The translations under genes were made by a program, and so were the position numbers. DNA of 64,000 nucleotides from Candidatus Magasanikiibacteriota bacterium (GTDB taxonomy: Bacteria > Patescibacteriota > Patescibacteriia > Magasanikbacterales > GWA2-37-8). Numbering within the stretch: position 1 is the stretch's first letter; every line of letters begins with the position of its first letter. The stretch lies in contig JBAYIZ010000001.1 in the NCBI GenBank assembly GCA_041665405.1, positions 26,618 through 90,617 on the forward strand, written 5' to 3'. The notes beneath the pieces were generated by a model. It saw nothing but the letters and a program-made list of their open reading frames with translations, was not told where the DNA came from and searched no databases. This document shows positions 1-64,000 of this stretch, one piece after another.

Positions 1-732
1 GTATTTGCGGTGGGAAATTGTTTTCGGGCTGAACAACATGCTACCACTCGTCACCTCAATGAATTTACCGGATTGGATTTGGAATTTGGTATGATCGAAG
101 ATCATCGTGATGTAATGAATTTGGAAGTGGAAATGTTGCGCTATATTTTGGATCATTTGGACAAGACCGTTCCAAATGAATTGAAATTGTGGAATTATGT
201 GCGTCCAGAAATCCCAGCCGAAGTACCATCTTTTAAATTGCGCGAAGTGCAGCAATTAATTAAAACCGGAACTGGTGTAGATCACACCGCCGAACCAGAT
301 TTGGAACCAAGTGAAGAAAAATGGATTGGTGAATATGCCAAAACTAAATTAAATTCTGATCTTGTTTTTGTTACTCATTATCCAACATCCAAACGTCCGA
401 TGTACACCTATCCAGATGAAACCGATCCAGAATTCACCAAGAGTTTTGATTTGTTATTCAAAGGGGTGGAAATTACTTCTGGCGGACAAAGATTTAATGA
501 TTATAATCAGCTGGTAGAAAGCATGAAGAAAAAAGATTTGAATCCAGATGATTTCAAATTTTATTTGGAAGCGTTTAAGTATGGTATGCCGCCAGAAGGT
601 GGTTTGGGTCTGGGATTAGAGCGCCTCACTGCCAAATTGCTTGGTATTGATAATGTGAAATACGCTACACTATTCCCACGCGATTTGAATCGTATTGATT
701 TACAATTATCACCACCTGAAAATAAACAATAA
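1..732 (+). CDS. aspS: Aspartyl-tRNA synthetase, archaeal/eukaryal-type class II (AspRS/AsnRS family), C-terminal portion; 5' end lies outside window
   Basis: Class II aaRS motif 2 (FRAEQ..TRHLNEFTGLDLE) and motif 3 (GMPPEGGLGLGLERL); frame open to position 1. Confidence 0.75.
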   Translation, partial: VFAVGNCFRAEQHATTRHLNEFTGLDLEFGMIEDHRDVMNLEVEMLRYILDHLDKTVPNELKLWNYVRPEIPAEVPSFKLREVQQLIKTGTGVDHTAEPDLEPSEEKWIGEYAKTKLNSDLVFVTHYPTSKRPMYTYPDETDPEFTKSFDLLFKGVEITSGGQRFNDYNQLVESMKKKDLNPDDFKFYLEAFKYGMPPEGGLGLGLERLTAKLLGIDNVKYATLFPRDLNRIDLQLSPPENKQ

Positions 733-733
733 T

Positions 734-1018
734 ATGTTTTCTCCCTTACAAATCAGCATCTTGAAAGAATGCTATGAAAATAGGGGAAAGGTTAGTCGAC
801 AAATTTTTTTACGACTGTATAGAAATAAAAAAATTAAATCATTACCAGTCAAAATAATTACCCAAAGTTTAGAACGTCTTATCAAAAGGGGATATATTAT
901 CGGGTATTGTATTTTGAGGTCAGATAAAATATTTATCAAGGATATCAAAATCACCGCCGTGGGTATAAAAGCTTATGAGTTGTGGTGGGAAAAAAGACAG
1001 AGAAAGTTACCGTTTTAA
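734..1018 (+). CDS. Hypothetical small basic protein (possible winged-helix fold)
   Basis: ORF with ATG just after aspS stop; no recognisable motif; overlaps next gene start. Confidence 0.25.
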   Translation: MFSPLQISILKECYENRGKVSRQIFLRLYRNKKIKSLPVKIITQSLERLIKRGYIIGYCILRSDKIFIKDIKITAVGIKAYELWWEKRQRKLPF

Positions 1019-1020
1019 AA

Positions 1021-1713
1021 ATGACACCAGATATTAAATTAGAAAAGTTTCAGGGTCCACTCGATTTGTTGTTACAATTAATCGAGTTGGAAAAACTGAA
1101 CATCACTGAAGTTTCGTTATCGCAAATTACCGAACAGTTTTTGAATTTTTTGGATAAAATGGAAAAGGATCGTTCGGAAGAGCTGGCTGATTTTTTGGTG
1201 ATTGCCACAAAATTAGTTTATCTAAAATCAAGAACATTATTACCATATCTATATCCAGAAGAAGACGAAGGACCAAGTTTGGCGGATCAGCTCAAAATGT
1301 ATCAGCAATATATTTTGGCTAGTAAAAAGATCAACATTTATTGGAATCAGAACCGGATTGCCTATGGACGTGTAGAACCACCAGTAAAAAATACAGAATT
1401 TGTTTTGCCTCTCAATGCGCGGGGTGAAGATTTGCTGAAATCAATGGAAAAATTGGTGTCACGACTACGACCGATAAATCCATTGCCAAGAATCACTATT
1501 GATAGAGCTATATCGGTAAAACAAAAAGTTGATTCTATTTGGAACGCTTTGAAAATGCACAAAAAAATAAATTTCAAAGATTTGTTGGCTAGCGCCGAGA
1601 ATAAAACCGAAGTGATTGTAAGTTTTTTGGCGTTATTGGAATTGATGCGTGACCAAAAAGCTTTTATCAATCAGGATAGTGCATTTGGTAGTATGGAGAT
1701 AAATTTAGTATAA
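1021..1713 (+). CDS. scpA: Segregation and condensation protein A (ScpA kleisin)
   Basis: N-terminal FQGPLDLLLQLIE motif typical of ScpA; followed directly by scpB. Confidence 0.8.
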   Translation: MTPDIKLEKFQGPLDLLLQLIELEKLNITEVSLSQITEQFLNFLDKMEKDRSEELADFLVIATKLVYLKSRTLLPYLYPEEDEGPSLADQLKMYQQYILASKKINIYWNQNRIAYGRVEPPVKNTEFVLPLNARGEDLLKSMEKLVSRLRPINPLPRITIDRAISVKQKVDSIWNALKMHKKINFKDLLASAENKTEVIVSFLALLELMRDQKAFINQDSAFGSMEINLV

Positions 1714-1725
1714 AAATATTGTAAT

Positions 1726-2277
1726 ATGAATATTAACTCACAACTGGAAACAATTTTATTTGTGGCGAGTAAGCCGCTATCTTTGAAAAAAATTATTAAG
1801 GTTTTGCAAGTCGAAGAACCAATCGTCCAAGAGGCGCTCGCCAATCTATGTGCAAAATATAATAATCAAGAATCTGGCATAGTGGTTATTCAAAACAATG
1901 ATGAATGGCAAATGGTCGCCAATCCAGACAATCACGAATCCGCGGAGAATTTTTTGAAAGCAGAAGTAAGTGGTGAACTGACTAGACCACAACTAGAGAC
2001 CCTCACAGTTGTTTCTTATTGCGGGCCAATCACCAGACCAGAACTTGAACAAATTCGCGGGGTGAATTGTAGTCTTATTTTACGTAATCTTATGATGCGC
2101 GGATTGGTAAAAGAAGCAGACGATCCATCTGGATTATTGCCAAAATATGAAGTAACCATGGATTATCTTCGTCATCTGGGGATTAATAATTTGAATGAGT
2201 TGCCTGACTATGATAAACTGCACAATCACGAACATATTAGTAATACTTTGATGCAAACCAACGAAAGTGCGTCTTAA
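1726..2277 (+). CDS. scpB: Segregation and condensation protein B
   Basis: ScpB-like N-terminus (ETILFVASKPLSLKKI) with tandem winged-helix organisation; scpA-scpB synteny. Confidence 0.8.
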   Translation: MNINSQLETILFVASKPLSLKKIIKVLQVEEPIVQEALANLCAKYNNQESGIVVIQNNDEWQMVANPDNHESAENFLKAEVSGELTRPQLETLTVVSYCGPITRPELEQIRGVNCSLILRNLMMRGLVKEADDPSGLLPKYEVTMDYLRHLGINNLNELPDYDKLHNHEHISNTLMQTNESAS

Positions 2278-2288
2278 ACAGTTTGTCT

Positions 2289-3302
2289 ATGTCTAAAAAA
2301 CTTTTTGATTTTATTTCTTCTTTTGGTATGATGTTGGCCGGGGTCGTTTTGCTTTTTCTCGGTTCGGTATCATATCCTCAAGTTTCTCAAAAAGTTTCTT
2401 TTTTGCCCAAATCAAACCCAAGAATATTAATAGTGACCGGTGGCGACGAACAACCGGCAGTGCTTCCTATCAGCCATCCCAATGTTCCATTAAAAAACGA
2501 TCAAACAGAATGTGATGTAAAATTGACAGCTGTCACCTCTATTTTAATGGATGATAAAACTGACACAGTCTTGTTTGAAAAAAATGCCGACATGGTACGG
2601 CCACTGGCAAGTATTACAAAATTAATGTCTGCTTTAGTTTTGCTTGACCTTAACCCAGATTGGAATAAAGTGGTGGAAATTACGCCAGAGATTTATGATG
2701 CCAATAGTCATTTCATAAATGTTGGTGAAAAATTTACGATGGGTGATCTCTGGGATATCGCTTTGATAGGATCCTCCAATAGCGCCATTAATGCCCTAGT
2801 AAGTGGAAGTGGTTTAAAAAATGAAGAGTTTGTATTAAAAATGAATGAAAAAGCTCAAGATTTGCGCTTGCGCAGTATGCGATTTATCGAACCATCGGGT
2901 ATAGATGATAAAAATATTGGTAGCGCTCGTGATACTGCTCGACTATTAAAATATGCATTGGTAAGTGATAAGATTTTTAATACTTTACAAACACCAGAAT
3001 ATTATGCCAAGCCAATTGGTCAAAAGCAAAGAAGGATTTGGACAACAGATTGGCTTTTGTCCAAATGGGTACCAAATAAGTTTGGGGATTTGACCATCGC
3101 GGGCAAGACTGGATTTATTGATAATTCAAAATATAATTTTGCTGTACGTATCGAAAATGGTGGCAAGCGGGCTATTCGCACAGTCATATTGGGTGCGGAC
3201 ACGATGGAAGCAAGATTTAGCGAAGCGCGTGATTTGGCTACGTGGGCATTTGAACATTATTCATGGCCAGGAGATAGTGGTTATGAAAAACTCGCGATAT
3301 AA
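2289..3302 (+). CDS. D-alanyl-D-alanine carboxypeptidase (peptidase S11, PBP5/6-like) with N-terminal membrane anchor
   Basis: SxxK motif (SITK), SGS/SxN (SSNSAIN) and KTG motifs in the expected order. Confidence 0.75.
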   Translation: MSKKLFDFISSFGMMLAGVVLLFLGSVSYPQVSQKVSFLPKSNPRILIVTGGDEQPAVLPISHPNVPLKNDQTECDVKLTAVTSILMDDKTDTVLFEKNADMVRPLASITKLMSALVLLDLNPDWNKVVEITPEIYDANSHFINVGEKFTMGDLWDIALIGSSNSAINALVSGSGLKNEEFVLKMNEKAQDLRLRSMRFIEPSGIDDKNIGSARDTARLLKYALVSDKIFNTLQTPEYYAKPIGQKQRRIWTTDWLLSKWVPNKFGDLTIAGKTGFIDNSKYNFAVRIENGGKRAIRTVILGADTMEARFSEARDLATWAFEHYSWPGDSGYEKLAI

Positions 3303-3321
3303 ATATAAAAATATTCATATA

Positions 3322-3346
3322 CCCCAATTCACTTTGGGGTTTTTTA
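3322..3346 (+). terminator. Intrinsic terminator hairpin (CCCCAA..TTGGGG plus T-run)
   Basis: GC stem followed by TTTTTT after dacA-like stop. Confidence 0.55.
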
Positions 3347-3371
3347 TTTTTGTGGTATAATATACATTGTT

Positions 3372-4526
3372 ATGCAATTGAAAAGTATAAAAAATGTGAA
3401 ACATTTATTTGGTCAGCGTATTTTGGTACGAGTGGATTTTAATGTACCCATAAAAAATGGACAAGTAATGGACAATTATAAAATTCAAACTAGTTTACCA
3501 ACGATAAAATTTTTATTACACTGTGGCGCGCGAGTGGTATTGGTTAGTCATTTGGGACGCCCTACGAAAAAAGAAAAAAAGTTTTCGCTATTACCAGTTG
3601 CCAAAGAACTAGAAAAATTAATCGGCGTTAGAGTATATTTTGGTAATTTAGAAAATCGTGACGATTGGGAAGGAGAAAAATTAGTATTATTAGAGAATAT
3701 TCGTTTTTATAAAGAGGAAGAAGCAAATGATATAAATTTTGCCAAGCGTTTATCTCGGTTAGCGGACATGTTTGTTTTGGATGGTTTTGCAGTAGCACAC
3801 CGTGATAGCCCTTCTGTCAGTGGTGTGGCGAGATATTTGCCTGCATATGCTGGTCTGTTATTGATGTCGGAAATAGAGGGTCTATCTAATATTTTGTCCA
3901 AGCCGAAACAGCCGATGGTAGTGTTGTTGGGTGGTTTAAAAATTGAAACAAAGTTATCAATTTTAAAAAATCTATTACCAAAAGCCAGTAAGATTTTATT
4001 ATCAGGTGAGATATTTAATACTTATTTGTGGGCCAAGGGTTATGGTGTTGGCAATTCGATACTTGATAAGAAATTTAGAAGTGATGTTTTGCGCGATTTG
4101 AAAAATAAAAAAATAATAATGCCAGTAGATGTGGTAGCCGGAACTGCAAAAGGTAAGAATGCCCGTGTAGTTTCATTGGTCAAAAAGTTTGTTTTAAAAA
4201 AGGATGAGGGTATATATGATGTTGGACCAAAAACAGTTTTGTTATTTGCTAAGTATATAAAAACTGCCAATACTTTGATTTGTAATGGGGCGATGGGGAT
4301 GTTTGAACAAACGCCGTATCACCATGGTACCTATGCTTTGATGAATTTATTTGCTAGCAAATCAAAGGGAAAAGCATATGGTGTTTGTGGAGGAGGCGAG
4401 ACATTAGAAATTTTACGCCATCTTGATTTGTTAAATAGCGTGGATTTGGTTTCTACCGGTGGTGGAGCCATGCTCGAGTTTTTAAGCGGTAAAAAATTGC
4501 CTGGTTTAAAAAATTTAATAAAATAA
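3372..4526 (+). CDS. pgk: Phosphoglycerate kinase
   Basis: PGK N-terminal signature (RVDFNVP..., VLVSHLGRP) and full-length similarity. Confidence 0.9.
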   Translation: MQLKSIKNVKHLFGQRILVRVDFNVPIKNGQVMDNYKIQTSLPTIKFLLHCGARVVLVSHLGRPTKKEKKFSLLPVAKELEKLIGVRVYFGNLENRDDWEGEKLVLLENIRFYKEEEANDINFAKRLSRLADMFVLDGFAVAHRDSPSVSGVARYLPAYAGLLLMSEIEGLSNILSKPKQPMVVLLGGLKIETKLSILKNLLPKASKILLSGEIFNTYLWAKGYGVGNSILDKKFRSDVLRDLKNKKIIMPVDVVAGTAKGKNARVVSLVKKFVLKKDEGIYDVGPKTVLLFAKYIKTANTLICNGAMGMFEQTPYHHGTYALMNLFASKSKGKAYGVCGGGETLEILRHLDLLNSVDLVSTGGGAMLEFLSGKKLPGLKNLIK

Positions 4527-4585
4527 TTTAATATTAATTAATTTCGAATGAACAGCGAACGCTGTTGATTCGTTTGGGGGTTATT

Positions 4586-5443
4586 ATGCCTATCGTAACA
4601 AAGACCCCAACTATTCCTGTTACAGCAAAAAAAGAATGCTGTGGTAGTAGTTGGGAAACAGGTGGCCACATGGGTTGTGGTCATAGCCATTTTGCCAAAA
4701 AATTGATCAAGACATTGATCGGTATTTTGTTGGTTTATTTAATCGTGTTCACAGGAACATTGATCCGAAACAATGGTAAAAAATATTTTACTATTGGAAA
4801 AGCCGACACAATGGAACGTACTATTATGGTTGCAGGATATGGTAAGGTGAGTGGTAATAATGATATTGCGGTTACCACTATCGGATATTCCAACACTGAC
4901 AAAGATGTAGCCAAAGCACAGTTGGATAATAAAAAAGTTATGGATCAAATAACTTCTGAACTAAAAACTTTTGGTATAGCTGATAAAGATTTGCAAAGTA
5001 GTTATACTATTTATCCTGATTATAATTATACTCAAGATAAAGGTCAGCAATTAATTGGTTATAGAGTTTCCAACCAACTCACTATCAAGATTAGAGATTT
5101 GAGTAAAATCCCTCAAATTTTGGGATTAGCTGGAAAATATGGCGCAACCGAAGTTAGTGGTTTGAATTTCACCATTGATGATCCAGAAAATCTAAAGATG
5201 GACGCTCGTGCCAAAGCGTTGACTGATGCCAAAACTAAAGCTCAATATTTGTCAGAAAAATTGGGTGTACAACTGGGTTCAGTCGTTTCCTTCAATGAAT
5301 ATGAGGGATCAAGCGACGTGTATCCTATGAAAGTAATGTCCTCATACTCTACTGGTATGGGTGGTGGTGCGCCAGAATCAGTATCTAGTGGAAGTAAAGA
5401 CGTGGTAATGAATGTGAACGTAACTTTCGAAATATCTCAGTAG
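4586..5443 (+). CDS. SIMPL-domain (DUF541) protein with Cys/His-rich N-terminal tail and one TM helix
   Basis: C-terminal SIMPL-like domain; N-terminal CCGSSWETGGHMGCGHSHF followed by a hydrophobic helix; alternative TTG start at 4565. Confidence 0.65.
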   Translation: MPIVTKTPTIPVTAKKECCGSSWETGGHMGCGHSHFAKKLIKTLIGILLVYLIVFTGTLIRNNGKKYFTIGKADTMERTIMVAGYGKVSGNNDIAVTTIGYSNTDKDVAKAQLDNKKVMDQITSELKTFGIADKDLQSSYTIYPDYNYTQDKGQQLIGYRVSNQLTIKIRDLSKIPQILGLAGKYGATEVSGLNFTIDDPENLKMDARAKALTDAKTKAQYLSEKLGVQLGSVVSFNEYEGSSDVYPMKVMSSYSTGMGGGAPESVSSGSKDVVMNVNVTFEISQ

Positions 5444-5451
5444 TATAAACG

Positions 5452-5479
5452 AAAAAAGAGGTGTAAATACCTCTTTTTT
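5452..5479 (+). terminator. Intrinsic terminator (AAAAAAGAGGT..ACCTCTTTTTT)
   Basis: Perfect hairpin plus T-run after SIMPL gene; extended -10 TGgTATAAT follows at about 5494-5502. Confidence 0.55.
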
Positions 5480-5534
5480 AATTTCTTTTGTTATGGTATA
5501 ATGGATAACAAATAGCTATCTAATTTTTGATTGT

Positions 5535-6782
5535 ATGAAAATTAAGCAAATTGTTGGGAGGGAAATTTTGGATTCACGCGGCAATCCAACCGTGGAAGCC
5601 AAGTTAGTTTTGGAGAATGGTATCGTCAGTATTGCGAAAGTACCATCAGGTGCCTCTACTGGCTCGCATGAGGCATTGGAATTGCGTGATGGTGGTAAAC
5701 GTTATGGGGGCAAAGGTGTTTTGAAGGCAGTCAAAAATATCAACACTACTATTGCCAAAAAATTGGTCGGTTTGGAAGTGGAAGATTTGAAAAATTTGGA
5801 CAAAGTAATGATAGAATTGGACGGAACTAAAAATAAAACAAATTTAGGAGCGAATGCAATCCTGGCAGTATCGATGGCCGCCGCGAGAGCAGGAGCGGAA
5901 ACTAAAAAAATTCCACTTTATAAATATTTACGCCAGGTTTATTCTATTGCCGAAAAAGAATATCGTTTGCCGGTACCGATGATGAATATTTTGAATGGTG
6001 GACGTCATGCCGACAATGGTTTGTCTATCCAAGAGTTCATGATTATTCCTCGTCACAAATTGATGAGTGAACGTGTGCGGATGGGATCACAAATTTTTCA
6101 TGCTTTGGCCAATATTTTAAGTCAAAAAGGTTATGTTACTTCAGTAGGTGATGAAGGTGGTTTTGCTCCAGAACTTTTGAACAACGAACGGGCACTTCAG
6201 GTGATAATGGAAGCTATAAAATATACTGGATGGATTCCGGGAAAGAATGTGTTCCTAGGTTTAGACGTGGCCGCTTCAGAGTTTTTTCATAGTAAAAAAT
6301 ATTATTTTGTTAGTAAAAAACAAGGTTGGAGCGCAGATAAAATGATTGACGTGTATAAAGAGTGGGTTAAAAAATATCCAATAATCTCTATTGAAGATGG
6401 TTTGAGTGAGGATGATTGGGACAGTTGGAATAAGTTGACCAAAGAAATGGGTAGTAAAATTACTTTGGTCGGAGATGATTTATTTGTCACCAATACTGAA
6501 CGTTTACAAATGGGTATAGACCAAAAAGTTGGTAATGCTATTTTAATTAAACTTAATCAGATTGGGACAGTGAGTGAAACTATGGCGGCTATAATGCTCG
6601 CCAAGAAAAACGGCTATAAGGTAGCCGTTTCACATCGAAGTGGTGAAACTAGCGATACATTTATTGCTGATTTGGCAGTGGCAGTAAATTCAGAATTTAT
6701 CAAAACTGGCTCGCTATCTCGTTCGGAACGTGTTGAAAAATACAATCGTTTGATGGAAATCGAAGCTGAATTATCGGTTTAA
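5535..6782 (+). CDS. eno: Enolase
   Basis: Enolase N-terminal signature (EILDSRGNPTVEA) and full-length similarity. Confidence 0.95.
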   Translation: MKIKQIVGREILDSRGNPTVEAKLVLENGIVSIAKVPSGASTGSHEALELRDGGKRYGGKGVLKAVKNINTTIAKKLVGLEVEDLKNLDKVMIELDGTKNKTNLGANAILAVSMAAARAGAETKKIPLYKYLRQVYSIAEKEYRLPVPMMNILNGGRHADNGLSIQEFMIIPRHKLMSERVRMGSQIFHALANILSQKGYVTSVGDEGGFAPELLNNERALQVIMEAIKYTGWIPGKNVFLGLDVAASEFFHSKKYYFVSKKQGWSADKMIDVYKEWVKKYPIISIEDGLSEDDWDSWNKLTKEMGSKITLVGDDLFVTNTERLQMGIDQKVGNAILIKLNQIGTVSETMAAIMLAKKNGYKVAVSHRSGETSDTFIADLAVAVNSEFIKTGSLSRSERVEKYNRLMEIEAELSV

Positions 6783-6783
6783 T

Positions 6784-8328
6784 ATGCCCGAGCAAAAAAC
6801 AACTGTACTAGTAATCCTTGATGGTTGGGGTATTGGACAAACGGAAAATACTCTTGATCCAATCGTGCCAGAACATGCGCCGAATTATTTTGATTTTTTA
6901 AAAAAGTATCCCAACACCCAATTGGAGGCCAGTGCAGAAGCGGTAGGATTGTTCAAAAAACAGGAAGGAAATAGTGAAGCTGGTCATATCAATTTGGGAG
7001 CGGGGAGAGTAGTGAAGCAAGACGCTTTGTATGTTAGTGATGCGATAGCCGACGGCACTTTTTTCAAGAATAATGCTTTTTATCAAGCGTTGCATCATGT
7101 CAAAAAATATAATACAGCCGTGCATTTGATGGGGTTGTTGTCCAATCATAATAGCGCGCATTCATGCCCAGAGCATTTGTACGCTTTGTTGGAATTAATG
7201 AAAAAAGAAAAGATAAAAAAAGTTTTTTTGCATTTGTTTACAGACGGTCGTGACTCTGCTCCACATGATGCTGTGAATCATCTCAAAAAATTGAGAGACC
7301 ATATGAGTGGTGACGAAAAAATTGCTACTGTTATGGGGAGGTTGTATGCGATGGATAGAAATAAAAATTGGCATAGGACAAAAATGGCATACGAGGCAAT
7401 GACATTAGGGAAAGGCAAACTTGTGAGTACTGCCGAAGAAGCTCTTTTGAAAGCATATGATTGTGGGGAGTCGGATGAGTTTATTTCGCCGACCATAATT
7501 GTTGATCAAAATAAACCGATAGCCACAATAAAAAATAATGATGCAATCTTTTTTTTCAATCTTCGCAGTGATCGGGCGCGTGAAATAACAAAAGCATTCG
7601 TGCAACCAGATTTTGAAAAAGTAAATCCTGGGGCTTTCAAGCGAACACGCATACCAAAAAATACTAGGTTTGTCGCGTTGACTGATTTTGGTCCGGATTT
7701 ACCAGGTGTGTTGACCGCGTATCCCAGTCGCGATGTAAATAATAGTTTAGTACAGTTTTTGTGTCCCAAAAAACAACTATATGTGGCAGAATCAGAAAAA
7801 TTTGCTCACGTCACTTATTTCTTCAATGGTGGTTATGCTCAACATTTTTGTGATGAAGAATGGGTTAAAATACCAACTCCATCCGCAGAAAATTATGAAA
7901 ACAAACCAGAGATGAACGCCAAAGGAGTGGGTGATAAAGTAGTAGAGGCAATAGAATCTGGCAAATACGAATTTATTGTTTGTAATTTTGCCAACGCCGA
8001 TATGGTTGGCCATACTGGCAATTTCAAAGCTGCTCAAGAGGCAGTACAAGCCATTGATGAACAGTTGGGTAGAATAGTTCAGGCTTTGACAGCTGTTAAA
8101 GGGCAAGGTATAATCACAGCCGATCACGGCAATATTGAAGAGATGATAAATATGCGAACTGGCGGTATTGATACAGAACATTCATTGAACCCAGTACCCT
8201 GTATTATAATAGGTTCAGGCGCCAAGCAGATCAAAAAATCTGGCAAACTCGCTGATGTGGCCCCAACTTTGATCAAAATGATGGGGCTAAAAAAACCAAA
8301 AGAAATGACTGGTAAATCATTGATATAG
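6784..8328 (+). CDS. gpmI: 2,3-bisphosphoglycerate-independent phosphoglycerate mutase (iPGM), copy 1
   Basis: iPGM motifs ILDGWG and catalytic Ser region GNSEAGHINLGAGR. Confidence 0.9.
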   Translation: MPEQKTTVLVILDGWGIGQTENTLDPIVPEHAPNYFDFLKKYPNTQLEASAEAVGLFKKQEGNSEAGHINLGAGRVVKQDALYVSDAIADGTFFKNNAFYQALHHVKKYNTAVHLMGLLSNHNSAHSCPEHLYALLELMKKEKIKKVFLHLFTDGRDSAPHDAVNHLKKLRDHMSGDEKIATVMGRLYAMDRNKNWHRTKMAYEAMTLGKGKLVSTAEEALLKAYDCGESDEFISPTIIVDQNKPIATIKNNDAIFFFNLRSDRAREITKAFVQPDFEKVNPGAFKRTRIPKNTRFVALTDFGPDLPGVLTAYPSRDVNNSLVQFLCPKKQLYVAESEKFAHVTYFFNGGYAQHFCDEEWVKIPTPSAENYENKPEMNAKGVGDKVVEAIESGKYEFIVCNFANADMVGHTGNFKAAQEAVQAIDEQLGRIVQALTAVKGQGIITADHGNIEEMINMRTGGIDTEHSLNPVPCIIIGSGAKQIKKSGKLADVAPTLIKMMGLKKPKEMTGKSLI

Positions 8329-8329
8329 T

Positions 8330-9907
8330 ATGGCTTATAAATTAGTAACTCTTGTAATTTTTGACGGCTTGGGTGTGGCGCCTTCATCGGATGGCAACGC
8401 AGTTACACATGCCAAGATGACCAATTTTCAAAATTACATAAAAAATTATCCAGTGATGACTGTATATGCTTCAGGAAATGAGGTTGGTTTGTCTTTTGGA
8501 GAAATGGGTAATTCTGAAGTTGGACATTTGAATATTGGTGCGGGCCGAGTTTATTACCAGTCTTGCCCGCGTATTAATAATGAAATTGGCAATGGTGAAT
8601 TTTTCAAGAATCCAGCTTTTTTGGCGGCGGTAGAAAATGTCAAAAAAAATAAAACCAATCTTCATCTAGTGGGTTTGCTCGGGACAGGAAATGTGCACGC
8701 TAGCGATAGCCATTTGTATGCGCTCTTGGATTTTTGTGCACAAAATAAAATAGGTGATAGAGTATTTGTTCATGGAGTTTTGGACGGGCGAGATGCTCTA
8801 TATAATTCTGGAAAAACTTTTGTGACAGATTTGTTGGAAAAAATGAGAGTCACTAAAACTGGACAGTTGGCTTCATTGTCTGGACGTTTTTATGCGTTGG
8901 ACAGAGATAATCGTTGGGATCGTTGTGAAAAAGCTTACCAGGCCATGGCTTTGGGCAAGGCTGAGCGTAGTGGTGATGATCCGCTGAAAGTGATTGACGA
9001 TTCATATGCAGTAAAAAATTATGATGAGGAATTTACTCCAACTGTGATTACCAAAAAAGGTAAACCGGTTGTAACTATAAAAGAAAATGATTCAGTAATA
9101 TTTTTTAATTTCCGTCCTGATAGAGCACGTGAATTGACCAAAGCTTTTGTATTACCTGGGTTTAATAAATTTGAAAGAGAATATATAAAGAATTTGTTTT
9201 TTGTAACGATGACAGAATTTGAAAAAGATCTACCAGTGATGGTGGCTTATCCGCCGATTGTCGTACATAATTCATTGGCCGAAACAGTAAGTAAAGCCGG
9301 TAAAAAACAATTTCATGTGGCCGAGACAGAAAAATATGCGCATATTACTTTCTTTTTAAATGGTACAGTAGAAGATCCGTTTATTGGAGAAGATCGAATG
9401 ATCGTACCGTCACCAAAAGTATCTTCATATGCGGAAGCTCCAGAGATGTCTGCCGCTTCAGTTGCCAAAGAAGCGGTCAAAGCAATCGACAGTGGGAAGT
9501 ATGATTTGATCGCTCTAAATTTTGCCAATGCTGATATGGTCGGACATACAGGTGATTTGGCCGCCACAATAAAAGGTTGTGAAGCCGCTGATAAAGCATT
9601 TGGAGAAGTTGTTCATCATACTTTGGCTCAAGGTGGAGTGGTAGTGGTGACAGCTGATCATGGGAATGCAGAAGAAATTGTAAATTTACAAACAGGAGAA
9701 ATAGATAAAGAACACTCTACCAATCCTGTGCCACTATTAGTTATTAGTAAAGAATTTGAGGGGCAAGCCGGTCCAGCTGGTGAACCACCAGAAGGCGATT
9801 TGAGTCTGATGCATCCAGTGGGGGTACTCGCCGATGTAGCGCCGACAGTTCTGAGTCTTATGGGTGTGCAAATACCGTCGGAGATGACTGGGACGGCATT
9901 GATATAA
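8330..9907 (+). CDS. gpmI: iPGM paralog, copy 2 (tandem duplicate)
   Basis: Same family motifs (IFDGLG, GNSEVGHLNIGAGR); clearly diverged from copy 1. Confidence 0.85.
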   Translation: MAYKLVTLVIFDGLGVAPSSDGNAVTHAKMTNFQNYIKNYPVMTVYASGNEVGLSFGEMGNSEVGHLNIGAGRVYYQSCPRINNEIGNGEFFKNPAFLAAVENVKKNKTNLHLVGLLGTGNVHASDSHLYALLDFCAQNKIGDRVFVHGVLDGRDALYNSGKTFVTDLLEKMRVTKTGQLASLSGRFYALDRDNRWDRCEKAYQAMALGKAERSGDDPLKVIDDSYAVKNYDEEFTPTVITKKGKPVVTIKENDSVIFFNFRPDRARELTKAFVLPGFNKFEREYIKNLFFVTMTEFEKDLPVMVAYPPIVVHNSLAETVSKAGKKQFHVAETEKYAHITFFLNGTVEDPFIGEDRMIVPSPKVSSYAEAPEMSAASVAKEAVKAIDSGKYDLIALNFANADMVGHTGDLAATIKGCEAADKAFGEVVHHTLAQGGVVVVTADHGNAEEIVNLQTGEIDKEHSTNPVPLLVISKEFEGQAGPAGEPPEGDLSLMHPVGVLADVAPTVLSLMGVQIPSEMTGTALI

Positions 9908-9922
9908 AAACAAAATCCCTGA

Positions 9923-11071
9923 TTAGTTCAGGGATTTTATTATTTCTTCAGTAATGGTTTTTTCGGCATCCAATAAAGTAATATTTTCTAGAGATATTTT
10001 GACCTGTTCGCTCGTGCCACTAGGGTTGTGAGGTTTCAGGAGTAGGCGAGTATCATGTCCTTTTTTAGAATGTAAAATGCCGTTGATTGTTTTTTGCCCG
10101 TTCAGATTTTCAATCTCGTATAGTATTAATATCAAATCAATTTCCGGAGAGTTGCCAATGAGCTCAGGAATAATATCTTTTAGCTCTTCTTCATTGGCAC
10201 CGCAGTTGGTGAACTCTTCTTTGGTGACAGTGGTCCAAGCAAATCTTTTACTAGTTTCGATTTTTAATTTTGATAAGGCTGTACCCCAAAGCTTTAGGGT
10301 AGACAAACTACGAGTGCGATACAGATTCTGAATAATTTTTTCTCGGTTGGCACCGTGGTTAATCAACTCGCTGGCGGCTTGTAAAGTGAGGGGAGTAACG
10401 TTGGTAGTTTTGAAACTGTGAGTGGCGGCAATCATACCAGCCAACAGAGCAGTGGCGCTATTTTCATCAATCTGATTATCCCAGAGATGTTTGCTCAATC
10501 GATAAATCATTTCACCAATAGAAGTGGCGTTGAGATCAATATAATTTATTTGGCCATATCGTTCGTTGTTAGCGTGATAATCAATATTAACTATATTGTT
10601 TCGATAAAACAAATCAGTATTGTTTAAAAAAATCGGTCCCAATGTTTCGAGATCTGATGTCCCTAGAGTAATTATTAAATCATATTTATAAGCAGATTGT
10701 GCAGTACGCAATTCGTCCTTGGTAAGCAATCCGTCTTTTGGAGTTAAATAGATAGATAGCCAATTATCTTTTATATCATAACTTAGACTTTCAATTTTGG
10801 CGTGGGAGACATCAACTTTAATAATAAGTTTTTGTAAATGTTCGAGTTTGGATTTTATGTTTTTTAATCCGTTCAAAAGAGCAAGATTTTTGGATGGCAA
10901 AAAATTTGGACAGGCGATGTCGGCCGATTTGTGATTTTTTTCAAAAAAAGAAGACAAGGCCAAAGCAGAAGCAATCGCATCAGTATTTTCGTGGTTATTA
11001 AAAACTATCAAAACGTGTCGACAATTCTCAATTTCCTGTTTGATTTGTTGGATTTCATTTAACATAAGCAA
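9923..11071 (-). CDS. DHH/DHHA1-family phosphoesterase (NrnA-like), with variant DYH in place of the DHH motif
   Basis: DHH-family architecture (N-terminal Asp motifs, GTSD, C-terminal DHHA1-like region); motif III reads IDYHANN. Confidence 0.5.
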   Translation of the reverse strand: MLMLNEIQQIKQEIENCRHVLIVFNNHENTDAIASALALSSFFEKNHKSADIACPNFLPSKNLALLNGLKNIKSKLEHLQKLIIKVDVSHAKIESLSYDIKDNWLSIYLTPKDGLLTKDELRTAQSAYKYDLIITLGTSDLETLGPIFLNNTDLFYRNNIVNIDYHANNERYGQINYIDLNATSIGEMIYRLSKHLWDNQIDENSATALLAGMIAATHSFKTTNVTPLTLQAASELINHGANREKIIQNLYRTRSLSTLKLWGTALSKLKIETSKRFAWTTVTKEEFTNCGANEEELKDIIPELIGNSPEIDLILILYEIENLNGQKTINGILHSKKGHDTRLLLKPHNPSGTSEQVKISLENITLLDAEKTITEEIIKSLN

Positions 11072-11207
11072 TAGATGATTTTACCAATAAACAAGCGGTC
11101 TGTCAAGGGTCTTATCAACTTGCCATAATGTCCAAATTTAGGTAAAATATTAGGGTGATTAAAAATTCATTTTAAAATAAAAACGCTATAATAAGCTAAA
11201 TTTTTGT

Positions 11208-13853
11208 ATGAAGGAATTATCTAAGGCCTACGAACCGCAAAAATACGAGGATGAAATCTATAAAAAGTGGATGGATAGTGGGTTTTTTAATCCTGATACT
11301 TGTGTTGAAAAAGGTGTCTGTAAGGATGATTCACCGACATTTAGTATGGTTTTGCCTCCACCAAATGTCACCGGCACTCTTCATATTGGTCATGCCTCGA
11401 TGTTGGCGATAGAGGATTTAGTGACTAGATACAAGAGGATGCAAGGTTTTAAGACCTTGTGGTTGCCTGGGACTGATCATGCGGCGATTGCCACTCAGGC
11501 CAAAGTGGAGAAGCTTTTGATTGAAAAAGGTATAAAGGAACCGAAAAAAGAATTGGGCAGAGAAAAGTTTTTGGCGGAAGTAGAAAAATTTGCTCAGGAA
11601 TCGCATGACACTATTGTGAACCAATGTAAGAAAATGGGGTCAAGTTTGGATTGGAGTCGAGAGGCATTTACTTTGGATGTGGAAAGAAATTTGGCAGTGC
11701 GTACAGTTTTTAAAAAAATGTATGATGATGGTTTGATTTATCGCGGGTTACGATTGGTAAATTGGTGTCCACATTGCAAATCTACCTTGGCAGATGATGA
11801 AGTAGAACACAAAGATCAGATTGCTAAACTTTATACTTTCAAATATTCCAAAGATTTCCCAATTGCGATCGCTACTACTAGACCGGAAACAAAATTAGGC
11901 GACACTGCAGTGGCGGTCAATTCAAACGATAAACGTTATGCCAAATATATTGGCCAAGAATTTGTAATTAAAAATTTTGCTGGTGGCGCGGATTTGAAAA
12001 TTAAGATTATTGGTGAGGAAAGTGTGGATATGAAGTTTGGTACTGGTGCAGTGGGTGTGACTCCAGCGCATAGTGCGATTGATTATGAAATGGCGCAAAA
12101 AAATAATTTGCCGATTGTAAAAATTATCAATGAAGAAGGACAGATGACCAAAGAAGCAGGAGAAAAATATTTGGGTAAAGCAGTAAAGGTAGCACGAGCT
12201 GAAGTGGTGGAATGGTTGAAAGAAAATAATCTTTTGGAAAAAGAGGAAGAAGTGCCAAATAGTTTATCTATTTGTTATCGCTGTGGTTATGCGATAGAAC
12301 CGTTGCCTTCCAAACAGTGGTTTATTGGGGTAAATAAGGAATTTGTTCTGCCTCATTCCAATATTGATGGAATACAATCCGGCGAAAAAGTGACACTCAA
12401 AAAATTGATGCAGAAAGTGGTGACCAATAAACAAATTGAAATTATCCCAGACAGGTTTGAAAAAACTTATTTTCACTGGATAGATAATTTGCGTGATTGG
12501 TGTATATCTCGTCAACTTTGGTATGGACATAGAATTCCGGTGTGGTACAAGGGTGAAGAAGTTTATTCTGGAATTGATGCGCCTACAAGTGAAGGTTGGT
12601 CGCAGGATCCAGATACATTGGACACTTGGTTTAGCGCTGGATTGTGGAGTTTTTCTACTTTGGGTTGGCCAAATCAAACCAAAGATTTAAAAGATTTTCA
12701 TCCCACAACATTGCTTGAAACTGGTTATGATATTATATTTTTCTGGGTGGCGCGTATGATTCTCATGACCACTTATACATTGGGTACTATTCCATTTGAA
12801 ACAGTTTATTTACACGGTCTAGTGCGAGATGAAAAGGGTAGAAAGATGAGTAAGAGTTTAGGTAATGTGATTAATCCGCTAGACACCATTTCCAAATTTG
12901 GCGCTGATGCGACTAGATTGTCTTTGTTGTTGGGTAATACTCCTGGTAATGATTTGAAATTGTCTGAAGAAAAAGTAGAAGGGTTTAGAAATTTTACCAA
13001 TAAGTTGTGGAATATTTCACGGTTTATGTTGCTCAATATTCCGGAGCCAAAGATTGATGTAAAATTGCCTGAATTAAAAACTTTGTCTGATAAATGGATT
13101 ATTGGTTGTTTGAGTAAAGTAGTCATGGATGCTTCAACCATGATTGAAAATTATCAACTATCAGCCGCCGGAGAAAAACTTCGTGAATTTACCTGGGGCG
13201 ATTTAGCGGATTGGTATTTGGAAATTGCAAAAGTGGAGGGTGGTAAAGAAGAAATTTTAAATTATATTCTAAACACGGTTTTAAAACTATGGCATCCGTT
13301 CATGCCATTTGTGACTGAACAGATTTGGAGTGAAATTTATGGTGGACAAAGAATGTTAATAGTAGAGAAGTGGCCCAAACAGGAAAGTATCACAGAGAAC
13401 ACTATTGAGTTTGAAACAATTAGAAATATCGTTACTGGTATTCGTACTTTGCGTGCCGACAACAAAATTGAACCAATCAAAAAATTAGACGCCACTATTA
13501 GTGCGGGCGCAAAATTAAATTTGATCAAAGAAAATTCTGAAGTTATCAAAGCTTTGGCTCGTTTGGGAAATTTGGATATTGTGGAATCTGCCAAAAAATC
13601 TTCTACTGCCGCTGGGTTTGTGGAGGGTGGAGTTGAAGTGTTTATTGAGCTTGCTGGGGCAATTGATCTGGACAAAGAAAAAGAACGCCTGCAAAAAGAA
13701 TTTGAAACATTAACAAAATATATCAACGGAATAGAGAATAAATTGGCGAATGAAGAATTTGTGAGAAATGCTCCACCGGCCGTGATAGAAAAAGAAAGAC
13801 AAAAATTAGCAGAAGCACAAGTGAAATTAGATAAAATTGAAGCCCAACTATAA
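11208..13853 (+). CDS. valS: Valyl-tRNA synthetase
   Basis: Class I HIGH (TLHIGHA) and KMSKS motifs; C-terminal coiled coil; size 881 aa. Confidence 0.95.
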   Translation: MKELSKAYEPQKYEDEIYKKWMDSGFFNPDTCVEKGVCKDDSPTFSMVLPPPNVTGTLHIGHASMLAIEDLVTRYKRMQGFKTLWLPGTDHAAIATQAKVEKLLIEKGIKEPKKELGREKFLAEVEKFAQESHDTIVNQCKKMGSSLDWSREAFTLDVERNLAVRTVFKKMYDDGLIYRGLRLVNWCPHCKSTLADDEVEHKDQIAKLYTFKYSKDFPIAIATTRPETKLGDTAVAVNSNDKRYAKYIGQEFVIKNFAGGADLKIKIIGEESVDMKFGTGAVGVTPAHSAIDYEMAQKNNLPIVKIINEEGQMTKEAGEKYLGKAVKVARAEVVEWLKENNLLEKEEEVPNSLSICYRCGYAIEPLPSKQWFIGVNKEFVLPHSNIDGIQSGEKVTLKKLMQKVVTNKQIEIIPDRFEKTYFHWIDNLRDWCISRQLWYGHRIPVWYKGEEVYSGIDAPTSEGWSQDPDTLDTWFSAGLWSFSTLGWPNQTKDLKDFHPTTLLETGYDIIFFWVARMILMTTYTLGTIPFETVYLHGLVRDEKGRKMSKSLGNVINPLDTISKFGADATRLSLLLGNTPGNDLKLSEEKVEGFRNFTNKLWNISRFMLLNIPEPKIDVKLPELKTLSDKWIIGCLSKVVMDASTMIENYQLSAAGEKLREFTWGDLADWYLEIAKVEGGKEEILNYILNTVLKLWHPFMPFVTEQIWSEIYGGQRMLIVEKWPKQESITENTIEFETIRNIVTGIRTLRADNKIEPIKKLDATISAGAKLNLIKENSEVIKALARLGNLDIVESAKKSSTAAGFVEGGVEVFIELAGAIDLDKEKERLQKEFETLTKYINGIENKLANEEFVRNAPPAVIEKERQKLAEAQVKLDKIEAQL

Positions 13854-13863
13854 TATTTTATTT

Positions 13864-14985
13864 ATGCCAGGAGATCAACTAGGAAGATCAAATGAATTTG
13901 GTGGTGATTTTGGAAAGATAGGCACTATTGAAACACCAGAAAAAAAATTAGCTGTGGAATTGCTTGATAGCGTGCGGTCTTTTGCTAATAATATTTATCC
14001 GCGTTTAAGAGCAGTCTTAAATTTAAGGAAAATAAATAGAGGCGTTCTGGATGTAAAGGCAAAACAAGAATTGTCTGCTTTGTTAAAAGAGATTCCGACG
14101 TTGGTATGTTTGCAATTAAATAATTTTACCTTTTTAAAGAATAAAAATTTAACCGGCACTACTCAAGTTGAGCATGATTTAAACAATTTTTCTGCTGGAT
14201 TATTTGGCGTTGTTGAATTAATAAAAGAAAATGAGGAAGCGGGTTTGAAGGCAGTAGCGGCAAATGATTTGGGTGGTGTTTTGAACGATTTGCAATTAGT
14301 TTGTGAATACTCTCCGGGTTTTATTATTACTTTGGAGGATATATTGTTACATGAACAGAATTTAGAATCGGATAAAGAAAATGTAGGACAGCGGGCGTTG
14401 GATCTGGATTTTTTATTGGCTGGTATTCGTCAATTGGTAATGAGTGGGGCAGTGGACGGTCGGGTAAATAAATTATTTAGTAGTTTAAAATTTTTAAGCT
14501 CGGAAGGTATTTTAAAAGAAACCGAAGAGATTGTTACTCAGCCGGCAGTAATTGGAAATTTTTTATTTAATGTCATGCGCAATGCTAGTAAGGAAAAAAC
14601 AGACACCAAGCATGTAAATTTTTATATTTTACGCGAAGGTGACGAGTTGGTAATTCGTATTGTAGATGCTGGTATTGGGATGACCAAAGAACAACTTGAC
14701 CCCAATAGTAAGAAATTTATTTTTGGAACAGGTAAAGAAAGTTCAGGCACAGGTAGTACTGGAATCGGGTTGGCTGATGCTGATAAGCGATTAAGCAAAT
14801 ATGCAAATAGTCAGGTGCGCGTATGGAGTCGCCCTAGAGAAAATACAGAAGCGGACTATAATACTTTTCCATCAGATAATAATGATGAGATCCCAGTGGT
14901 AGTAATGGAAAGTGGCGAAGACGACTCAATCACTGGATTAGTTTCAACAGTTTTTGAACTTAGATTACCAATTATTCAAAAATAA
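13864..14985 (+). CDS. GHKL/HATPase_c-domain protein (histidine-kinase-like ATPase) with uncharacterised N-terminal half
   Basis: C-terminal N-box/D-box/G-box-like motifs (NFLFNVMRNA.., VDAGIGM, GTGSTGIGL); no canonical H-box seen; alternative start at 13837 overlaps valS. Confidence 0.5.
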   Translation: MPGDQLGRSNEFGGDFGKIGTIETPEKKLAVELLDSVRSFANNIYPRLRAVLNLRKINRGVLDVKAKQELSALLKEIPTLVCLQLNNFTFLKNKNLTGTTQVEHDLNNFSAGLFGVVELIKENEEAGLKAVAANDLGGVLNDLQLVCEYSPGFIITLEDILLHEQNLESDKENVGQRALDLDFLLAGIRQLVMSGAVDGRVNKLFSSLKFLSSEGILKETEEIVTQPAVIGNFLFNVMRNASKEKTDTKHVNFYILREGDELVIRIVDAGIGMTKEQLDPNSKKFIFGTGKESSGTGSTGIGLADADKRLSKYANSQVRVWSRPRENTEADYNTFPSDNNDEIPVVVMESGEDDSITGLVSTVFELRLPIIQK

Positions 14986-14998
14986 ATATTTTAATTTT

Positions 14999-16198
14999 AT
15001 GAAATTATCAACTGACCAACAGAAAATTGTAGAATTATTAAATAGGGGTGTAGAAAATATTTACCCTAAAAAAGAATTCTTGGAAGCGCGTCTCAAAGAG
15101 GAGAAACAGCTCGCTCTCTATACCGGTTATGATCCAACTGCGCCGACTTTGCATATCGGACATGCTATTACGATGATGAAATTGCGTCAATTTCAGGATT
15201 TGGGACACAAGGTGATAATGTTGATTGGCGATTTTACCGGCATGATCGGAGATCCGACTGATAAAACTTCCGCGCGCGTTCAGTTGACGCATGATCAGGT
15301 GATGGAAAACTGCAAAAATTATAAAGAACAAGCCAGCGCGATTTTGAACTTCAAAGGAGACAACCCGGTTGAAATAAAATATAACGGCGAATGGTTGGGG
15401 AAATTAAATTTGGCAGGAGTGTTGGATTTGACTTCACATTTTACAGTAGATAGATTATTGGAGCGTGACATGTTTGATAAGAGAAAAAAAGAAGGGAAAC
15501 CAATATTTTTGCATGAATTTTTATATCCAGTCATGCAGGCCTATGATAGTGTGGCGATGGATGTAGACGGAGAAGTGGGAGGCAATGACCAGACATACAA
15601 CATGTTGGCTGGTCGTGATTTGATGAAAGATTTAAAAAATAAAGAAAAGTTTGTTTTGACTTCAAAATTGTTGGTAGATAATAGTGGTAAAAAAATGGGT
15701 AAAAGTGAAGGCAATATGATTGCCTTGTCTGACACTCCTGAGGATATGTTTGGCAAAGTGATGAGCTGGACAGATGGTATGATTGTGAATGGTTTTATTT
15801 TGTGTACCAGATTACCGATGGACGAAATCAATGGAATAGAAAAAGATTTAAAATCTGGTACAAATCCACGCGATATCAAATTGAGATTGGCGAAAGAAAT
15901 TGTGGTGACTTTTGTGGGTGAAAAAGAGGCCGTTGTGGCCCAAGAATATTTTGTGCATACATTTAGTAAAAAAGAACAACCAGATGAAATGCCAGAAATA
16001 AAACCAAGTGCATATGACATTTCTACTTTATTGGTAGAAGCGGGTGTGTGCAAAAGCAAAGGGGAAGTGCGTCGAGTGATAGATCAGGGTGGAGTAAAAA
16101 TAAATGAAGAAAAAGTGGGTGAAAATGATTATACTCATGTTGTAAAACCAAATGATATCGTGCAAAAAGGCAGTCGTTGGTTTGTAAAAGTGAAATAA
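14999..16198 (+). CDS. tyrS: Tyrosyl-tRNA synthetase with C-terminal S4 domain
   Basis: HIGH (TLHIGHA) and KMSKS-like (KMGKS) motifs. Confidence 0.9.
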   Translation: MKLSTDQQKIVELLNRGVENIYPKKEFLEARLKEEKQLALYTGYDPTAPTLHIGHAITMMKLRQFQDLGHKVIMLIGDFTGMIGDPTDKTSARVQLTHDQVMENCKNYKEQASAILNFKGDNPVEIKYNGEWLGKLNLAGVLDLTSHFTVDRLLERDMFDKRKKEGKPIFLHEFLYPVMQAYDSVAMDVDGEVGGNDQTYNMLAGRDLMKDLKNKEKFVLTSKLLVDNSGKKMGKSEGNMIALSDTPEDMFGKVMSWTDGMIVNGFILCTRLPMDEINGIEKDLKSGTNPRDIKLRLAKEIVVTFVGEKEAVVAQEYFVHTFSKKEQPDEMPEIKPSAYDISTLLVEAGVCKSKGEVRRVIDQGGVKINEEKVGENDYTHVVKPNDIVQKGSRWFVKVK

Positions 16199-16206
16199 TA
16201 AATTTT

Positions 16207-17379
16207 ATGTTAAGACCTAGATTAGGAGCGGAGATGCCAACCCCATTTTCGGAAGCAGGCAATAGATATGAATCAGCCAAAGCTGAAGTGAAAGCTGGGC
16301 TTCTGGACATTTATCAGGAGTTCGTTGATTTGGTGTCCGGATGGGAATTGGATTTTAATGATCCAAATTGGCATAAAGCTTTTTTGGATATTGAAGATGG
16401 TATTAAAAGTACGGCGGCTAGTTTTGGTATTATAGATATTGAACGTCCCGTGGTTACTGAAATAAACAAATTTGAAATGGGTGGTAAATTGTCTAATGAA
16501 GAACGGATCGATCTGTTATTTAAATTACAGGCAATTAGACAAAAATTAGAATCTTTTGAATTAGTACACCGGAAAAAAATGGAAAAAGTGGGGATGATTA
16601 ATTTGTTGAGTAATAAAAAAGCTGAATTATTAGAAAGGAAAGAAAATTTGATTGGTAAAATGGCGAAAGGTTTAAGAGGAGAAGCAAAAAAAATAAACGG
16701 AGAACCGCAACTGGTAGTAGAAAAACCAGATTTAAGCGAAAAAGATTTGGCTAATTTTGAACCAGATGAAATAGCCCGAAGTTCAAAAGATATTACACCA
16801 AAAACCAAAATATATATTGGCCCACTATTTGTTGGAATTTTTAGTGAAAAGTATAAACATTTAGATTATATTTACACTTCATTTCCAGAAAATAGGGTAC
16901 ATAGAGAGACAGTAATGACAGGTGGCAAAACCAAACAACAGTTATTTGAAGAAATGCAAAAACAAAAAATCCAAGTTTATGACGAAGCGAAATTTTTGAT
17001 GAGAAGTGAAGATTTTTCTACCACCTCAGAAACTGAACAAGCAGATTTTGTCCGTCTCACCGTAAGAGATTTATTTAATGATTCAAATAGTCACACTACT
17101 GATGAGATTTACGAAAGAAAAAGACAACTTGGTTTAGAATTGTGTCAAAGTCAAGATGGACCAAATTATCGTTTACATTATACCAATCAACCACAAGGTG
17201 AGTGGTTACGAATGGGTATGAAACAAATCACCGACGCGGATGGCTATCCGGGCGTGTTCTATCTGGATTGTGATGGTGGCGGTGGCCTGAAGCTCCGCGT
17301 CCATTGGATGTCTCCGGGGGATCAGTGGCGTTCCGGTCATCAGTTCGTCTTTCGTCTCAGCAAGTATGAAACTAAATAA
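16207..17379 (+). CDS. Hypothetical protein with a central coiled coil and a GC-rich C-terminal segment
   Basis: Long ORF with no recognisable motif; last ~50 codons are visibly GC-rich. Confidence 0.4.
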   Translation: MLRPRLGAEMPTPFSEAGNRYESAKAEVKAGLLDIYQEFVDLVSGWELDFNDPNWHKAFLDIEDGIKSTAASFGIIDIERPVVTEINKFEMGGKLSNEERIDLLFKLQAIRQKLESFELVHRKKMEKVGMINLLSNKKAELLERKENLIGKMAKGLRGEAKKINGEPQLVVEKPDLSEKDLANFEPDEIARSSKDITPKTKIYIGPLFVGIFSEKYKHLDYIYTSFPENRVHRETVMTGGKTKQQLFEEMQKQKIQVYDEAKFLMRSEDFSTTSETEQADFVRLTVRDLFNDSNSHTTDEIYERKRQLGLELCQSQDGPNYRLHYTNQPQGEWLRMGMKQITDADGYPGVFYLDCDGGGGLKLRVHWMSPGDQWRSGHQFVFRLSKYETK

Positions 17380-17441
17380 ATCAGTTTCATAAATTTGAAA
17401 CTGTGAAACTTTGACACTTTGTCACTTTGATTAAAAATATT

Positions 17442-19160
17442 ATGTCATCATCAGAATTAATTTTAAAACTGATACAAAACGCTGGAGTTGAGGGTGAAAT
17501 CAAGTTATCTCCTGTACCAAAACCAGAGATGGGTGATTTGGCGTTTAGTTGTTTTGAATTGGCTAAAGCGCAAGGGAAAAATCCGGTGGAGTGCGCGAGG
17601 GATCTAGCTGCTAAAATAGATTCCCGTTTGCACGGGAATGACAATGTGGATGACTGCGTTGTTGAACGCGTGGTTGCTTTTGGTCCGTATGTAAATTTCT
17701 TTTTGAATTCTGGTTCAATTGCCAAGAATATTATTAGTGACATTCAAAAACAAGGCAAAAAATATGGTTTTAATGATGTTGGTAAAAGTAAAAAAGTAGT
17801 GATTGAATATCCTAGCAATAATACTCATAAAGAATTGCACATAGGTCATTTGCGAAATATTTGTATTGGAAATTCGTTGACTAATATTTTTAGAGTAAAT
17901 GGTTTTAATATTGAGCCAATCAATTATCTCAATGATTTTGGAGCGCATGTAGCCAAATGTTTGTGGGGTTTGGAAAAGTTTCACAAAGGTGAAAAACCAC
18001 CAAAAGGGGAGGAGCAAAAATGGTTGGGTGAAATTTATGCGGAGGCGAGCATATATTTGGAGGCACATCCTGAAGAAAAAGAAGAATCGTTTGCCATGCA
18101 AAAAAAATTGGAGGCACGCGACAGAAGTGTATGGTCAATATTTAAAAAAACTAGACAATGGAGTATCGATGGTTTTGATAAAGTGTTCAAAGAATTGGGG
18201 GTCAAACATAATCGAGTTTTTTACGAGCAAGATGTCAAAGATGATGGCCAAAAAATTGTGGATAATCTATTGAATACAAAAATTGCTCAAGTGGGTGAGG
18301 GTGGAGCAATCATTGTTGATTTGAATAAATTTAATTTAGATATTGGTTTGTTGCGTAAGAGTAATGGTGCTGGGTTATATCTGACTAGCGATTTGGGATT
18401 GGCGGTAGCTAAAAATAAGAAATACAAAAATATTTCCGAGAGTATTCACCTGACTGGCAGTGAACAAAATTTTTATTTCAAACAATTGTTCAAAATTTTA
18501 GAATTGGCTGGATATAAATATAAGATGACCCATATTGGCTACGGGTTGGTAATGTTGCCAGAAGGTAAGATGTCTTCACGCACTGGTAAGGTTGTTTTGT
18601 ATGATGATGTGAGAGATTTGGTTTATAATAAAGTGTTGGAAGAAACAACCAAACGCCATCCTGACTGGAATAAAAAGAAGCTGGCGAATGTGTCTTTGAA
18701 AATCGCTTTGGCCGCCATTAAATTTGAGTTCCTAAAGCACGAAGCCAATAAGACAATAATTTTTGATGCGGCAATGGCGACGAAGTTTGAAGGTTTTACG
18801 GGACCATATATTTTGTATATGGTAGCGCGTATCAATAGTATGTTGCGTAAAGGAAAAGTGAAATTGAAAAATATCGATTTTAGTTTATTAAAAGAAAGCG
18901 AAGAAAAACAGTTGGTATTATTGTTAGGGGAATATGGCGAAGTAATAAAGAAATCTTTTGATAATTATAATCCTTCGGTTTTGACCAAATATAGTTTTGA
19001 TGTGGCACAGGCATTTAGTAATTTTTATGCTAAACACAGCGTTTTAAATAATGAAAATACAGAGTTGGTGAAAGCGCGTTTGGCTCTGTGTGGTGCTACC
19101 AAACAGGTGTTGGAAAATTGTTTGGCCACTATGTCTATTGAGGTGATTGATATAATGTAG
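17442..19160 (+). CDS. argS: Arginyl-tRNA synthetase
   Basis: Class I HIGH (ELHIGHLRN), DALR-like C-terminus; size 573 aa. Confidence 0.9.
   Translation: MSSSELILKLIQNAGVEGEIKLSPVPKPEMGDLAFSCFELAKAQGKNPVECARDLAAKIDSRLHGNDNVDDCVVERVVAFGPYVNFFLNSGSIAKNIISDIQKQGKKYGFNDVGKSKKVVIEYPSNNTHKELHIGHLRNICIGNSLTNIFRVNGFNIEPINYLNDFGAHVAKCLWGLEKFHKGEKPPKGEEQKWLGEIYAEASIYLEAHPEEKEESFAMQKKLEARDRSVWSIFKKTRQWSIDGFDKVFKELGVKHNRVFYEQDVKDDGQKIVDNLLNTKIAQVGEGGAIIVDLNKFNLDIGLLRKSNGAGLYLTSDLGLAVAKNKKYKNISESIHLTGSEQNFYFKQLFKILELAGYKYKMTHIGYGLVMLPEGKMSSRTGKVVLYDDVRDLVYNKVLEETTKRHPDWNKKKLANVSLKIALAAIKFEFLKHEANKTIIFDAAMATKFEGFTGPYILYMVARINSMLRKGKVKLKNIDFSLLKESEEKQLVLLLGEYGEVIKKSFDNYNPSVLTKYSFDVAQAFSNFYAKHSVLNNENTELVKARLALCGATKQVLENCLATMSIEVIDIM
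17617..17645. repeat. Copy 1 of a dispersed palindromic repeat (TAGATTCCCGTTTGCACGGGAATGAcAAT), in frame inside argS
   Basis: Near-identical copies at 30191-30219 and about 52430-52451. Confidence 0.7.
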
Positions 19161-19163
19161 ATT

Positions 19164-20258
19164 ATGATATACGAAAAAATTATTCGTCCGATTTTATTTA
19201 AAACAGATCCTGAATGGATTCATAATTTTGTTATATCTGGCTTATCAATAGTGAGTAGTTTGCCATTAGTATCGAATGTGATAGCTAAATATTTTAATGT
19301 TAACGACTCGTCTCTGATTACATCTGTAGGAAAAGTAAAGTTGAACAATCCTGTTGGTTTGGCGGCTGGTTTTGATAAAAATGTTACTGCTCCACTGGCG
19401 TATAATATGCTCGGTTTTGGTTACGCAGAATTGGGGTCGGTAACTTATAGTGGACAACCGGGTAATCCAAAGCCTCGTTTATGGCGTTTACCAAAAGACC
19501 AGTCGTTGATTGTTTATTATGGTCTATATAATATTGGAGCAAAAAATATTTTAGAAAAAATGAAAAAACTTAAAGCTCGTAAAATTCCTTTGGGTATTAG
19601 CATCGCGCCGACTACGGGTCTAATTTTGTCGGAAATGACCGCTGACTATTTACGAAGTTTTGAAATTTTGTATCCATATGCTGACTTTATCACTCTCAAT
19701 GTAAGTTGTCCCAATGTGGCTGGGTGTGATTTGTTTGCCCAAATTTCTTTTATAAGAGAATTGGTTAGTGCTATAAATGATTTTAAGAAATCAAAAAATA
19801 TTGATCTGGATATTTTTGTTAAAATTGGGCCAGATATGGACAACGAGCAATATGATGAAATTTTGGATATTTGTGTAGCTAATAATGTGACGGCAATTAT
19901 TGCTACTAATTTAATAAAAAAACGTGAAAGTATAAAATCTTTGAGTGAACCAAAAATATTATCTCATCCAGGTGGAATATCTGGAAGGCTTTTAAGAGAA
20001 CGAAGTAATGAGGTGATCAAACATCTGTATGCTCGTGCCAATGGTCGGTTGAAGATCATCGGTTTAGGAGGAGTTTTTTCTGCGCAAGATGCTTATGATA
20101 AGATAAAATGCGGAGCTAGTGCGATTCAGCTAATCACTGGGTTTATTTACAATGGACCGTGGGCGATGAAAAATATTAATAAGGGGTTGGTAGAATTGCT
20201 TAAAAAAGACGGATATAAAAATATTAGTGAAGCGGTGGGAAGAAGTGTTGTAAAGTAG
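19164..20258 (+). CDS. pyrD: Dihydroorotate dehydrogenase (family 2-like)
   Basis: DHODH signatures (GLAAGFDKN, C-terminal GGV..GASAIQL TIM-barrel motifs). Confidence 0.85.
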   Translation: MIYEKIIRPILFKTDPEWIHNFVISGLSIVSSLPLVSNVIAKYFNVNDSSLITSVGKVKLNNPVGLAAGFDKNVTAPLAYNMLGFGYAELGSVTYSGQPGNPKPRLWRLPKDQSLIVYYGLYNIGAKNILEKMKKLKARKIPLGISIAPTTGLILSEMTADYLRSFEILYPYADFITLNVSCPNVAGCDLFAQISFIRELVSAINDFKKSKNIDLDIFVKIGPDMDNEQYDEILDICVANNVTAIIATNLIKKRESIKSLSEPKILSHPGGISGRLLRERSNEVIKHLYARANGRLKIIGLGGVFSAQDAYDKIKCGASAIQLITGFIYNGPWAMKNINKGLVELLKKDGYKNISEAVGRSVVK

Positions 20259-20260
20259 CT

Positions 20261-21319
20261 ATGATTAATGACATGAATTTTAAAAAAGATATTTATCAGC
20301 TACCAACTCCAGATAAAGTGTATGATTGGCAGGGGATACGATGGGAAATTTTTTTAGCTAAAAATTTCTCTAGCCAATGGGTAAATGAAACGACTCATAA
20401 TTTGGTATTAAAGTGTCGGCAGTCTTTTGAGCGTTATGGTGAAATTAGCCTAGAGGACGATTATGACAACAAATCATTAGTTTTATTAGCTAGAGTTCAT
20501 TTTGAAAATGAAAATGGACAGCAGGAAGAATTTTTCTCATTACGTTTGATACCAGCACAGGGTGAGCCTTTTTTAACCGAAGATTTACAGGTCATATTGC
20601 ATGGTGGGGGGAATTTGTATGAATTAATAAAAGATAAATTACATTTTGGACATTCTGAATCTCATAAATATATATTTACAATTTCTCGTTTTTGTGGTCT
20701 TTCTTTAATTCCCAGTAATCAAAATCATTTAAAACATACCACCCTCAGTTTAGTTATTTTGTGGCTATTCGCTTTAGAGGGTGTTCCAAAACCTCACAAA
20801 GATATTGCTATAACGGCGATGTTTAATCGCCATATTTTTAGTAAGGTAAGTCGTTTGAAAATAAATAACAAAGAGTTTGTTTTATCTCTGCCAGAGATCC
20901 ACGAGACCCTATCTTTGTCGATAGAAAATTTTGGTAATTTTTTTCCTGGTCCAGTAGCCTTTCATTATCCAGCTTATTTTTTCAATTTACCTGAATTGAT
21001 ATCTTGGTTTAGAAAAATATTTGATGATAAAAAAATTAATCTAGATACTATCAAACATTGTTGGGGAACGGAGATTGATTGGGTTCAAATAGAAAAAGAA
21101 TTATCACATGATAAAATGGCAGTAATAAAAAAGATGCACGGCTTGGGCAAAATGTTGAATGGTTGCACACCTTTGCCTGGGTGTAAACTAAATAGTGTTG
21201 AGTTGAGAAACGATTTAGAAGAAGCAGTGAAAAGTTCATTAGTTTTAAAATTAATCAAATTAGAAGATTTGGAAAAAATATTGAAAAAATTTCTAGATAA
21301 TATATCTTTTATCGTTTAA
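20261..21319 (+). CDS. Hypothetical protein
   Basis: No recognisable motif; immediately upstream of the E1-like gene. Confidence 0.4.
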   Translation: MINDMNFKKDIYQLPTPDKVYDWQGIRWEIFLAKNFSSQWVNETTHNLVLKCRQSFERYGEISLEDDYDNKSLVLLARVHFENENGQQEEFFSLRLIPAQGEPFLTEDLQVILHGGGNLYELIKDKLHFGHSESHKYIFTISRFCGLSLIPSNQNHLKHTTLSLVILWLFALEGVPKPHKDIAITAMFNRHIFSKVSRLKINNKEFVLSLPEIHETLSLSIENFGNFFPGPVAFHYPAYFFNLPELISWFRKIFDDKKINLDTIKHCWGTEIDWVQIEKELSHDKMAVIKKMHGLGKMLNGCTPLPGCKLNSVELRNDLEEAVKSSLVLKLIKLEDLEKILKKFLDNISFIV

Positions 21320-21323
21320 TTGT

Positions 21324-22580
21324 ATGATTGTAAATCGTTTTATTCGGAAACCATATGTATTTGAGGGGATACAAGCGATTAAAAATAATTTGATTAAAAA
21401 AGGTGAAGACGGGGCGATTGAAATACTTTATCATGATAATTGGATTTCAATTCCACCGGCTAATCAGTTTGATCTGACTGCGGCCACTATTTTTGGTTTG
21501 AATGAGCGCCTAACTCTAGCCGCTCTCTCACCAGTAACCGATAGTTCTGGGTTAACTTTGCGTGAACAGTTCAATGACGAATGGATGAAATATACACAAG
21601 CGCTCGAATCAGAAGATTTATTTTCCTATGGTTATTTTGCGTATTATGAGGAAAAAAATCATCTCGTTCATTATTGTGATCCTTATTGGCATAAAGTGGT
21701 AGCGGTGGCCAGTAATTCTACTTTATTATCTGATCCAGAACTGAAATTAAAATGGAAAGAAGTTAGAGAAATTTTTGCTAATACAGTTGTTGGAGTAGCT
21801 GGTTGTAGTGTGGGTAGCAATATTATTCACAATGTTATGATGGACATGCGTCCAGATAAGATAAAAATAGCCGATAAAGTACCATATAAAATGGAAAATA
21901 TTAATCGTGTCCGTTTGGGGTATTGGGATATGGTAAAGAGTAATGCAGATAAAGCTGGCCTAATGGATGTGGGATTAAAAAATAAAGCGCATGTAGTGGC
22001 TGATCAAATTTATGGCATGGACCCCTTTACTGATGTTTATGTTTATGATGAAGGACTGAGCAATGAAAATGTAGCTAGTTTTTTTGATGGTGGCGGTACG
22101 GAGCCAAAACTGGATATAATAGTAGAAGAAATAGATGATCCACAGAGTAAATTGTTCATTCGACAAGAAGCCAAAAAACGTCACATACCTTTGATTATGG
22201 CTAGCGATATGGGTTCGATGGTACAAATTGAAGTCTCACGTTATGATTTGGATGAAAATCTTCCTTTGACTTATGGAGTTGATGATGGTGCTTTTATTGA
22301 CGCAGTAGAAAATATTTCCAAAGCAGGTTCGGATAGAAAGTTATTTTTTCAGTTTGTAGATACTTTGATTGGTCGCGATTACTATGAAGATGAATTGCAG
22401 AGAATCATTGAAGAAAAATGTGAGATTCCGACATCTACCATTGTCCCTCAATTGGGTTCTACAGCAGCCTTGTCTGGAGCACTAGTGGCTGAGTTGATAG
22501 CTAGAATTCGTCTAGGTTATAAATATCCTCCTCGTTTTTCTTTTAATAAGAAAACTTTGGAAGTGAAAATTTATCAATAG
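21324..22580 (+). CDS. E1-like / ThiF-MoeB-superfamily adenylyltransferase-fold protein with ~140-aa N-terminal extension
   Basis: Rossmann GxGxxG-like VVGVAGCSVGSNI...D..KIADKV...NINR, then IPLIMASDMGS and GSTAALSGALVAELIA, in E1 order. Confidence 0.55.
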   Translation: MIVNRFIRKPYVFEGIQAIKNNLIKKGEDGAIEILYHDNWISIPPANQFDLTAATIFGLNERLTLAALSPVTDSSGLTLREQFNDEWMKYTQALESEDLFSYGYFAYYEEKNHLVHYCDPYWHKVVAVASNSTLLSDPELKLKWKEVREIFANTVVGVAGCSVGSNIIHNVMMDMRPDKIKIADKVPYKMENINRVRLGYWDMVKSNADKAGLMDVGLKNKAHVVADQIYGMDPFTDVYVYDEGLSNENVASFFDGGGTEPKLDIIVEEIDDPQSKLFIRQEAKKRHIPLIMASDMGSMVQIEVSRYDLDENLPLTYGVDDGAFIDAVENISKAGSDRKLFFQFVDTLIGRDYYEDELQRIIEEKCEIPTSTIVPQLGSTAALSGALVAELIARIRLGYKYPPRFSFNKKTLEVKIYQ

Positions 22581-23686
22581 TTGATAATAACTTTGGAGAG
22601 CGGCCACCTAGGAGAGTGTGGCCGTTTTTTGTCTTCGTCCCTTTTTAGGTAACCCATTCGAAATAGGGTCATGATTCGGCTAGTTGTTCCCAAAAATGAC
22701 ATGGAAAATAATTTATTAATTAAAGTCACTTCGGCGATACCAGCATGTACAGCGCAATAGATACCTTCGGCCGTAAGTTGCAAAAAAATTTCTTCCATCA
22801 CCTTGCCGGCTTCGAGCCAACTTTCAATAGTATCTTCTTGAGAAGTGAGAAAACAAACAGTGGGTGATTTTTCAATACCGATTTTTCCGCCCATAGAAAA
22901 TTTCAATCCATCCTCTGGCCTTAAAGCGGTTTCTCCTTTTAATCCTGAATGTAATCTTTGGGCTTCATCATCTGCTAAACCAAATCCTACGCCTGGCATG
23001 CCGACAAAACTTTCTGTATCATTGGGTAATAGCCACTCTCCCAGTTCATGACTGAATTTTTTGGAGTTTATAACAAAGTTGTCTGCTTGACCCTGAAATT
23101 CTCCAATAGTAAGACGACGCCAACGATCTGACACTAAATGTATTTCTATTTTTTCATTATTAATACTTTCTATTTTTTCTAAAATTTCGATTGGAATTGG
23201 AGTTTGTTCATTGTATTCAGCTCTGGTTACCTGACGATTGAAAATAGCGAGATAATTTTTTTCTAAACTATCATCGGGAGTATCAGAAATGAATTTGATT
23301 TTTGCTAGTGCAATCAACTCAGGATCGGGGATTCCCGGTTTAAAATCTTCTTTTGATGAATTTAATATTTTAATTTCTGTTTTATATCCAAAATAACGGC
23401 TGGACACTTCAATATTCTTTAACGCACATCCGGAGCTGATAACCGTTTGGCGCCCATTGATGTCTGAGGCTGGTAAAATAAAATGTATATTTATAAACAT
23501 CATTATTTCCATCTCTTCCAGATTGATTTCAAATCGCCAAGGTTGGGTGTTGTGGGTGTTGGGGGCCAAATGTCCCACCAGACAGAAGTGTTGTAGCTGT
23601 TCTTTTGGTGAAAGTCCTTTGAATTGATCTTTTTTCCATGGCGTGCTTTTCCAAATATTGTAGTTTTCTCCAGAAAAATTATCCAT
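22574..23686 (-). CDS. Nitroreductase-superfamily (FMN-dependent, SagB/NADH-oxidase-like) protein, long two-lobed form
   Basis: N-terminal nitroreductase signature HLAPNTHNTQPWRF; 370 aa, longer than a simple nitroreductase. Confidence 0.55.
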   Translation of the reverse strand: MDNFSGENYNIWKSTPWKKDQFKGLSPKEQLQHFCLVGHLAPNTHNTQPWRFEINLEEMEIMMFINIHFILPASDINGRQTVISSGCALKNIEVSSRYFGYKTEIKILNSSKEDFKPGIPDPELIALAKIKFISDTPDDSLEKNYLAIFNRQVTRAEYNEQTPIPIEILEKIESINNEKIEIHLVSDRWRRLTIGEFQGQADNFVINSKKFSHELGEWLLPNDTESFVGMPGVGFGLADDEAQRLHSGLKGETALRPEDGLKFSMGGKIGIEKSPTVCFLTSQEDTIESWLEAGKVMEEIFLQLTAEGIYCAVHAGIAEVTLINKLFSMSFLGTTSRIMTLFRMGYLKRDEDKKRPHSPRWPLSKVIINY

Positions 23687-23762
23687 ATCTTATAGTTTTT
23701 TATCTTAAAATAGTGTATAATATAATTATTAAATTATAACAGCTGTGTAATCTTTAAGCAAT

Positions 23763-25406
23763 ATGTTTAGTTTTGATACTCAAGATTTTCAACTCCTCTT
23801 GAGTTTTATTACATTTTTCGCCTCTACAGCCTTGGGGGTTTTGACCTATACCAGAGATCGTAAAAGCTGGACCAATCGTTTGTTTGGTTTGTTGGCGTTT
23901 TTGATTGATGCTTATATAGTGATAAATTTTTTGTCTTTGCATCCGCCAATTTCTACACCAGAGAGTCAGCTGTTCTGGATTAGATTGGTAATGTTTGTTT
24001 GTTCTTTTATTGGGCCTACTTTGCTGTTGTTAGTTATGTGTTTTCCTGGAAGTGTTTTTGGTGTTAAGAAAAAATTTTTTATTCCGATATTGTTGTTGAT
24101 GTTGGTATCAGCGGCTGCGTCTTTGTTGCCTTTGGTTTTTAAATCAATTGAATATCCTAACGGAAGTCCCGTACCAGTACCTGGACCAGGGATAGTTGTT
24201 TTTCTGTTAGACTTTGTTGGTTTGTTTATTGTCAGCTTTGGAGTGCTTATTTATAAATACCGTAAAGCGGTTGATGAAGAAAAAACCAAATTATTATTAT
24301 TTTTATTGGGTGTATTATTTACCTTTACCTTGATGGGTGTACTTACGGTGATTGCGGTGGTAGTTTTCAAATCATCTGCGGGAGTATTTTTGGGGCCAAT
24401 TTCGTTTGTGATCTTGTCTTCGTTTGTAGCTTTTGCCATTATCAAGCACGGCTTGTTTAATGTTAAGGTTATTACTACTAAAGTATTAATTGGCATTTTG
24501 TGGATAGTGTTCTTTTCAAGAATTTTTCTTTATGAATCCACCCAACAACTAATTATTAATTTGGCTTTATTTTTAATAATATTTGTTTTTGGTTTTGGTT
24601 TAGCTCGTAGTGTCGAACGTGAAGTAAAACAAAAAGACGAGGCGTCTGCTTTAGCCGTTTCTTTGGAGCAGGCAAACTTACGCTTGCAGGAGCTGGACAA
24701 ACAAAAAACTGAATTTCTTTCTATAGCTTCCCACCAATTACGCACTCCACTTTCTATATTAAAAGGGTATATTGAATTAATTCAAGATGGTGGATATGGA
24801 AAAATAACTAAACAGACAAATCAAATTCTGAAAAACATGGATGAGAGTAATGAACACCTGATTAAATTGGTGGATGACTTTTTGGATATTTCTCGCATTG
24901 AACAGGGGCGAACAAAATATGATTTTAAAAATTTCAATTTATCTCATACTATAGATGGTGTATTATTTGAATTATGTAAGCGCGCGGACGATAAAGGATT
25001 AAAATGTATATGGCATGATGGCACAGTATTTGAAATAGTTGGAGATGAAGAAAAAATTCGCCATGTTATTTTCAATTTTGTGGATAATGCTATTAAATAT
25101 TCTGAGGATGGAAATGTGAAAATTGATTTGAAAAACAATAATGGGGGTGTTGATGTGACTGTTAGAGATAGTGGATTTGGTTTTGGTAAGGTTGATGGAG
25201 CCAATTTTTTTCAGAAATTTTATCGTGGGGAAAACGTCAAAAATACGAATGTTACTGGTACCGGTTTGGGGTTGTATGTTTGTCGTAAATTCATTGAAGC
25301 GCATGGTGGCAAAGTGTGGGCGCATAGCGCTGGGCTTGGAAAAGGTAGTGAATTTGGCTTTTGGTTGCCGCTAAAGCCCCCTGCTACGGTTTCTGGTAAA
25401 GTTTAG
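23763..25406 (+). CDS. Sensor histidine kinase with ~7-TM N-terminal domain
   Basis: H-box SIASHQLRTPLS, HATPase_c N/D/G boxes (FNFVDNAIKY, RDSGFGF, GTGLGLYV); multiple N-terminal hydrophobic helices. Confidence 0.85.
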   Translation: MFSFDTQDFQLLLSFITFFASTALGVLTYTRDRKSWTNRLFGLLAFLIDAYIVINFLSLHPPISTPESQLFWIRLVMFVCSFIGPTLLLLVMCFPGSVFGVKKKFFIPILLLMLVSAAASLLPLVFKSIEYPNGSPVPVPGPGIVVFLLDFVGLFIVSFGVLIYKYRKAVDEEKTKLLLFLLGVLFTFTLMGVLTVIAVVVFKSSAGVFLGPISFVILSSFVAFAIIKHGLFNVKVITTKVLIGILWIVFFSRIFLYESTQQLIINLALFLIIFVFGFGLARSVEREVKQKDEASALAVSLEQANLRLQELDKQKTEFLSIASHQLRTPLSILKGYIELIQDGGYGKITKQTNQILKNMDESNEHLIKLVDDFLDISRIEQGRTKYDFKNFNLSHTIDGVLFELCKRADDKGLKCIWHDGTVFEIVGDEEKIRHVIFNFVDNAIKYSEDGNVKIDLKNNNGGVDVTVRDSGFGFGKVDGANFFQKFYRGENVKNTNVTGTGLGLYVCRKFIEAHGGKVWAHSAGLGKGSEFGFWLPLKPPATVSGKV

Positions 25407-25478
25407 GGGTTATAGACCGTTGTAATTTTTTCATAAATATTGTAAAATAAAAGTAATAAATATTTAATCTAATTTTTT

Positions 25479-25952
25479 ATGATGTTCCAAAAATCCACTC
25501 CAAAAAATATCGTTGAAGAAGAACCCCAATTTGAAACTCCAGCTGTAACTGAACGAGTGGATGAAGTAGAGACAATAGTAGGCCCTTCAGTAAATGTGGA
25601 GGGTGATTTTGCTTCTGAAGGAAATATTATTGTCAAAGGAACAGTATCAGGCAGTGTGCATACGAGTCGATTTTTATATGTAGAAATAGGGGCAAAGATT
25701 ATGGCCAATGTAAGGGCTGGAAATGCAAAAATTTCTGGTGAAGTGAAAGGAAATTTAAAAATTAAAGAAACTCTAGAACTCACTTCGACCGCTAAGGTGT
25801 TGGGAGATATCGAAGCAAAAGTTTTGTCAGTAGAACCAGGAGCATTGCTTTTCGGCAAGGTGTCCATGCCAGGTATAGAAGGTGCTGATGTGAAAGGTTC
25901 GAAAACACGTATTTCACGTCGTAGTGAAGATGTGGTTGAAGTTGGAGAATAG
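25479..25952 (+). CDS. Bactofilin-family cytoskeletal protein
   Basis: Repetitive beta-helical bactofilin (DUF583) pattern (VKGTVSGSVH.., ISGEVKGNLK.., VLGDIEAKV). Confidence 0.7.
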   Translation: MMFQKSTPKNIVEEEPQFETPAVTERVDEVETIVGPSVNVEGDFASEGNIIVKGTVSGSVHTSRFLYVEIGAKIMANVRAGNAKISGEVKGNLKIKETLELTSTAKVLGDIEAKVLSVEPGALLFGKVSMPGIEGADVKGSKTRISRRSEDVVEVGE

Positions 25953-25990
25953 ATAAAATTGCGTAGGCAATTTTAATACGACAGAAATGT

Positions 25991-26755
25991 ATGTACGTTT
26001 ATCTTTATGACAATTTTTTGCGGCAAAAAAAGTATGATTCCTTAATCAAAGCGGTGGAGGTGCGTTTGACTGATTATGGAATTGCTGGAAAAATTTTGCG
26101 TTTAAACAATTTTATTGATCCAAAACAGATTATTGATGATGAAATAAAGCGTGGTGCCAAAACGATTGTGATAGTGGGAAATGACGCGACTTTCGGATAT
26201 GTGTTGTCACGAGCGGCTACTTGTAATTGTACGTTCGGTTTTTTGCCAGTTGGCGCGGATAATACGATTTCTGAGGTATTAGGAATTCCGGTTGGTGTTG
26301 AGGCGTGTGACGTTTTGTCCAAAAGGCGCAAGGAAAGTTTGGATGTGGGTTGGATGAATAATCGATATTTCGTTTCTCAATTGCATGTGTTGCCAGCAAA
26401 GCTGAAAGTCGTATATGATGAGAGATTTGTAGTGACTGCCAATGAAAAAATGGAAGTGGTAGTTTGCAACTTGCAACCTTATTATTGGAAAAAAGATAAA
26501 AAAGATCAATCAGATCAGGTGGTGCATCCGCAAGACGGCAAGTTGGAGGCGTTTTTAAGACCATTGACAAAGCAGGGGTGGTGGGGATATAAATATGAGG
26601 ACCCAAGTGTATTTCCATTCGAGGAAATGGAGATAGTGTCTGATTCACCATTCACCGTTGAAGCTGACGGAAAAGTTTCCAAAGAGATAAAAGTGAAAAT
26701 CAAATTGGCACACGGGAAGATAGACATGGTGGTCGGTAGGAATAGGCAGTTTTAA
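25991..26755 (+). CDS. Diacylglycerol-kinase catalytic-domain lipid kinase (YegS/BmrU-like)
   Basis: DAGK_cat motifs (IVIVGNDATFGYV, GFLPVGADNT). Confidence 0.65.
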   Translation: MYVYLYDNFLRQKKYDSLIKAVEVRLTDYGIAGKILRLNNFIDPKQIIDDEIKRGAKTIVIVGNDATFGYVLSRAATCNCTFGFLPVGADNTISEVLGIPVGVEACDVLSKRRKESLDVGWMNNRYFVSQLHVLPAKLKVVYDERFVVTANEKMEVVVCNLQPYYWKKDKKDQSDQVVHPQDGKLEAFLRPLTKQGWWGYKYEDPSVFPFEEMEIVSDSPFTVEADGKVSKEIKVKIKLAHGKIDMVVGRNRQF

Positions 26756-26760
26756 AATAA

Positions 26761-26843
26761 GCCCAGGTGGCGAAATGGTAACCGCACAGCCTTGAGGTGG
26801 CTGCGACCGTAAGGTCTTGGAAGTTCAACTCTTCTCCTGGGCA
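26761..26843 (+). tRNA. tRNA-Leu (anticodon GAG), class II with long variable arm
   Basis: Cloverleaf reading GCCCAGG..CCTGGGC-A; anticodon loop TTGAGGT; similarity to bacterial tRNA-Leu. Confidence 0.85.
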
Positions 26844-26857
26844 CGTAAGATTATTTT

Positions 26858-27100
26858 ATGCGATATTTTATTGGAATAATTTGTGTCATAGTCGGGTCAT
26901 TGTTAGTTTTGAAAACTGAATGGTTTCATGAAAATTTTGGAACGATCGGCTGGGCTGAAGAGCATCTTGGAACTAGTGGTGGTAGTCGTTTGTTGTACAA
27001 GTTGTTGGGTCTGGTAGCTATTTTCATTGGTTTTTTACTGGTTACCAACATGTTTCAAGGGTTTTTGATGGGAACAATTGGTAAAATATTTATAAGGTAA
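26858..27100 (+). CDS. Small membrane protein, hypothetical
   Basis: Two predicted TM helices; no motif. Confidence 0.3.
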   Translation: MRYFIGIICVIVGSLLVLKTEWFHENFGTIGWAEEHLGTSGGSRLLYKLLGLVAIFIGFLLVTNMFQGFLMGTIGKIFIR

Positions 27101-27111
27101 TAGACTAAAAT

Positions 27112-27660
27112 ATGTCACATGCAGGGCGCGCGTTAATTGATCCATTTAGTATTTTTACTAAAATAGGGTTGGAAAAAGGGATGAAAGTCGCCGATATGGG
27201 CTGTGGCCGTACTGGACATTTTGTCTTTCCTGCTGCTAGAATAGTTGGTGATACTGGGGTAGTGTATGCTGTCGATATCCTAAAAGAAGTTCTAGAGAAT
27301 ATAACTAGTTGGGTCAAATCTCGTGGCTTGGACAATGTGCAGGTAATTTGGTCGGATATTGAAGTGCCAAACAAGACACCAATTCCAGCAAAAAGTTTAG
27401 ACAGATGCTTTTTTATGAATGTGTTGTTTGGAATAAAAAATAAACAAGCGACATTGTCTGAAGCGACACGTTTGGTAAAAGATGATGGTCAAGTTGTTAT
27501 AGTGGACTGGTCAAAGAGGTTAGGGACACTTGGACCGTCCGATGAAGCCATGATTGATCCTAAAAAATTAACGGAATTGGCTGGTCAATGTGGTTTGAAA
27601 TTAGATAAAGAAATTTTAGTTAGTGATTACCATTATTGTTTGATATTTAAGAAAATATAA
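27112..27660 (+). CDS. Class I SAM-dependent methyltransferase
   Basis: Motif I VADMGCGRTG and downstream AVDI acidic motif. Confidence 0.7.
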   Translation: MSHAGRALIDPFSIFTKIGLEKGMKVADMGCGRTGHFVFPAARIVGDTGVVYAVDILKEVLENITSWVKSRGLDNVQVIWSDIEVPNKTPIPAKSLDRCFFMNVLFGIKNKQATLSEATRLVKDDGQVVIVDWSKRLGTLGPSDEAMIDPKKLTELAGQCGLKLDKEILVSDYHYCLIFKKI

Positions 27661-27662
27661 TT

Positions 27663-28076
27663 ATGCAAGTGCAAAATATTCTGAAGGCGTCGTATTGGTT
27701 CTATCAACCGTTTATCGCTGTTGGGGGAGTAAAGTGGTTTTGGATTGTTGGTTTTTTGGCTTTGGTTTTGGCAGGAATGGTCGCCAAAATTGTGCGAATT
27801 TATAATCAAAAAATAAGCCAGAGTACCAGAGAAGTTTTACGTCGTGCTGGTAATATGCTTATTATCACTGGTTTGCTTGGTCTGTTGTGGATGTTTTTCC
27901 GTCAACAGCAGGTAGCATTTTTGGCTTGGAGGTTCTGGTTGGTTTTGTGGATTGTGTTATTTGTATGGTGGGGTTATAAAGTTATTTTTTATGCCACCAA
28001 AAGATTGCCTTTGATTAGTACTGAACAAGCAAAAAAGGATTTGATGGAAAGATATATGCCAAAAAGTAAAAAATAA
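27663..28076 (+). CDS. Membrane protein, hypothetical
   Basis: Three to four hydrophobic helices; no motif. Confidence 0.35.
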   Translation: MQVQNILKASYWFYQPFIAVGGVKWFWIVGFLALVLAGMVAKIVRIYNQKISQSTREVLRRAGNMLIITGLLGLLWMFFRQQQVAFLAWRFWLVLWIVLFVWWGYKVIFYATKRLPLISTEQAKKDLMERYMPKSKK

Positions 28077-28078
28077 TT

Positions 28079-28438
28079 ATGCATCCTGGGAGGGATAAAA
28101 AATTCGGTAAGTGGGGTGAAGATCAAGCCTGTGCGTTTTTACAACGGCACGGGTTTTTTATTGTGGAGAGAAATTATTTTGCGACGGTGGGCGAAATAGA
28201 TATAGTTGCCAAACAAGATGGTGATTATTATTTTGTGGAAGTAAAAACTCGCGTGGCAGGGGAGATGGCCAGTGATTTGGCGATAACACCTACCAAAAAG
28301 CATAAACTAGAAAAAACTATCAAAAAATATTGTTATCAACGGAATGTACCAGACACGGGTTTGATTTTGGCGGGGTTGTTGGTAGTTTATGACAGAGGGG
28401 CTAAATCAGTCTCATTTCGCCTAGTTGTGATGGAATAA
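28079..28438 (+). CDS. yraN: YraN-family (UPF0102) endonuclease
   Basis: GEDQA..FL..HGF...ERNY...GEIDIVA...FVEVKTR pattern typical of UPF0102. Confidence 0.8.
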   Translation: MHPGRDKKFGKWGEDQACAFLQRHGFFIVERNYFATVGEIDIVAKQDGDYYFVEVKTRVAGEMASDLAITPTKKHKLEKTIKKYCYQRNVPDTGLILAGLLVVYDRGAKSVSFRLVVME

Positions 28439-28514
28439 AATGGCGATTGTTTTTTGTTAAATGAATATGCGCGATTGACAATCTGGCGAAAATGGATTAG
28501 TATTATACTCAAAT

Positions 28515-28928
28515 ATGGACAATTCAAAATTACATATTGTGGCCATCACTGGTTACTTGCGCAAGGGTGATCAATTTTTGATCTTAAAAAGAAGTCCAAA
28601 TGAAATTGCCTTTCCCAGCAAGTGGACCATCCCTGGTGGAAAAGTTGAAGGTGCTAGCAGTGTTGTTGGTACTTTAAAGAGGGAAATTTTAGAAGAAACT
28701 GGTTTGGGAATCAAGGACAAAGTAGATTTTTTCAGTGAGTCAGAGTTTACTCGTCCAGACGGTTATCATGTGCTGGTGCTGTCATTTATTTGTGAATACG
28801 ATTCTGGTGAGGTGCAGATTGAGAAAGATTCATTCAGCGAGTTTGCTTGGATTAACAAAGAAACGTTTACCAATTACGATTTAATAGAAGGCATTAAAAA
28901 AGATTTTAATTTATTATTTAATAAATAA
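28515..28928 (+). CDS. NUDIX hydrolase
   Basis: Nudix box GGKVEGASSVVGTLKREILEETGL. Confidence 0.8.
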   Translation: MDNSKLHIVAITGYLRKGDQFLILKRSPNEIAFPSKWTIPGGKVEGASSVVGTLKREILEETGLGIKDKVDFFSESEFTRPDGYHVLVLSFICEYDSGEVQIEKDSFSEFAWINKETFTNYDLIEGIKKDFNLLFNK

Positions 28929-28933
28929 CACAT

Positions 28934-29518
28934 ATGGATATGAATTTTAAAGAAGAGCGTTCTTATGTCATGATCAAGCCTGATGGTGTTAAAAAAGGTT
29001 TGACTGGGGAAATTATTCGTCGATTCGAACAACGTGATTTAAAAATTGTTGCATTGGAAATGTTTCAACCGACTAGAGATCAAATAGATAATCATTATCC
29101 AAAAGAAGAGGCTTGGATTCGCCGTTTGGGACAAAAAACTTTGGGCACTTATGAAAAGTACGGTATTGATGCTATCAAAGAACTTGGTACTGGTGATGAT
29201 TTAGAAATTGGTAAGATGGTCCGAGGCTGGTTGCTTGACTATATGGTCTCTGCTCCATTAGTACGTATGGTAGTTGAGGGTGTACATGCAGTAGATATGG
29301 TGCGTAAAATTTGTGGGGCAACTTTGCCTTATTTGGCTGATATGGGTACTATTCGTGGTGACTATTCCGCCGATTCACCAGCTGTCGCTAATTCAGAACA
29401 TCGCGCTGTAATGAATATGGTACATGCTTCTGAAACTGCCGCTGAAGCTCAGCATGAGATTGCTTACTGGTTTGGAGAACGTGAAGTGATTTTCCCTTAT
29501 AAACGTTTTGGAGAATAA
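28934..29518 (+). CDS. ndk: Nucleoside diphosphate kinase (long form with insertion)
   Basis: NDK N-terminus ERSYVMIKPDGVKKGLTGEIIRRFE and C-terminal NMVHASE..AEAQHEIAYWF. Confidence 0.8.
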   Translation: MDMNFKEERSYVMIKPDGVKKGLTGEIIRRFEQRDLKIVALEMFQPTRDQIDNHYPKEEAWIRRLGQKTLGTYEKYGIDAIKELGTGDDLEIGKMVRGWLLDYMVSAPLVRMVVEGVHAVDMVRKICGATLPYLADMGTIRGDYSADSPAVANSEHRAVMNMVHASETAAEAQHEIAYWFGEREVIFPYKRFGE

Positions 29519-29527
29519 AAAAATATT

Positions 29528-29555
29528 TTGACACATTTTTTAGTCATGGTATAAT
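29528..29555 (+). promoter_or_regulatory. Near-consensus sigma70-type promoter (TTGACA - 16/17 nt - TATAAT)
   Basis: Seen directly in sequence after ndk; reads into 29583-29808. Confidence 0.45.
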
Positions 29556-29687
29556 AGATATGTTCCGATGAAGAGGCTAAAAATGTTCTACAATCTTTAT
29601 ATTTTGGATAGCCAATATTTGATCTTCCCGTGGGAATATCGTGCGGCTAACCACCCTAAATTTTAGGGACATAAGGCCTTTAATCGG

Positions 29688-29808
29688 AATAACAAAAAGG
29701 ACAAGTAATAGTAACTTTTTCGCTTTCCTCGCCTCGCGAGAGGCTCAGGGAATCGCCTCGGGCTCATAACCCGCTCAAAAGTAACTATTACTTGTCCTTT
29801 TTGTTATC
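29688..29808. repeat. Long near-perfect inverted repeat (~30-bp arms ATAACAAAAAGGACAAGTAATAGTAACTTTT / reverse complement) around a 57-nt GC-rich core
   Basis: Arms match at 29/30 positions; core contains nested GC hairpins. Confidence 0.7.
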
Positions 29809-29811
29809 GAA

Positions 29812-30171
29812 TTATATTTTAGTTTTGAAGTAGTTGATGATTTCATCTTGACCGTTGTAGCAATTTGCTCCGTCCCAGTAAAAAGGGACACCCATACCGT
29901 CTACTGTGCTTAGTCCACATTGTTTCCAAATTTTTGTCATAAGTATGGCGTTGTCTTGATTGTTCCATACTTCCTTTGTAGTGAATTGAACTTTGTCATG
30001 AACTTTGTTGGTAACAACAAAATCATCTACAATTTTACAGTGTGGGCAACCGTCACCAAAAAACAAGATAGATTCTTTTGGAATACCAGATGCTGTATTT
30101 GGCATAAAGATAAGCCAGATAGCAAAGGCCACAATGGCTAGGGTGATAATATAGGGTAGTGCTTTTTTCAT
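29812..30171 (-). CDS. Membrane-anchored thioredoxin-fold thiol:disulfide oxidoreductase (CPHC)
   Basis: N-terminal TM helix, CxxC motif GDGCPHCK, thioredoxin-like length. Confidence 0.6.
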   Translation of the reverse strand: MKKALPYIITLAIVAFAIWLIFMPNTASGIPKESILFFGDGCPHCKIVDDFVVTNKVHDKVQFTTKEVWNNQDNAILMTKIWKQCGLSTVDGMGVPFYWDGANCYNGQDEIINYFKTKI

Positions 30172-30190
30172 ATAAAAATATTATTTTTAA

Positions 30191-30219
30191 TAGATTCCCG
30201 TTTGCACGGGAATGATAAT
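30191..30219. repeat. Copy 2 of the dispersed palindromic repeat; likely terminator of rpmB
   Basis: TAGATTCCCGTTTGCACGGGAATGATAAT; 7-bp stem with 5-nt loop. Confidence 0.7.
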
Positions 30220-30298
30220 GTATTTTTAATTATAGCTTATTCTAAATAAATAGGCAATAAAAAATCCTCCCAAATGTTTGGAAGGATTTTTGGAATGG

Positions 30299-30472
30299 TT
30301 ATGCTTTTTTTGAAGCGGTACGGCGGCAAGTAGAACAGGCTTTTACCTTCTCTTTTCCAACCATAAGTAGTTGAAGATTTGGGTGTTGACGACGTGGAAC
30401 ACGGCGTTTACTGTGACTGACATGATTGGCGCGAGCGCTAGTTTTGCCGCAAACTGTGCAAGATTTACTCAT
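30299..30472 (-). CDS. rpmB: 50S ribosomal protein L28
   Basis: Reverse-strand translation MSKSCTVCGKTSARANHVSHSKRRVPRRQHPNLQ... matches the L28 consensus; 57 aa, below the ORF-track cutoff. Confidence 0.8.
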   Translation of the reverse strand: MSKSCTVCGKTSARANHVSHSKRRVPRRQHPNLQLLMVGKEKVKACSTCRRTASKKA

Positions 30473-30568
30473 AAGATTGATTCTTTAGTGATATTAGGAT
30501 ATAATTGATGATGAAATTATAGTAAATAATATGCCTTTTGTCAATAGAAAGGCCTAAATTAATGTTAT

Positions 30569-31171
30569 ATGGACTTTATTTCACTACTCTTTTATTTTTT
30601 TGTTATCATTCCTTCAGCTATTATTCATGAATATGCTCATGGTTGGATGGCCTATCAGCTGGGTGATCCTACTGCCAAATATGCTGGTAGATTGACGATT
30701 GATCCGCGCGTACATATTGATAAATGGGGGACTATCATCATGCCTATTGGTTTATTTCTATTAACTGGTGGTAAATTTTTATTTGCTTATGCTAAACCAG
30801 TTCCGTATAATCCATATAATCTAAAGGATCAAAAATGGGGGCCAGCTTTGGTGGGAGTTGCAGGGCCCTTAGCAAATTTTTTGTTAGCCGCTTGTTTTGG
30901 AATTTTGGTGCGCATGTTTCCAACTAGTTTGTTTGCGCCATTTTTTGCCATAATTGTGATGGCCAATATTACTCTGATGGTCTTCAACTTGTTACCAATT
31001 CCGCCATTGGATGGATCGAAAATTTTGTATGCCATTTTACCGCCAGGCGCACATCAGGTACGAACATTTTTGGATCGTTATGGTTTTATGATTATGTTGT
31101 TTTTTGTTTTCTTTTTATTTGATATTGTCCGTCCGATTATTGATGGTCTGGTACGATTGCTAATTGGTTAA
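30569..31171 (+). CDS. Site-2 protease-like zinc metalloprotease (peptidase M50 family), membrane
   Basis: HEXXH (HEYAHG) in the first TM region and a second conserved acidic/LDG motif; polytopic. Confidence 0.7.
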   Translation: MDFISLLFYFFVIIPSAIIHEYAHGWMAYQLGDPTAKYAGRLTIDPRVHIDKWGTIIMPIGLFLLTGGKFLFAYAKPVPYNPYNLKDQKWGPALVGVAGPLANFLLAACFGILVRMFPTSLFAPFFAIIVMANITLMVFNLLPIPPLDGSKILYAILPPGAHQVRTFLDRYGFMIMLFFVFFLFDIVRPIIDGLVRLLIG

Positions 31172-31173
31172 TT

Positions 31174-32364
31174 ATGTTGCCGATATTATCCGTTTCAGAA
31201 TTTATTGAACAGATAAACGGCATTATAACCGGTGAGTTTATTATTGAAGGTGAAGTTTCACAATATAAAATTTCTCAAGGTAAATGGATTTTTTTTGATC
31301 TCAAAGATGATAAAGCAGTAGTAAATTGTTTTGCTACTGTTTTTAATTTATCACAACCATTGGAAGATGGAATGAAAATCAGAGTGTTGGGATATCCAAA
31401 AGTGCATGATAAAAGCGGACGGTTTAGTGTGACGGTACAGAAAGTTGAATTAGTGGGTGAGGGAAGTCTGAAAAAAGCATATTTACTATTGAAAAAGAAA
31501 TTGACTGATGAAGGTTTGTTTTTATCTGATCGCAAACGTAAATTATCAGAATTACCTGCCAAAATAGGAGTGATAGCTTCACGGGATAGTGCGGCCTTTG
31601 GAGATTTTGTCAGAATACTAAACAATCGTTGGGCGGGTATAGAAATAAATTTATTTAATGTGGCAGTGCAAGGTGAACAGGCAGTTGGTGAAATCACTGA
31701 GGCGTTTAATTATTTTAATACACGTGAGACTGGTTGTGATGTGTTGGTGTTAATTCGCGGTGGTGGATCACTGGAAGACTTAGCGGCTTTCAACAGTGAA
31801 ACCGTGGTACGCGCAGTCTATGGTAGTAAAATACCAGTAATCTGTGGGGTAGGGCATGAACGCGATGAATCATTGTGTGATTTCGCCGCCGATGTTCGGG
31901 CTTCGACACCGTCCAATGCAGCGGAAATAGCTGTCCCTGATAAACATGATTTTATTTCTGGTTTGGATTTTTCCGTTCAACATATTTTGAATACACTTGA
32001 TCATAAGATCACGAAACAACGTCGCAGTGTAGAACAGTATTTTTTTACTATCTCATCTATCTTAGAGGCGCCATTACAAAGCTGTCGCAATTTGATGGAA
32101 AATTTTAAACACACTCAGTTGATTTTGCAAACCAGTGTGTCTAGGAAAAAAGAGTTTGTATTATCTGCCGAGAGATTGTTTAAAAATGTCGATCCCAAAC
32201 AAGTATTAAAACGAGGGTATAGTATTGTGCGTAATCTAAAAGGTGTTATCGTACGAGGCGCTTCGCAAGTGGACGTAGGGGATGAACTTATGATAGAATT
32301 TGGACAAGGAAGTATTAAAACTGAAGTGTTAGATTTAAAAAATAAACAAACTAAATTGATATAA
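31174..32364 (+). CDS. xseA: Exodeoxyribonuclease VII large subunit
   Basis: N-terminal OB fold and the catalytic-core region CGVGHERDESLCDFAADVRASTPSNAAE. Confidence 0.85.
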   Translation: MLPILSVSEFIEQINGIITGEFIIEGEVSQYKISQGKWIFFDLKDDKAVVNCFATVFNLSQPLEDGMKIRVLGYPKVHDKSGRFSVTVQKVELVGEGSLKKAYLLLKKKLTDEGLFLSDRKRKLSELPAKIGVIASRDSAAFGDFVRILNNRWAGIEINLFNVAVQGEQAVGEITEAFNYFNTRETGCDVLVLIRGGGSLEDLAAFNSETVVRAVYGSKIPVICGVGHERDESLCDFAADVRASTPSNAAEIAVPDKHDFISGLDFSVQHILNTLDHKITKQRRSVEQYFFTISSILEAPLQSCRNLMENFKHTQLILQTSVSRKKEFVLSAERLFKNVDPKQVLKRGYSIVRNLKGVIVRGASQVDVGDELMIEFGQGSIKTEVLDLKNKQTKLI

Positions 32365-32365
32365 T

Positions 32366-32557
32366 ATGACCACTGAAAAAAAATTTAATTTTGCTAAGTC
32401 GTATCAAGAATTACAAAAGATTGTGGAGTGGTTTGAAAAAACGGATGTCGACCTAGAAGAAGGTATTACAAAATTTGAAGAGGGGGCGAAGATTGTAAAA
32501 GATCTGAAGGAATATTTGGAAAAAATGGAAAATAAAATTAAAGAATTAAAAAAATAA
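32366..32557 (+). CDS. xseB: Exodeoxyribonuclease VII small subunit
   Basis: 63-aa helical protein immediately after xseA (LEEGITKFEEGAKIVKDL). Confidence 0.8.
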   Translation: MTTEKKFNFAKSYQELQKIVEWFEKTDVDLEEGITKFEEGAKIVKDLKEYLEKMENKIKELKK

Positions 32558-32582
32558 TTTTATTAAATTTTAAATTATAAAT

Positions 32583-32921
32583 ATGTCTTTACTTTTACGT
32601 TGGTTAATTAGTGCTGGTTCATTAATGTTGGTTGCGTATGTAGTTCCAGGAATTAGTGTAGCCAGTTTTTATTCGGCTTTGATCGCGGCCTTGGTTTTGG
32701 GTTTGGTAAACGCACTTATTCGTCCGATTATTATTTTGCTGACATTGCCAGTAAACATTTTGACACTGGGTCTTTTTACTTTGGTTATTAACGCTTTATT
32801 GTTTTGGTTAGTTGCCACCATGGTTAAGGGTTTTACAGTAAGTGGTTTTATGCCGGCATTTTTGGGAGCTCTGGTAGTATGTGTGGTTAGTTGGGTGTTA
32901 AATGGAATTTTTAATAAATAA
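32583..32921 (+). CDS. DUF360/YvlD-type 4-TM membrane protein (phage-holin-IV-like superfamily)
   Basis: Characteristic small 4-TM pattern (LVAYVVPGISV..., LVNALIRPIIILLTLP). Confidence 0.65.
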   Translation: MSLLLRWLISAGSLMLVAYVVPGISVASFYSALIAALVLGLVNALIRPIIILLTLPVNILTLGLFTLVINALLFWLVATMVKGFTVSGFMPAFLGALVVCVVSWVLNGIFNK

Positions 32922-32928
32922 TTTTGTT

Positions 32929-33504
32929 ATGAACAGAACGATAAAATTATTAATATTCTCTTCTATTTTTGTAGACACCGGGTTTGGTTTCATCGGTCCG
33001 ATGTTGTCTATTTTTATAAAAGAAAATTTAATTGGTGGTACTATTTTTACGGCCGGTATGGCCAGTGCTGTTTATTTGATAGTGAAATCAGTATTACAAT
33101 TACCGTTTGCCCATTATGTCGATAAACATGATGACAAAGTAAAATGGCTATTGGTTGGTACGGCGGCTATGGCGGTGGTACCTTTTATGTATATATTTTG
33201 TGCCAATGTATGGTACATTTATCTGGCACAAATATTTTTGGGTTTGGGTTCAGCATTGGCTTATCCGACCTGGGCGGGTTTGTGGAGTACACATCTAGAC
33301 AAAAGAAAAGAAAGTTATGAATGGAGTTTGTATTCCACTTTGACCGGTTTGGGTACAGCTATTATTGCCAGTTTGGGAGCGGCTATTGCTCAGTGGTATA
33401 GTTTTGAAGCAGCTTTTGCCCTAGTTGGTTTATTAGCAGTAATTGGTTTTGTGATATTATTAGGCTTACAAAAAAGTGATGTAAAGTTATTGAATAAAAT
33501 GTAG
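32929..33504 (+). CDS. MFS-like membrane protein, half-size (~6 TM); possibly truncated or split
   Basis: Six hydrophobic helices with a motif-A-like loop (AHYVDKHDDKVKWLL) after TM2; only ~190 aa. Confidence 0.4.
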   Translation: MNRTIKLLIFSSIFVDTGFGFIGPMLSIFIKENLIGGTIFTAGMASAVYLIVKSVLQLPFAHYVDKHDDKVKWLLVGTAAMAVVPFMYIFCANVWYIYLAQIFLGLGSALAYPTWAGLWSTHLDKRKESYEWSLYSTLTGLGTAIIASLGAAIAQWYSFEAAFALVGLLAVIGFVILLGLQKSDVKLLNKM

Positions 33505-33671
33505 ATTGCAACATATGAAAAACTACGCCAGCAATCGTGCCCAAAAAGGTAAAACGGCTTTTAGAACACCGAGCATGTATAAGGCTAATAAGGCAATTGC
33601 AATAAACAAATATCGCGCTTATGACAAAGGTTTGAGCTCTAGTTTAGAAAATTTGAAACAAATAAAAAATT

Positions 33672-34364
33672 ATGAATAAAAATAAAGTTGTAGTATTGTC
33701 TTTGGGAGGTTCGTTAATTGTCCCAAAAACAGGTTTTGATATTATTTTTTTAAAAAAATTTAAGAATTTTGTTTTAAAGCGTATTCGACTGGGTGAAAGA
33801 TTTATCATTGTGTGTGGTGGGGGAAATACGGCACGAGTATATCAAGAAGGGGTTAAAGCAGTGAGTGAATTGACCAGTGAAGATGTGGATTGGATCGGCA
33901 TACACTCTACTCGTCTCAACGCTCATTTTATGCGTACTATTTTTCGTAAATGGGCACATCCAGTAGTAGTAAAAAATCCAACTATAAAACTGAAATGGAA
34001 AAGTCCGATTTTAATAGCTGGTGGTTGGAAGCCAGGGTGGTCAACGGATTATGATGCAGTCAAGTTGGCAGAATTGTATGGAGCCAAACAAGTGATCAAT
34101 TTATCCAATGTGGAATATGTTTACGACAAAGATCCAAATAAATTTAATGATGCTAAAAGAATAGAAAATATTAATTGGAAAGATTTTAGAAAAATCGTCG
34201 GAAATAAATGGATTCCAGGTGCCAATTTACCGTTTGATCCAATAGCTAGTAAAGAAGCGCAGAAAGATGGATTGACCGTTGCTATAATTAAGGGTGACAA
34301 TCTGGAAGAAATTGTAAAGGTAATAAATGGGGGAGAAAAGATTGTTGGAACCATTATTAAATAA
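33672..34364 (+). CDS. pyrH: Uridylate (UMP) kinase, archaeal-type amino-acid-kinase fold
   Basis: VVLSLGGSLI..., IVCGGGNTAR, GIHSTRLNA motifs; ~230 aa like archaeal PyrH. Confidence 0.7.
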   Translation: MNKNKVVVLSLGGSLIVPKTGFDIIFLKKFKNFVLKRIRLGERFIIVCGGGNTARVYQEGVKAVSELTSEDVDWIGIHSTRLNAHFMRTIFRKWAHPVVVKNPTIKLKWKSPILIAGGWKPGWSTDYDAVKLAELYGAKQVINLSNVEYVYDKDPNKFNDAKRIENINWKDFRKIVGNKWIPGANLPFDPIASKEAQKDGLTVAIIKGDNLEEIVKVINGGEKIVGTIIK

Positions 34365-34376
34365 TATTAATAAACA

Positions 34377-34406
34377 AAAAATCACCTTCTATGGTGATTT
34401 TTTGTT
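34377..34406 (+). terminator. Intrinsic terminator (AAAATCACC..GGTGATTTTTT)
   Basis: Perfect 9-bp stem plus T-run after the pyrH-like gene. Confidence 0.6.
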
Positions 34407-34490
34407 TTCCTCAAAAGAATAAAATAATCTTCTAAGGGAAGCCAGCGCCGACCGGTTGTGGAACCGGCCGGCGCTGTTGGCTACAGTAGG

Positions 34491-34577
34491 CTACGGCAGG
34501 TGGTTGAAGATGCCGACAATCACCGGCACAACAAGAGCTGCCAAGCACACGACGGTAATTTTCTGTCTTTTGGTCAT
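34491..34577 (-). CDS. Putative 28-aa hydrophobic peptide (MTKRQKITVVCLAALVVPVIVGIFNHLP) with Shine-Dalgarno site and GC-rich terminator, inside GC-rich islet 1
   Basis: GAGGAcctcATG start context; single TM-like segment; strong GC hairpin (34443-34476) immediately downstream. Confidence 0.3.
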   Translation of the reverse strand: MTKRQKITVVCLAALVVPVIVGIFNHLP

Positions 34578-34925
34578 GAGGTCCTCAACGATTCAGTCGA
34601 TTTTGATTGCCCACCGCGCGGAGTTGCGACGAGGGATATCTAATTTGATAAATATCAAACCAAATACCCCTGTCGCAATCGTTTGTGTCCTTTCTGTAGA
34701 ATGATATGGTTTGGCTAATTAGCAAAACCAGATACTTTTAAAAGAACGATGAATTATAATATGCTAAAAACGGGTAAAATGTCAATGGTTGAGGCTAGAA
34801 AGTTGACTTACGAGTAAATTAGTGATATTGTCTGCGCAAGTATCCGGACAGGCAACTATGCTCTGTGCCGGGTCATCATGACCGTATGCGACTTCAATGT
34901 CGTTGATTCACTGCAAGGAGACCCC

Positions 34926-35189
34926 ATGAATCGTCTTCGTGAGAAGCTGTCCCTGTTGTTGGCGCTGACCTTCAAGAACGACGTCACGGCCAAGGAGCTC
35001 GACGATGGCTTCACCGAGGTGAGCGACGCCTTCGACGCCGACGTGAACGAGGCGTTCCCGCCCGAGGACACCAGCGGCGACGGCACGGCCGCCACCGCCG
35101 AGGTCGCCGAGACGGTCGCCGAAGCACCCGCCCCGGCCCCCGAGCCCGATCCCGCGCCCGAGGCCGATGACAAGGGCGTCGAGCCGTAG
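34926..35189 (+). CDS. Small acidic protein with Ala/Pro/Glu-rich tail, encoded in GC-rich islet 1
   Basis: AAGGAG SD before ATG; strong GC third-position bias in this frame only; alternative upstream ATG at 34878. Confidence 0.45.
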   Translation: MNRLREKLSLLLALTFKNDVTAKELDDGFTEVSDAFDADVNEAFPPEDTSGDGTAATAEVAETVAEAPAPAPEPDPAPEADDKGVEP

Positions 35190-35266
35190 TCGCCGCGTAG
35201 CGGTCATGTGAGGCCGAGTGGGGAGGACTTCCTCCCCGCTCGGTCCTCGCAGCTACAAATCTGCTC

Positions 35267-35295
35267 TTGACAAAATTTACTCAATCCGTTATTAT
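35267..35295 (+). promoter_or_regulatory. Consensus promoter TTGACA - 17 nt - TATTAT upstream of rplJ
   Basis: Exact -35 hexamer and good -10 with 17-nt spacer. Confidence 0.55.
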
Positions 35296-35426
35296 ATCCG
35301 CACCATAGACAGCAGGTGGCGAAAGCCTTAATTACCTGCCGAGGTACAAAAGCTATTTTAGTATAGGTCGATTTGTACTGTATTATCTGTCTGTGGAAAC
35401 ACAGATTTTTTTGTTAAAAAATCACT
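35296..35426 (+). promoter_or_regulatory. rplJ 5' leader with hairpins (candidate L10 autoregulatory leader)
   Basis: Hairpins GCAGGT..ACCTGC and TCTGTG-gaaa-CACAGA between the promoter and rplJ start. Confidence 0.4.
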
Positions 35427-35945
35427 ATGCCAAAAACAAGACAACAAAAAATAAAAACCATTGAGTCCTTGACTGGTGGCTTGAAAGACAGCAAAGGTGC
35501 TGTATTTGCCAGTTTTGCTGGTTTGAAAGTAGCTGACTTCGAAGAGTTGCGCAAACAAGCTCGCTCTGAAAATGTTCAGGTACAGGTAGCCAAAAAAACA
35601 TTGGTAAAAAGAGTGTTTGACGATCTGGGCGTTTCTGCCGATCCAAAAACATTTGCCGGTGGCGTGGTTACTTTGTCCGGTGCGGATGAAGTTACTGCGG
35701 CCAAAGTATTTGGTAACTTTGCCAAAACTCATGAGACAGTTTCAATTTTCGGTGGTATCTTGGAAGGTAAATTTATTGATGCGATGAGCGTCAAACATTT
35801 GTCTACTTTACCAAGTAAACAACAATTGTTGGGTCAATTGGTTGGTACTCTCAACGCACCAGTATCTGGTTTCGTGAATGTACTGGCTGGCAACCTGCGC
35901 AATTTAGTAAATGTTCTTAATAATATTAAAACAGCAAAAGTTTAA
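35427..35945 (+). CDS. rplJ: 50S ribosomal protein L10
   Basis: L10 family similarity over the full length; followed by rplL. Confidence 0.9.
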   Translation: MPKTRQQKIKTIESLTGGLKDSKGAVFASFAGLKVADFEELRKQARSENVQVQVAKKTLVKRVFDDLGVSADPKTFAGGVVTLSGADEVTAAKVFGNFAKTHETVSIFGGILEGKFIDAMSVKHLSTLPSKQQLLGQLVGTLNAPVSGFVNVLAGNLRNLVNVLNNIKTAKV

Positions 35946-35960
35946 TTAATATATAAATTT

Positions 35961-36365
35961 ATGACAGAAGAAAAAAATGTTGTAGTTCCAGAAAAGTTTA
36001 AAGCTTTCGTGGAACAAGTAGAAAAAATGTCCGTTTTAGATTTGGCCGAATTGGTCAAAGTATTGGAAGAGAAATTTGGTGTTTCCGCTGCCGCTCCAGC
36101 TATGATGATGGCCGCCGCTCCTGCCGCTGGTGGCGCTGCTGTCACAGAAGAGAAAACAGAATTCAATGTTGAATTGACTGATGCCGGTGCAAACAAGATC
36201 AATGTGATCAAAGCAGTGAAAGAAGTAACTGGTTTGGGTTTGGCTGATGCCAAAGCTTTGGTAGACGGCGCTCCAAAAATGATCAAAGAAGGTCTAAAGA
36301 AAGACGAAGCCGAAGCTATGAAGAAAAAGATTGAGGAAGCTGGTGGTAAAGTAACTTTGAAATAA
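35961..36365 (+). CDS. rplL: 50S ribosomal protein L7/L12
   Basis: Ala-rich hinge and conserved C-terminal domain ([28 protein letters not shown]...GGKVTLK). Confidence 0.95.
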
Positions 36366-36391
36366 TACCTCTCAGCTCAATAAAAACAAAA

Positions 36392-36418
36392 ACACGACCA
36401 ATTTGGTCGTGTTTTTTT
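36392..36418. terminator. Bidirectional intrinsic terminator between rplL and the convergent gene
   Basis: ACACGACC-aattt-GGTCGTGT hairpin flanked by A-run and T-run. Confidence 0.6.
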
Positions 36419-38762
36419 ATAGATTGATTTCCCAGAGTTTGTTATTATCCAAAATGTAGGCAATTTTATTTTCTTCGTCGATTATCATACTGGATGGGTT
36501 TTTCCATTCTTTGGCAGTAATTTGGTTTTTTAGACGGCCATCTTTTTGCAGAATAATCAAACGTTTGTCGGTATTGTCCAATAAATAAATATATTGTTTA
36601 TCAGTGTATGTCCAAATTTGGCTACCTGTTTTTAACGCTGGGTCTAACCCAGAAATTTCGAATGGTTGTTTATTGCCGGCAGTCAGTTTTTCGATTGATC
36701 CATCGGTGCGACTGACAAACATGTCACCGTCGGTGGTGAGTGATAACCCGTCTTTTATATTAACCGAAATATCTTTTATCCACTCTTTACCCAAGCCAAA
36801 ACCGGTTTTTATATTGTCATGTTTATAAATTTGGTTATTATTTGTGTCTAAACTATAAAGACGACGATTGTAAATAATTAGGCTACTAATTTTAGCATCG
36901 GTTTTGGGATAAGAAACATCAGCTGATTCAAGGGAAAAGTTTTTTGGATTGTAGAATGTGATGGTTTTATTATCAGACAAAATGGCCGCGTAATCATTTT
37001 CTTTTGGTATCGCTAGGTCGTTGAAATTGTTTAGGCTGGTGTTTAGATATTTTGGTTGTTTGGTTAACAAATCATAAATAACAATGGTAGATGAATTGGA
37101 AGGTAATACCAAAATTTGATTATTTATTTTGGCTAGGTGAGCCAAATTCATTGCTTGGGTACTCAACTCGAAAATCAGATCTGGTGTCGCAATTATTTCT
37201 TTGCGGATTTGAGCAAGAGTAGTGTTTATTTGCTGGTTGAACTCGTCGCATTCTTTCTTATATTTTTTACAATTTAACTGAGAGATCAAATTTTTTACTA
37301 TCTGAGATTCGTTGAGGGCGGTAATATCATCTTTGTAAATAGTCGCGCTTTCAGCGATGTCTTTGTGGGCGATAATATCTCTAATGATTTCCTGGGATTG
37401 TTTTTCTTGGGCCAATCGTACTTGGGTAGATCGAATAAAGAGAATACTAGAGATAAAAACGATTAGTATCAAGGCGCTCAAGGTAAAGAAAATCTTGGTT
37501 GTTCTTGGTAAGTTTTTAATTCCCAATTTAAAGATATACCATTGTCTTGACCAATTTTCTAAAATATTACGACGACGATTTTGATAATTGGTAGCGACAA
37601 AAAATAGTAATGATATTCCGTGTCCAAGACTTATCAACAAATTGAAGACAAGTAATAAAAATAGCCAAATAAAGTGAATAGTATATTTGATTCCTATCCA
37701 AGTCATTTTTAAACTAGCATTTAGATATTGTTTGTAAATGTCAAATCTTTGGGGAGTGGGTGGTTTGGCATGATACTGTCTCAGATGAGCTGAGTTGATT
37801 TCCGCTGGCATGGTTGGTGGTAAATTCTTGGGTTGTTTTGATGTTTCATCCTCAAACTCGTCCTGAAAAGCGGTTTTAATTCGGTTGTTCATTTTTGGAA
37901 ACAGTGAAGGTGACATAGTGCTGGCAGTATTTTTTTCTGTTGCAAATAGGTTGTGCAACGATTTCACCGATCCACCTTTTGGAAGAGGCTGTCTCTTGGC
38001 GCTGGTCATGATTGATGGTCTTTCTTCGTTGAGATGGATGACCATACCGCCAAATGAAAATTCGTTTCGGATGTCGGATAATACACGCTCGATATGCTGG
38101 GCACTCTGACGAGATGGGCGAGTAGTAATAATTTTTTGCAGACGATCATCACTAAAGTATTCATTTAGCTGGGGCGTACCAATAAATAGGAAGTCATTAG
38201 GGGTGATTTTACCCTCGACTATTTGAGAGAAAAGTTGGTCGTTGGTTTCACCCTGGTTATCAGAAATCAGATCCATTTTTTTGTATAGGTCATCTTTGGT
38301 TTTATAAAAAAGCAACATTTTGGGATTGCCACAGAATGAAAAAACAATATCCTGTTCTTTGATGACTCCAACGACACAATGACGCTTGATCTGTTCTTCT
38401 TCCTCCAGTTGGTTTTCTCGGTTGATATTTTTTAAAACTGTTTCTAATGAATTCTCACCAATGTTTTGTGGTGCTTCATAATAACGAGATTCTATCTCAT
38501 CAATAATATTTTGTAGTTTGACGATGTCTTTGGTAGTGGTGAAATTTAGTTCACAAACAGCAAAAAAATAACCCTTTTGTCTCTCTTTTTCATTTGAGGG
38601 TTCGGTAATATGAAGGAGCACATGGGACTTTTCCCGGTTACCACCTTCAATAAAAAACTCGTGCAATTGTAGCTTGTAATCCATAAACGCTTGTAGTATA
38701 CTATATTTATTGTCGATAGTCCAATAAATATTAGGGGTAAAAGTGGGTAGCTTTCGGCTCAT
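36417..38762 (-). CDS. Large hypothetical membrane protein: N-terminal cytoplasmic domain, central TM segments, C-terminal beta-propeller-like repeats
   Basis: Hydrophobic helices around residues 340-440; repeated Y/N-rich beta-strand segments at the C-terminus; no firm family match. Confidence 0.45.
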   Translation of the reverse strand: MSRKLPTFTPNIYWTIDNKYSILQAFMDYKLQLHEFFIEGGNREKSHVLLHITEPSNEKERQKGYFFAVCELNFTTTKDIVKLQNIIDEIESRYYEAPQNIGENSLETVLKNINRENQLEEEEQIKRHCVVGVIKEQDIVFSFCGNPKMLLFYKTKDDLYKKMDLISDNQGETNDQLFSQIVEGKITPNDFLFIGTPQLNEYFSDDRLQKIITTRPSRQSAQHIERVLSDIRNEFSFGGMVIHLNEERPSIMTSAKRQPLPKGGSVKSLHNLFATEKNTASTMSPSLFPKMNNRIKTAFQDEFEDETSKQPKNLPPTMPAEINSAHLRQYHAKPPTPQRFDIYKQYLNASLKMTWIGIKYTIHFIWLFLLLVFNLLISLGHGISLLFFVATNYQNRRRNILENWSRQWYIFKLGIKNLPRTTKIFFTLSALILIVFISSILFIRSTQVRLAQEKQSQEIIRDIIAHKDIAESATIYKDDITALNESQIVKNLISQLNCKKYKKECDEFNQQINTTLAQIRKEIIATPDLIFELSTQAMNLAHLAKINNQILVLPSNSSTIVIYDLLTKQPKYLNTSLNNFNDLAIPKENDYAAILSDNKTITFYNPKNFSLESADVSYPKTDAKISSLIIYNRRLYSLDTNNNQIYKHDNIKTGFGLGKEWIKDISVNIKDGLSLTTDGDMFVSRTDGSIEKLTAGNKQPFEISGLDPALKTGSQIWTYTDKQYIYLLDNTDKRLIILQKDGRLKNQITAKEWKNPSSMIIDEENKIAYILDNNKLWEINL

Positions 38763-38786
38763 TTAAAATTTAAAAAATAAGTAACT

Positions 38787-39383
38787 ATGCTTGAACACCT
38801 ATTTGGTTCAATAACTCGGATTAAACTTTTACGCTTGTTTTATGGGAATCCAGAACGAGCGTATTTTGTACGTGAGCTTTCTCGCGCTATTGAAATCCAG
38901 CTAAATGCTGTTCGTCGAGAGTTGGCCAATTTAGAGGAAATAGGGATTATCAAACAAATTGAATTTGGTCAATCAAAGGAAGAAGAGGCCGGTACTGAGA
39001 GATCAAAATATTATAAAATAAATACTGGTTTTTTTCTTCATGACGAACTGGGGGCATTATTAGAAAAAACTCAAATTTTGGAAGAGCGTAATTTTATTGA
39101 TTTGCTAAAGAAGCGAGCTGGTGATATGAAAGCCATGATTTTGACTGGTTTTTTTACCAAAGCAGATGAAGTTGGCACCGATATATTATTTGTCGGCAAT
39201 GTCAAAACAATCGCTATTGCCAAGGTGATGCGTGACTTTGAAAAGTTTTTAAATCGTTCCATCCGTTACACTATTTTGGATGAAAAAGAGTTCTCTGAAA
39301 GACGCGAGATTGGCGATCGTTTTCTGTACTCTATTTTTGAGGCTAAGCATATTTTTGCAGTGGATGAATTAAAATTAGGTTAA
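38787..39383 (+). CDS. Winged-helix (ArsR-like HTH) domain protein with C-terminal uncharacterised domain
   Basis: N-terminal ITRIKLLRLFYGNPERAYFVRELSRAIEIQLNAVRRELANLEEIGII fits a wHTH. Confidence 0.45.
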   Translation: MLEHLFGSITRIKLLRLFYGNPERAYFVRELSRAIEIQLNAVRRELANLEEIGIIKQIEFGQSKEEEAGTERSKYYKINTGFFLHDELGALLEKTQILEERNFIDLLKKRAGDMKAMILTGFFTKADEVGTDILFVGNVKTIAIAKVMRDFEKFLNRSIRYTILDEKEFSERREIGDRFLYSIFEAKHIFAVDELKLG

Positions 39384-39389
39384 AGTTTT

Positions 39390-39764
39390 ATGTATTTGTT
39401 GATTGATAATTCATTAGATGATAAAGTCGTTTTTCATTATTGCTTGGATACCAAATGGGTTCAGCGAGAATTTGATAGAACCGAGCAAATCATTTTGGGA
39501 TTATTGGAACAGTTATTGTTGGAAGAAAACAAACAGCTTTCAGACTTGCGTGGTTTGGCGGTGGTGGTTGGTAAAGGTAAGTTTACGGCCACCCGTATTG
39601 CCGTCACTATAGCCAACACTTTGGCGTATTCTTTACAGATACCAGTTGTTGCGGTGGATGGTTGGACTGAAAATTTAAAAAAAAATATTCAAGCATCGCC
39701 AGTCGGTCAATACGTTAGTGCACAATATAGTGCGCCAGCCAATATTGGTGGTGTTAAACACTAG
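39390..39764 (+). CDS. tsaB: TsaB/YeaZ-like protein, short form
   Basis: LSDLRGLAVVVGKGKFTATRIAVTIANTLAYSLQIPVVAVDG matches the TsaB N-terminal ASKHA fold; only 124 aa. Confidence 0.55.
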   Translation: MYLLIDNSLDDKVVFHYCLDTKWVQREFDRTEQIILGLLEQLLLEENKQLSDLRGLAVVVGKGKFTATRIAVTIANTLAYSLQIPVVAVDGWTENLKKNIQASPVGQYVSAQYSAPANIGGVKH

Positions 39765-39768
39765 TCAC

Positions 39769-41256
39769 ATGTTATCAGATTATCAACGTTATCGTCTTTA
39801 CGAAATTTTACCTGGGTTATCAGTCTGGATGACTTTGATAGTGGGTGTTTTGTTATCGTTTTTCTTTCCATTGATAATGATATATGTGGTTATCATTTTT
39901 GATGTATATTGGGTATTACGTGTGGTCTATTTTGCCTTCTATCTTATTCTATCTTGGAATCGATTTCGCAAGGCGGTCAAGGCCGATTGGATGTCCAAAT
40001 TAAAAACTGAATTTCCGAAATGGGAAGACAAAAAAAATGTAGTATTCTTGCCTTTGGCTAATGAAAATTATGAGGTGGTAGCGGGGACGTTGCAAGCTCT
40101 CTTGAATTCTACTTTTTCAGCGAACAAATTGTATGTAATAATTTCTGGAGAGGCTCGACGTCAGGATAATTGGAACAAAGTGCAAACAAAAGTTAAAGAG
40201 AATTTTAGTGACAAATTTGCTGACATTTTATATTATACTCACCCAGACAACTTGTTGGATGAGATACCTGGCAAGGGATCAAATATTCACAATGCGGAGT
40301 TGGAATTTAAAAAATATGCTGACGCTCGTCAATGGAACTATAGTGAAATTATAATCTCAGTGTTTGATATTGATACGGTCGTACATCCTCAATATTTTGC
40401 TCATCTCAACTATATGTACTGTCTGCATCCACATCCAGAGTTGAGTTCTTTCCAACCTATTACTTTGTATAATAACAACATGTGGGAATCCCCGTCGATA
40501 TTACGCATTATGGCTTTTGGTACTAGTTTTTGGATGTTATTTTCTTTAGCGCGGTTGGATGGTTTGGTGACATTTTCATCCCACAGTATGAGTTTTAAGG
40601 CGGCATTAGAAAGTGGTGGTCATGCCAAGGATATTGTTAGTGAAGATTCTAGAATATTTTTTCAATGTTGGTTGCGTTACAGTGGCAATTATACCGTTAC
40701 CCCTCTTTATATTCCAGTTTCCATGGATACGGTGCGGGATGAAAGTTGGTTTAAAAGTTTGAAAAATTTATATTTGCAACAACGTCGTTGGGCTTGGGGC
40801 ACAGAAAATATTCCTTATCTATTGTGGCAGTTTAAAAAACATCCAGAGATTAGTTGGTGGAAGAAAACGATAATTATGTTTCATGAGTGGGAAGGTAAAT
40901 GGAGTTGGGCTGTAGTAGCGATACTTTTGACCATATTAGGTCGTTTACCGTTATGGGTGGCGAACAATGAAGTTCGTCAGAGCGCGTTATTTTTCAACAC
41001 TCCGCACGTATTAGAAAATTTGATGGCTATGGCCACATTCGGCTTGATTTTCTCGGCAGTTATTAGCATGTTAATTTTACCACCTCGTCCAGAAAGTCAT
41101 CCCAAATATAAGTATTTGTTTATGGTATTGCAGTGGCTATTGGTACCAGTTTCTCTGATTTTATTTTCTTCAGCACCTTGTATTGATGCTATGACTCATC
41201 TCATGTTTGGAAAATATTTAGGTTTTAATGTCTCAACTAAAAAGAGAGCTATATAA
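39769..41256 (+). CDS. Processive family-2 glycosyltransferase (cellulose/chitin-synthase-like) membrane protein
   Basis: DxD (FDIDTV), ED (SEDSRIFF) and Q(Q/R)xRW (QQRRWAWG) motifs with flanking TM helices. Confidence 0.7.
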   Translation: MLSDYQRYRLYEILPGLSVWMTLIVGVLLSFFFPLIMIYVVIIFDVYWVLRVVYFAFYLILSWNRFRKAVKADWMSKLKTEFPKWEDKKNVVFLPLANENYEVVAGTLQALLNSTFSANKLYVIISGEARRQDNWNKVQTKVKENFSDKFADILYYTHPDNLLDEIPGKGSNIHNAELEFKKYADARQWNYSEIIISVFDIDTVVHPQYFAHLNYMYCLHPHPELSSFQPITLYNNNMWESPSILRIMAFGTSFWMLFSLARLDGLVTFSSHSMSFKAALESGGHAKDIVSEDSRIFFQCWLRYSGNYTVTPLYIPVSMDTVRDESWFKSLKNLYLQQRRWAWGTENIPYLLWQFKKHPEISWWKKTIIMFHEWEGKWSWAVVAILLTILGRLPLWVANNEVRQSALFFNTPHVLENLMAMATFGLIFSAVISMLILPPRPESHPKYKYLFMVLQWLLVPVSLILFSSAPCIDAMTHLMFGKYLGFNVSTKKRAI

Positions 41257-41258
41257 AT

Positions 41259-42695
41259 ATGCGTATTTTTAAAATCATTTTAATTACAATATTGGTACTA
41301 CTTATTGGTGTAGCGGGTTTTGCCTATTGGTCTATTCGTTCTGGTAATTTACAAAAAGTGGTGGTCAATGAAGTAGCCAACCAACTAGCATCCAACCCAG
41401 CAGAAAAAAATATTTTGCAAACGGTAATGGGTTTTGAAAAACCCCGCACTTACCTTATTTTGTTTTTAAACAATACTGAGCTACGTCCGGGTGGTGGATT
41501 TATTGGTGCTTATGCGTTATTACAAATGGACAAAGGTACGCCAAATCTATTGAAAGTGGAAGGTACAGAAATTTTGGATAATACAGGCAAAAAAGATTTT
41601 GAATCAGTGGCACCGGATCCAATTACCAAATATTTGAAAGTATCGAGATGGTATTTCCGAGATAGTAATTGGTCCCCAGATTTTGCTAGTTCATCTCAAA
41701 AATCAGTTGATTTATTTTTGAGACAAGGGGGATTGGGAGATGTTGGAGATATTGACGCGGTTATCGGTTTTACTCCAACAGTGATTGAAGAGGTATTAAA
41801 AATACACGGTCCTATAGTAATGAATGGTGAAGAATTTAATGCTGGAAATTTTACAGAAAAACTGGAGTATGAGGTTGAATATGGGTACAGGGCAAAAGGA
41901 ATTGAGTTCGCAGAACGCAAAAATATGTTACGCGATCTGGCATATGGTTTGCTTTCAAATCTGCGTTATGATGTTTTTACCAAATGGCAGAAATATTATG
42001 ATTTATCTCAACGTTTATTAAAAGAAAAACAAGTGGTATTTTTCGCGCGAAACAGTGATGAACAAAATATTTTAGTTGGTAAAGATTGGGCAGGTAAAAT
42101 GAAATTTAACTCAGGCGATTTTTTATTATGGGCAGACGCTAATCTGGGTGCATTAAAAACTGATGCGTCGATAGTGCGCGAATTGAGCTACATGATTTAT
42201 CCGACAAGTTCTGATAAGTTTCTGGCCACTGTCAAAATGAAATATATTCATCAGGGTAAATTTGATTGGCGTACTTCACGTTATCGCGATTACGCTCGTG
42301 TGTTTGTCCCCGTTGGTAGCAGGCTGATCAAGTCTACTGGTACTATGGAAGCCGAAAAATCTACTAAACCCGGGGTGATTGGTTCAGGGATAGAAAATGG
42401 GTATCAATGGTTTGGTGGTTTTATAGCAGTAGAACCAGGTCACACATCGGAATTGAGTTTTTCATATTATTTGCCAGAGAATATTACCGCGGCTATTAAA
42501 AATGGAGAGTATAATTTATTAACCCAAAAACAAATTGGTACCAATAATGTTAAGTTGACTTTAAAGTTGGATTTTGGTAAAAAACTAGTATCGGCGACAC
42601 CGGGTGAAAACCCAATAAAACATGGAGATAATTTGTATGAATTGCTGACAGACTTAAAAGAGGACAGGGAATTTAAAGTAATAATGGGGAAATAG
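41259..42695 (+). CDS. DUF4012-domain protein with N-terminal TM anchor
   Basis: Characteristic LFLNNTELRPGGGFIGAY motif. Confidence 0.7.
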   Translation: MRIFKIILITILVLLIGVAGFAYWSIRSGNLQKVVVNEVANQLASNPAEKNILQTVMGFEKPRTYLILFLNNTELRPGGGFIGAYALLQMDKGTPNLLKVEGTEILDNTGKKDFESVAPDPITKYLKVSRWYFRDSNWSPDFASSSQKSVDLFLRQGGLGDVGDIDAVIGFTPTVIEEVLKIHGPIVMNGEEFNAGNFTEKLEYEVEYGYRAKGIEFAERKNMLRDLAYGLLSNLRYDVFTKWQKYYDLSQRLLKEKQVVFFARNSDEQNILVGKDWAGKMKFNSGDFLLWADANLGALKTDASIVRELSYMIYPTSSDKFLATVKMKYIHQGKFDWRTSRYRDYARVFVPVGSRLIKSTGTMEAEKSTKPGVIGSGIENGYQWFGGFIAVEPGHTSELSFSYYLPENITAAIKNGEYNLLTQKQIGTNNVKLTLKLDFGKKLVSATPGENPIKHGDNLYELLTDLKEDREFKVIMGK

Positions 42696-42696
42696 T

Positions 42697-43704
42697 ATGT
42701 TTATCAAGAAAATCGGAATTGATTTGGGGACGACAAATGTTTTGGTTTATGTACCTAAAAAAGGGATTGTTTTGAACGAACCCAGTGTAGTGGCGATATC
42801 CAAAGCGGACGGCAAAGTGCTGGCGGTTGGTTTGGAGGCCAAAGATATGTTGGGGCGTACTCCGGATACTATTATTGCTGAACGTCCGCTCAAAGATGGA
42901 GTGATTGCCAATTATCAGATCACTGAAGCGATGTTACGATATTTTATTAATAAGGCTTTGGGTGGTGCGCGTTTGTTTCGTCCAGAAGTGATGGTGGCAG
43001 TACCAGCTGGTATTACCTCTACCGAAAGACGTGCGGTGATTGATGCGACCATCGCGGCGGGAGCACGCGCGGCTTATATTATTAAGGAACCTATAGTGGC
43101 GGCTATTGGTGCAGACATTCCAATCGGTGCCGCTTCCGGGCATATGATTATCGATATTGGCGGCGGTACGGCAGAAATTGCGGTGATTTCTTTGGGTGGT
43201 ATTGTTTCAAGTGGTTCGGCACGTGTTGGTGGATGCAAATTTGATAGAGCTATTATGGAACATATTCGTCAAAAATATAATTTGGCGATTGGGGAGCGTA
43301 CATCGGAAGAGGTAAAGATTACCGTGGGTTCGGCGATGTTTATGGACAAGCCATTGTCAATGGAAGTAAAGGGACGTGATATGATTCATGGACTGCCTCG
43401 CACTATCACTGTGACTTCTGATGATACTACGGAAGCTTTACAACATGAGTTGGGTGTATTGATCGATGCAATCAAAACCGTACTATATGATACCCCTCCA
43501 GAATTATCGGCAGATGTAATGGATAAAGGAATTATTATGTCTGGTGGATCTTCTTTATTGCGTAATTTGGATGAGTTGGTGGCGCAGGCGACTGGCGTGC
43601 CGACTTATTTGGCGGAGGAGCCTCTTTTGTGTGTGGCGAAGGGGACGGGGATTGCATTGGATAATTTGGATAGTTACAAGCGGAGTATTCTTGCGACTAA
43701 ATAA
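42697..43704 (+). CDS. mreB: Rod-shape-determining actin homolog MreB
   Basis: MreB signatures (GIDLGTTN, DIGGGTAE) and full-length similarity. Confidence 0.9.
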   Translation: MFIKKIGIDLGTTNVLVYVPKKGIVLNEPSVVAISKADGKVLAVGLEAKDMLGRTPDTIIAERPLKDGVIANYQITEAMLRYFINKALGGARLFRPEVMVAVPAGITSTERRAVIDATIAAGARAAYIIKEPIVAAIGADIPIGAASGHMIIDIGGGTAEIAVISLGGIVSSGSARVGGCKFDRAIMEHIRQKYNLAIGERTSEEVKITVGSAMFMDKPLSMEVKGRDMIHGLPRTITVTSDDTTEALQHELGVLIDAIKTVLYDTPPELSADVMDKGIIMSGGSSLLRNLDELVAQATGVPTYLAEEPLLCVAKGTGIALDNLDSYKRSILATK

Positions 43705-43756
43705 TTTCTTCATTTTTTCAGACAAACTTTATAAAACATATATTTTAAAACACGTG

Positions 43757-43812
43757 TCAGTTTTGTCTTGACAAAACTGCACTCTCACTCACTTCGGCTG
43801 TGAGGCCGAAGT
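43757..43812 (+). terminator. Two consecutive hairpins after mreB (perfect palindrome CAGTTTTGTC-TT-GACAAAACTG, then ACTTCGGC..GCCGAAGT)
   Basis: Seen directly in sequence. Confidence 0.5.
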
Positions 43813-43877
43813 TCCGTGGCGGTTTTAAAATACATGTTTTATAATGTTTGTCTTCTGAATACGTTAACATTTATTTT

Positions 43878-44987
43878 ATGTTAGTTGGGATTGATTGTTC
43901 GCATGCTAACAAGGTTCAGCGGACGGGGGTGGAGGAATATTGTTGGCAGGTAATTCAGGAATTAAAAAAAATAATACCCGAAGATGTTCGGGTGGTTTTG
44001 TATTCTAATACTAAATTATTGCCAGAGTTGTCTGTGATACCAGCCAATTGGGAAGTGAAGATTTTGACTTGGCCTTTGGGGAAAATGTGGAGTCAGATTC
44101 GGTTGGTGTTTGAACTTTGGAAAAATTCACCGGATGTTTATTTTTCGCCTGGGCAGTTGTTGCCATTTTTTGTGCCAAAAAATTCTGTGGTGATGGTGCA
44201 TGATAGTGCATTTGAGGCGCATCCAAATGCGTATAGATTTTTTGGGAGACAGTATTTAAAATGGATGAATCGGTTGATTATTAAAAAAGCCAAACTAATT
44301 TTAACTTCTACTGAGTTCAACAAAAAAGAGATGTTGAAATATTATTATAATTATTTTATCAATATTTCAGAATTGGAAAATAAGATAAAAGTGATACCTT
44401 TGGCTTATGATGATAAAAAATTCAATTTAGAAAAATCCGCCGGTCAAAATATTTATGGTAAATATATTTTATCTATTGGTCGCCTGGAAGAAAAAAAGAA
44501 TACCAAGAGAATTATTGAGGCGTTTGATTTGGTTAAAAAACAGGTTTCGGATTTGAAATTGGTTTTGGTGGGAAAGCCGGGGACTGGATTTGAAGATGTG
44601 CAATGGGCGATTGAGCACAGCGAGTTTAAAAAAGATATTATTTTGCTTGGGTTTGTAGAAAAAGATGAATTGGTAAATATTTTGAAAAACGCGCAAGTGT
44701 TTGTTTTTCCTTCACTGTATGAAGGGTTTGGCATTCCAGCCTTGGAGGCGATGGCAGTGGGAGTGCCAGTGGTGGCGAGTTGCGGTAATGCTTTGGAAGA
44801 AGTTGGGGGTGGGGCAGTAGATTATGCTAATCCGTTGGATGAGCATAATATTGCCGATGCAATTTTGAAACTATTGAACGATGAAAATTATCGTCAACAA
44901 AAAATACGATTAGGTTTGGAAGAAGAAAAAAAATATTCTTGGCAGAAAACAGCACTATTAACCTGGAATGAGATAAAATCAAAATAA
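43878..44987 (+). CDS. Family GT1/GT4 glycosyltransferase
   Basis: C-terminal EGFGIPALEAMAVGVPVVAS motif; possible upstream start at 43848. Confidence 0.8.
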   Translation: MLVGIDCSHANKVQRTGVEEYCWQVIQELKKIIPEDVRVVLYSNTKLLPELSVIPANWEVKILTWPLGKMWSQIRLVFELWKNSPDVYFSPGQLLPFFVPKNSVVMVHDSAFEAHPNAYRFFGRQYLKWMNRLIIKKAKLILTSTEFNKKEMLKYYYNYFINISELENKIKVIPLAYDDKKFNLEKSAGQNIYGKYILSIGRLEEKKNTKRIIEAFDLVKKQVSDLKLVLVGKPGTGFEDVQWAIEHSEFKKDIILLGFVEKDELVNILKNAQVFVFPSLYEGFGIPALEAMAVGVPVVASCGNALEEVGGGAVDYANPLDEHNIADAILKLLNDENYRQQKIRLGLEEEKKYSWQKTALLTWNEIKSK

Positions 44988-45171
44988 TATTTAATAAGCC
45001 TCTGGCTTTTATCTGCATTCGTTCGGAAATTAAAAACTATAGTTTTTAATTTCTCTCACTCATTTTGATAATAAAAAATCCTCGATAGAATCGGGGATTT
45101 TTTAACCCATTAAATTCAGTTCTCTCTTGAATTTAATGGGAGGGAGGGGCCGAAGCGCCGAGAACCTCCGC

Positions 45172-45651
45172 CTAGAGGGAATTCTCGTCGTGGCACCTCC
45201 GGAAATAGAGTTCGCCGAGATGTTGTGCCATGTCCGCGAGACGGTTGGCAGTTTCATCATCGGTCGTTAGATGGCGAACGTTGCGCAGATTTCTCACCTG
45301 CGCTCTGATTTCGTCAGTCGTTGGTGGAACGGATGCCGTTAGGTAGGCCAGTACGTAGGTCGCATGGACCTCATACCAACCACCGAAGCCGACGTTCGAC
45401 CGGAATAGCTCCTGGGCAGTGATCCTTGCCCAGTCATTCCCGGTCAATTTCCACCAAATAAGCGCGATGTCAGCGAGACTATCTCTCGTTGTCACCGCAT
45501 CCTCTAGCTCGCTAGTGGCCAACTCCTGTTGGATGTAGGTTGCTCCGCCCAATTCTTCCAGGGTTTTCCTGGCTTCTTGGTCGGATCCTCTCCGCCACAA
45601 GTTTGTCACCTTGCAGTGAACAAACTCGAGCTGCCTATTTCTTGCGCTCAT
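45172..45651 (-). CDS. Hypothetical protein encoded in GC-rich islet 2
   Basis: 159-aa ORF with composition unlike its neighbours; 13-bp perfect inverted repeat (45108-45143) just past its 3' end. Confidence 0.45.
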   Translation of the reverse strand: MSARNRQLEFVHCKVTNLWRRGSDQEARKTLEELGGATYIQQELATSELEDAVTTRDSLADIALIWWKLTGNDWARITAQELFRSNVGFGGWYEVHATYVLAYLTASVPPTTDEIRAQVRNLRNVRHLTTDDETANRLADMAQHLGELYFRRCHDENSL

Positions 45652-45805
45652 GTTTGTCCTCTACAACGTACCGCTCCATGCGGTAAACATTAGACAGTAT
45701 CATAAATTACTGTTTTTGTCAACGGAGTCTGTGCACAACTTTTGACTTTTTTGCTAAAATGTGGTATTATTAAAATAAATAAATAGATTAAATTAAATTT
45801 ATAAT

Positions 45806-48388
45806 ATGAATAAACCAAATAGAGAAAATAAGGGAGTTCCACTAGAAACCCAAGTAGCTGGTGGTGACAGGGCTGAAAGTGCTTCCAGAGCGGTAGATGA
45901 AAGAATCGGTAAAGAAGTCGCTGGTGATTATTCTGGTTTTTCAGCTGAGCAACTATTTGACATGCTTCAGGCTGACCTAAAGGTTAGAAAGAGTGAATAT
46001 AAAAAAGCAATTGATGAGGGCGCAACACCCGAGGTTGATGAGAATGGGAAACCTAAGGAAATCAAAGGGTTTAATAAGGAATCTGATCTTTACAAAGCTT
46101 GGCTCAAAGCGGTTAGTTATAACAGAATAAAAGCTTTGGAAAATGAGGAAACAAAATTACGCACTCAAATAGAAGAAGGTATAGATGCAGGTAAAGCATT
46201 AGAAGTCACTGACAAACTTAATCAATGGAGAGGAGTAGTTGCAAAAACAGAGGAAGCTAGAGAGGCTATGAAGTTGGGGAGAAAATTAGAAGAACACCGA
46301 CGAGCTATTGCAGAAGAAAAAAGAGCATTGGAAGCAAAAGGTCATGAGCTGTCTACCGGTGATTTTCCCTTACCAATTCAAGCAGAGTTAGCAGTCTTGG
46401 AGGGGAAAGAAAACCTTACAAATGCTCAATCAGCTCTGGCTGATGCAGTTTCCTCGGGTGGTCTATCTTCTGAGGCTGCCGAAGATGTGGTAACAAATGC
46501 TGTACAAGAAGCTATAACAAACGTGGACATTCCGCCTGCCCCAGAAAGTCCTGCAGTATCTATTACGGACCTTAACAAATTTTTGGGTGATTCATCCAAA
46601 GGAGTAGAGGTTGGTGCCGATTCCAAAGCATATGATATTATTAAATTGTATTTTGCTGATCAATTGGCTAGAGACGCAAAAAAGAATATTAAAACAAGGG
46701 AGCCATTTCTAGCAAATGAAATTAATAAATTTGTAGGGAATGACGTCTTTTTTGCTAATTTGTTAATAAATAATACTGAATTTTTAACAGTGGCGCAACA
46801 GTTTTTTGATACCAGAATTGGAATATTTAGTAACAAAGCACTTGCCAAAGTTGCATTGAATCTTCATAATTGGTTAGAGCTTGCTCGTCATAATTACGAT
46901 CAAGAGAAAAAAAACCAAACCCCAGAAGCTCGTGAAGCACGTGCGCAAACACTTTTAGACAATAAAATTAAAAAAGAAATTTCTTGGCAAGAGAGTCAGG
47001 CAGAGCGAGCAAGAAATTCAGCGGCTGAAATTGCTTCCAGACCAGCGTTACCCACAGAGGAAGAGCTCAATTTCGGAGCAGAAATTCCTGAATCAGATTT
47101 AACAGAAATTATTGAAGAAGATCAGACGAAACCTGTTGAAATTTTAACGGAGCCTCTTATAGTAAGTGAGGTAGAATCAAAATTAAGAGAAAAAATAAAA
47201 ATATTAGAAGAAAAAAAGGCGGTATTAGAAAGTTTGACATGGCTTAAGAGAGGTGCGAAATTGAAAACTAAAAAAGAAATTGGTAAAATTTCTGACGATA
47301 TAAATAGTTTAACTGGAGAGTTAATACGTATTAGTGATAAAGTTATAGTTGAGAACCCAACGATAACGGAAACAAAACCTGAATTAGTTGCCAAGGTTAG
47401 AGAGCTTAAGGCAGATATGAAGTCTGGTATGGTTGCAAGGGATCCAGGTAAATATAATAAATTAATAATGGGAGTGATGGCGCTACTTACAACGTTTGTG
47501 GCTACTCAAGAAGGATCAAAAACAAGAAGGGTTAACGCGAAACAACCAGAAAGAGCGGCGGCGGTGAAAATTGTAGAGACCCCAGCGTCTAGACTTGCAA
47601 AAAAAGTAGACACATCAAATATAATGTCGGTAAATCGAACTCCTACTCCAAGTAGAAATTCAGGTCCAAATTTTACAGCCGCTCCAAGAGGGGTAACTGG
47701 AGAATTTGAGGCAGAAGTTGCTTCTCCAGGTGGGGAGGTTGCAAAGAGACCGATGTCAAGAGTTGATCAAACACCTAGTGAAGTTGCAAAGAACGGCAAA
47801 AAAGCTAGAAATGGTTCAAGAGTAGAATCAATACCAAGCGGTATTGTAGAAACAAAAGGTTACGAACAAAGATTGAATAAATTAAATGTTGAAAGAGAAG
47901 GGTATGAAAAAGAGAGAGATGGATTATTAAACAAAACTCCAGGAGCGCCAATTCTAGATATACTTAAAGTTAGTGATAAAACAAAAGGTTCTAAAGAGGC
48001 GAGAATTAGCAGACTTGGAGATTTGATTCAAGCTGTTGATGCAGAAATTTTGGCACTTCAAGTAGCAGAAAAGCAGAAACAAGTTGATAAAGAAAATGAA
48101 CAATATCAAGTACCAACTTCCGCTCCGTTAGACTTTTCAGGAATTACAAGAACAGGGCCTGCAGAACCAGGGTCAGATACATGGGCTAACAGGAATGCTT
48201 TAAATGCTGATTTAGAAGCTAGAAAAGCAGTGACTGCTCTAAAAGTAGCTGGAATTCCATCTGCTGAAGACGCCACAGCGGCGGCTCGTGCTAGACAAGA
48301 GGAAGCACGTAATTTGGCAAGTAGACCAAACCCAATTGGGGATGTTAAGATACAGACTGGAAATAATAATGATTTGAGTAGTAAATAA
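45806..48388 (+). CDS. Large (860 aa) hypothetical protein with N-terminal globular part, extensive coiled coil, low-complexity C-terminus
   Basis: Heptad-like charged repeats and K/E-rich stretches; consensus-like promoter TTGACT-17-TATTAT upstream; codon usage differs from neighbours. Confidence 0.5.
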   Translation: MNKPNRENKGVPLETQVAGGDRAESASRAVDERIGKEVAGDYSGFSAEQLFDMLQADLKVRKSEYKKAIDEGATPEVDENGKPKEIKGFNKESDLYKAWLKAVSYNRIKALENEETKLRTQIEEGIDAGKALEVTDKLNQWRGVVAKTEEAREAMKLGRKLEEHRRAIAEEKRALEAKGHELSTGDFPLPIQAELAVLEGKENLTNAQSALADAVSSGGLSSEAAEDVVTNAVQEAITNVDIPPAPESPAVSITDLNKFLGDSSKGVEVGADSKAYDIIKLYFADQLARDAKKNIKTREPFLANEINKFVGNDVFFANLLINNTEFLTVAQQFFDTRIGIFSNKALAKVALNLHNWLELARHNYDQEKKNQTPEAREARAQTLLDNKIKKEISWQESQAERARNSAAEIASRPALPTEEELNFGAEIPESDLTEIIEEDQTKPVEILTEPLIVSEVESKLREKIKILEEKKAVLESLTWLKRGAKLKTKKEIGKISDDINSLTGELIRISDKVIVENPTITETKPELVAKVRELKADMKSGMVARDPGKYNKLIMGVMALLTTFVATQEGSKTRRVNAKQPERAAAVKIVETPASRLAKKVDTSNIMSVNRTPTPSRNSGPNFTAAPRGVTGEFEAEVASPGGEVAKRPMSRVDQTPSEVAKNGKKARNGSRVESIPSGIVETKGYEQRLNKLNVEREGYEKERDGLLNKTPGAPILDILKVSDKTKGSKEARISRLGDLIQAVDAEILALQVAEKQKQVDKENEQYQVPTSAPLDFSGITRTGPAEPGSDTWANRNALNADLEARKAVTALKVAGIPSAEDATAAARARQEEARNLASRPNPIGDVKIQTGNNNDLSSK

Positions 48389-48396
48389 TTAAAATA

Positions 48397-48424
48397 AAAA
48401 ACCGGCTGATTGCCGGTTTTTTAT
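48397..48424 (+). terminator. Intrinsic terminator (AAAACCGGC-tgatt-GCCGGTTTTTT)
   Basis: Perfect 9-bp GC stem plus T-run. Confidence 0.65.
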
Positions 48425-48479
48425 TTTGCTTGTCGTTTGCCAAAATAACAGTTTTTTGGTATCATATCTACATAAAAAT

Positions 48480-49376
48480 ATGCAGTTTATAGGCCAATCG
48501 CACATAACGTCATTTTTTGATTTAGCTGTAAAAAATAGCAAGCTTGGCCATGCTTATTGTTTTGTTGGTGCGTCGCACATAGGGAAACGCACTTTGGCCA
48601 ACACACTGGCTGCTCAGATTTTGGGGGTTGATGTCGAAAAATTAAAATTCAATCCAGACTACTATTATGTCGAACGCCTAGAGGATGAGAAGACTGGAAA
48701 AAAGAAAAAAGAAATTTCCGTTGATCAATCCAGAGAATTGCGTGAAAAGTTTTCAAATAGATCTTGGTTGAATGGATATAAAGTGGCGGTTATCGATGAA
48801 GCCGAATTGCTCAATGAAGAATCTGGTAATGCCCTTTTAAAAATAATAGAAGAACCGCCAGACAAAAGTATTATTTTTTTATTAACAGAAAATGATGCGC
48901 TGTTGCTGCCGACCATACGATCACGTTGTCAGATATTTCAATTCGCACCCGTGCCTGAAAATGAAATGGAAAAGTTGGTAAACACTCTTAGCGACAGCCA
49001 AGATAAAAAAGAAATTGTAGAATTATCTTGGGGGCGACCAGGGAGAGCGATAAATTTATGTAAAGATTTCGAATTGTTAGGTGAAAATATTAAAGAAAAA
49101 AAACGTTGGCAAAAATTACTTGCGACACCAGTATACGAGCGCTGGAAAGCGATGGATGATGTATTGAGTGAAAAAGGTGGTGTGATAAAAACAAAAGAGA
49201 AACTTGATCCGATTCTAGATTGCTGGACAATGCTGTGGAGAGAAAAGATGTTGAGTGAGAATATTCACGGTGAACAGTGTCGATTGATAATTGACGAAAT
49301 AAAAAATATTAAAAATTTATTGGCTATCAATGTGAATCCACGTTTGGCCATTGAAAATTTATTAACAAAATTTTAA
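48480..49376 (+). CDS. holB: DNA polymerase III delta-prime subunit (AAA+ clamp-loader subunit)
   Basis: Walker-A-like GHAYCFVGASHIGKRT, DEAEL, SRCQ sensor motif; alternative TTG start at 48426. Confidence 0.75.
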   Translation: MQFIGQSHITSFFDLAVKNSKLGHAYCFVGASHIGKRTLANTLAAQILGVDVEKLKFNPDYYYVERLEDEKTGKKKKEISVDQSRELREKFSNRSWLNGYKVAVIDEAELLNEESGNALLKIIEEPPDKSIIFLLTENDALLLPTIRSRCQIFQFAPVPENEMEKLVNTLSDSQDKKEIVELSWGRPGRAINLCKDFELLGENIKEKKRWQKLLATPVYERWKAMDDVLSEKGGVIKTKEKLDPILDCWTMLWREKMLSENIHGEQCRLIIDEIKNIKNLLAINVNPRLAIENLLTKF

Positions 49377-49395
49377 AAAATATTATATTTAATTT

Positions 49396-50481
49396 ATGAA
49401 AAAGATACCTTTATTATTGTTGGCACTGGTGGTCGGTTTGTTGACTACGGGTGCTGGTTGTTTAACATTTGGAGCGGCTCAGCCTACAGGGCCGATGGGT
49501 ATGTATCAATCGGCTGATAAGGGTGAAACTTGGAAGCAAATTGCGGCGATGCCGACTGTGGCTGGTGCGAAGAGTATCGCTGGTATTAAAACGTATCGCT
49601 TGCATACCGATCCAAGTGATCCCAATGCTATTTATTTAGCCACTCGAGGTCAGGGGTTGTATTATACTTATAATAATGGTGCAAGCTGGGAAACAGTACC
49701 AGCTATGGCCGGAAAATTTATATATGGGTTGGCTGTTAGTCCAAAAGATAAATGTACAATTTTTGTAAGTGATGGACAACATATTTTCAAAACCGATGAT
49801 TGTCTACGTACTTGGACGAATGTCTACACTGAAGAACGTCCTGATCAGAGAGTAGTTTCGGTGGCGGTAGATTTTGGTAATAGTAATATGGTATATGCCG
49901 CGGAACTAGGTGGAGATATTTTGGTAAGTAATAATTCTGGCACTAGTTGGCGCGTAACTCAGCGTTTTAATTTTCAATTACAATATTTAGTATCCGACCA
50001 ATTTAATCCTGGACGGGTTTATGTTGCTGGTTATACTAATGGCATCTTTAGGTCAGATGATTCTGGTACTACCTGGAAAGATATGTCTGATGGGTTGGAT
50101 AGTTTTGCTGAAGCTAATAAATTTTATCGATTGGTTTTGAATCCTGGCAAGAAGGACAGTTTGTTTTGGGTGTCAAAGTTTGGTATTTTGAGATCTGATG
50201 ATGCCGGAGCTACTTGGACTGATTTGAAATTGATTACCCCTCCTGGCAGTGTTAATATTTATGCCTTTGATATCAATGCCAAAAATCAGAATGAAATGTA
50301 TTACACTGGTACTATTTTGGGAGAGAAAAATGCACATGTTCGATCTACATTTTATAAAACAACCGATGGCGGAAAAAATTGGGTGACCAAAAAACTTCCT
50401 ACTAACACTATCCCAGTCGGTGTTTTAATAAACACCGTTAAAGACAGTATAGTGTCTATGGGTTTTGCAATTTTAGATTAA
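49396..50481 (+). CDS. Lipoprotein with BNR/Asp-box repeats (Ycf48/sialidase-like beta-propeller)
   Basis: Signal peptide with lipobox-like LTTGAGC; six SxDxGxTW repeats (SADKGETW, NNGASWE, SNNSGTSW, SDDSGTTW, SDDAGATW, TTDGGKNW). Confidence 0.7.
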   Translation: MKKIPLLLLALVVGLLTTGAGCLTFGAAQPTGPMGMYQSADKGETWKQIAAMPTVAGAKSIAGIKTYRLHTDPSDPNAIYLATRGQGLYYTYNNGASWETVPAMAGKFIYGLAVSPKDKCTIFVSDGQHIFKTDDCLRTWTNVYTEERPDQRVVSVAVDFGNSNMVYAAELGGDILVSNNSGTSWRVTQRFNFQLQYLVSDQFNPGRVYVAGYTNGIFRSDDSGTTWKDMSDGLDSFAEANKFYRLVLNPGKKDSLFWVSKFGILRSDDAGATWTDLKLITPPGSVNIYAFDINAKNQNEMYYTGTILGEKNAHVRSTFYKTTDGGKNWVTKKLPTNTIPVGVLINTVKDSIVSMGFAILD

Positions 50482-50496
50482 TAATAAATTTTATAT

Positions 50497-51045
50497 ATGC
50501 AAATCAGTGATTTTAAGGAGGATTTTGAAAAGGTCTTGGAGTTTCTTAAAAAAGATATTGTCGGTTTGCGTACTGGACGCGCCTCGGTTGCCATGGTAGA
50601 GGATATCTCTATTGAAGCTTATGGGACATTTCAAGCTTTGAAAGCATTGGCGTCAATTTCTGTGGCGGATGCCAAAACTGTAAATATTGAACCATGGGAC
50701 AAAACAGTTTTGGGAGCGATTGAAAAAGGGATTCGTGATTCAGGGATTGGAGTGAGCCCGGTAAATGATGGGCGATTGATTCGAGTAATTTTACCAAATC
50801 TTACTTCTGAACGTCGTCATGAATTGACTAAAGTATTGCACGAAAAATTGGAAAACGCTCGTGTATCATTGCGCAAAGTGCGTCAAGAAATTCGGGAATT
50901 TGTTGAAGCGGAAGAAGAAAGCAAATCAATTAGTGAAGATGAAAAATTTAAATTGTTCGAAGAATTAGAAAAACACGTTAAAGAATATAATGATAAAATA
51001 AAGGAGATTGGTGAAAATAAAGAATCTGAAATTAATACTATATAA
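50497..51045 (+). CDS. frr: Ribosome recycling factor
   Basis: RRF family similarity (GLRTGRASVAMVEDI...). Confidence 0.9.
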   Translation: MQISDFKEDFEKVLEFLKKDIVGLRTGRASVAMVEDISIEAYGTFQALKALASISVADAKTVNIEPWDKTVLGAIEKGIRDSGIGVSPVNDGRLIRVILPNLTSERRHELTKVLHEKLENARVSLRKVRQEIREFVEAEEESKSISEDEKFKLFEELEKHVKEYNDKIKEIGENKESEINTI

Positions 51046-51047
51046 AT

Positions 51048-52415
51048 ATGCCAAAAGATTTAGAAAAGGTAGTTTCGTTGTGCAAGAGGAGAGGGTTTGT
51101 TTTTCCTGGTAGTGAAATCTATGGTGGACTGGCCAATACGTGGGATTACGGACCGCTTGGACATTTACTCAAGCAAAATATTAAAAAAGCTTGGTGGAAA
51201 TTTTTTGTGCAGGAACGTAGTGATATGGTGCCTCTCGACAGCGCCATTATTATGAATCCAAAAGTGTGGGAGGCTTCTGGGCATTTGCAAAATTTCAGTG
51301 ATGAATTGGTGGAATGTAAAAAATGTCATCATCGTTTTCGTACTGATCATTTGTTGGAAATAGAGAGTTTAAAACCAGAATATGATAAAGGCCAACCAAA
51401 ATCGTTGAGTGAATTGAGCTGTCCGGATTGCGATGGAAATTTGACCGAACCAAAAAGTTTTAATTTAATGTTTAAGACTTTTTTGGGCACCAATGAAGAT
51501 AGTGCAACCACCGCATATTTGAGACCGGAAACTGCCGGTGGTATGTTTGTAAATTTTAAAAATATTTTGAATTCAACCCGTCGTCGTTTGCCATTTGGTA
51601 TTGCACAGATTGGCAAATGTTTCCGTAATGAGATTACTCCAGGGAATTTTATTTTTCGCACGCGTGAGTTTGAAATTGGTGAACTTGAATATTTTATCAA
51701 TCCCAAAGATTGGGAAAAAGTATTTGAAATGTGGCTCTCTGAAATCAAGCGTTGGTGGAAAGATATCATGCAAATCAATATGGATAATTTGGTTTGGCAT
51801 GAAATTCCAGAAAATGAACGTGCTTTTTATAGTAAGCGTACGCTAGATATTGAATATAAATATCCTTTTGGGGTGAAAGAATTACATGGTATTGCTTATC
51901 GTACAGATCATGATTTATCTCGTCACGAAAAAGTGAGTGGTCAAGATTTGCATTATACCGATCCAGAAACCAATGAAAAGTTTTTACCACATGTGATAGA
52001 ACCAACTTTTGGTATTGATCGCATGTTGTTGGTATCTTTGTTGGAGGCCTATACCGAAGAAGAAGCTCCTACATCCAAAGAAGGTGAAACAGAGGCACGT
52101 ATAGTAATGAAATTCCCAAAACATCTGGCGCCTATTCAAGTGGCTATTTTGCCGCTTTCTAAAAAAGAAGAATTATCTAGTGTTGCTCGCGACTTGGCAG
52201 ATGGTTTGCGTAAAACCTTCAGTGTGGATTATGACGAGACACAAAGTATTGGCAAGCGCTATCGCCGACAAGATGAAATCGGCACACCATATTGTGTAAC
52301 TGTCGATTTTGATTCGTTGGAAGATAAAAAAGTGACTGTGCGCGATCGTGATACTATGGTTCAGGATAGAATTGAAATATCCGAATTGAAAAATTATCTG
52401 AACAGTAAGTTTTAA
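51048..52415 (+). CDS. glyQS: Glycyl-tRNA synthetase, alpha2 (GlyQS) type
   Basis: RGFVFPGSEIYGGLANTWDYGPLG N-terminus and class II motifs. Confidence 0.9.
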   Translation: MPKDLEKVVSLCKRRGFVFPGSEIYGGLANTWDYGPLGHLLKQNIKKAWWKFFVQERSDMVPLDSAIIMNPKVWEASGHLQNFSDELVECKKCHHRFRTDHLLEIESLKPEYDKGQPKSLSELSCPDCDGNLTEPKSFNLMFKTFLGTNEDSATTAYLRPETAGGMFVNFKNILNSTRRRLPFGIAQIGKCFRNEITPGNFIFRTREFEIGELEYFINPKDWEKVFEMWLSEIKRWWKDIMQINMDNLVWHEIPENERAFYSKRTLDIEYKYPFGVKELHGIAYRTDHDLSRHEKVSGQDLHYTDPETNEKFLPHVIEPTFGIDRMLLVSLLEAYTEEEAPTSKEGETEARIVMKFPKHLAPIQVAILPLSKKEELSSVARDLADGLRKTFSVDYDETQSIGKRYRRQDEIGTPYCVTVDFDSLEDKKVTVRDRDTMVQDRIEISELKNYLNSKF

Positions 52416-52429
52416 TCAGTAGATTCCCG

Positions 52430-52451
52430 TTTTCACGGGAATGACAAATTG
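52430..52451. repeat. Copy 3 of the dispersed palindromic repeat (TAGATTCCCGTTTTCACGGGAATGAcAAA); likely glyQS terminator
   Basis: One substitution relative to copies 1 and 2. Confidence 0.7.
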
Positions 52452-52455
52452 AGTT

Positions 52456-53745
52456 ATGTATAAAATTTCAAAATTAAAAAATAAAATCACACTTATTACT
52501 GTACCGCTAAAAGGTACAAAGGCGACGACGGTATTAGTGTTAGTACCAGTTGGTTCTCGTTACGAACACAAAAAGATTTCTGGTGCTTCGCATTTTGTAG
52601 AACACCTCATGTTCAAGGGTACACAAAAACGTCCTACCGCTCAAGACATCTCGAAAATTTTGGATGCCTCTGGTGCAGACTATAACGCTTTTACTAGCAA
52701 GGATTATACTGGATATTATGTGAAGATAGCTGGTGTGAAGCAAGCGATAGCCTTTGATTTGATTGCTGATATGGTTTTTAACTCAAAATTGGATGCAGTG
52801 GAAATTGAAAAAGAAAAAGGTGTTATTGTGGAGGAATTACGTATGTACGAAGATAATCCTACTATGGGTATTGGTTTATTGTATGAGCAGGTAGTATTTG
52901 GTGATTGTCCGTTGGGTTGGGATGAGGGTGGTAGTGAAGAAACTGTCCGCGGTATGTCACGTGATGATTTGTGGAATTATTATCAGGCCGCCTACAAACC
53001 AGAAAACATGGTATTGGTGGTGGCGGGAAATGTGGATGCAAAATTAAAAAAACATTTACAACATTTCTTGAATCATGATTCACAAAAAAATAAATCTAAA
53101 GCAACTATTCGGAAAAATAATTTTGAAAAATTTGTTTGGCCTACGGAAAAATTATCGTTGGAAAAACGGGTGGCGGTAAAAGAAAAACCACTCGATCAAT
53201 CACACGTGATTATTGGTTTTCCCGGTCTGTCTCTAAACCATTCCGATCGTTATGTGTTGTCTGTATTGTTGAATATCTTGGGTGGAGGTATGAGTTCAAG
53301 ATTGTTTGTTGAGGTGAGAGAAAAACGTGGATTAGCATATATGGTTCGGGCCGGTTCAAATAATTTCCGAGATGTTGGTACTGCCTATATTCAGGCTGGT
53401 TTGGATCCGTTGCGTTTAGGTGAAGCAATAAAAGTAATTAGGGAAGAATTGAAAAAGATTTGTGAGACGGTGGTAACTGAAAAAGAACTCAAGGATGCGA
53501 AATCCAACATGTCTGGTCGTATGACATTGGGTATGGAAGATAGTAGCGCGCAAGCTGAGTGGTTTGCCAAGCAGTTTTGGATGATGGATAAAATCAATAC
53601 CTATGAACAAGTGTTGAAAAAAATAAAAAAAGTAACTGCGAAAGATGTTCAAAGGTTAGCTAAAAAGATTTTTGATTGGGGACAGGTACATGTGGCCGTG
53701 ATTGGTAAAATAAAAAAAGAAGAAGTAATTAAAATATTAAAATAA
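52456..53745 (+). CDS. Peptidase M16 (insulinase/pitrilysin-like) zinc protease
   Basis: Inverted zinc motif HxxEH (HFVEHLMFKGT) plus downstream Glu. Confidence 0.8.
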   Translation: MYKISKLKNKITLITVPLKGTKATTVLVLVPVGSRYEHKKISGASHFVEHLMFKGTQKRPTAQDISKILDASGADYNAFTSKDYTGYYVKIAGVKQAIAFDLIADMVFNSKLDAVEIEKEKGVIVEELRMYEDNPTMGIGLLYEQVVFGDCPLGWDEGGSEETVRGMSRDDLWNYYQAAYKPENMVLVVAGNVDAKLKKHLQHFLNHDSQKNKSKATIRKNNFEKFVWPTEKLSLEKRVAVKEKPLDQSHVIIGFPGLSLNHSDRYVLSVLLNILGGGMSSRLFVEVREKRGLAYMVRAGSNNFRDVGTAYIQAGLDPLRLGEAIKVIREELKKICETVVTEKELKDAKSNMSGRMTLGMEDSSAQAEWFAKQFWMMDKINTYEQVLKKIKKVTAKDVQRLAKKIFDWGQVHVAVIGKIKKEEVIKILK

Positions 53746-53750
53746 ATCGT

Positions 53751-54506
53751 ATGTCTTCATCCAAAAAAGTTTATCTTTTTGCCAATTGGAAGATGTATTT
53801 GGATTATGACGAAAGTAACATTTTGGCCAATGCTTTGGGTGTGGCCTCATCAAAATTTTCTAAGAAAATCAAAATGGTTATATTTCCTAGTGCTTTGTCT
53901 TTTTATCCGGTCGCGCAAGTATTGGGGGATGTCGGTATCGTTAGTGGTGCGCAAAATGTATATTACGAGGATAAGGGAGGATTTACGGGAGAAAATTCTG
54001 CGGTAATGTATAAAAATGCCGGTGCAAAATATGCTCTGGTGGGACATTCAGAACGACGCCATTTGTTTCATGAATCTAACCATGATGTTCATCAAAAAAT
54101 GGAGGCGTTTTTATTGGTTGGTCTGACGCCAGTACTGTGTGTAGGAGAAACAGAAAAAGAAAGGAATGAAAACAAAGCCAAAGATGCAGTTGAGATACAA
54201 TTACGCGCGGCGTTGGATCGTCTAAAATGGAAACCAAAAACAAAATTAATTGTTGCATACGAACCCGTTTGGGCGGTTGGCACAGGAAATTATTGCGACC
54301 CAATTGAGGCAGAAAAAATGTGTTTGATGATTTTCAAGATGGTTAGCGCATTGGCTAAAAATGTTGAAGTGATAGTATTGTATGGTGGCAGTGTGAATGG
54401 AAAAAATATCAAGGAATATACCAAACAGCCCAATATCAACGGTGTTTTGGTCGGTGGCGCTTCTACCAAGCTTGACAGTTGGTTACAAATTGTGCAAAAT
54501 GCCTAA
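53751..54506 (+). CDS. tpiA: Triosephosphate isomerase
   Basis: NWKM, GHSERR and AYEPVWAVGTG signatures. Confidence 0.9.
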   Translation: MSSSKKVYLFANWKMYLDYDESNILANALGVASSKFSKKIKMVIFPSALSFYPVAQVLGDVGIVSGAQNVYYEDKGGFTGENSAVMYKNAGAKYALVGHSERRHLFHESNHDVHQKMEAFLLVGLTPVLCVGETEKERNENKAKDAVEIQLRAALDRLKWKPKTKLIVAYEPVWAVGTGNYCDPIEAEKMCLMIFKMVSALAKNVEVIVLYGGSVNGKNIKEYTKQPNINGVLVGGASTKLDSWLQIVQNA

Positions 54507-54512
54507 ACTTAT

Positions 54513-55412
54513 ATGTTAAATATCTTGTTTTTATTGGTAACGCTAATTTGTCTAGGTGTAGTCGGTTTTGTTATTTGGAAAAAAATTCCGCAATTATCCA
54601 ATTTAGATGTGGATAATTTGCCACAGGAAAAAACCTCTCGTAAAAAACGTGAGATTATTACTAAACGTATTGAGGCACACAGTCGCGAGGCAAGAGTTAA
54701 ATTGGGAGAAAAACTTCGCCCCGTGGATAAAATATGGCGTGAGTTCCAATTAAAATTTCGAGTGTATGTTGGGAAAATCGAGCGTCTTATTCATCATGAA
54801 GACATGATAAAAACAAAACAGGAACAGAGTCTTTTGACAGTAGAGGAGAAAGAATCAAGACTGAAAAATTTGATACAAGATGGAGAAAATAATTTGTCAT
54901 TGGAAAATCTGGATAAGGCTGAGCGCATATTTATCGCGGCTATTAAAATTGATGTGAAGTCAGCATCAGCATATCGTGGTCTGGCTGAAGTTTATTTGAA
55001 AAAAGGCGCGGTCGAAGAGGCCAAACAGACATTTGCATTTTTATTACAATTAGAACCAGAAAATGATGCAGTGATGGTAAGACTGGCAGAAATGGCCGAA
55101 GCGGAAAATAATATTGATGAGGCTATAGAATATTATCAGAGGGCGATGGTGGCCAATGATTCATTGTCACCACGTTTTGCACATCTGGCGGAATTACTAT
55201 TAAAAGTTGGTCAGCCGTTAGTGGCCAAGGAAGCGGTAATTCAAGCAGTGGAACTGGAACCACAGAATCCAAAATATCTTGACTTGCTGATTGAAACTGC
55301 TATACTATGTCAAGATAAAAAACTAGCTGGTGATGCTTATCAAAATTTGCGCTTGGTAAATCCAGAAAATTCCAAGTTGGCAGATTTTAGACATCGAATT
55401 GAAAAAATATAA
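54513..55412 (+). CDS. TPR-repeat protein with N-terminal TM anchor
   Basis: N-terminal hydrophobic helix; repeated A..Y..A..helix-pair patterns typical of TPR. Confidence 0.55.
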   Translation: MLNILFLLVTLICLGVVGFVIWKKIPQLSNLDVDNLPQEKTSRKKREIITKRIEAHSREARVKLGEKLRPVDKIWREFQLKFRVYVGKIERLIHHEDMIKTKQEQSLLTVEEKESRLKNLIQDGENNLSLENLDKAERIFIAAIKIDVKSASAYRGLAEVYLKKGAVEEAKQTFAFLLQLEPENDAVMVRLAEMAEAENNIDEAIEYYQRAMVANDSLSPRFAHLAELLLKVGQPLVAKEAVIQAVELEPQNPKYLDLLIETAILCQDKKLAGDAYQNLRLVNPENSKLADFRHRIEKI

Positions 55413-55413
55413 T

Positions 55414-55486
55414 GCCGTTGTAGCTCAGTTGGTAGAGCATCTCCATGGTAAGGAGAAGGTCCGCGGTTCAAATCCGCGTAACGGCT
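55414..55486 (+). tRNA. tRNA-Thr (anticodon GGU)
   Basis: Cloverleaf GCCGTTG..TAACGGC-T; anticodon loop ATGGTAA; similar to E. coli tRNA-Thr(GGU). Confidence 0.85.
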
Positions 55487-55587
55487 CTAGTTAAGATACC
55501 ATTGCGGTATCTTTCTTTGATAAATATAGCCTAGATAAGACTTTGACAATCTGGAATCTATGTGGTAGAATCTAAACTGTTATATTA

Positions 55588-55660
55588 GCCGGGTTAGCTC
55601 AGTTGGTAGAGCAGCACTTTTGTAAAGTGCGGGTCGCAGGTTCGAGTCCTGTTCCCGGCT
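55588..55660 (+). tRNA. tRNA-Thr (anticodon UGU)
   Basis: Cloverleaf GCCGGGT..CCCGGC-T; anticodon stem GCACT/AGTGC; loop TTTGTAA. Confidence 0.85.
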
Positions 55661-55674
55661 CTTTTTTACAAGTT

Positions 55675-56067
55675 ATGCATACTAAAATTAAAGGGGATAT
55701 AGGGGAATTATTAGTAGCGGCAGATCTTTTAGAAAAAGGGTGGATGGTTTCGCTGCCAATCAGCGAAAACACCAGATACGACTTGATAATCGAAAAAAAT
55801 GGAAAAATAAAACGGGTACAAGTAAAAGCGGTTGTACCAAAGAATGGGGCAATGATTATCAATTGTCGGTCGTCAAATAATTGGAATGTTATAAACTACA
55901 CAAAGAAAGATTTTGAAATTTTAGCCGCAGTGGATATAATTTCAAAAAATGTTTATTATATACCAGTAAAATGTATAAATAGAAGATGCATTAATTTACG
56001 ACTAACAGCGTCGAAAAATAGACAAGAGAAAAATATAAATTTAGCAAAGAGTTTTTTGAAAATATAA
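55675..56067 (+). CDS. PD-(D/E)XK-type nuclease-like small protein, wedged between tRNA-Thr and intron-containing tRNA-Tyr
   Basis: GDIGE...YDLII..EKNGKIKRVQVK resembles a G-E / D / E-x-K restriction-endonuclease-like core; true start taken as ATG 55675. Confidence 0.45.
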   Translation: MHTKIKGDIGELLVAADLLEKGWMVSLPISENTRYDLIIEKNGKIKRVQVKAVVPKNGAMIINCRSSNNWNVINYTKKDFEILAAVDIISKNVYYIPVKCINRRCINLRLTASKNRQEKNINLAKSFLKI

Positions 56068-56072
56068 TTATT

Positions 56073-56338
56073 GGGCAGATACCAAAGTGGTTAAATGGGA
56101 CAGACTGTGAACAATTGCAGCTCTTAGGGGAAACCCTAGGATGAACTCTCTGGGATAACGGTGAAGGCTAATGGGGGTGCTAATACCGTGGGAACTCCGA
56201 AATGTTCGGGGAGCGCCGTAGAGACTAGATACCAGAGTACCCTTCGTGGGTAAAGATATAGTCCATGCCGTAAGGAAACTTATGGATAAGTGAAATCTGT
56301 TGGCTCCGCCTTCGAAGGTTCGAATCCTTCTCTGCCCA
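56073..56338 (+). tRNA. tRNA-Tyr (anticodon GUA) interrupted by a group I intron in the anticodon loop
   Basis: Exons reconstitute GGGCAGATACCAAAGTGGTTAAATGGGACAGACTGT|AAATCTGTTGGCTCCGCCTTCGAAGGTTCGAATCCTTCTCTGCCCA, closely matching bacterial tRNA-Tyr including the long variable arm. Confidence 0.8.
56109..56292 (+). ncRNA. Group I intron (~184 nt, subgroup-IC3-like, no ORF)
   Basis: Starts G and ends G; IGS GCAG can pair with the exon end CUGU (G-U at splice site); P2 TAGGG-GAAA-CCCTA; CGTAGAGACTAGA matches the P7/J6-7 core of the Azoarcus tRNA-Ile intron. Confidence 0.7.
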
Positions 56339-56394
56339 CTTAGACCGCCATAGCTTTTGCGAAGGCAGTCCAAAATAAATTATTAATTGAACAT

Positions 56395-56547
56395 ATGTCA
56401 CAAGAAAAATTGGCAAAATTGGAGTGTTCAGAATGTAAGCGTGTGAGTTATTTTACAACTCGCAACAAAAAGCTAAAGACTCGCTTGCAATTGAAAAAAC
56501 ACTGCAAACATTGCAAAAAACACAATGAATTTAAGGAAACAAAATAA
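56395..56547 (+). CDS. rpmG: 50S ribosomal protein L33
   Basis: Translation MSQEKLAKLECSECKRVSYFTTRNKKLKTRLQLKKHCKHCKKHNEFKETK has the L33 C4 zinc ribbon and NK...L.LKK..C..C motif; 50 aa, below the ORF-track cutoff. Confidence 0.8.
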   Translation: MSQEKLAKLECSECKRVSYFTTRNKKLKTRLQLKKHCKHCKKHNEFKETK

Positions 56548-56559
56548 GCCTTTTGGTTT

Positions 56560-57345
56560 ATGAGTTTTTTTACCACTCTATACAATAGTTTGTATAATTT
56601 TAAATGGCTTCGTGACCAGAAGAATAATTCGAGCTGGGCTTGGGGCTATTTTTTTCTATTGATATTTTTGGTGGCTGGTTTATCGACTGTTTCTCTGGGG
56701 TATAAATATTTTGAAGAAGCTCCAAAATTAAAGCAGATGGTATATAGTGAATTGCCTGAATTTCAAGCAGAAGTAAAGGATGGGCAATTACAAGTGACTG
56801 GTATAGAACAGCCATATATAAAAAGTTTTGAAAATTTTGCTATCGTGGTAGATACAGTAGCGACTGGTACACTGGATATAAAAAGTTTTGTAAAACAAGA
56901 TACACAGTCAGTATTGTTGGTCACCAAAGATAATTTTGAAGTATATGACGGTCAAAGTAAAACCATCAAGAAACAATCAGTAAAAGAATTTAATAATTCC
57001 AAAACAGATCGAGCTGATGTTTTGAAGATTGCTGATAGTGCATTTAGCAATAAGATTATCTGGATGGTAATAATTTTCTGTTTTGTTATATTGTTTATAT
57101 TTTTTGTTGTTAGTAATTTGCTCAACGTGCTGTTTATCAGTTATTTGTTTTACTCTATTACGAAATATAAAAAGTTGGGCTGGAAATTTAAGGAAGTATT
57201 TACTGTTGGTTTGTTTACTGTGACCTTGCCATTAATTCTCACTCAAGCTGCTCCAAGTTTTTATCTAAATTGGGTATTCATGTTGGTGTTTGCTGGTTGG
57301 ATGTATTTGGTGGTGATTAAAAAAGATAAGGTGGTAAAAGAATAG
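56560..57345 (+). CDS. Hypothetical membrane protein
   Basis: TM helices at the N-terminus and in the C-terminal third; no motif. Confidence 0.4.
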   Translation: MSFFTTLYNSLYNFKWLRDQKNNSSWAWGYFFLLIFLVAGLSTVSLGYKYFEEAPKLKQMVYSELPEFQAEVKDGQLQVTGIEQPYIKSFENFAIVVDTVATGTLDIKSFVKQDTQSVLLVTKDNFEVYDGQSKTIKKQSVKEFNNSKTDRADVLKIADSAFSNKIIWMVIIFCFVILFIFFVVSNLLNVLFISYLFYSITKYKKLGWKFKEVFTVGLFTVTLPLILTQAAPSFYLNWVFMLVFAGWMYLVVIKKDKVVKE

Positions 57346-57378
57346 CAAATAGTGTATAGTATTTTTGCAGACAAACAT

Positions 57379-57449
57379 AGGGGCGTCGTATAGTGGTAGT
57401 ACTTCTCTCTCCAAAAGAGATTGCGTGGGTTCGATTCCTACCGCCCCTG
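57379..57449 (+). tRNA. tRNA-Trp (anticodon CCA)
   Basis: AGGGGCG..CGCCCCT-G acceptor; anticodon loop CTCCAAA; close to E. coli tRNA-Trp. Confidence 0.85.
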
Positions 57450-57455
57450 CTAAGT

Positions 57456-57486
57456 AAAACCAGATGAATTATAATCTGGTTTTTTG
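57456..57486 (+). terminator. Intrinsic terminator (AAACCAGAT..ATCTGGTTTTTT)
   Basis: 9-bp stem plus T-run after tRNA-Trp. Confidence 0.6.
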
Positions 57487-57537
57487 ATTGACGGTTAACC
57501 ATAAAAAATCGTATACTATACAGTATTATATACAAAC

Positions 57538-58773
57538 ATGAATCAAGCCCACGCACTGAAAATTCTCCAATCTGGCGATAACGTTTTTCTCACCGGTTCT
57601 GCCGGAAGCGGAAAGACTTTTTTATTGAATCAATTCATTGATTATCTCAAAAGCAACAAAACAAAAGTGGGAATAACGGCGTCTACTGGTATCGCCGCCA
57701 CCCATTTGAACGGGCGTACTATTCATTCTTGGTGTGGGATGGGGATAGCCAAAAAAATGACCAAAAAACAAATTAACAAGGTTTTGAAACGGAAAGATTT
57801 GTTTGATCGTATAAAAAGCGCTCAGGTTTTAATCATTGATGAGATCTCGATGTTGGACGCGGCTAGTTTGGATTTGGTAGATAAAATTTGCAAGGCGGCC
57901 AAAAATCCGTTTATGCCATTTGGAGGAATGCAAATTGTTTTGTGTGGTGATTTTTTTCAACTACCACCTATTGGTAAAGATGCAAAATTTTCGTTTCAGG
58001 CATTTTCTTGGGAGGAAGCCGGTATTAAGGTTTGTTATTTGGATGAACAGTTTCGCCAAGACGATTCGGAGTTTTTAAAAGTTTTAAATAAAATTCGTAC
58101 CAATGAAGCAGGTGAAAAAGAATTGGCAATTCTAAAAAATAGATTACATAAAAAAGTTACTCATTTGCCAAAGGTCACCAAACTCTATACTCACAATGTA
58201 AATGTGGATATGCTCAATGAATTGGAGCTTTCAAATATTGAACAGCCAGAAGAAATATTTCAGATGATCGAACAAGGTCCACAAGATCTCGTTGAATTTT
58301 TAAAAAAGAGCTATCCAGTTGTGTCTGCATTAAAATTAAAAGTAGGCGCGATAGTGATGTTTATTAAAAATAATTTCGAAGCTGGGTATGTAAACGGCAC
58401 TCTAGGACAAGTGGTGGATTTTGATGAAGATGGCTTGCCAGTAATTAAAACAAAAAATAAAAATCGTTTGGTGGCCAAACCAGTAAGTTGGAATATTGAA
58501 GAAGACGAAACAATATTAGCGAGTATCAAACAAGTGCCTCTGCGTTTGGCTTGGGCGATAACCGTACACAAAAGTCAGGGGATGAGTTTGGATGCCGCTG
58601 AAATTGATTTATCCAAATCATTTGAACGGGGGATGGGGTATGTGGCTTTGTCACGTGTGCGTGCACTAGATGGTATTTGTCTGTTGGGTATAAATGAGAT
58701 GGCTTTGAAGGTGAATGAAGCAGTTGTAAAAAAAGATAAGGAGTTCAAGAAGTTATCCGCGAAAAATAAATGA
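57538..58773 (+). CDS. PIF1/RecD-family ATP-dependent DNA helicase
   Basis: Walker A GSAGSGKT, Walker B LIIDEISM, C-terminal AITVHKSQG motif. Confidence 0.8.
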   Translation: MNQAHALKILQSGDNVFLTGSAGSGKTFLLNQFIDYLKSNKTKVGITASTGIAATHLNGRTIHSWCGMGIAKKMTKKQINKVLKRKDLFDRIKSAQVLIIDEISMLDAASLDLVDKICKAAKNPFMPFGGMQIVLCGDFFQLPPIGKDAKFSFQAFSWEEAGIKVCYLDEQFRQDDSEFLKVLNKIRTNEAGEKELAILKNRLHKKVTHLPKVTKLYTHNVNVDMLNELELSNIEQPEEIFQMIEQGPQDLVEFLKKSYPVVSALKLKVGAIVMFIKNNFEAGYVNGTLGQVVDFDEDGLPVIKTKNKNRLVAKPVSWNIEEDETILASIKQVPLRLAWAITVHKSQGMSLDAAEIDLSKSFERGMGYVALSRVRALDGICLLGINEMALKVNEAVVKKDKEFKKLSAKNK

Positions 58774-58850
58774 AGTATTTATTTAGTTATTAGCAACTGA
58801 TATACTAGAGTAGTATTAGAAAAATGAATTTAGTTTTTATTAGATTATAT

Positions 58851-59261
58851 ATGTCTAATGGATCAAGTATTCGTATACCTGAACACGAGCTAAACATAAC
58901 ATTCGCGCGGTCTGGTGGCGCGGGTGGGCAAAATGTAAACAAAACATCGACTAAGGCTATCGTCCATTGGTCTATTAGTCGTTCAAAAGTTTTGTCTTGG
59001 GAGGAAAAAGTACTAGTAAGAACCAAATTGGCAAATAGAATAAATAATAATGACGAAGTAGTGATAATGTCCGAGGAAGAACGTTCGCAATCGCAAAATC
59101 GTGCGCTGGCTGTAGCGCGATTGCAGATGTTGGTGGCGCGTGCTTTGCATGTGCCAAAATCACGACGACCGACTCGGCCAACGAAAGCATCAAAAGTACG
59201 TCGTATTGAATCAAAAAAAATCCGCTCACTAGTGAAAGAGGGAAGGAAAGCGATAGAATAG
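58851..59261 (+). CDS. arfB: ArfB-like peptidyl-tRNA hydrolase (class I release-factor GGQ domain with basic tail)
   Basis: GGQ motif in SGGAGGQNVNKTSTKA and Arg/Lys-rich C-terminus; ORF-track start at 58824 possible. Confidence 0.7.
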   Translation: MSNGSSIRIPEHELNITFARSGGAGGQNVNKTSTKAIVHWSISRSKVLSWEEKVLVRTKLANRINNNDEVVIMSEEERSQSQNRALAVARLQMLVARALHVPKSRRPTRPTKASKVRRIESKKIRSLVKEGRKAIE

Positions 59262-59262
59262 T

Positions 59263-59514
59263 ATGTATTATCTCTACATACTTGAATGTGCAGACAAGAC
59301 ATTGTATACTGGTATTACTGTGGATTTGGATCGTCGGGTAAATGAGCATAATATGTCGAAATTGGGGGCCAAATATACGCATGCGCGACGACCGGTGAAA
59401 TTGGTATATTCCAAAAAGTTTAGAAATCGCTCTTTGGCATCAAAGGCAGAGAGTAAGATAAAACAAATGACAAGAGAGGAAAAAATAGAAGTAGTTCATT
59501 CGTTCAAAAAATAA
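59263..59514 (+). CDS. GIY-YIG-domain protein (YhbQ/UPF0213-like)
   Basis: YYLYILECADKTLYTGITVDLDRRVNEHN is a textbook GIY-YIG N-terminus. Confidence 0.8.
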   Translation: MYYLYILECADKTLYTGITVDLDRRVNEHNMSKLGAKYTHARRPVKLVYSKKFRNRSLASKAESKIKQMTREEKIEVVHSFKK

Positions 59515-59616
59515 AAAACGTCTTTAGACGATGGGTATTGGTGATTGTGTCTGGTCTGTGCGATCACATTCATCGTTTGGAGGCGAATCAGGTTGTTCTT
59601 TTCCCAGGAGGTGCTC

Positions 59617-59859
59617 ATGAGCCGGGTGTATTGCGGGTGCTCAGACGAACCCATTGCCAGGATCGACGATCGGAAGGATCTTTCCTTCAGTGGGCTTTGT
59701 GAGGCCTGTTACCAGAGGGGTGGAGATTACGGACGGCCGGTGGACGTCCCTGTCATCGTCCGCCCTGCCTCGGGTACTGCGGATGTCCTTCCTTTTGTGC
59801 CCAAGAGGAAGACGACGCAGAAGGAGAGGAGGGCCACCGCGGTGTTGAAGGTGGGCTAG
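59617..59859 (+). CDS. Small Cys-containing protein (putative 4-Cys zinc ribbon CxC...CxxC with basic tail), encoded in GC-rich islet 3
   Basis: GGAGGtgctcATG SD; 80 aa; GC-rich unlike neighbours; alternative upstream start at 59545. Confidence 0.4.
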   Translation: MSRVYCGCSDEPIARIDDRKDLSFSGLCEACYQRGGDYGRPVDVPVIVRPASGTADVLPFVPKRKTTQKERRATAVLKVG

Positions 59860-59941
59860 CTCCACGTAGTCAGAGTTCTGTGGCCGACTCGTTAAACAAA
59901 GGCCACACAGATATAAAATAACAATTTTAAAAAAGCTTTAT

Positions 59942-59985
59942 AAAACCATACGCTAATGGTATGAATTTGACAGCGTATGGTTTTT
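59942..59985 (+). terminator. Strong hairpin (AAAACCATACGCT..AGCGTATGGTTTTT)
   Basis: 12-bp stem plus T-run between islet 3 and mntH. Confidence 0.55.
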
Positions 59986-60063
59986 GTGTTTTAATATAGA
60001 CAACATTACTCTTCTATTTATAAGTTTCTTCTTCTTATCGTTTTTATAGCTGAATTTCGGCTG

Positions 60064-61428
60064 TTGTCTATTTTTTATTTTATGACTCATGTCAATTGGT
60101 TTAAATCTCGTAATTGGGTGAACGCGGACATTACTTTAGATAAAAGTTTGTCTGAATCACACAAATCTATCCCTGTCCCAAAAGGAATGCCTTTTTGGAA
60201 AAAGATGTTGGCATTTTCTGGTCCTGGTTATCTGGTAGCAGTTGGATATATGGATCCAGGAAATTGGGCTACCGATTTAGCGGGTGGTTCTAAATTTGGA
60301 TATACTTTATTATTTGTTATTTTGCTATCAAATTTGTTTGCAATGTTGTTGCAACATTTATCGGCCAAATTAGGCATTGTGACCGGTCGTGACCTAGCGC
60401 AAATTTGTCGTGATAATTTTGGTAAACGTACTAGCATATTTCTTTGGTTAATGGCAGAGATTATGATCGTGGCTTGCGATTTAGCAGAGGTAATTGGTTC
60501 AGCGATAGCGTTGAATTTACTATTCAAAATTCCGTTGATTGTCGGTGTGCTCATTACCGCTGCCGATGTTTTTATTTTATTATTATTACAAAATAAAGGA
60601 TTTCGTTATCTCGAAGCGTTGGTAATTGTTTTGGTAGGAACGGTCATGGCCGCATTTGGTTTTGAATTGTTTTTTTCTCAACCATCAATTAGCGCAATTT
60701 TTGGTGGATTTGTTCCGACTGCCGAATTATTTACCAATAAAGAAATGCTATATATTGGTATTGGTATTCTCGGAGCTACAGTGATGCCACATAATTTATA
60801 TTTGCATTCGGCTATCGTACAGACACGTGCTTACGAAGAAACAGAAGAAGGAAAAAAAGAAGCGGTTAAATTTTTGACGATTGATTCGACTGTGGCTTTG
60901 TTGTTTGCGTTTTTTATCAATGCGGCAATTTTGATTGTGTCTGCTTCCACTTTCTTTACACGCGGGATGAACGGTATAGCAGAAATTTCTCAAGCATATG
61001 ATTTGTTAACACCGCTGTTGGGTGCTAGTTTGGCAAGCATTTTATTTGCAGTTGCCTTATTGGCTTCTGGTCAAAATTCTACTATTACCGGTACTTTGGC
61101 TGGGCAGATTATTATGGAAGGATTCTTAAAAATAAAATTAGTGCCATGGTTGCGTCGTTTGATTACTCGCGGGTTGGCTATTATTCCAGCGGTGGGGGTG
61201 ATTTTATACTTTGGCACTGGTAGTTTGACCAAACTTCTTATTTTGAGCCAAGTAGTATTAAGTATTCAATTGCCGTTTGCAGTTTTTCCGCTAGTTTATT
61301 TTACTAGCAGCAAGAAACATCTTGGTAATTTTGCTAATGGGTTACTGATTAAAATATTGGCTTGGCTAATTGCCGGCATTATCGCAGGATTAAATATTTA
61401 TTTGGTTACGATGCTATTGCTGGGTTAA
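60064..61428 (+). CDS. mntH: NRAMP-family divalent metal (Mn2+/Fe2+) transporter
   Basis: GPGYLVAVGYMDPGNWATDLAGG and MPHNLYLHS signatures; ~11-12 TM. Confidence 0.9.
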   Translation: MSIFYFMTHVNWFKSRNWVNADITLDKSLSESHKSIPVPKGMPFWKKMLAFSGPGYLVAVGYMDPGNWATDLAGGSKFGYTLLFVILLSNLFAMLLQHLSAKLGIVTGRDLAQICRDNFGKRTSIFLWLMAEIMIVACDLAEVIGSAIALNLLFKIPLIVGVLITAADVFILLLLQNKGFRYLEALVIVLVGTVMAAFGFELFFSQPSISAIFGGFVPTAELFTNKEMLYIGIGILGATVMPHNLYLHSAIVQTRAYEETEEGKKEAVKFLTIDSTVALLFAFFINAAILIVSASTFFTRGMNGIAEISQAYDLLTPLLGASLASILFAVALLASGQNSTITGTLAGQIIMEGFLKIKLVPWLRRLITRGLAIIPAVGVILYFGTGSLTKLLILSQVVLSIQLPFAVFPLVYFTSSKKHLGNFANGLLIKILAWLIAGIIAGLNIYLVTMLLLG

Positions 61429-61435
61429 ATATTTT

Positions 61436-62197
61436 TTGTTAGAATGGATGGGTATGAAAATTATCTTCTTAGGAACAAATGGTTGGTATGATTCGGCTGT
61501 TGGTAGTACAGTTAGTGCTCTTATCGATAGTAAAGACGCCTACATCATTTTAGACGCTGGATTTGGTATTGTTAAAGCTCGAGACTATATTAAAGAAGAC
61601 AAGCCGGTGTATTTATTTTTGACTCATTTTCACATGGATCATGTTTGTGGTTTGCATGCGTTATCTCGCCTAAACATAAAACAGCCCCTGACTATTTTTA
61701 GTCACAGTGGTTTGAAAAAAATGTTGAAAACGATTTTTGATCATCCCTATGCTATGCCGCTGTCAGACATGAGTTTTCAAATCAAAACGGTAGAGTTAAA
61801 GGAAGGTAATTTTATTCAGCCGATAAAATTTGAATGTCGCAGTTTGGATCACATTGATTATACTTTTGGTTATCGCTTTTATTTAGAGGATAAAATTATT
61901 TCTTATTGTAGTGATACTAAGCCGTGTATTAATGATATAAAATTGGCAGATGGCGCTGATTTGTTAATACATGAATGTGGTTGGAATATTCGACCGGCAG
62001 ATGATTTTTGGGGACATACCGATCCAGAGGGGGCAGGGGAGGTAGCCGCAAAAGCGAGAGCCAAAAAACTTTGTCTGACACATTTTGGCCCCAATGCTTT
62101 TGAAACACGCGCCAAAAGATTCGATGGTCAAAAACGAGCGAGAAAAATTTTCAAAAATACCCTGTCTGCGTTTGATGGTATGGTAGTGAAAGTATAA
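61436..62197 (+). CDS. Metallo-beta-lactamase-fold hydrolase (RNase Z-like)
   Basis: HxHxDH motif (THFHMDHVCG) and downstream His/Asp ligands. Confidence 0.7.
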   Translation: MLEWMGMKIIFLGTNGWYDSAVGSTVSALIDSKDAYIILDAGFGIVKARDYIKEDKPVYLFLTHFHMDHVCGLHALSRLNIKQPLTIFSHSGLKKMLKTIFDHPYAMPLSDMSFQIKTVELKEGNFIQPIKFECRSLDHIDYTFGYRFYLEDKIISYCSDTKPCINDIKLADGADLLIHECGWNIRPADDFWGHTDPEGAGEVAAKARAKKLCLTHFGPNAFETRAKRFDGQKRARKIFKNTLSAFDGMVVKV

Positions 62198-62355
62198 AAT
62201 AATTAAGATAAAAATCCGCCATTTAAATAAGGCGGATTCTTTTTTTGCTACACTACAACGAAATGCACCGTCTTGACAGTTATTTACATTTAATATATTA
62301 TATACCTATACCTATGGTCTAGGTACTAACATAAATTAATAAATAATGTAAAATT

Positions 62356-62631
62356 ATGATAGAACCATACAAAGGAAAAATCAAGTTGAGTCTCAAAAAA
62401 GCTCAAGGACAGCTTAAATTATTGGATAAAATGATTGAAGAAGATCGCTATTGTATTGATGTGGCTCAACAGATCAATGCCGCGATTGGTTTGTTAAAAC
62501 AAATAAATAACACCATTTTAGAAAATCATTTGCAAAGTTGTGGTACCAATAAACTGAATTCCAGGAGCACTGAAGAAAAAGCTCAGTTTATCAAAGAATT
62601 AATTAAAACTTTTAATTTAACTGGTAAATAA
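62356..62631 (+). CDS. csoR: CsoR/RcnR-family metal-sensing transcriptional repressor
   Basis: Four-helix-bundle pattern with Cys...His...Cys ligands (YCIDVAQQ...ENHLQSC). Confidence 0.7.
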   Translation: MIEPYKGKIKLSLKKAQGQLKLLDKMIEEDRYCIDVAQQINAAIGLLKQINNTILENHLQSCGTNKLNSRSTEEKAQFIKELIKTFNLTGK

Positions 62632-62635
62632 TATT

Positions 62636-64000
62636 ATGCCTAAATTTATTGTCCCTATTAAAGGGATGCATTGTAAATCATGTGAAATTTTAGTCGAACA
62701 AAACTTGAACAAAGTTTGTGGAGTAGTCAAAGCAGACGTTGATCATAAAATCGGTCAAGCGGTAGTGTATTTCGAAAATACAAAACCAGCACAGGAGCAA
62801 ATCGCTTCGGCAGTCGAGGAATCCGGATATAAAATTGGCATAAAAGAAAAAAATGGTTGGTTGTCCAAAGATGTTAGTGATTATCAAAATTTATTGTATG
62901 GTGCCGTGATATTGTTTGTGTTCTATTTCATAGCGCGTAGTTTCGGTATATTTAATGTCAATGTTAATACTGAAAATAGCGGTTTAGGCGTAGTATTATT
63001 AGTAGGTTTAGTTGCAGGTATTTCCACCTGTATGGCGATGGTTGGTGGTTTGGTGCTAGGGCTGTCAGCTCGTCATGCAGAACTTCATCCAGAGGCTTCG
63101 GCACAACAAAAATTTCGTCCCCACATTTATTTTAATTTAGGTAGAGTAATTGGTTTTGCGTTATTAGGTGGAATTATTGGCTTGCTTGGTTCGGCCTTCA
63201 AAATTTCTGCTGGATTTTTAGGAGTACTTACTATTATCGTCAGTTTAGTAATGATTTTCTTAGGTTTAAAATTAATTAATATTTTTCCATTTTTACAAGA
63301 TAAAAATATTGTCTTACCAAAAAGTATCGCCAAATTTTTTGGGCTAGGAAAAGAAAATAGAGAATATAGTCATCGTGGTGCGATAATTTCTGGTGCGGCG
63401 ACTTTTTTTCTGCCTTGTGGTTTTACACAGGCGATGCAACTCTACGCCGTAAGTTCTGGTAGTTTCACTCAGGGTGCTCTGATAATGGGATTGTTTGCAC
63501 TCGGTACGGCACCAGGCCTGCTCGGTATTGGTGGTTTGTCTTCAATCTTCAAAGGAAAAAAAGCACGAATATTTTTTGCGGCAGCTGGTATCGCGATAAT
63601 TATATTCGGTTGGTATAATATTAGTAATGCCAGCCGATTGTTTGGAAATGGATCAGTGGATGTCGCCACCACCGCAGTCACTAGTGATGCACAAGTGATA
63701 AATATGGTTCAGGGTTTTGATGGATATAGTCCAAATGTTTTCACAATACAAAAGGGCCGTCAGGTAAAATGGGTGATTAAATCGGAAACATCATTTTCGT
63801 GTGCCAGCTATATCGTAATGCCGAAATTTAATATTAGTCAGCCGTTAAAGAAGGGTGAAAATATTATTACCTTTATGCCGACAGAAACTGGTGAGATTCC
63901 ATTTTCTTGTTCTATGGGTATGTATACTGGAAAATTTATTGTGGTAGATAAAGTAACTTTTTTACCAGCAGTGCAAAAAGTATCAGCAGCACCAATAGCA
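62636..64000 (+). CDS. Heavy-metal-associated (HMA, MxCxxC) domain fused to a DsbD/CcdA-like polytopic membrane domain and a C-terminal soluble domain; 3' end outside window
   Basis: GMHCKSC metal-binding motif; ~8 TM helices with Cys pairs (STCMA, LPCGF); frame open to the window end. Confidence 0.6.
   Translation, partial: MPKFIVPIKGMHCKSCEILVEQNLNKVCGVVKADVDHKIGQAVVYFENTKPAQEQIASAVEESGYKIGIKEKNGWLSKDVSDYQNLLYGAVILFVFYFIARSFGIFNVNVNTENSGLGVVLLVGLVAGISTCMAMVGGLVLGLSARHAELHPEASAQQKFRPHIYFNLGRVIGFALLGGIIGLLGSAFKISAGFLGVLTIIVSLVMIFLGLKLINIFPFLQDKNIVLPKSIAKFFGLGKENREYSHRGAIISGAATFFLPCGFTQAMQLYAVSSGSFTQGALIMGLFALGTAPGLLGIGGLSSIFKGKKARIFFAAAGIAIIIFGWYNISNASRLFGNGSVDVATTAVTSDAQVINMVQGFDGYSPNVFTIQKGRQVKWVIKSETSFSCASYIVMPKFNISQPLKKGENIITFMPTETGEIPFSCSMGMYTGKFIVVDKVTFLPAVQKVSAAPIA

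Follow-up and report, generated by a model that had tools for sequence, protein, structure and literature searches.

Locus layout and conservation

A gene for an E1/ThiF-like adenylating enzyme that converges on the gene for a long FMN nitroreductase-superfamily protein raises the question of which chemistry the two enzymes carry out together, and whether the genes around them take part in it. The preliminary description of the 64,000-nucleotide stretch of DNA analyzed here (the window) had proposed a RiPP system of the TOMM/azoline type and had left the ORF upstream of the pair unassigned. We found the three ORFs (352, 418, and 370 aa) and, as the fourth conserved gene of the block, a sensor histidine kinase, in the following arrangement:

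20261..21319, + strand: ORF-X, 352 aa, candidate N-acyltransferase
21324..22580, + strand: E1/ThiF-like ATP-dependent enzyme (E1), 418 aa, candidate oxazolone-forming cyclase
22574..23686, − strand: single-chain, tandem FDO/Acg-type flavoprotein of the nitroreductase superfamily (FDO), 370 aa, candidate FMN-dependent Cα/Cβ desaturase
23687..23762, no strand: divergent intergenic region between the FDO and kinase genes, 76 bp, presumed promoter region as read from the sequence
23763..25406, + strand: sensor histidine kinase, 547 aa, with the Pfam domains HisKA_7TM, HisKA, and HATPase_c

The spacings between the genes of this block are 2, 4, −7, and 76 bp, the convergent E1 and FDO genes sharing 7 bp at their 3′ ends. 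Judged by their sequences, these are genuine genes and not chance ORFs, since E1 has more than 120 homologues (49 to 81% identity) and synteny extends over 25 distinct loci. In all of these Patescibacteria loci, whose GC content ranges from 33 to 61%, ORF-X and E1 are followed by the oppositely oriented FDO gene and then by the 7TM histidine kinase, as far as the contigs reach; E1 and FDO are convergent neighbors in 25/25 loci, and their 3′ ends abut or overlap in most. E1, FDO, and the kinase are vertically inherited and conserved about as well as the aminoacyl-tRNA synthetases of the same loci. The outer flanks of the block differ from locus to locus (PNPase, DnaJ, synthetases), with synthetase genes beside it in about half of the cases. 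A promoter and terminator scan gave no signal above the shuffled expectation, and the PADLOC defense models yielded only marginal superfamily matches to E1 and the kinase.

E1 and FDO match the two halves of an oxazolone synthetase

The family calls made for the two enzymes in the preliminary description hold in Pfam, NCBIfam, and structure comparisons, and the motifs cited for the E1 fold, GVAGCSVGSN and GSTAALSGALVAELIA, both lie within the 418-aa protein. The Pfam ThiF match of E1 is barely over the cut-off (32.1 bits), and its AlphaFold2 model (pLDDT of 91) adopts an E1 fold: Foldseek returned 240 PDB matches (E ≤ 1e-3), the best 50 of which are all E1/ThiF/MoeB/MccB/PaaA-type proteins, with AclA (PDB 9egb) ranked first. 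Among 18,950 NCBIfam models, the best for E1 is NF005901, the Rv1355c family (E = 3.2e-36, 124.8 bits), far ahead of the ThiF (33.8 bits) and TcdA (15.9 bits) models, and residues 82 to 400 of E1 align to profile positions 44 to 325 of 722, which is the N-terminal half of the Rv1355c/TrzS fusion. This score falls far short of the equivalog cut-off (476 bits), and because a Kitasatospora ThiF without the FDO half reaches 414 bits on the same model, the window E1 is a distant relative of this family and not an equivalog. BLASTP comparison with TrzS-type ThiF domains likewise gave E values of 4e-24 and 5e-29 at 27 to 30% identity.

The adenylation motifs are intact. The five canonical E1 motifs are kept, and within G160-x-S162-V163-G164 the residues G160, S162, and G164 are invariant among 60 sequences, as are D184, N192/N194/R195, K221, and D271. 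In alignments with TrzS-type proteins, the last of these falls on their EECD Asp and is the putative counterpart of TrzS D217 (M. smegmatis numbering), whose mutation to alanine abolishes cyclization (PMC12856293). An N-terminal domain of about 140 aa had previously been described for E1; the extension exists, but residues ~95 to 155 are common to TrzS-type ThiF domains, and only residues 1 to ~95 (window positions 21324 to 21608) form a lineage-specific domain, strongly conserved and absent from TrzS-type proteins, that precedes a TrzS-like hairpin and Rossmann core (residues ~95 to 418). A tblastn search with E1 against 72,556 plasmids returned 15 matches, all of them actinobacterial (Actinomycetota) Rv1355c-family or ThiF genes, including one bona fide Rv1355c-family member (837 bits) with a TrzA-like gene beside it.

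The same scores bear on whether E1 is MoeB/ThiF proper, whose task is to activate the sulfur carrier when molybdopterin or thiamine is made. JGI has named several E1 homologues “molybdopterin/thiamine biosynthesis adenylyltransferase,” and Rv1355c itself formerly carried the name MoeY. Against this assignment, the MoeB/ThiF models score 17 to 34 bits where the cut-offs are 152 to 275, the block contains no ThiS or MoaD gene, and the E1 sequence lacks a CxxC zinc motif, which leaves a role in cofactor synthesis highly improbable. MoeB/ThiF proper beside a generic nitroreductase, which the preliminary description had named as the outcome contrary to its RiPP proposal, is not what we see either. 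For TyzB and TrzS, the old assignments as MoeW and MoeY have been overturned by experiment (PMC10404671, PMC12856293).

Turning to the flavoprotein, the 370-aa FDO matches Pfam PF00881 at 26.2 bits and carries an invariant H45-N46-(T47)-Q48-P49-W50 motif, its FMN-type motifs being intact. It scores best on NF047509, the Acg family (E = 1.7e-49, 169 bits, full length), a value that stays under the subfamily cut-off of 199 bits and indicates a related architecture outside the curated subfamily; the FDO family profile also aligns over its full length with MsAcg (2YMV; E = 1.2e-15), and Acg is the structure that served as reference for the TrzS FDO (PMC12856293). On NF005901, FDO scores 53.5 bits (E = 1.2e-14) over profile positions 366 to 645 of 722, which is the C-terminal half, and its identity to TrzS-type FDO is ~20%. 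Since E1 thus matches the N-terminal and FDO the C-terminal half of the Rv1355c/TrzS fusion, the two look like a ThiF + FDO oxazolone synthetase of the kind found in the OxzAB, TyzACB, and TrzAS systems, here in split form. The functional coupling of the pair, already assumed in the preliminary description, is supported by these matches and by their convergence at every locus.

The Acg/Rv3131 model outscores the TrzS model on FDO (169 versus 53.5 bits), and these values are ambiguous as to FDO-A, the subgroup of the oxazolone-linked clusters. They are nevertheless in line with a different scenario, in which the neighbors have unrelated functions: the Acg-like flavoprotein would act in stress or dormancy under control of the adjacent kinase, similar to the FDO-B enzymes of the mycobacterial DosR regulon, and ORF-X and E1 would serve another purpose. 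The FDO and kinase genes share a divergent promoter region or operon, and FDO-B enzymes have no link to oxazolones. The FDO-B flavoproteins Acg (Rv2032) and Rv3131 align with FDO over its full length as a single-chain, pseudo-dimeric nitroreductase fold (MsAcg, 2YMV). However, genes of the Acg type lack a ThiF partner, whereas FDO genes of the window type always have one, and their 3′ ends abut or overlap it in most loci. Together with the fusion of both domains in the Rv1355c family, each half of which is matched by its own window protein, this argues for a joint function and makes the scenario of separate functions quite unlikely.

ORF-X is a candidate N-acyltransferase

The previously unassigned 352-aa ORF belongs with the E1 and nitroreductase pair. 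Wherever a locus includes the sequence upstream of E1, ORF-X directly precedes it, and the two are fused in three sequences (MAG loci L023 and L028 and library protein P0248), an arrangement paralleled by a Kitasatospora GNAT-ThiF fusion. The ORF-X family comprises 241 clusters among 1.84 billion representatives. A repeat word-indexed homologue search with the ORF-X alignment added one sequence. ORF-X has no Pfam or NCBIfam match; a Pfam search at E ≤ 10 with 63 diverse family members gave only scattered noise, and its profile matched no PDB sequence at E ≤ 10. A single-sequence PDB search returned Csy4 at an E value of 0.13, which we took as noise.

The AlphaFold2 model of ORF-X is confident (pLDDT, 87.1; pTM, 0.86) and predicts a GNAT-like N-terminal domain (residues ~19 to 207), with secondary-structure elements in GNAT-like order, followed by a helical C-terminal domain (~213 to 347). 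The best PDB match found by Foldseek is the acyl-homoserine-lactone synthase LasI (1ro5), at a borderline level (E = 1.1e-3; probability, 0.96; TM score, 0.23/0.37), and further GNATs rank below it. Invariant or near-invariant residues of the family are R53, Y59, G60, D66, D69, E90, R95, S142, R143, C145, P237, and Y239. Profile comparison by hhalign with TrzA-like proteins (Rhodococcus and Nocardia), the Kitasatospora GNAT domain, and the Acetyltransf_5-like N terminus of P0184 gave no significant alignment (P = 0.013 to 0.9), the best of these nonsignificant results (P = 0.013) pairing the RYG and EW..R motifs; a sequence relation to TrzA-like proteins, Acetyltransf_5, or LuxI was not detectable. 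Because of the GNAT-like fold predicted by the model and the fusions to E1, we infer that ORF-X fills the N-acyltransferase slot as a candidate enzyme.

The pair is very unlikely to be TOMM-type RiPP machinery

Could the substrate instead be a ribosomal peptide, with E1 as the E1-like C protein and FDO as the SagB-type dehydrogenase of a TOMM/azoline system, or with E1 as an MccB/PaaA-like peptide-modifying enzyme that carries a peptide clamp or RRE domain at its N terminus? An E1-like gene does adjoin a nitroreductase-superfamily gene, and MccB and PaaA are among the Foldseek matches of E1, but they rank no higher than generic E1s, at rmsd values of 11 to 16 Å with the N-terminal parts included. 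Searches of the three ORFs against NCBIfam found no SagB-type (TIGR03605) or ocin-ThiF-like (TIGR03603, TIGR03882) match and no cyclodehydratase or MccB match at E ≤ 0.1. In agreement with the preliminary description, which had recognized neither a YcaO protein nor an obvious precursor peptide, Pfam scans, which covered 32 of the 35 ORFs of at least 250 aa in the window, detected no PF02624, YcaO is not conserved in the block across the 25 loci, and all ORFs of at least 20 aa lie within or across large genes, none of them Cys/Ser/Thr-rich. No precursor gene would fit, given the gaps between the genes, and those of 2, 4, and −7 bp leave no space for a precursor ORF. Thus, the RiPP class proposed earlier has very little probability left. 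The TOMM resemblance arises because this chemistry parallels the formation of azoles, with ATP-dependent cyclodehydration followed by flavin-dependent dehydrogenation; the E1-like protein, however, would here be the catalyst and not a docking scaffold as in TOMM systems. The Rv1355c/TrzS fusion, for its part, converts N-acyl amino acids to N-acyl oxazolones and has no ribosomal peptide substrate (PMC12856293, PMC10404671).

A proposed acyl-oxazolone pathway

Taken together, we favor, with a probability of roughly 55%, the reading that Patescibacteria have in this block, as separate genes, their own version of the acyl-oxazolone (Oxz/Tyz/Trz-type) pathway. ORF-X, as a divergent GNAT/LuxI-FeeM-like enzyme, would transfer the acyl group of an activated donor to the amino group of an amino acid, which is probably aromatic. 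Attack of the amide oxygen would then close the 5(4H)-oxazolone ring and release AMP, with the E1-like protein as the catalyst, and the FDO-type nitroreductase with its FMN would desaturate the Cα/Cβ bond, so that the product is a conjugated oxazolone or, once hydrolyzed, an N-acyl dehydroamino acid. Finally, the 7TM histidine kinase may control the genes or sense a membrane-partitioning product. The same three activities occur together in the published OxzAB (10.1101/2020.06.11.147165), TyzACB (PMC10404671), and TrzAS (PMC12856293) pathways and in the NasY+ThiF+NTR clusters (PMC12479983).

One close parallel is TrzAS (Rv1356c/Rv1355c), which makes N-acyl tryptazolone in Mycobacterium tuberculosis and its relatives (PMC12856293). 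Besides the matching ThiF and FDO halves, the adenylation Asp is kept, a small gene without a Pfam match occupies the acyltransferase position upstream, and signal-transduction genes are linked to the locus (c-di-GMP genes in M. tuberculosis, GGDEF on the Rhodococcus plasmid, and the histidine kinase in the window). Unlike TrzS, the window genes are split and convergent, their products are only 27 to 30% (ThiF) and ~20% (FDO) identical to TrzS-type domains, E1 carries the extra conserved domain of ~95 aa, the 352-aa ORF-X has an added helical domain and no detectable similarity to TrzA-like proteins, and the host belongs to the Patescibacteria. TyzACB (Rv2336, Rv2337c, and Rv2338c; N-acyl tyrazolone), by its description, also consists of three separate genes, for an acyltransferase recognizable only by its fold, a stand-alone ThiF cyclase, and a single-chain, lidded FDO of ~370 aa whose gene adjoins the ThiF gene (PMC10404671); its gene order and orientation differ, its cluster has no kinase, and it is narrowly distributed, whereas the window block behaves as a core locus of its lineage. 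OxzAB of Pseudoalteromonas rubra shares with the window an N-acyltransferase gene immediately upstream of the ThiF and nitroreductase activities and the expected ATP-dependent oxazolone formation (bioRxiv 10.1101/2020.06.11.147165), but OxzB is a fusion, the host belongs to the Proteobacteria, and OxzA is recognizable as an N-acyltransferase, whereas ORF-X has no match in the sequence libraries searched.

Several observations speak against the oxazolone reading. ORF-X has no detectable sequence relation to the acyltransferase families named above and its LasI match is borderline; E1 lies far from TrzS-type domains in identity and far under the NF005901 cut-off; FDO scores best on the model of a family whose FDO-B enzymes have no oxazolone link; and conservation at the level of synthetases with vertical inheritance is unusual for a secondary-metabolite cluster. 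Moreover, the synthesis of fatty acids and CoA is usually missing from Patescibacteria, whose habitats are often anoxic, which makes it hard to name an acyl donor or an oxidant.

The strong conservation also fits a housekeeping alternative, as does the fact that the E1 family profile finds TcdA (CsdL, the tRNA t6A dehydratase) alone among PDB sequences, and only over the central ~110 residues. In that case, E1 and FDO would modify a macromolecular carboxylate, for example on a tRNA nucleoside, like TcdA, or at the C terminus of a protein or peptide, with ORF-X and the E1 N-domain, conserved here and missing from TrzS-type proteins, as substrate adaptors; the synthetase genes that flank the block in about half of the loci point the same way. 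Yet the TcdA model gives E1 only 15.9 bits (NF011696 cut-off, 304), compared with 124.8 for Rv1355c, TcdA needs no nitroreductase, the outer flanks vary by locus, and the 25 loci share no gene for a small carrier protein in the block. We consider modification of a macromolecule unlikely. TcdA is itself an E1-like enzyme whose ATP-dependent dehydration forms an oxazolone ring, and by this analogy the match would equally be a point for the acyl-oxazolone pathway.

To date, Pseudomonadota, Actinomycetota, and Planctomycetota are the phyla in which pathways to oxazolones and N-acyl dehydroamino acids have been described (PMC12479983). A literature search for Patescibacteria/CPR with oxazolone, ThiF, or nitroreductase found nothing relevant, and the supplements of two JBC papers make no mention of them. 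If our reading is true, the pathway extends to a fourth, deeply divergent phylum, in the genome-reduced Patescibacteria, and the synthetase-level conservation and constant 7TM kinase neighbor would suggest that the pathway is important to the cell and not accessory. A testable function would be assigned to ORF-X, a family without a Pfam match, and the “molybdopterin/thiamine adenylyltransferase” annotations in MAGs would be corrected.

The sensor kinase and a possible signaling circuit

The kinase combines an N-terminal 7TM sensor domain with HisKA and HATPase_c domains, and its gene adjoins the FDO gene in 22/22 loci whose contig reaches far enough. Upstream of ORF-X, a divergent gene for a single-domain response regulator is present in four loci (L003, L024, L035, and L036) and absent from the window itself. 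It is tempting to speculate that these genes form a hard-wired signaling circuit, in which the LuxI-like/ThiF/FDO trio makes an oxazolone-type acyl-amino-acid signal that the adjacent 7TM kinase senses, with the divergent response regulator taking part in some lineages; we consider this idea rather unlikely. The physiological role of oxazolones is an acknowledged open question (PMC12856293), and if the pathway is real, the kinase offers a concrete handle on the signaling hypothesis. Such a circuit would amount to an autoinducer-like system in Patescibacteria, acting between cells or between symbiont and host, and would be the first defined physiological role for oxazolones. At one locus, L028, the kinase and FDO genes are co-directional and overlap.

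A tightly packed gene block

The three open reading frames that a preliminary description of this DNA had delimited were recovered with the same boundaries and lie next to a histidine-kinase gene, in the following arrangement (window positions):

20261-21319, + strand: ORF-X, 352 aa, a candidate N-acyltransferase
21324-22580, + strand: E1, an E1/ThiF-like protein, 418 aa
22574-23686, - strand: FDO, a nitroreductase-superfamily flavoprotein, 370 aa
23763-25406, divergent from the nitroreductase gene: histidine kinase

The block is tightly packed: ORF-X follows pyrD at a spacing of 2 bp and is separated by 4 bp from the E1 gene, which is convergent with the FDO gene and overlaps it by 7 bp at the 3′ end, while 76 bp lie between the FDO gene and the kinase gene. 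A public record of a Candidatus Magasanikbacteria bacterium contains a 348-aa product that equals ORF-X except for the start codon. The window, with a GC content of about 37%, carries housekeeping genes (ValRS, TyrRS, ArgRS, PyrD, glycolytic enzymes, and MreB). The pyrD gene (19164-20258) encodes a quinone-type dihydroorotate dehydrogenase; its spacing to ORF-X is the same in the closest relatives among the compared loci (L006, L007, and L009), and PyrD is absent from the position upstream of ORF-X in more distant loci. PyrD and ORF-X are joined in one library protein of 705 aa (P0166), a fusion that could be either genuine or a read-through gene call.

E1 and FDO match the two halves of TrzS

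The Pfam ThiF model barely recognizes E1 (32.1 bits). AlphaFold2 predicts the structure of E1 with confidence (pLDDT 91, pTM 0.91), and Foldseek returned 240 PDB matches to it at E ≤ 1e-3, the best 50 of which are all E1, ThiF, MoeB, MccB, PaaA, or AclA enzymes. The top structural match is AclA of Tenacibaculum discolor (PDB 9egb), a 250-aa ThiF-like protein whose structure with substrate dates from 2025. The five adenylation motifs canonical for E1 enzymes (G160-x-S162-V-G164, D184, N192/N194/R195, K221, and D271) do not vary across 60 orthologues, and D271 aligns with the “EECD” Asp of TrzS-type proteins, named after the mycobacterial ThiF-FDO fusion TrzS (Rv1355c). By far the best NCBIfam match is NF005901, “Rv1355c family protein” (E = 3.2e-36, 124.8 bits; E1 residues 82-400 align to positions 44-325 of the 722-position profile), with ThiF and TcdA scoring 33.8 and 15.9 bits. 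Against PDB sequences, the E1 family profile retrieved TcdA only (E = 1.7e-5), which, like the role proposed below for E1, is an E1-like dehydratase forming an oxazolone. FDO in turn matches the C-terminal half of NF005901 (positions 366-645, E = 1.2e-14). Because E1 covers the N-terminal region and FDO the C-terminal half of one model, the pair is a split form of a known ThiF-nitroreductase fusion.

A tblastn search of 72,556 plasmids with the window E1 returned 15 records, all from Actinomycetota at 25-30% identity, and every annotated match is a “Rv1355c family protein” or a “ThiF family adenylyltransferase.” A Rhodococcus plasmid protein that is a bona fide NF005901 member (837 bits) aligns to window E1 residues 95-402 (E = 4e-24) and, with its C-terminal half, to window FDO (E = 1e-4). 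The relation to the TrzS type is nevertheless distant, at 27-30% identity and under the equivalog cutoff. Moreover, FDO scores higher on an Acg-type model than on the Rv1355c model: NF047509, “Acg family FMN-binding oxidoreductase,” covers the entire protein (E = 1.7e-49; 169 bits, below the cutoff of 199), and an FDO profile built from 20 orthologues spans the whole MsAcg structure 2YMV (E = 1.2e-15). The Acg-type group is not linked to oxazolones, which tempers the reading of FDO as an oxazolone enzyme.

E1 had also been credited with a 140-aa N-terminal extension. Residues ~95-155 are common to TrzS-type proteins, and only residues ~1-95 are lineage specific; these comprise two helices and a small unit rich in beta structure and contain the invariant motif QFDLT-ATIFGLNERLT. 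This conserved additional N-domain on the candidate cyclase is new.

The preliminary description had read the pairing of E1 and FDO as TOMM-type RiPP machinery, a proposal the data speak against. None of the three proteins matched a TOMM model in NCBIfam (SagB-type, ocin-ThiF, or cyclodehydratase) at E ≤ 0.1, a YcaO domain was absent from the 32 ORFs scanned among the 35 window ORFs of at least 250 aa, the conserved block contains no further gene, no short ORF falls between its genes, and none of the short ORFs is rich in Cys, Ser, or Thr. As to the alternative of an MccB-like enzyme, MccB and PaaA rank structurally no closer to E1 than generic E1s. Defence-system models gave marginal superfamily hits only.

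A candidate acyl-oxazolone pathway

[quoted passage not shown] Oxazolones do not survive acid or methanol (PMC12856293). TyzACB achieves a Trz-like logic from separate genes (PMC10404671), OxzAB of Pseudoalteromonas follows the same logic (bioRxiv 10.1101/2020.06.11.147165), and clusters of NasY, ThiF, and nitroreductase in Planctomycetota, Massilia, and Thalassotalea are the proposed makers of N-acyl dehydrotyrosines (PMC12479983). A 2025 review lists OxzB as the sole ThiF-like enzyme known to have a small-molecule substrate (PMC12596934).

The block is best explained as a variant, in Patescibacteria, of the acyl-oxazolone pathway, a reading to which we assign a probability slightly above one half (roughly 0.55). 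In the proposed scheme, ORF-X would attach an acyl group to the nitrogen of an amino acid, adenylation of the carboxylate and closure of the oxazolone ring would fall to E1, FDO would desaturate the Cα/Cβ bond, and the kinase would either regulate the block genes or sense the product. The homology of E1 and FDO to the TrzS halves, the intact catalytic motifs, the strict synteny, and the fusions of ORF-X with E1 are observed; the activity of ORF-X, the substrates, the product, and the link to the kinase are inferred. Patescibacteria typically have no fatty-acid or CoA synthesis and are often found under anoxic conditions, so that the acyl donor and the oxidant of such a pathway are in question. 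The system class became known in 2021-2025, and the finding is therefore not categorically new. The phylum is new; searches of a paper library returned no paper joining Patescibacteria/CPR bacteria to oxazolones or a ThiF-nitroreductase pair.

Among the plasmids, the divergent neighbor of the Rhodococcus Rv1355c-family gene encodes a 252-aa hypothetical protein, a Nocardia homologue of which lies immediately upstream of a ThiF-FDO gene, the TrzA position. On NZ_CP096567.1 (L029, 1910-3645), a GGDEF-domain gene abuts this TrzA-like gene, resembling the c-di-GMP neighbors of trzAS (PMC12856293). On a Kitasatospora plasmid (NZ_CP108248.1; L030, 3047-5931), a 616-aa protein combines an N-terminal domain of weak GNAT resemblance with a TrzS-type ThiF domain (414 bits on NF005901) and has no FDO half. 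Its gene is followed by one for a ketoacyl-ACP synthase III, an arrangement that may represent another architecture of oxazolone-type clusters.

ORF-X, a candidate for the acyltransferase slot

Pfam, NCBIfam, and PDB sequences contain no match to ORF-X, whether searched with the single sequence, with 63 diverse members individually, or with a family profile, and a family without a Pfam match in the presumed acyltransferase slot is new. When 1.84 billion representatives were searched exhaustively with a profile, only 241 clusters emerged, nearly all full-length matches of 314-460 aa. In the confident AlphaFold2 model (pLDDT 87.1, pTM 0.86), residues 19-207 comprise a beta-hairpin, alpha1, alpha2, beta2, beta3, beta4, alpha3, beta5, alpha4, beta6, and beta7, by our reading of the model the GNAT order, followed by a C-terminal helical domain. 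The best Foldseek match in the PDB is the acyl-homoserine-lactone synthase LasI (1ro5; E = 1.1e-3, probability 0.96, 204 columns), and other GNAT acetyltransferases come next; this structural evidence is borderline because the TM-scores against LasI are low (0.23/0.37). The family invariants (R53, Y59-G60, D66, D69, E90, R95, and S142-R143-x-C145) lie on alpha1, alpha2, beta3, and beta4, which we take to be the elements bearing the LuxI-type conserved Arg, Asp-x-x-Asp, Arg, and Glu-x-Ser-Arg. An hhalign comparison of the ORF-X profile with TrzA-like and Acetyltransf_5-like sequences was not significant. [quoted passage not shown]

Synteny and conservation

The synteny set combined 23 loci from GTDB species genomes, contigs found by exact-protein look-up, and the window, leaving 25 distinct loci (33-61% GC) after removal of duplicates. 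The order ORF-X → E1 ← FDO is present in 25 of 25, and a 7TM histidine kinase comes next in all 22 loci whose contig reaches far enough; this invariable coupling to a 7TM sensor kinase is new. It resembles the c-di-GMP genes adjoining trzAS, to which the authors of the Trz study drew attention as they put forward a role in signalling (PMC12856293). The outer flanks vary (synthetases, PNPase, or DnaK/DnaJ). ORF-X and E1 form a single ORF in two independent MAGs (L023 and L028; 800 and 814 aa), an architecture repeated in the 795-aa library protein P0248 and mirroring the Kitasatospora fusion. The kinase and FDO genes of L028 point in the same direction and overlap.

Identity to the window proteins is 49-77% for E1, 38-66% for FDO, and 31-77% for the kinase, and the three are conserved about as well as ArgRS of the same loci (35-80%). 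Such core-gene-like conservation leaves room for a less probable alternative to the acyl-oxazolone pathway that we favor, a housekeeping function with a macromolecule as substrate. ORF-X diverges faster, at 22-45% identity to the window ORF-X.

Four loci have a divergently transcribed gene for a single-domain response regulator (~120-130 aa) upstream of ORF-X:

L003, 4602-4994
L024, 5406-5795
L035, 5556-5921
L036, 291-662

There, regulator and kinase make up a full two-component system that encloses the putative biosynthetic genes; no such regulator was found in the window. L035 is the locus of the most distant ORF-X homologue among those listed, and its kinase additionally contains a GAF domain. 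In L017, a regulator stands between two kinases. Beyond the histidine kinase, 13 of 25 loci continue with genes for bactofilin and a DAGK_cat-type lipid kinase (window 25479-26755), and the DAGK-like protein is the neighborhood's most conserved gene product, with up to 93% identity.

Other genes of the window

Pfam gave nothing at E ≤ 1e-4 for three large ORFs, at 36417-38762 (-, 781 aa), 39718-41256 (+, 512 aa), and 45806-48388 (+, 860 aa). A 400-aa ORF between TyrRS and ArgRS (16177-17379) has no match in Pfam or NCBIfam; the two synthetase genes are directly adjacent in L001. Between ValRS and TyrRS, and overlapping both, lies a gene for a 382-aa protein with HATPase_c and without HisKA (13837-14985). 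The consecutive genes at 6784-8328 and 8330-9907 each encode a full-length phosphoglycerate mutase of the cofactor-independent type, with iPGM_N and Metalloenzyme domains, a tandem duplication in a small genome.

Follow-up and report, generated by a model that had tools for sequence, protein, structure and literature searches.

Several families of dispersed repeats, namely REP/BIME, ERIC, the Correia elements of Neisseria, and the pneumococcal BOX and RUP elements, are multi-copy and intergenic, often lie just past stop codons, occur in either orientation, are transcribed in mRNAs, and show presence/absence variation. In these families, the sequence of the stem or of the terminal repeat is conserved, and the range of each is one species or genus. 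The module described here differs from them in that the sequence of its stem is free, its apical junction is invariant, and its copies differ deeply even inside one genome, compensatory changes being among the differences. In comparison with the REP/RAYT system in particular, the stem sequence of the module is not conserved, and no recurrent RAYT or transposase protein is found among 293 proteins encoded by the flanking genes. In integron attC sites, conserved R and L boxes mark the outer arm ends and the centre varies, whereas the module shows the reverse arrangement, with variable outer arms and an invariant centre.

The hairpin at the present locus also resembles the bidirectional Rho-independent terminators found between convergent genes, since it has an A-tract, a stem, and a T-tract on both strands and lies 4 nt after one of the stop codons. 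However, its stem is 31 bp long and encloses a conserved junction of 57 nt instead of a loop of 3-8 nt, and many members of its family are without T-tracts. According to PMC6478431, the HMP-PP (thiS) riboswitch aptamer is embedded in a terminator hairpin upstream of one gene family. The module is likewise a structured RNA nested in a terminator hairpin; in contrast to the thiS motif, it has no constant neighbour and lies mostly downstream of genes. With RNA motifs found by comparative genomics (for example, those of PMC5737381), it shares the many representatives, the covarying stems, and the conserved junction nucleotides, but it has no match in Rfam 15. The kinds are known (terminator hairpin, dispersed intergenic repeat, structured RNA motif), and their combination is absent from Rfam 15 and from the literature that was searched. 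This combination unites arms of free sequence with an apical junction that does not vary, and it extends over diverged CPR genomes.

To our knowledge, CPR bacteria (Patescibacteria) are uncultured, their genomes measure about 1 Mb, and hardly any of their non-coding RNAs have been characterised. The spacer analysed here lies between ndk and a convergent gene in the window, i.e. the whole 64-kb stretch of DNA that was analysed, and this one intergenic spacer leads to two RNA families missing from Rfam. The coordinates of its features are collected in Table 1; homologous loci in other contigs are denoted by L followed by a number.

Table 1. Features of the spacer downstream of ndk, with positions counted in the window
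Feature	Position	Strand	Details or basis
Sigma-70-type promoter	29528..29555	+	-35 TTGACA 29528-29533; 16-nt spacer; -10 TATAAT 29550-29555
Structured non-coding RNA, conserved	about 29562..29690	+	~128 nt; homology, alignment, covariance model
27-codon ORF	29583..29666	+	ATG 29583, stop 29664-29666; wholly within the non-coding RNA
Hairpin	29689..29807	both strands readable	119 nt; inverted-repeat search, fold
5' arm of P1	29689..29719	+	outer part = terminator base (A-tract 29694-29698 and GGACAAG)
Three-way-junction core	29721..29775	+	55 nt; R1 match, ~110 homologous copies
P1 closing pairs in core	G29722-C29774, C29723-G29773	+	model
P2	29725/29727-29750	+	UC/UC internal loop 29729-30 / 29745-46; GCGA loop 29736-29739
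P3	29751-29767	+	model
J3/1 AACCC	29768-29772	+	model
CGGGCUCAUAACCCG	29759..29773	+	15 nt identical to initiator tRNA-Met anticodon stem-loop; alternative hairpin in minimum-free-energy fold
3' arm of P1	29777..29807	+	ends CUUGUCC and T-tract 29798-29802, predicted 3' end of the non-coding RNA
119-aa CPHC-motif protein gene, convergent	29812..30171	-	stop codon 4 nt from hairpin

The identity of ndk was confirmed by a Pfam NDK match. The organism is a relative of Candidatus Magasanikbacteria (CPR/Patescibacteria): its ndk product is up to 88% identical to proteins of genomes in that group, and an exact-protein lookup with it returned no identical protein. An earlier note on this DNA had pointed to a consensus promoter of the form TTGACA-16/17-TATAAT at the beginning of the spacer. 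In the promoter scan, this site matches the consensus at 12/12 positions with a spacer of 16 nt, and a TG at 29547-29548 makes it an extended -10 promoter. As a class, promoter-like sites are not enriched region-wide (10 found against 8.5 expected); the individual site is supported because homologous loci have their own TTGACA/TATAAT-like boxes at the equivalent place. From the position of the promoter, transcription is predicted to start at ~29562.

To survey the relatives, the query 29519-29812 was run by nhmmer and blastn against 80 ndk loci from GTDB genomes, and the stretch ~29545-29700 was found to be conserved 3' of ndk in many of them. In an alignment of 13 homologues, UCUACAA is invariant, and RNAalifold predicts 20 pairs, of which 13 show compensatory double changes. 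The outer stem pairs UUCCGAU (29563-29569) with AUCGGAA (29683-29689), and the other helices include two GGUUUACC-type segments pairing together and a hairpin capped by YGUG; the fold has z = -4.6. A covariance model of the central 100 nt (R2) matches the window at 29577-29677 with 86 bits. It also matches 32/80 of the related Patescibacteria ndk loci, 30 of these on the ndk strand, in genomes labelled as Magasanik-, Paceibacter-, Yanofsky-, and Colwellbacteria and others. The copies in relatives have promoter-like boxes of their own and an ordinary terminator consisting of an A-tract, a hairpin, and a T-tract. In Rfam, searched at E <= 10 with the window region and ten ndk loci, no family matches this RNA. 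SRP RNA, 6S RNA, 5S RNA, RNase P RNA, and tmRNA were considered as its identity and rejected, as no model matched and the hallmark motifs are absent. Judged by this pattern of conservation, the promoter most probably drives a conserved small non-coding RNA and not a peptide, so the earlier suggestion of a structured small RNA or leader holds, in its small-RNA part, for this ~128-nt portion of the region. Found across many CPR lineages, the ndk-linked RNA is a candidate housekeeping or regulatory RNA.

The 27-codon ORF preceded by a Shine-Dalgarno sequence, which had been proposed for the same stretch, is present as described: an SD-like GAAGAGG lies upstream of its ATG, and a longer version begins at 29568. 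However, it does not behave as a gene among the 13 homologues, where the start codon is missing in 5/13 and in-frame stops are scattered from codon 5 to codon 25. The ORF is spurious, a by-product of the non-coding RNA sequence, and the region is conserved as RNA.

The second half of the spacer is occupied by the hairpin, for which near-perfect arms of ~30 bp around a 57-nt GC-rich core had been reported. Each arm has 31 nt, the complementarity is 97%, and the intervening stretch measures 57 nt, which gives 119 nt in total; A29713.A29783 is the sole mismatch. The nested hairpin noticed in the core (CCTC..GAGG) is GCCUC-GCGA-GAGGC at 29731-29744. The fold energy is -56 kcal/mol with z = -10.7 on the + strand and -58 kcal/mol with z = -9.0 on the - strand. 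In the 64-kb window, a probe made from the arm finds only these two sites, with 0 expected by chance.

The base of the hairpin, AACAAAAAGGACAAG...CUUGUCCUUUUUGUU, reads as a terminator both ways. On the + strand, CUUGUCC is followed by UUUUUGUUAU, the same motif is present on the - strand, and the hairpin read on the - strand is followed by CCUUUUUGUUAU. A U-run thus follows the hairpin directly on both strands; the stem, at 31 bp and AT-rich, is not the short GC-rich stem of a Rho-independent terminator. A consensus terminator scan of 28500-31000 gave 0 terminator-like sites, with a loop limit of 3-8 nt that the loop here exceeds. By its anatomy of A-tract, stem, and T-tract on both strands, the 119-nt hairpin looks like a bidirectional intrinsic terminator, and we count the plain terminator that relatives carry on the same RNA as fitting this reading of the hairpin base. 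The "bidirectional super-terminator" suggested previously accordingly describes part of the hairpin. The earlier note had also considered arms of this length and perfection unusual for a simple terminator, and the hairpin is indeed more than that, since its tip is a copy of a dispersed module. The most economical reading is that the element is probably an intrinsic terminator working in both directions, with a copy of a three-way-junction module as its apical part. The inner 5' arm (~29706-29719, AAUAGUAACUUUU) is similar to the proximal arm that is semi-conserved in the module family, and the A29713.A29783 mismatch falls in the semi-conserved 2x2 loop of that family.

The first other copy of the GC-rich core was found at L010:5683-5753, where the core matches at 83% and the arms are wholly different yet complementary. 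A metagenome scan with the pattern CGCTTTCCTCG N(26-52) CATAACCCGCT yielded 118 stretches, of which 113 are genuine. The other 5/118 are chance matches without arms or stems, and the covariance model of the module (R1) later gave them no score. The alignment contains 109 distinct copies. R1 matches the window copy at 29699-29797 with 81.5 bits (E = 4e-18), and it added 7 intact copies outside the search pattern and 2 degenerate ones. It finds no second copy in the 64-kb window, and of the 80 ndk loci it matches L010 alone. Extra copies occur at ~1 per 40 kb in the flanking parts of the retrieved contigs, and the range of the density is given as 1 per 40-170 kb. L112, a contig of 12.6 kb, has three copies, and several contigs have 2. 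Since 22 junction positions are preset by the search pattern, the unbiased sample consists of ~14 secondary copies; ~12 of the ~14 are intact and ~2 are decayed.

Two checks had been proposed at the outset. The search for other copies of the arms had the opposite outcome to that expected: it found none beyond this locus in the 64-kb window and 199 loci, and the core recurs with different complementary arms. The Rfam scan of the region gave no family match: a gathering-threshold scan of the window found nothing at the hairpin, and at E <= 10 in Rfam 15 the window region and five canonical copies matched only miRNA-precursor hairpin models, with 28-32 bits against thresholds of 60-200. Full-text searching of the literature, both by junction string and by RNA motifs of CPR, Patescibacteria, or Magasanikbacteria, found nothing relevant. 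The observation that would have reduced the hairpin to a simple terminator, a single copy with no covariation, was not made, as there are >100 copies and the covariation is very strong.

All copies share the same order of segments: a variable 5' arm, a U-rich proximal arm, CGCUUUCCUCG, the P2 hairpin, CUCRGGGAUG, the P3 hairpin, CAUAACCCGCU, an A-rich proximal arm, and a variable 3' arm. In the model-based alignment, 92.7% of the cells are paired, compared with 64.4% in shuffles and 42-49% in slid-partner controls, and double changes occupy 1156 cells, compared with 342 in shuffles. The covariation of the module helices is very strong. P1 has a median length of 22 bp (range 7-38) and differs in sequence at every locus, and each of the four Watson-Crick pair types is represented in every P1 column. 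At 6-8 bp below the junction, P1 is interrupted by a semi-conserved 2x2 internal loop, which has an A.A mismatch in about half of the copies. P2 is capped by GCGA in 72 copies, GCCAA in 17, and GUGA in 4, and the P3 loops are UUCG, UGCG, CUCG, and UGUG (UNCG-type). The junction itself has ~25 near-invariant nucleotides, partly preset by the search pattern.

An early model in which GGG pairs with CCC across P3 was partly replaced by an extension of P2 (C7-G26, C8-R25) on the basis of three variants (L093:6829-6923, L131:12838-12935, and L112:209-306). In these, the UC/UC loop is changed to Watson-Crick pairs and C7-G26 to U-A, and from these compensatory changes we infer that UUUCCUCG pairs with CUCRGGGA as a P2 extension. 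G27 and G28 may pair with U5/U6 or with C50/C49, all of which are invariant columns. In our best model, P1 would comprise the arms, the U.C/C.U loop, and the pairs G2-C53 and C3-G52; P2 would be a long hairpin with the UC/UC loop and a GNRA cap; and P3 would consist of AUG...CAU, 4-6 further bp, and a tetraloop, with AACCC as a conserved strand. Some copies depart from this plan: L097, L114, L125, and L191 have an extra hairpin CCCGCCUAGGCGGG between P2 and P3 and form a four-stem variant, and in L168:851-968 the P2 loop contains an additional hairpin of 20 nt.

This family bears directly on the simplest alternative, namely a plain long terminator, or the ORF and hairpin together acting as a leader-peptide attenuator. 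The T-tract after the stem on both strands and the SD-like GAAGAGG before the ATG agree with it, but the ORF is not conserved, the next gene downstream lies on the opposite strand so that there is no + strand gene to be controlled, and the core is conserved at >100 loci with covariation. The family of covarying copies and the non-conserved ORF refute both forms, and we regard this alternative as barely credible.

The base pairs of P1 show a bias that concerns the level at which the module is maintained. Wobble pairs are very rare in P1, P2, and P3 alike. On the + strand, P1 has 74 A.C against 35 G.U mismatches, and the same bias is seen in almost all gene contexts; an explanation by wobbles that track the direction of host transcription was rejected for this reason. 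An excess of A.C over G.U in P1 is the opposite of what is expected for an RNA helix selected on the + strand only. A DNA-level element, in which a DNA enzyme would recognise a cruciform or a hairpin of single-stranded DNA, would agree with the almost purely Watson-Crick P1, with this excess (which amounts to G.T over A.C on the - strand), and with an orientation that is not strictly tied to transcription. However, the GNRA and UNCG-type loops and the candidate U.G pairs of P2 are hallmarks of RNA on one strand only, copies show a 2:1 sense bias, and the mixed orientation within contigs leaves no replication polarity. Consequently, we consider an element acting as DNA highly improbable. RNA-level constraint, which the preferred reading involves, and a specific partner are indicated because the stable GNRA/UNCG-type tetraloops occur on the window's + strand only, evolution is compensatory both within and between genomes, and few copies are decayed.

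Three stems around a highly conserved junction are also reminiscent of small ribozymes. It could be supposed that the module is a self-cleaving ribozyme or a nuclease processing signal that cuts polycistronic transcripts at gene borders, the junction being the active or recognition site and the ~22-bp P1 an RNase III-type substrate. The tight placement between cistrons, the median P1 length of 22 bp, and the semi-conserved internal loop of P1, usually an A.A mismatch, would all suit such a function, although no Rfam ribozyme model, those for hammerhead, twister, pistol, hatchet, and HDV-like ribozymes included, is similar even at E <= 10, and antisense copies exist. This seems to us quite unlikely. 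A hammerhead or HDV-like core was rejected separately, as the conserved nucleotides are absent.

The junction contains a further resemblance, to initiator tRNA. The stretch CAUAACCC is identical to positions 34-41 (C34-C41) of initiator tRNA-Met, a segment made up of the anticodon, A37, A38, and the three C residues that belong to the hallmark G-C pairs. In the module, CAUAACCC faces AUG and GG(G). It is kept in nearly all copies, including 6/7 of the pattern-independent ones; L112:4237-4336 reads CAAUAACCC. The 15-nt identity in the window (Table 1) comes from comparison with the tRNA-Met(cat) gene of L125, which carries ...GUCGGGCUCAUAACCCGAAG... ARAGORN and the Rfam tRNA model find no tRNA at 29689-29807; only the anticodon-arm sequence is common to tRNA. 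Domain PKI of the dicistrovirus intergenic IRES has a comparable anticodon-like strand paired in cis to its codon, the counterparts here being CAUAACCC and AUG; in the module, however, the resemblance is in sequence only, and the host is bacterial.

One may imagine from this that, through GG(G)-AUG...CAU-AA-CCC, the module mimics the tRNA-fMet anticodon arm paired to an AUG codon, and that its reader would be the 30S P site or IF3, MetRS, or a tRNA-fMet-specific nuclease (such as a VapC-type toxin). The retention of CAUAACCC in nearly all copies, the match of 15 nt in the window to the tRNA-fMet stem-loop of a related contig, and the formation of this stem-loop in the window's minimum-free-energy fold speak for such mimicry. 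Against it, chance would roughly suffice for an 8-mer to match one tRNA or another, GGG and AUG, as mere complements, carry no independent information, the stretch sits in an ordinary helix in the main class, and the variants favour pairing of G26 with C7 over C51. The tRNA resemblance is kept as a hypothesis because of the first of these points, and we think the mimic very unlikely. In its boldest form, the module would be a new CPR class of functional RNA imitating the initiator-tRNA anticodon arm docked on AUG, with the whole stem-loop present in the window's subclass, read by the P site or IF3 or by a tRNA-fMet-specific enzyme or toxin; this too is very improbable. If it were true, it would mean a translation-related signal at the gene borders of minimal-genome organisms.

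In its genomic context, the core lies mostly 20-45 nt past a stop codon, so that the spacer is taken up by the arms. In ~63 cases the element and its upstream gene share a strand, and in ~28 they lie on different strands, i.e. there is a 2:1 sense bias with ~30% antisense copies, and the antisense copies still keep the junction sequence. Copies between convergent genes number 21, as against ~9 between divergent genes. A T5 run follows 38% of the copies and an A5 run precedes 43%, with neither in ~41%; in the window's subclass (GGGAAUC, n=8), the A5 run is present upstream in 8/8 and the T5 run downstream in 7/8. Both tracts occur in 10/15 copies between convergent genes. The presence of T- or A-tracts as a function of the orientation of the flanking genes was not discriminating at the thresholds used. 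The flanking genes are unrelated housekeeping genes, cysS, pilM, queA, yidD, rplK, and rnpA among them. The largest homologous cluster among the 293 flanking proteins has 5 members, so there is no constant neighbour gene, and the association with one gene family that characterises a riboswitch is not seen. Two further associations were tried and rejected: a replication-oriented polarity, as orientations are mixed within contigs, and an association with tRNA genes, which is unconvincing with 9 tRNAs within 400 nt compared with ~5 expected by a rough estimate.

Comparison of orthologous spacers shows that they gain and lose the element. The pilM-cysS spacer holds it in three genomes (CysRS 59-74% identical), with arms, P2, and P3 all different, and L010 and L101 carry it on opposite sides of gpsA (proteins 77% identical). 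At L101:1270-1400, the site of the L010 element, there is another long inverted repeat, UGUCAUUCUGAGCGA...UCGCUCAAGAUGACA, with a GC-rich centre; it may represent another dispersed hairpin family in these genomes. The divergence between two copies is as large within a genome as it is between genomes. In a distant genome (ndk-like protein 42% identical), a module at L189:526-621 directly follows the 3' end of ndk in the opposite orientation, with A/T-tract arms.

A miniature transposable element (MITE) was among the alternatives offered previously. The part of this idea that stands is the multi-copy nature of the GC-rich core, which occurs at >100 loci and in multiple copies per genome (1 in the 64-kb window). 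The part that does not stand is the anatomy: the arms are unique to this locus (the arm probe matches it alone in the window and 199 loci), no conserved terminal inverted repeats were found, and target sites are not duplicated, direct repeats of 3-5 nt being at chance level and those of 2 nt numbering 14 against 7.8 expected. Neither was a transposase or other recurrent neighbour found among the 293 flanking proteins. The 20-nt pattern had 0 matches in viral contigs, and blastn against phage and plasmid records gave nothing but one chance match of 25 nt. The element is neither a plain terminator nor a classical MITE, because there are >100 covarying copies and no conserved terminal repeats, target duplications, or constant neighbour.

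A freer version of the same idea is the main rival to the account we favour. In this version, a small, selfish, non-autonomous element, made up of the core and a proximal arm of ~14 bp, would be moved by functions supplied in trans and would settle in the loops of intergenic hairpins already present, such as terminators, the outer arms being host stems. It would account for dispersed copies at ~1 per 40-170 kb in both orientations, for gain and loss at orthologous spacers including the L101 site with another hairpin repeat, for proximal arms that are semi-conserved while distal arms are not, for the plain terminator that relatives have where the window has a terminator with an insert, and for the 21 convergent against 9 divergent positions. 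On the other hand, it has to contend with the missing target-site duplications, terminal repeats, and transposase or constant neighbour described above, and with the absence from viral, phage, and plasmid collections. Moreover, copies on the same contig are as diverged as those between genomes, so there has been no recent burst, decayed copies are few (~2/14), and the stems change by compensatory substitution. Overall, we consider such an insertion element possible but doubtful.

In the account that we favour, the promoter would produce the ~128-nt structured RNA conserved beside ndk in many Patescibacteria (CPR), and transcription from the left and from the convergent CPHC-protein gene on the right would both enter the one 119-nt hairpin. 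The base of this hairpin would serve as a bidirectional Rho-independent terminator, and its top would be a dispersed RNA module closed by a long P1 of free sequence. The module would act as RNA, both at the 3' ends of transcripts and in the spacers between cistrons: as a pre-folded cap, it may nucleate the long hairpin, and a protein, the ribosome, or an enzyme that handles tRNA may read the cap in the course of 3'-end formation or processing or in the control of stability. A function in 3'-end formation on the sense strand only cannot explain the antisense copies (~30%) and the copies between divergent genes (~9). The account is also weakened by the ~41% of copies that have neither tract, by the lack of G.U enrichment in P1 on the + strand, and by the gain and loss of the element at orthologous spacers. 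As a whole, this account of a non-coding RNA and a two-way terminator with a three-way-junction cap acting in cis at transcript 3' ends and spacers has, in our judgement, an even chance of being right; our confidence in the nature of the region is high, and that in its mode of action is modest.

The retention of ~25 near-invariant nucleotides at many gene borders, amid changing surroundings, implies a specific partner, which may be a protein, the ribosome, or a nuclease. The pattern suggests a gene-border mechanism (termination, processing, stability, or mobility) particular to CPR bacteria. The covariance models R1 and R2 allow a census of both RNA families and give defined constructs for biochemistry.

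Some minor features of the surroundings can be added. The convergent gene had been called thioredoxin-like; its protein does contain a CPHC motif but has no Pfam match, and its N-terminus is signal-anchor-like. An identical protein is encoded on a JGI metagenome contig beside the same M50 peptidase gene, and this contig stops just before the hairpin element. Elsewhere in the window are a ribosomal protein L10 leader (75 bits) and genes for tRNA-Leu, two tRNA-Thr, and tRNA-Trp (35285-35420; 26761-26844; 55414-57450); this leader and the four tRNAs are the only Rfam or ARAGORN calls in the 64 kb. Between the CPHC-protein gene and rpmB there are two further hairpins (30176-30238 and 30257-30300). 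One is the palindrome GAUUCCCGUUUGCACGGGAAUG, with a sub-threshold Rfam match to FtrB, and the other is terminator-like, AAAAAAUCCUCCCAAAUGUUUGGAAGGAUUUUUGG, with sub-threshold matches of terminator type to ncr1575 and Phe_leader. Finally, a second perfect 12/12 promoter, TTGACA-17-TATAAT, lies at 30516-30544 on the - strand, where it is positioned to drive rpmB (30299-30472, - strand).

Follow-up and report, generated by a model that had tools for sequence, protein, structure and literature searches.

Layout of the pyrH-rplJ spacer

The DNA analysed is a 64-kb stretch (referred to as the window) of the genome of a Candidatus Magasanikbacteria member (Patescibacteria/CPR) from landfill-adjacent groundwater, and the locus of interest is the spacer between the core genes pyrH, encoding an archaeal-type UMP kinase, and rplJ-rplL (Table 1). 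The GC-rich DNA of this spacer (34440-35255; referred to as islet 1) was located, as in the initial annotation, between the pyrH terminator and the rplJ promoter, and both of these sites were confirmed. Because its AT-rich stem is flanked by T/A runs, the pyrH terminator could work in both directions. The L10 leader was the only Rfam family above chance in 34300-35450 (E<=10).

Islet 1 was the strongest compositional outlier within the window: peak GC of 0.787 against a mean of 0.374 (SD 0.062; 150-bp windows), corresponding to ~6.7 SD. The sharp GC anomaly described previously was confirmed by windowed GC, as was a composition alien to the backbone, but not its form as one uniform block of ~0.8 kb: two GC-rich pieces of ~200 and ~420 bp (blocks A and B, respectively) were split by an AT-rich core of ~190 bp, with GC dropping to 0.31-0.36 at 34650-34850. 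No border repeats were found for islet 1, and the three GC-rich islets in the window had neither ends nor repeats in common.

Table 1. Features of the pyrH-rplJ spacer and its flanks (window coordinates)
Feature	Position	Strand	Remarks
pyrH	33672..34364	+	Archaeal-type UMP kinase; left core gene of the slot; TIGR02076 182.5 bits (cut-off 158), Pfam AA_kinase
pyrH intrinsic terminator	34372..34407	.	Perfect 15-bp AT-rich stem between T/A runs
GC-rich block A	34440..34640	-	Terminator hairpin, 28-aa ORF, proximal 5' UTR; GC 0.50-0.60 in 100-bp windows
Presumed terminator of 28-aa ORF	34443..34476	-	GC-only hairpin without U tract; 15-nt arms; 14 nt past stop codon
28-aa ORF	34491..34577	-	MTKRQKITVVCLAALVVPVIVGIFNHLP; basic N-terminus, then 18-residue hydrophobic span; SD GAGGA at 34582-34586
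Long stem-loop, 5' UTR of minus-strand gene	34624..34678	-	UTR fold -43.5 kcal/mol, z -4.6
AT-rich native core	34641..34831	.	Divergent promoters; GC 0.31-0.36; aligns with promoter/leader modules of L003, L004, L012, L021
Leader motif	34738..34749	-	TCGTTCTTTTAA (family form CGTTCGTTCYTTAAC); just downstream of minus-strand -10 box
Sigma70-like promoter, minus-strand gene	34756..34785	-	TTGACA-18-TATTAT; 11/12 matches
Sigma70-like promoter, plus-strand gene	34803..34831	+	TTGACT-17-TATTGT; TG before -10; 9/12 matches
GC-rich block B	34832..35255	+	5' UTR, 87-aa ORF, terminator hairpin; GC up to 0.80
5'-UTR stem-loop	34844..34871	+	Loop AACUAUGC; folds alike in L040
87-aa acidic ORF	34926..35189	+	22 D+E vs 6 K+R; AAGGAG at 34915-34920, 5 nt before ATG
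Hexanucleotide repeat CCCGAG x4.8	35139..35167	+	Encodes P-E/P-A tail; prone to replication slippage
Presumed terminator/insulator	35214..35243	+	GGGGAGG/CCTCCCC; no U tract; 24 nt before rplJ -35 box
rplJ promoter	35267..35295	+	11/12 matches; intact
L10 leader	35285..35420	+	RF00557; 75 bits; intact
rplJ	35427..35945	+	Right core gene of the slot
rplL	35961..36365	+	Right core gene of the slot

The tiny hydrophobic ORF assigned to the minus strand of block A was found with its SD, and showed GC1/2/3 values of 0.52/0.31/0.69. Its 5' UTR is ~165 nt in length and contains a long hairpin. The GC-only hairpin beyond the stop codon was borne out both in position and in pairing: CAGCGCCGACCGGTT and AACCGGCCGGCGCTG (arms at 34443-34457 and 34462-34476) are 93% complementary, with an MFE of -32.7 kcal/mol (z -5.8). 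At the DNA level, block A resembled none of the other loci fetched. No counterpart of the block or of its 28-aa ORF was found anywhere, so that both may have been imported recently or may be what remains of a longer gene.

In block B, the plus-strand ORF for the 87-aa protein was confirmed together with its SD and the extreme bias at the third codon position: GC1/2/3 were 0.72/0.46/0.90, while GC3 in pyrH, rplJ, and rplL was 0.26-0.36. Structure prediction gave two N-terminal helices (a helical hairpin) followed by a disordered A/P/E/D tail. Among 5.8 billion protein clusters, only the 87-aa protein itself was matched, and searches of Pfam, NCBIfam, and PADLOC with the 87-aa, 28-aa, 159-aa, and 80-aa ORFs (the 28-aa ORF belonging to no family in any of the three) returned nothing meaningful. 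The hairpin GGGGAGG-ACTT-CCTCCCC exists downstream of the ORF, but at 35220-35237, ~13 nt to the right of the site initially assigned; with its flanks, the MFE was -50.9 kcal/mol (z -8.4).

Two resemblances of the 87-aa protein were considered. Residues 47-58 (DTSGDGTAATAE), a segment modelled with low confidence, fit the canonical 12-residue EF-hand loop between two helices (DxDxDG..I..E) except for A at position 8, and calmodulin chains were the best PDB matches, although weak (E 0.013-0.05); no EF-hand match was obtained with Pfam at E<=1, and the corresponding ORF of the sister species (L040; see below) is without the loop. The helical head, acidic A/P/E tail, and adjacency to rplJ prompted a comparison with the ribosomal stalk proteins P1/P2. 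This reading was rejected because it had no Pfam match (Ribosomal_60s) and no P1/P2 chain among the best 60 of 140 PDB matches (E<=10).

The spacer in related Magasanikbacteria

The order pyrH->rplJ->rplL<-large ORF was found in all Magasanikbacteria loci fetched, and nusG-rplK-rplA preceded rplJ in outgroups only. Although rplK and rplA (as well as nusG) are indeed absent across the whole 64 kb, the premise that they normally precede rplJ is inapplicable to this clade; therefore, they were never displaced here by islet 1.

The spacer itself is a variable gene slot. It was empty at nine loci (L005, L006, L007, L008, L013, L019, L022, L024, and L033), with lengths of 167-280 bp, confirming that islet 1 is extra DNA relative to an empty spacer of ~170-280 bp. 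Occupied spacers were 740-2270 bp in length and contained mostly GC-rich genes, with several of these spacers reaching 0.50-0.68 GC. Their cargo consisted of an SPFH/Band_7 protein with a lipoprotein, a Stig1-like Cys-rich protein, lipoproteins, or TM proteins; small lipoproteins, transmembrane proteins, and Cys-rich secreted proteins made up nearly all of it. In an all-against-all comparison of the cargo, only the L003/L021 pair was related. At the end of the cargo opposite the promoter/leader, a 63-nt hairpin (R1) was present in L009, L010, L020/L041, L045/L047, L003/L044, and L004; R1 was not found elsewhere in 288 kb, and its covariance model detected no copy in the window.

The AT-rich core of islet 1 is of native origin, as shown by sequence comparisons. 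The minus-strand promoter with the CGTTCGTTCYTTAAC leader was found in the window and in L003, L004, L012, and L021, four loci whose cargo is of three unrelated types, and CCATTGACA within the promoter is conserved in relatives. The core pattern of the leader, CGTTC[CT]TT[AT]A, occurred six times in 308 kb, and five of these copies lay in pyrH-rplJ spacers, each following a -10 box on the minus strand; 104 matches of the 15-mer leader motif in viral contigs were judged to be compatible with chance. In relatives, the same promoter/leader precedes ordinary lipoprotein or TM genes. The plus-strand promoter aligns with that of L040 (TTGACA..TAATGT). A single foreign block, as first proposed, is inconsistent with a native core whose promoter/leader motif is common to relatives.

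L040 is a sister species (95% amino acid identity in rplJ), and contains a shorter GC-rich islet at the same place. This islet and block B have homologous promoters, 5'-UTR hairpins, and terminators, as well as an acidic GC-rich ORF with an SD. In the 5'-UTR stem, three of the four pairs are changed on both sides and still pair (ACAG/CUGU vs GUGG/CCAC; two sequences only). The segment 35197-35226 is identical to L040 at 27/30 positions; no high-identity tract was found between block B and L040, and the dS of the backbone between the two genomes is ~1.7-2.1. The framework of block B is orthologous in L040, as judged from one sister genome of the same groundwater well, such that lateral exchange between the two is possible. 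Because the 87-aa protein and the acidic ORF of L040 share no detectable protein similarity (E = 22), this orthology is based on location, on the promoter, 5' hairpin, and terminator, and on base composition. Conservation of the islet at this locus in related AT-rich genomes, which the initial annotation had set against its own reading, was found in part, in L040. A recent arrival of islet 1 is not supported, given this homologous islet across a backbone dS of ~1.7-2.

Other GC-rich genes were likewise found to be old. A second GC-rich islet of the window (islet 2) occupies a slot of its own; the orthologues of its 159-aa protein (structure prediction pLDDT 56), which are 34-40% identical and located in that slot in other species, all have 0.52-0.56 GC, while the backbone has 0.36-0.38. 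The lipoproteins in the slots of L041 and L045 are 33% identical (pyrH: 79%), with GC3 of 0.65-0.72 vs 0.29-0.37. The GC richness of slot genes in this clade looks long-lived, and not the mark of a fresh import. A GC3 of 0.90 is difficult to explain in DNA that has long been exposed to AT-biased mutation, unless GC is maintained by some force.

Origin and interpretation of islet 1

Two other assemblies, JGI contig 3300037810 (3,836 bp) and Logan contig SRR6484324 (1,212 bp), span both junctions of islet 1 with 100% identity. An assembly chimera, one of the two origins offered previously, was excluded because both junctions were reproduced in this manner; the homologous islet of the sister species comes from another metagenome. 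The other origin, an actinobacterial or host donor, found no support in that the 5.8 billion protein clusters contained no homologue of the 87-aa protein and there were no phage or viral matches. With islet 1 as the query, blastn against phages and plasmids gave only a low-complexity match to a Kocuria plasmid (10% coverage, 72% identity); plasmids also gave no match in tblastn with the 159-aa protein of islet 2, and scans of viral contigs with the 87-aa protein, the 159-aa protein, and the terminator sequence gave nothing. No gene for an integrase, transposase, reverse transcriptase, or recombinase and no phage gene was found in the 64 kb, and the nearest tRNA is 7.6 kb from islet 1. A literature search on GC-rich islands or horizontal transfer in Magasanikbacteria, Patescibacteria, and CPR found nothing relevant. 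Islet 1 is authentic DNA from the genome of an uncultured Magasanikbacteria member rather than an assembly error, and no recent import from a high-GC donor could be demonstrated; it holds two tiny accessory genes in a slot varying between related species.

We consider it probable that islet 1 represents what currently occupies a hypervariable slot, located between pyrH and the rplJ promoter, in the form of two small accessory genes transcribed divergently and independently. The AT-rich core would supply two back-to-back promoters of the sigma70 type. The leftward transcript would start near 34750, carry the leader motif and the long 5'-UTR hairpin, encode the predicted single-pass membrane-type peptide of 28 residues, and end at the GC hairpin facing the pyrH terminator. 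The rightward transcript would start near 34838 with the conserved 5' stem-loop, encode the predicted 87-aa acidic protein, and end at the hairpin upstream of rplJ, which may also shield the rplJ promoter and L10 leader from read-through. We infer transcription, translation, and termination for both units. The pattern among relatives suggests that cargo may be swapped by homologous recombination in the conserved flanks. Since small lipoproteins, transmembrane proteins, and Cys-rich secreted proteins account for nearly all cargo in relatives, the products of islet 1 might, as a tentative guess by analogy, act at the envelope or in cell-cell interaction.

The closest competitor, which we regard as unlikely, is that one or both GC-rich blocks arrived recently by horizontal transfer, the high-GC donor being a host, a partner, or a mobile element not yet sampled. 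The DNA would have been inserted beside a native promoter, and would have yet to drift towards the AT-rich composition of the recipient genome. A GC3 of 0.90 against ~0.3 in the backbone, GC-only hairpins without U tracts, the presence or absence of slot content among relatives, the orphan status of both ORFs, and a block A without a counterpart in any relative are all as expected from such an event. However, protein clusters, phages, plasmids, and viral contigs yielded no donor, mobility genes, a tRNA, and border repeats are lacking, the framework of block B is common to L040 across a large backbone divergence without any high-identity tract, and further slot genes in the clade have demonstrably kept a high GC content despite their age. 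Less room is left for a chimera joining reads of a high-GC organism to a Magasanikbacteria contig: an abrupt compositional change in a metagenome-assembled genome would raise this suspicion, but three assemblies agree base for base over both junctions, native promoter DNA lies inside islet 1, and the homologous islet at the same locus of the sister species comes from a metagenome of a different year, leaving a negligible probability.

Two further readings concern the function of the DNA rather than its source. The ORFs may be incidental, and the GC-rich DNA a structured RNA or DNA element acting as an insulator between pyrH and the rplJ promoter, a roadblock, or a small RNA. The conservation with L040 of the promoter, 5' stem-loop, and terminator hairpin, but not of the ORF, the exceptional stability of the hairpins (z -5.8 to -8.4), and the occurrence of chance long ORFs in several frames of GC-rich DNA point in this direction; we nevertheless consider it quite improbable in view of the coding pattern GC3>GC1>GC2 in the plus frame with its well-spaced AAGGAG, a repeat unit of 6 nt that preserves the reading frame, the acidic ORF with an SD kept in both species, the lack of any Rfam family above chance, the many relatives without any insert, and the clearly conserved protein family encoded by the analogous islet 2. 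A type I toxin-antitoxin-like module in block A (a hydrophobic toxic peptide, a structured 5' UTR, and an antisense RNA) is more doubtful still. The 28-aa peptide, with its basic N-terminus, one transmembrane span, and SD, and the ~165-nt 5' UTR with a long hairpin resemble type I toxins (TisB, Fst, Ibs/Ldr-like) in size, in the single hydrophobic helix, and in the long structured leader, and a site weakly resembling a terminator lies within the ORF on the opposite strand (34551-34567). However, no plus-strand (antisense) promoter-like site was found in 34440-34640 and no antisense RNA gene was detectable, known toxin/antitoxin families and RNAs, including Rfam, gave no match, and in relatives this promoter/leader belongs to ordinary lipoprotein or TM genes. 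Because of this last point, the peptide may instead represent a small membrane protein, or the remaining signal anchor of a longer gene that has been lost.

These results also have a practical side. A sharp GC jump in a metagenome-assembled CPR genome is easily taken for contamination or a fresh transfer from a host. Neither reading is supported here, and real accessory genes would be lost if curation pipelines trimmed such regions. The pyrH-rplJ spacer emerges as a compact slot in which small genes unrelated to one another, be they orphans or genes for envelope or secreted proteins, appear to be exchanged between conserved signals for expression, and such genes are a likely interface of episymbiotic bacteria with their partners. 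A puzzle is that weakly constrained genes of three independent families have kept their high GC within an AT-rich genome while diverging by a dS of ~2. More speculatively, and with rather low credence, Magasanikbacteria may keep small fast-evolving accessory genes in fixed "plug-in" slots, with the promoter/leader on one side and the hairpin on the other, while the high GC of the cargo is created or maintained by a process biased towards GC. Candidates for this process are GC-biased gene conversion at hot spots of recombination, targeted hypermutation, and continual re-seeding from a gene pool that is shared and GC-rich. If so, GC-rich orphan islets of CPR would mark integrase-free cassette exchange or diversification rather than foreign DNA.

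Comparison with known systems

Replacement-type flexible genomic islets and integration hot spots between core genes have been described in Prochlorococcus, Alteromonas, and enterobacteria. The pyrH-rplJ slot has their hallmark of unrelated cargo at the same position between conserved flanks, and also resembles them in being fixed between core genes, in its empty and occupied states, and in cargo consisting mainly of small envelope or secreted proteins and orphans, with no need for an integrase. It differs in that the cargo is tiny (0.5-2 kb, one or two genes) and systematically GC-richer than the genome, old orthologues included. A further difference is that a promoter/leader and a 63-nt hairpin are common to the flanks of different loci, such that the cargo plugs into a ready-made expression frame.

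Compared with a classical GC-atypical genomic island, islet 1 has the deviant composition, the presence/absence among relatives, and the orphan genes, but not the tRNA target, direct repeats, integrase, transposase, or donor homologues, and in homologous islets the composition is undecayed over a backbone dS of ~2. The small, mostly orphan ORFs in the slot also recall integron cassettes, including single attC sites without an integrase; in relatives, the ORF is followed by an imperfect long 3' hairpin, and the shared upstream promoter is reminiscent of Pc/attI. However, the window contains neither IntI (no recombinase in the Pfam scan) nor a cassette array, the hairpin of relatives is limited to one locus, and the hairpins of islet 1 are simple, perfect GC stems without the RYYYAAC/GTTRRRY core sites of attC. 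The 63-nt hairpin of relatives consists of two stems with an asymmetric internal loop, and core-like sequences (GTTCAAT...GTTGAAC) are present in L041 only.

Authenticity and anatomy of islet 1

Islet 1, the stretch at about 34440-35255 between pyrH and the rplJ promoter, was the top compositional outlier of the window, with a 150-bp GC maximum of 0.787 against a window mean of 0.374 (37.4% GC; SD 0.062). The single GC-rich block of the initial annotation, on the other hand, did not hold: GC changed from 0.50-0.60 (34400-34600) to 0.31-0.36 (34650-34850) and then 0.80 (35050-35150), separating block A (34440-34640) and block B (34832-35255) by an AT-rich core (34641-34831). A proposed assembly chimera was refuted by two other contigs that cross both junctions at 100% identity: a JGI contig (3,836 bp; window 33693-37528) and Logan contig SRR6484324 (1,212 bp; window 34118-35329). 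The 87-aa ORF of block B exactly matched NCBI protein MFA6423743.1 (locus tag WCV83_00320), encoded on a 155,971-bp contig of a Candidatus Magasanikbacteria MAG, and the islet DNA was also present in IMG metagenome 3300037810, listed in a landfill study as the 2017 sample of groundwater well GW1.

The described flanks were confirmed: an archaeal-type UMP kinase gene (TIGR02076, 182.5 bits) and an AT-rich terminator on the left, and an 11/12 sigma70-like promoter, L10 leader (RF00557, 75 bits), rplJ, and rplL on the right. Both GC hairpins exist, the second lying about 13 nt to the right of its original placement, as do the plus-strand ORF and the small hydrophobic peptide gene on the other strand (see the table). 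Codon-position GC of the 87-aa ORF is the signature expected for coding in very GC-rich genes, its GC3 of 0.90 comparing with 0.26-0.36 in pyrH, rplJ, and rplL; an internal CCCGAG repeat (x4.8) would permit quick length change. Two orphan genes are probably transcribed divergently from native promoters in the core, each closed by a strong GC hairpin.

Features of the window and of the pyrH-rplJ slot in relatives (the latter in locus coordinates, for the 63-nt hairpin at the 3' end of the cargo)
Feature	Position	Strand	Description
First GC hairpin	34443-34476		-32.7 kcal/mol; z -5.8 versus shuffled controls
28-aa ORF	34491-34577	minus	Shine-Dalgarno GAGGA
Minus promoter of core	34785-34756	minus	TTGACA-18-TATTAT; 11/12 matches
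Plus promoter of core	34803-34831	plus	TTGACT-17-TATTGT; 9/12 matches, with TG
87-aa ORF	34926-35189	plus	AAGGAG 5 nt upstream; GC1/2/3 0.72/0.46/0.90
Second GC hairpin	35214-35243		-50.9 kcal/mol; z -8.4 versus shuffled controls
Islet 2	45130-45700		GC 0.51-0.57; intergenic
159-aa ORF of islet 2	45172-45651	minus	All-helical protein; small unannotated family
Islet 3	59530-59900		GC up to 0.64; between GIY-YIG gene and Nramp gene
80-aa ORF of islet 3	59617-59859	plus	CxC...CxxC
L004 slot	1218-1275		Cargo: SPFH/Band_7 protein and lipoprotein
L009 slot	5112-5174		Cargo: transmembrane protein
L010 slot	4506-4568		Cargo: Stig1-like Cys-rich protein
L020/L041 slot	3301-3362 (L041)		Cargo: lipoprotein
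L003/L021/L044 slot	314-373 (L044)		Cargo: transmembrane protein
L045 slot	3307-3369		Cargo: lipoprotein
L012 slot			Cargo: Cys-rich lipoprotein
L011 and L014/15 slots		plus	Cargo: two AT-rich genes

The 28-aa peptide combines a basic N-terminus (MTKRQK) with a single hydrophobic span of 18 residues, much like the signal/anchor segments with which relatives' cargo proteins begin. It may be a small membrane protein or what is left of a longer gene. In the 87-aa protein, 22 residues are acidic and 6 basic; structure prediction without an alignment gave helices at 2-16 and 22-43 (pLDDT 81-88), with a disordered tail after them. Its best PDB matches were calmodulin EF-hands, weakly (E 0.013-0.05), via DTSGDGTAATAE, which agrees with the canonical EF-hand loop except at position 8; no Pfam EF-hand was found, and the acidic ORF of the sister species (locus L040) has no such loop. 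Similarity to stalk P1/P2 proteins was rejected, as Pfam gave no hit and the 60 best of 140 listed PDB matches included no such chain.

Gene content of the window was housekeeping only (tRNA synthetases, glycolysis enzymes, MreB, ribosome recycling factor, and similar), and no integrase, transposase, reverse transcriptase, or phage gene was found within the 64 kb. Cofactor-independent phosphoglycerate mutase (iPGM_N + Metalloenzyme) is encoded by two tandem paralogues, at 6784-8328 and 8330-9907. A cluster just before islet 3 (55414-59514) comprises tRNA-Thr(ggt), tRNA-Thr(tgt) overlapped by a PD-(D/E)XK_5 ORF (55603-56067), DUF1189, tRNA-Trp, a Pif1-like helicase (57538-58773), an RF-1-domain (ArfB-like) protein, and an 83-aa GIY-YIG protein.

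The pyrH-rplJ slot in Magasanikbacteria

Among rplJ loci collected from species-representative genomes, metagenomes, and exact-protein look-ups, the order xseA-xseB-holin-like-(MFS)-pyrH-rplJ-rplL, with a large convergent ORF after rplL, was found in every Magasanikbacteria locus reaching far enough upstream, except L048/L049, in which a 1,265-aa ORF sits upstream of rplJ. The order nusG-rplK-rplA directly upstream of rplJ occurred in outgroup loci only (Marinamargulisbacteria, Rickettsiales, Terriglobia, and others), the positive control for this search. Therefore, the lack of L11 and L1 genes is a clade trait unrelated to the islet; rplK and rplA were not displaced. A further variable spot lies 1 kb upstream: a 200-aa half-size MFS-like gene (32902-33504) between the holin-like gene and pyrH, found in some relatives and missing in others.

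The spacer between pyrH and rplJ was 167-280 bp in L005, L006, L007, L008, L013, L019, L022, L024, and L033, fitting the terminator, promoter, and L10 leader only, and 740-2270 bp in L003, L004, L009-L012, L014/L015/L029, L020/L041-43, L021, L044, and L045-47, whose cargo genes were unrelated. Minus-strand cargo was mostly GC-rich (GC3 0.64-0.83; host genomes 35-41% GC). TCGTTCTTTTAA directly follows the minus -10 box of the window core, and five of the six occurrences of CGTTC[CT]TT[AT]A in 308 kb (window and loci) lay on the minus strand of this spacer, each preceded by a -10 box (window, L003, L004, L012, and L021). The aligned promoter/leaders had CCATTGACA, the -10 box, CGTTCGTTCYTTAAC, and then a small hairpin in common, and the genes downstream were unrelated between genomes; this alignment marks the AT-rich core as native.

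At the opposite end of the cargo, relatives had a common 63-nt two-stem hairpin with a GC-rich outer stem, an AT-rich inner stem, and an asymmetric internal loop. A covariance model trained on four copies detected it in L003/L044 (36.9 bits) and L004 (23.5 bits), both outside the training set. Apart from slot copies, the model gave a single further match in 288 kb, a weak one in L011 (21.5 bits, E = 0.034) taken as noise; the window had no copy. The base of the L041 hairpin is integron-core-like (GTTCAAT...GTTGAAC). L009 and L010 carried near-identical hairpins around unrelated cargo. Conserved flanks with swapped contents are the pattern produced by replacement via homologous recombination in the flanks, which probably operates here. 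Islet 1 fills a small flexible slot of the replacement type; it is real, of an ordinary kind, and interesting in its details.

Age, origin, and persistent GC richness

L040 derives from IMG 3300014208, the 2016 sample of GW1 in the landfill study listing. Its rplJ was 95% (protein) and 89% (DNA) identical to that of the window, pyrH protein identity was 65%, and dS was 1.8 (pyrH), 1.7 (xseA), and 2.1 (holin-like gene). The two species (backbone dS about 1.7-2) come from one landfill-adjacent groundwater well, L040 sampled in 2016 and the window species in 2017. The 511-bp L040 spacer (mid-spacer GC 0.54-0.70) is without the minus-strand unit. Its promoter aligned with the plus promoter of the window; its 5' stem-loop had the same loop, AACUAUGC, with three of four pairs altered on both sides and pairing kept; and the first 30 nt of its terminator hairpin matched window 35197-35226 at 27 positions. 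The acidic ORF (40-56 aa, GC3 0.68) ended in ...DPVPNDDGKPEE, and direct comparison detected no protein similarity to the 87-aa ORF. Since promoter, 5' stem-loop, and terminator are common to both, the block B framework is older than the species split or was exchanged between them; a high-identity tract as left by recent exchange was absent.

The actinobacterial origin proposed in the initial annotation had composition as its sole support. No donor was found: the 87-aa protein matched only itself among 5.8 billion clusters, and neither phages, plasmids, nor viral contigs yielded a specific match. No border repeats were found, and the three window islets had no common sequence. A recent high-GC donor was likewise unsupported, and is partly contradicted by the long-lived high GC of slot genes. 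Exhaustive HMMER scanning of the 159-aa protein of islet 2, for which a word-indexed search gave no homologue, recovered ten relatives (23-40% identity, seven of them within 33-40%) with clear conserved motifs (FVHR.VTN...LANL.FVWW..TGD...MLAY...YFRRC). Two occupy the same slot (DUF4012-MreB-GT4 / gene / large ORF) in other Magasanikbacteria, with GC of 0.52-0.56 against a backbone of 0.36-0.38, GC3 of about 0.6, and conserved downstream hairpins. L041 and L045 have slot lipoproteins sharing only 33% identity (pyrH 79%, rplJ 84%), both with GC3 of 0.65-0.72. Since old slot genes are still GC-rich, high GC in this clade is not evidence of recent import, although a past foreign origin of the islet, block A especially, is conceivable.

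Three independent families combine fast evolution with persistent high GC, the opposite of the prediction for relaxed constraint under AT-biased mutation. Why slot genes stay GC-rich is the unexplained part of the islet; GC-biased gene conversion, documented as a candidate force in bacteria (PMC4450053), is one candidate. The 80-aa protein of islet 3 had no family match, and its exact ORF was absent from the protein collection searched. GGAGG...CCTCC hairpins at 35222-35235 and 45139-45169 are restricted to the 3' end of block B and that of islet 2 (three matches versus 0.24 expected), and the islet 2 version is conserved in relatives.
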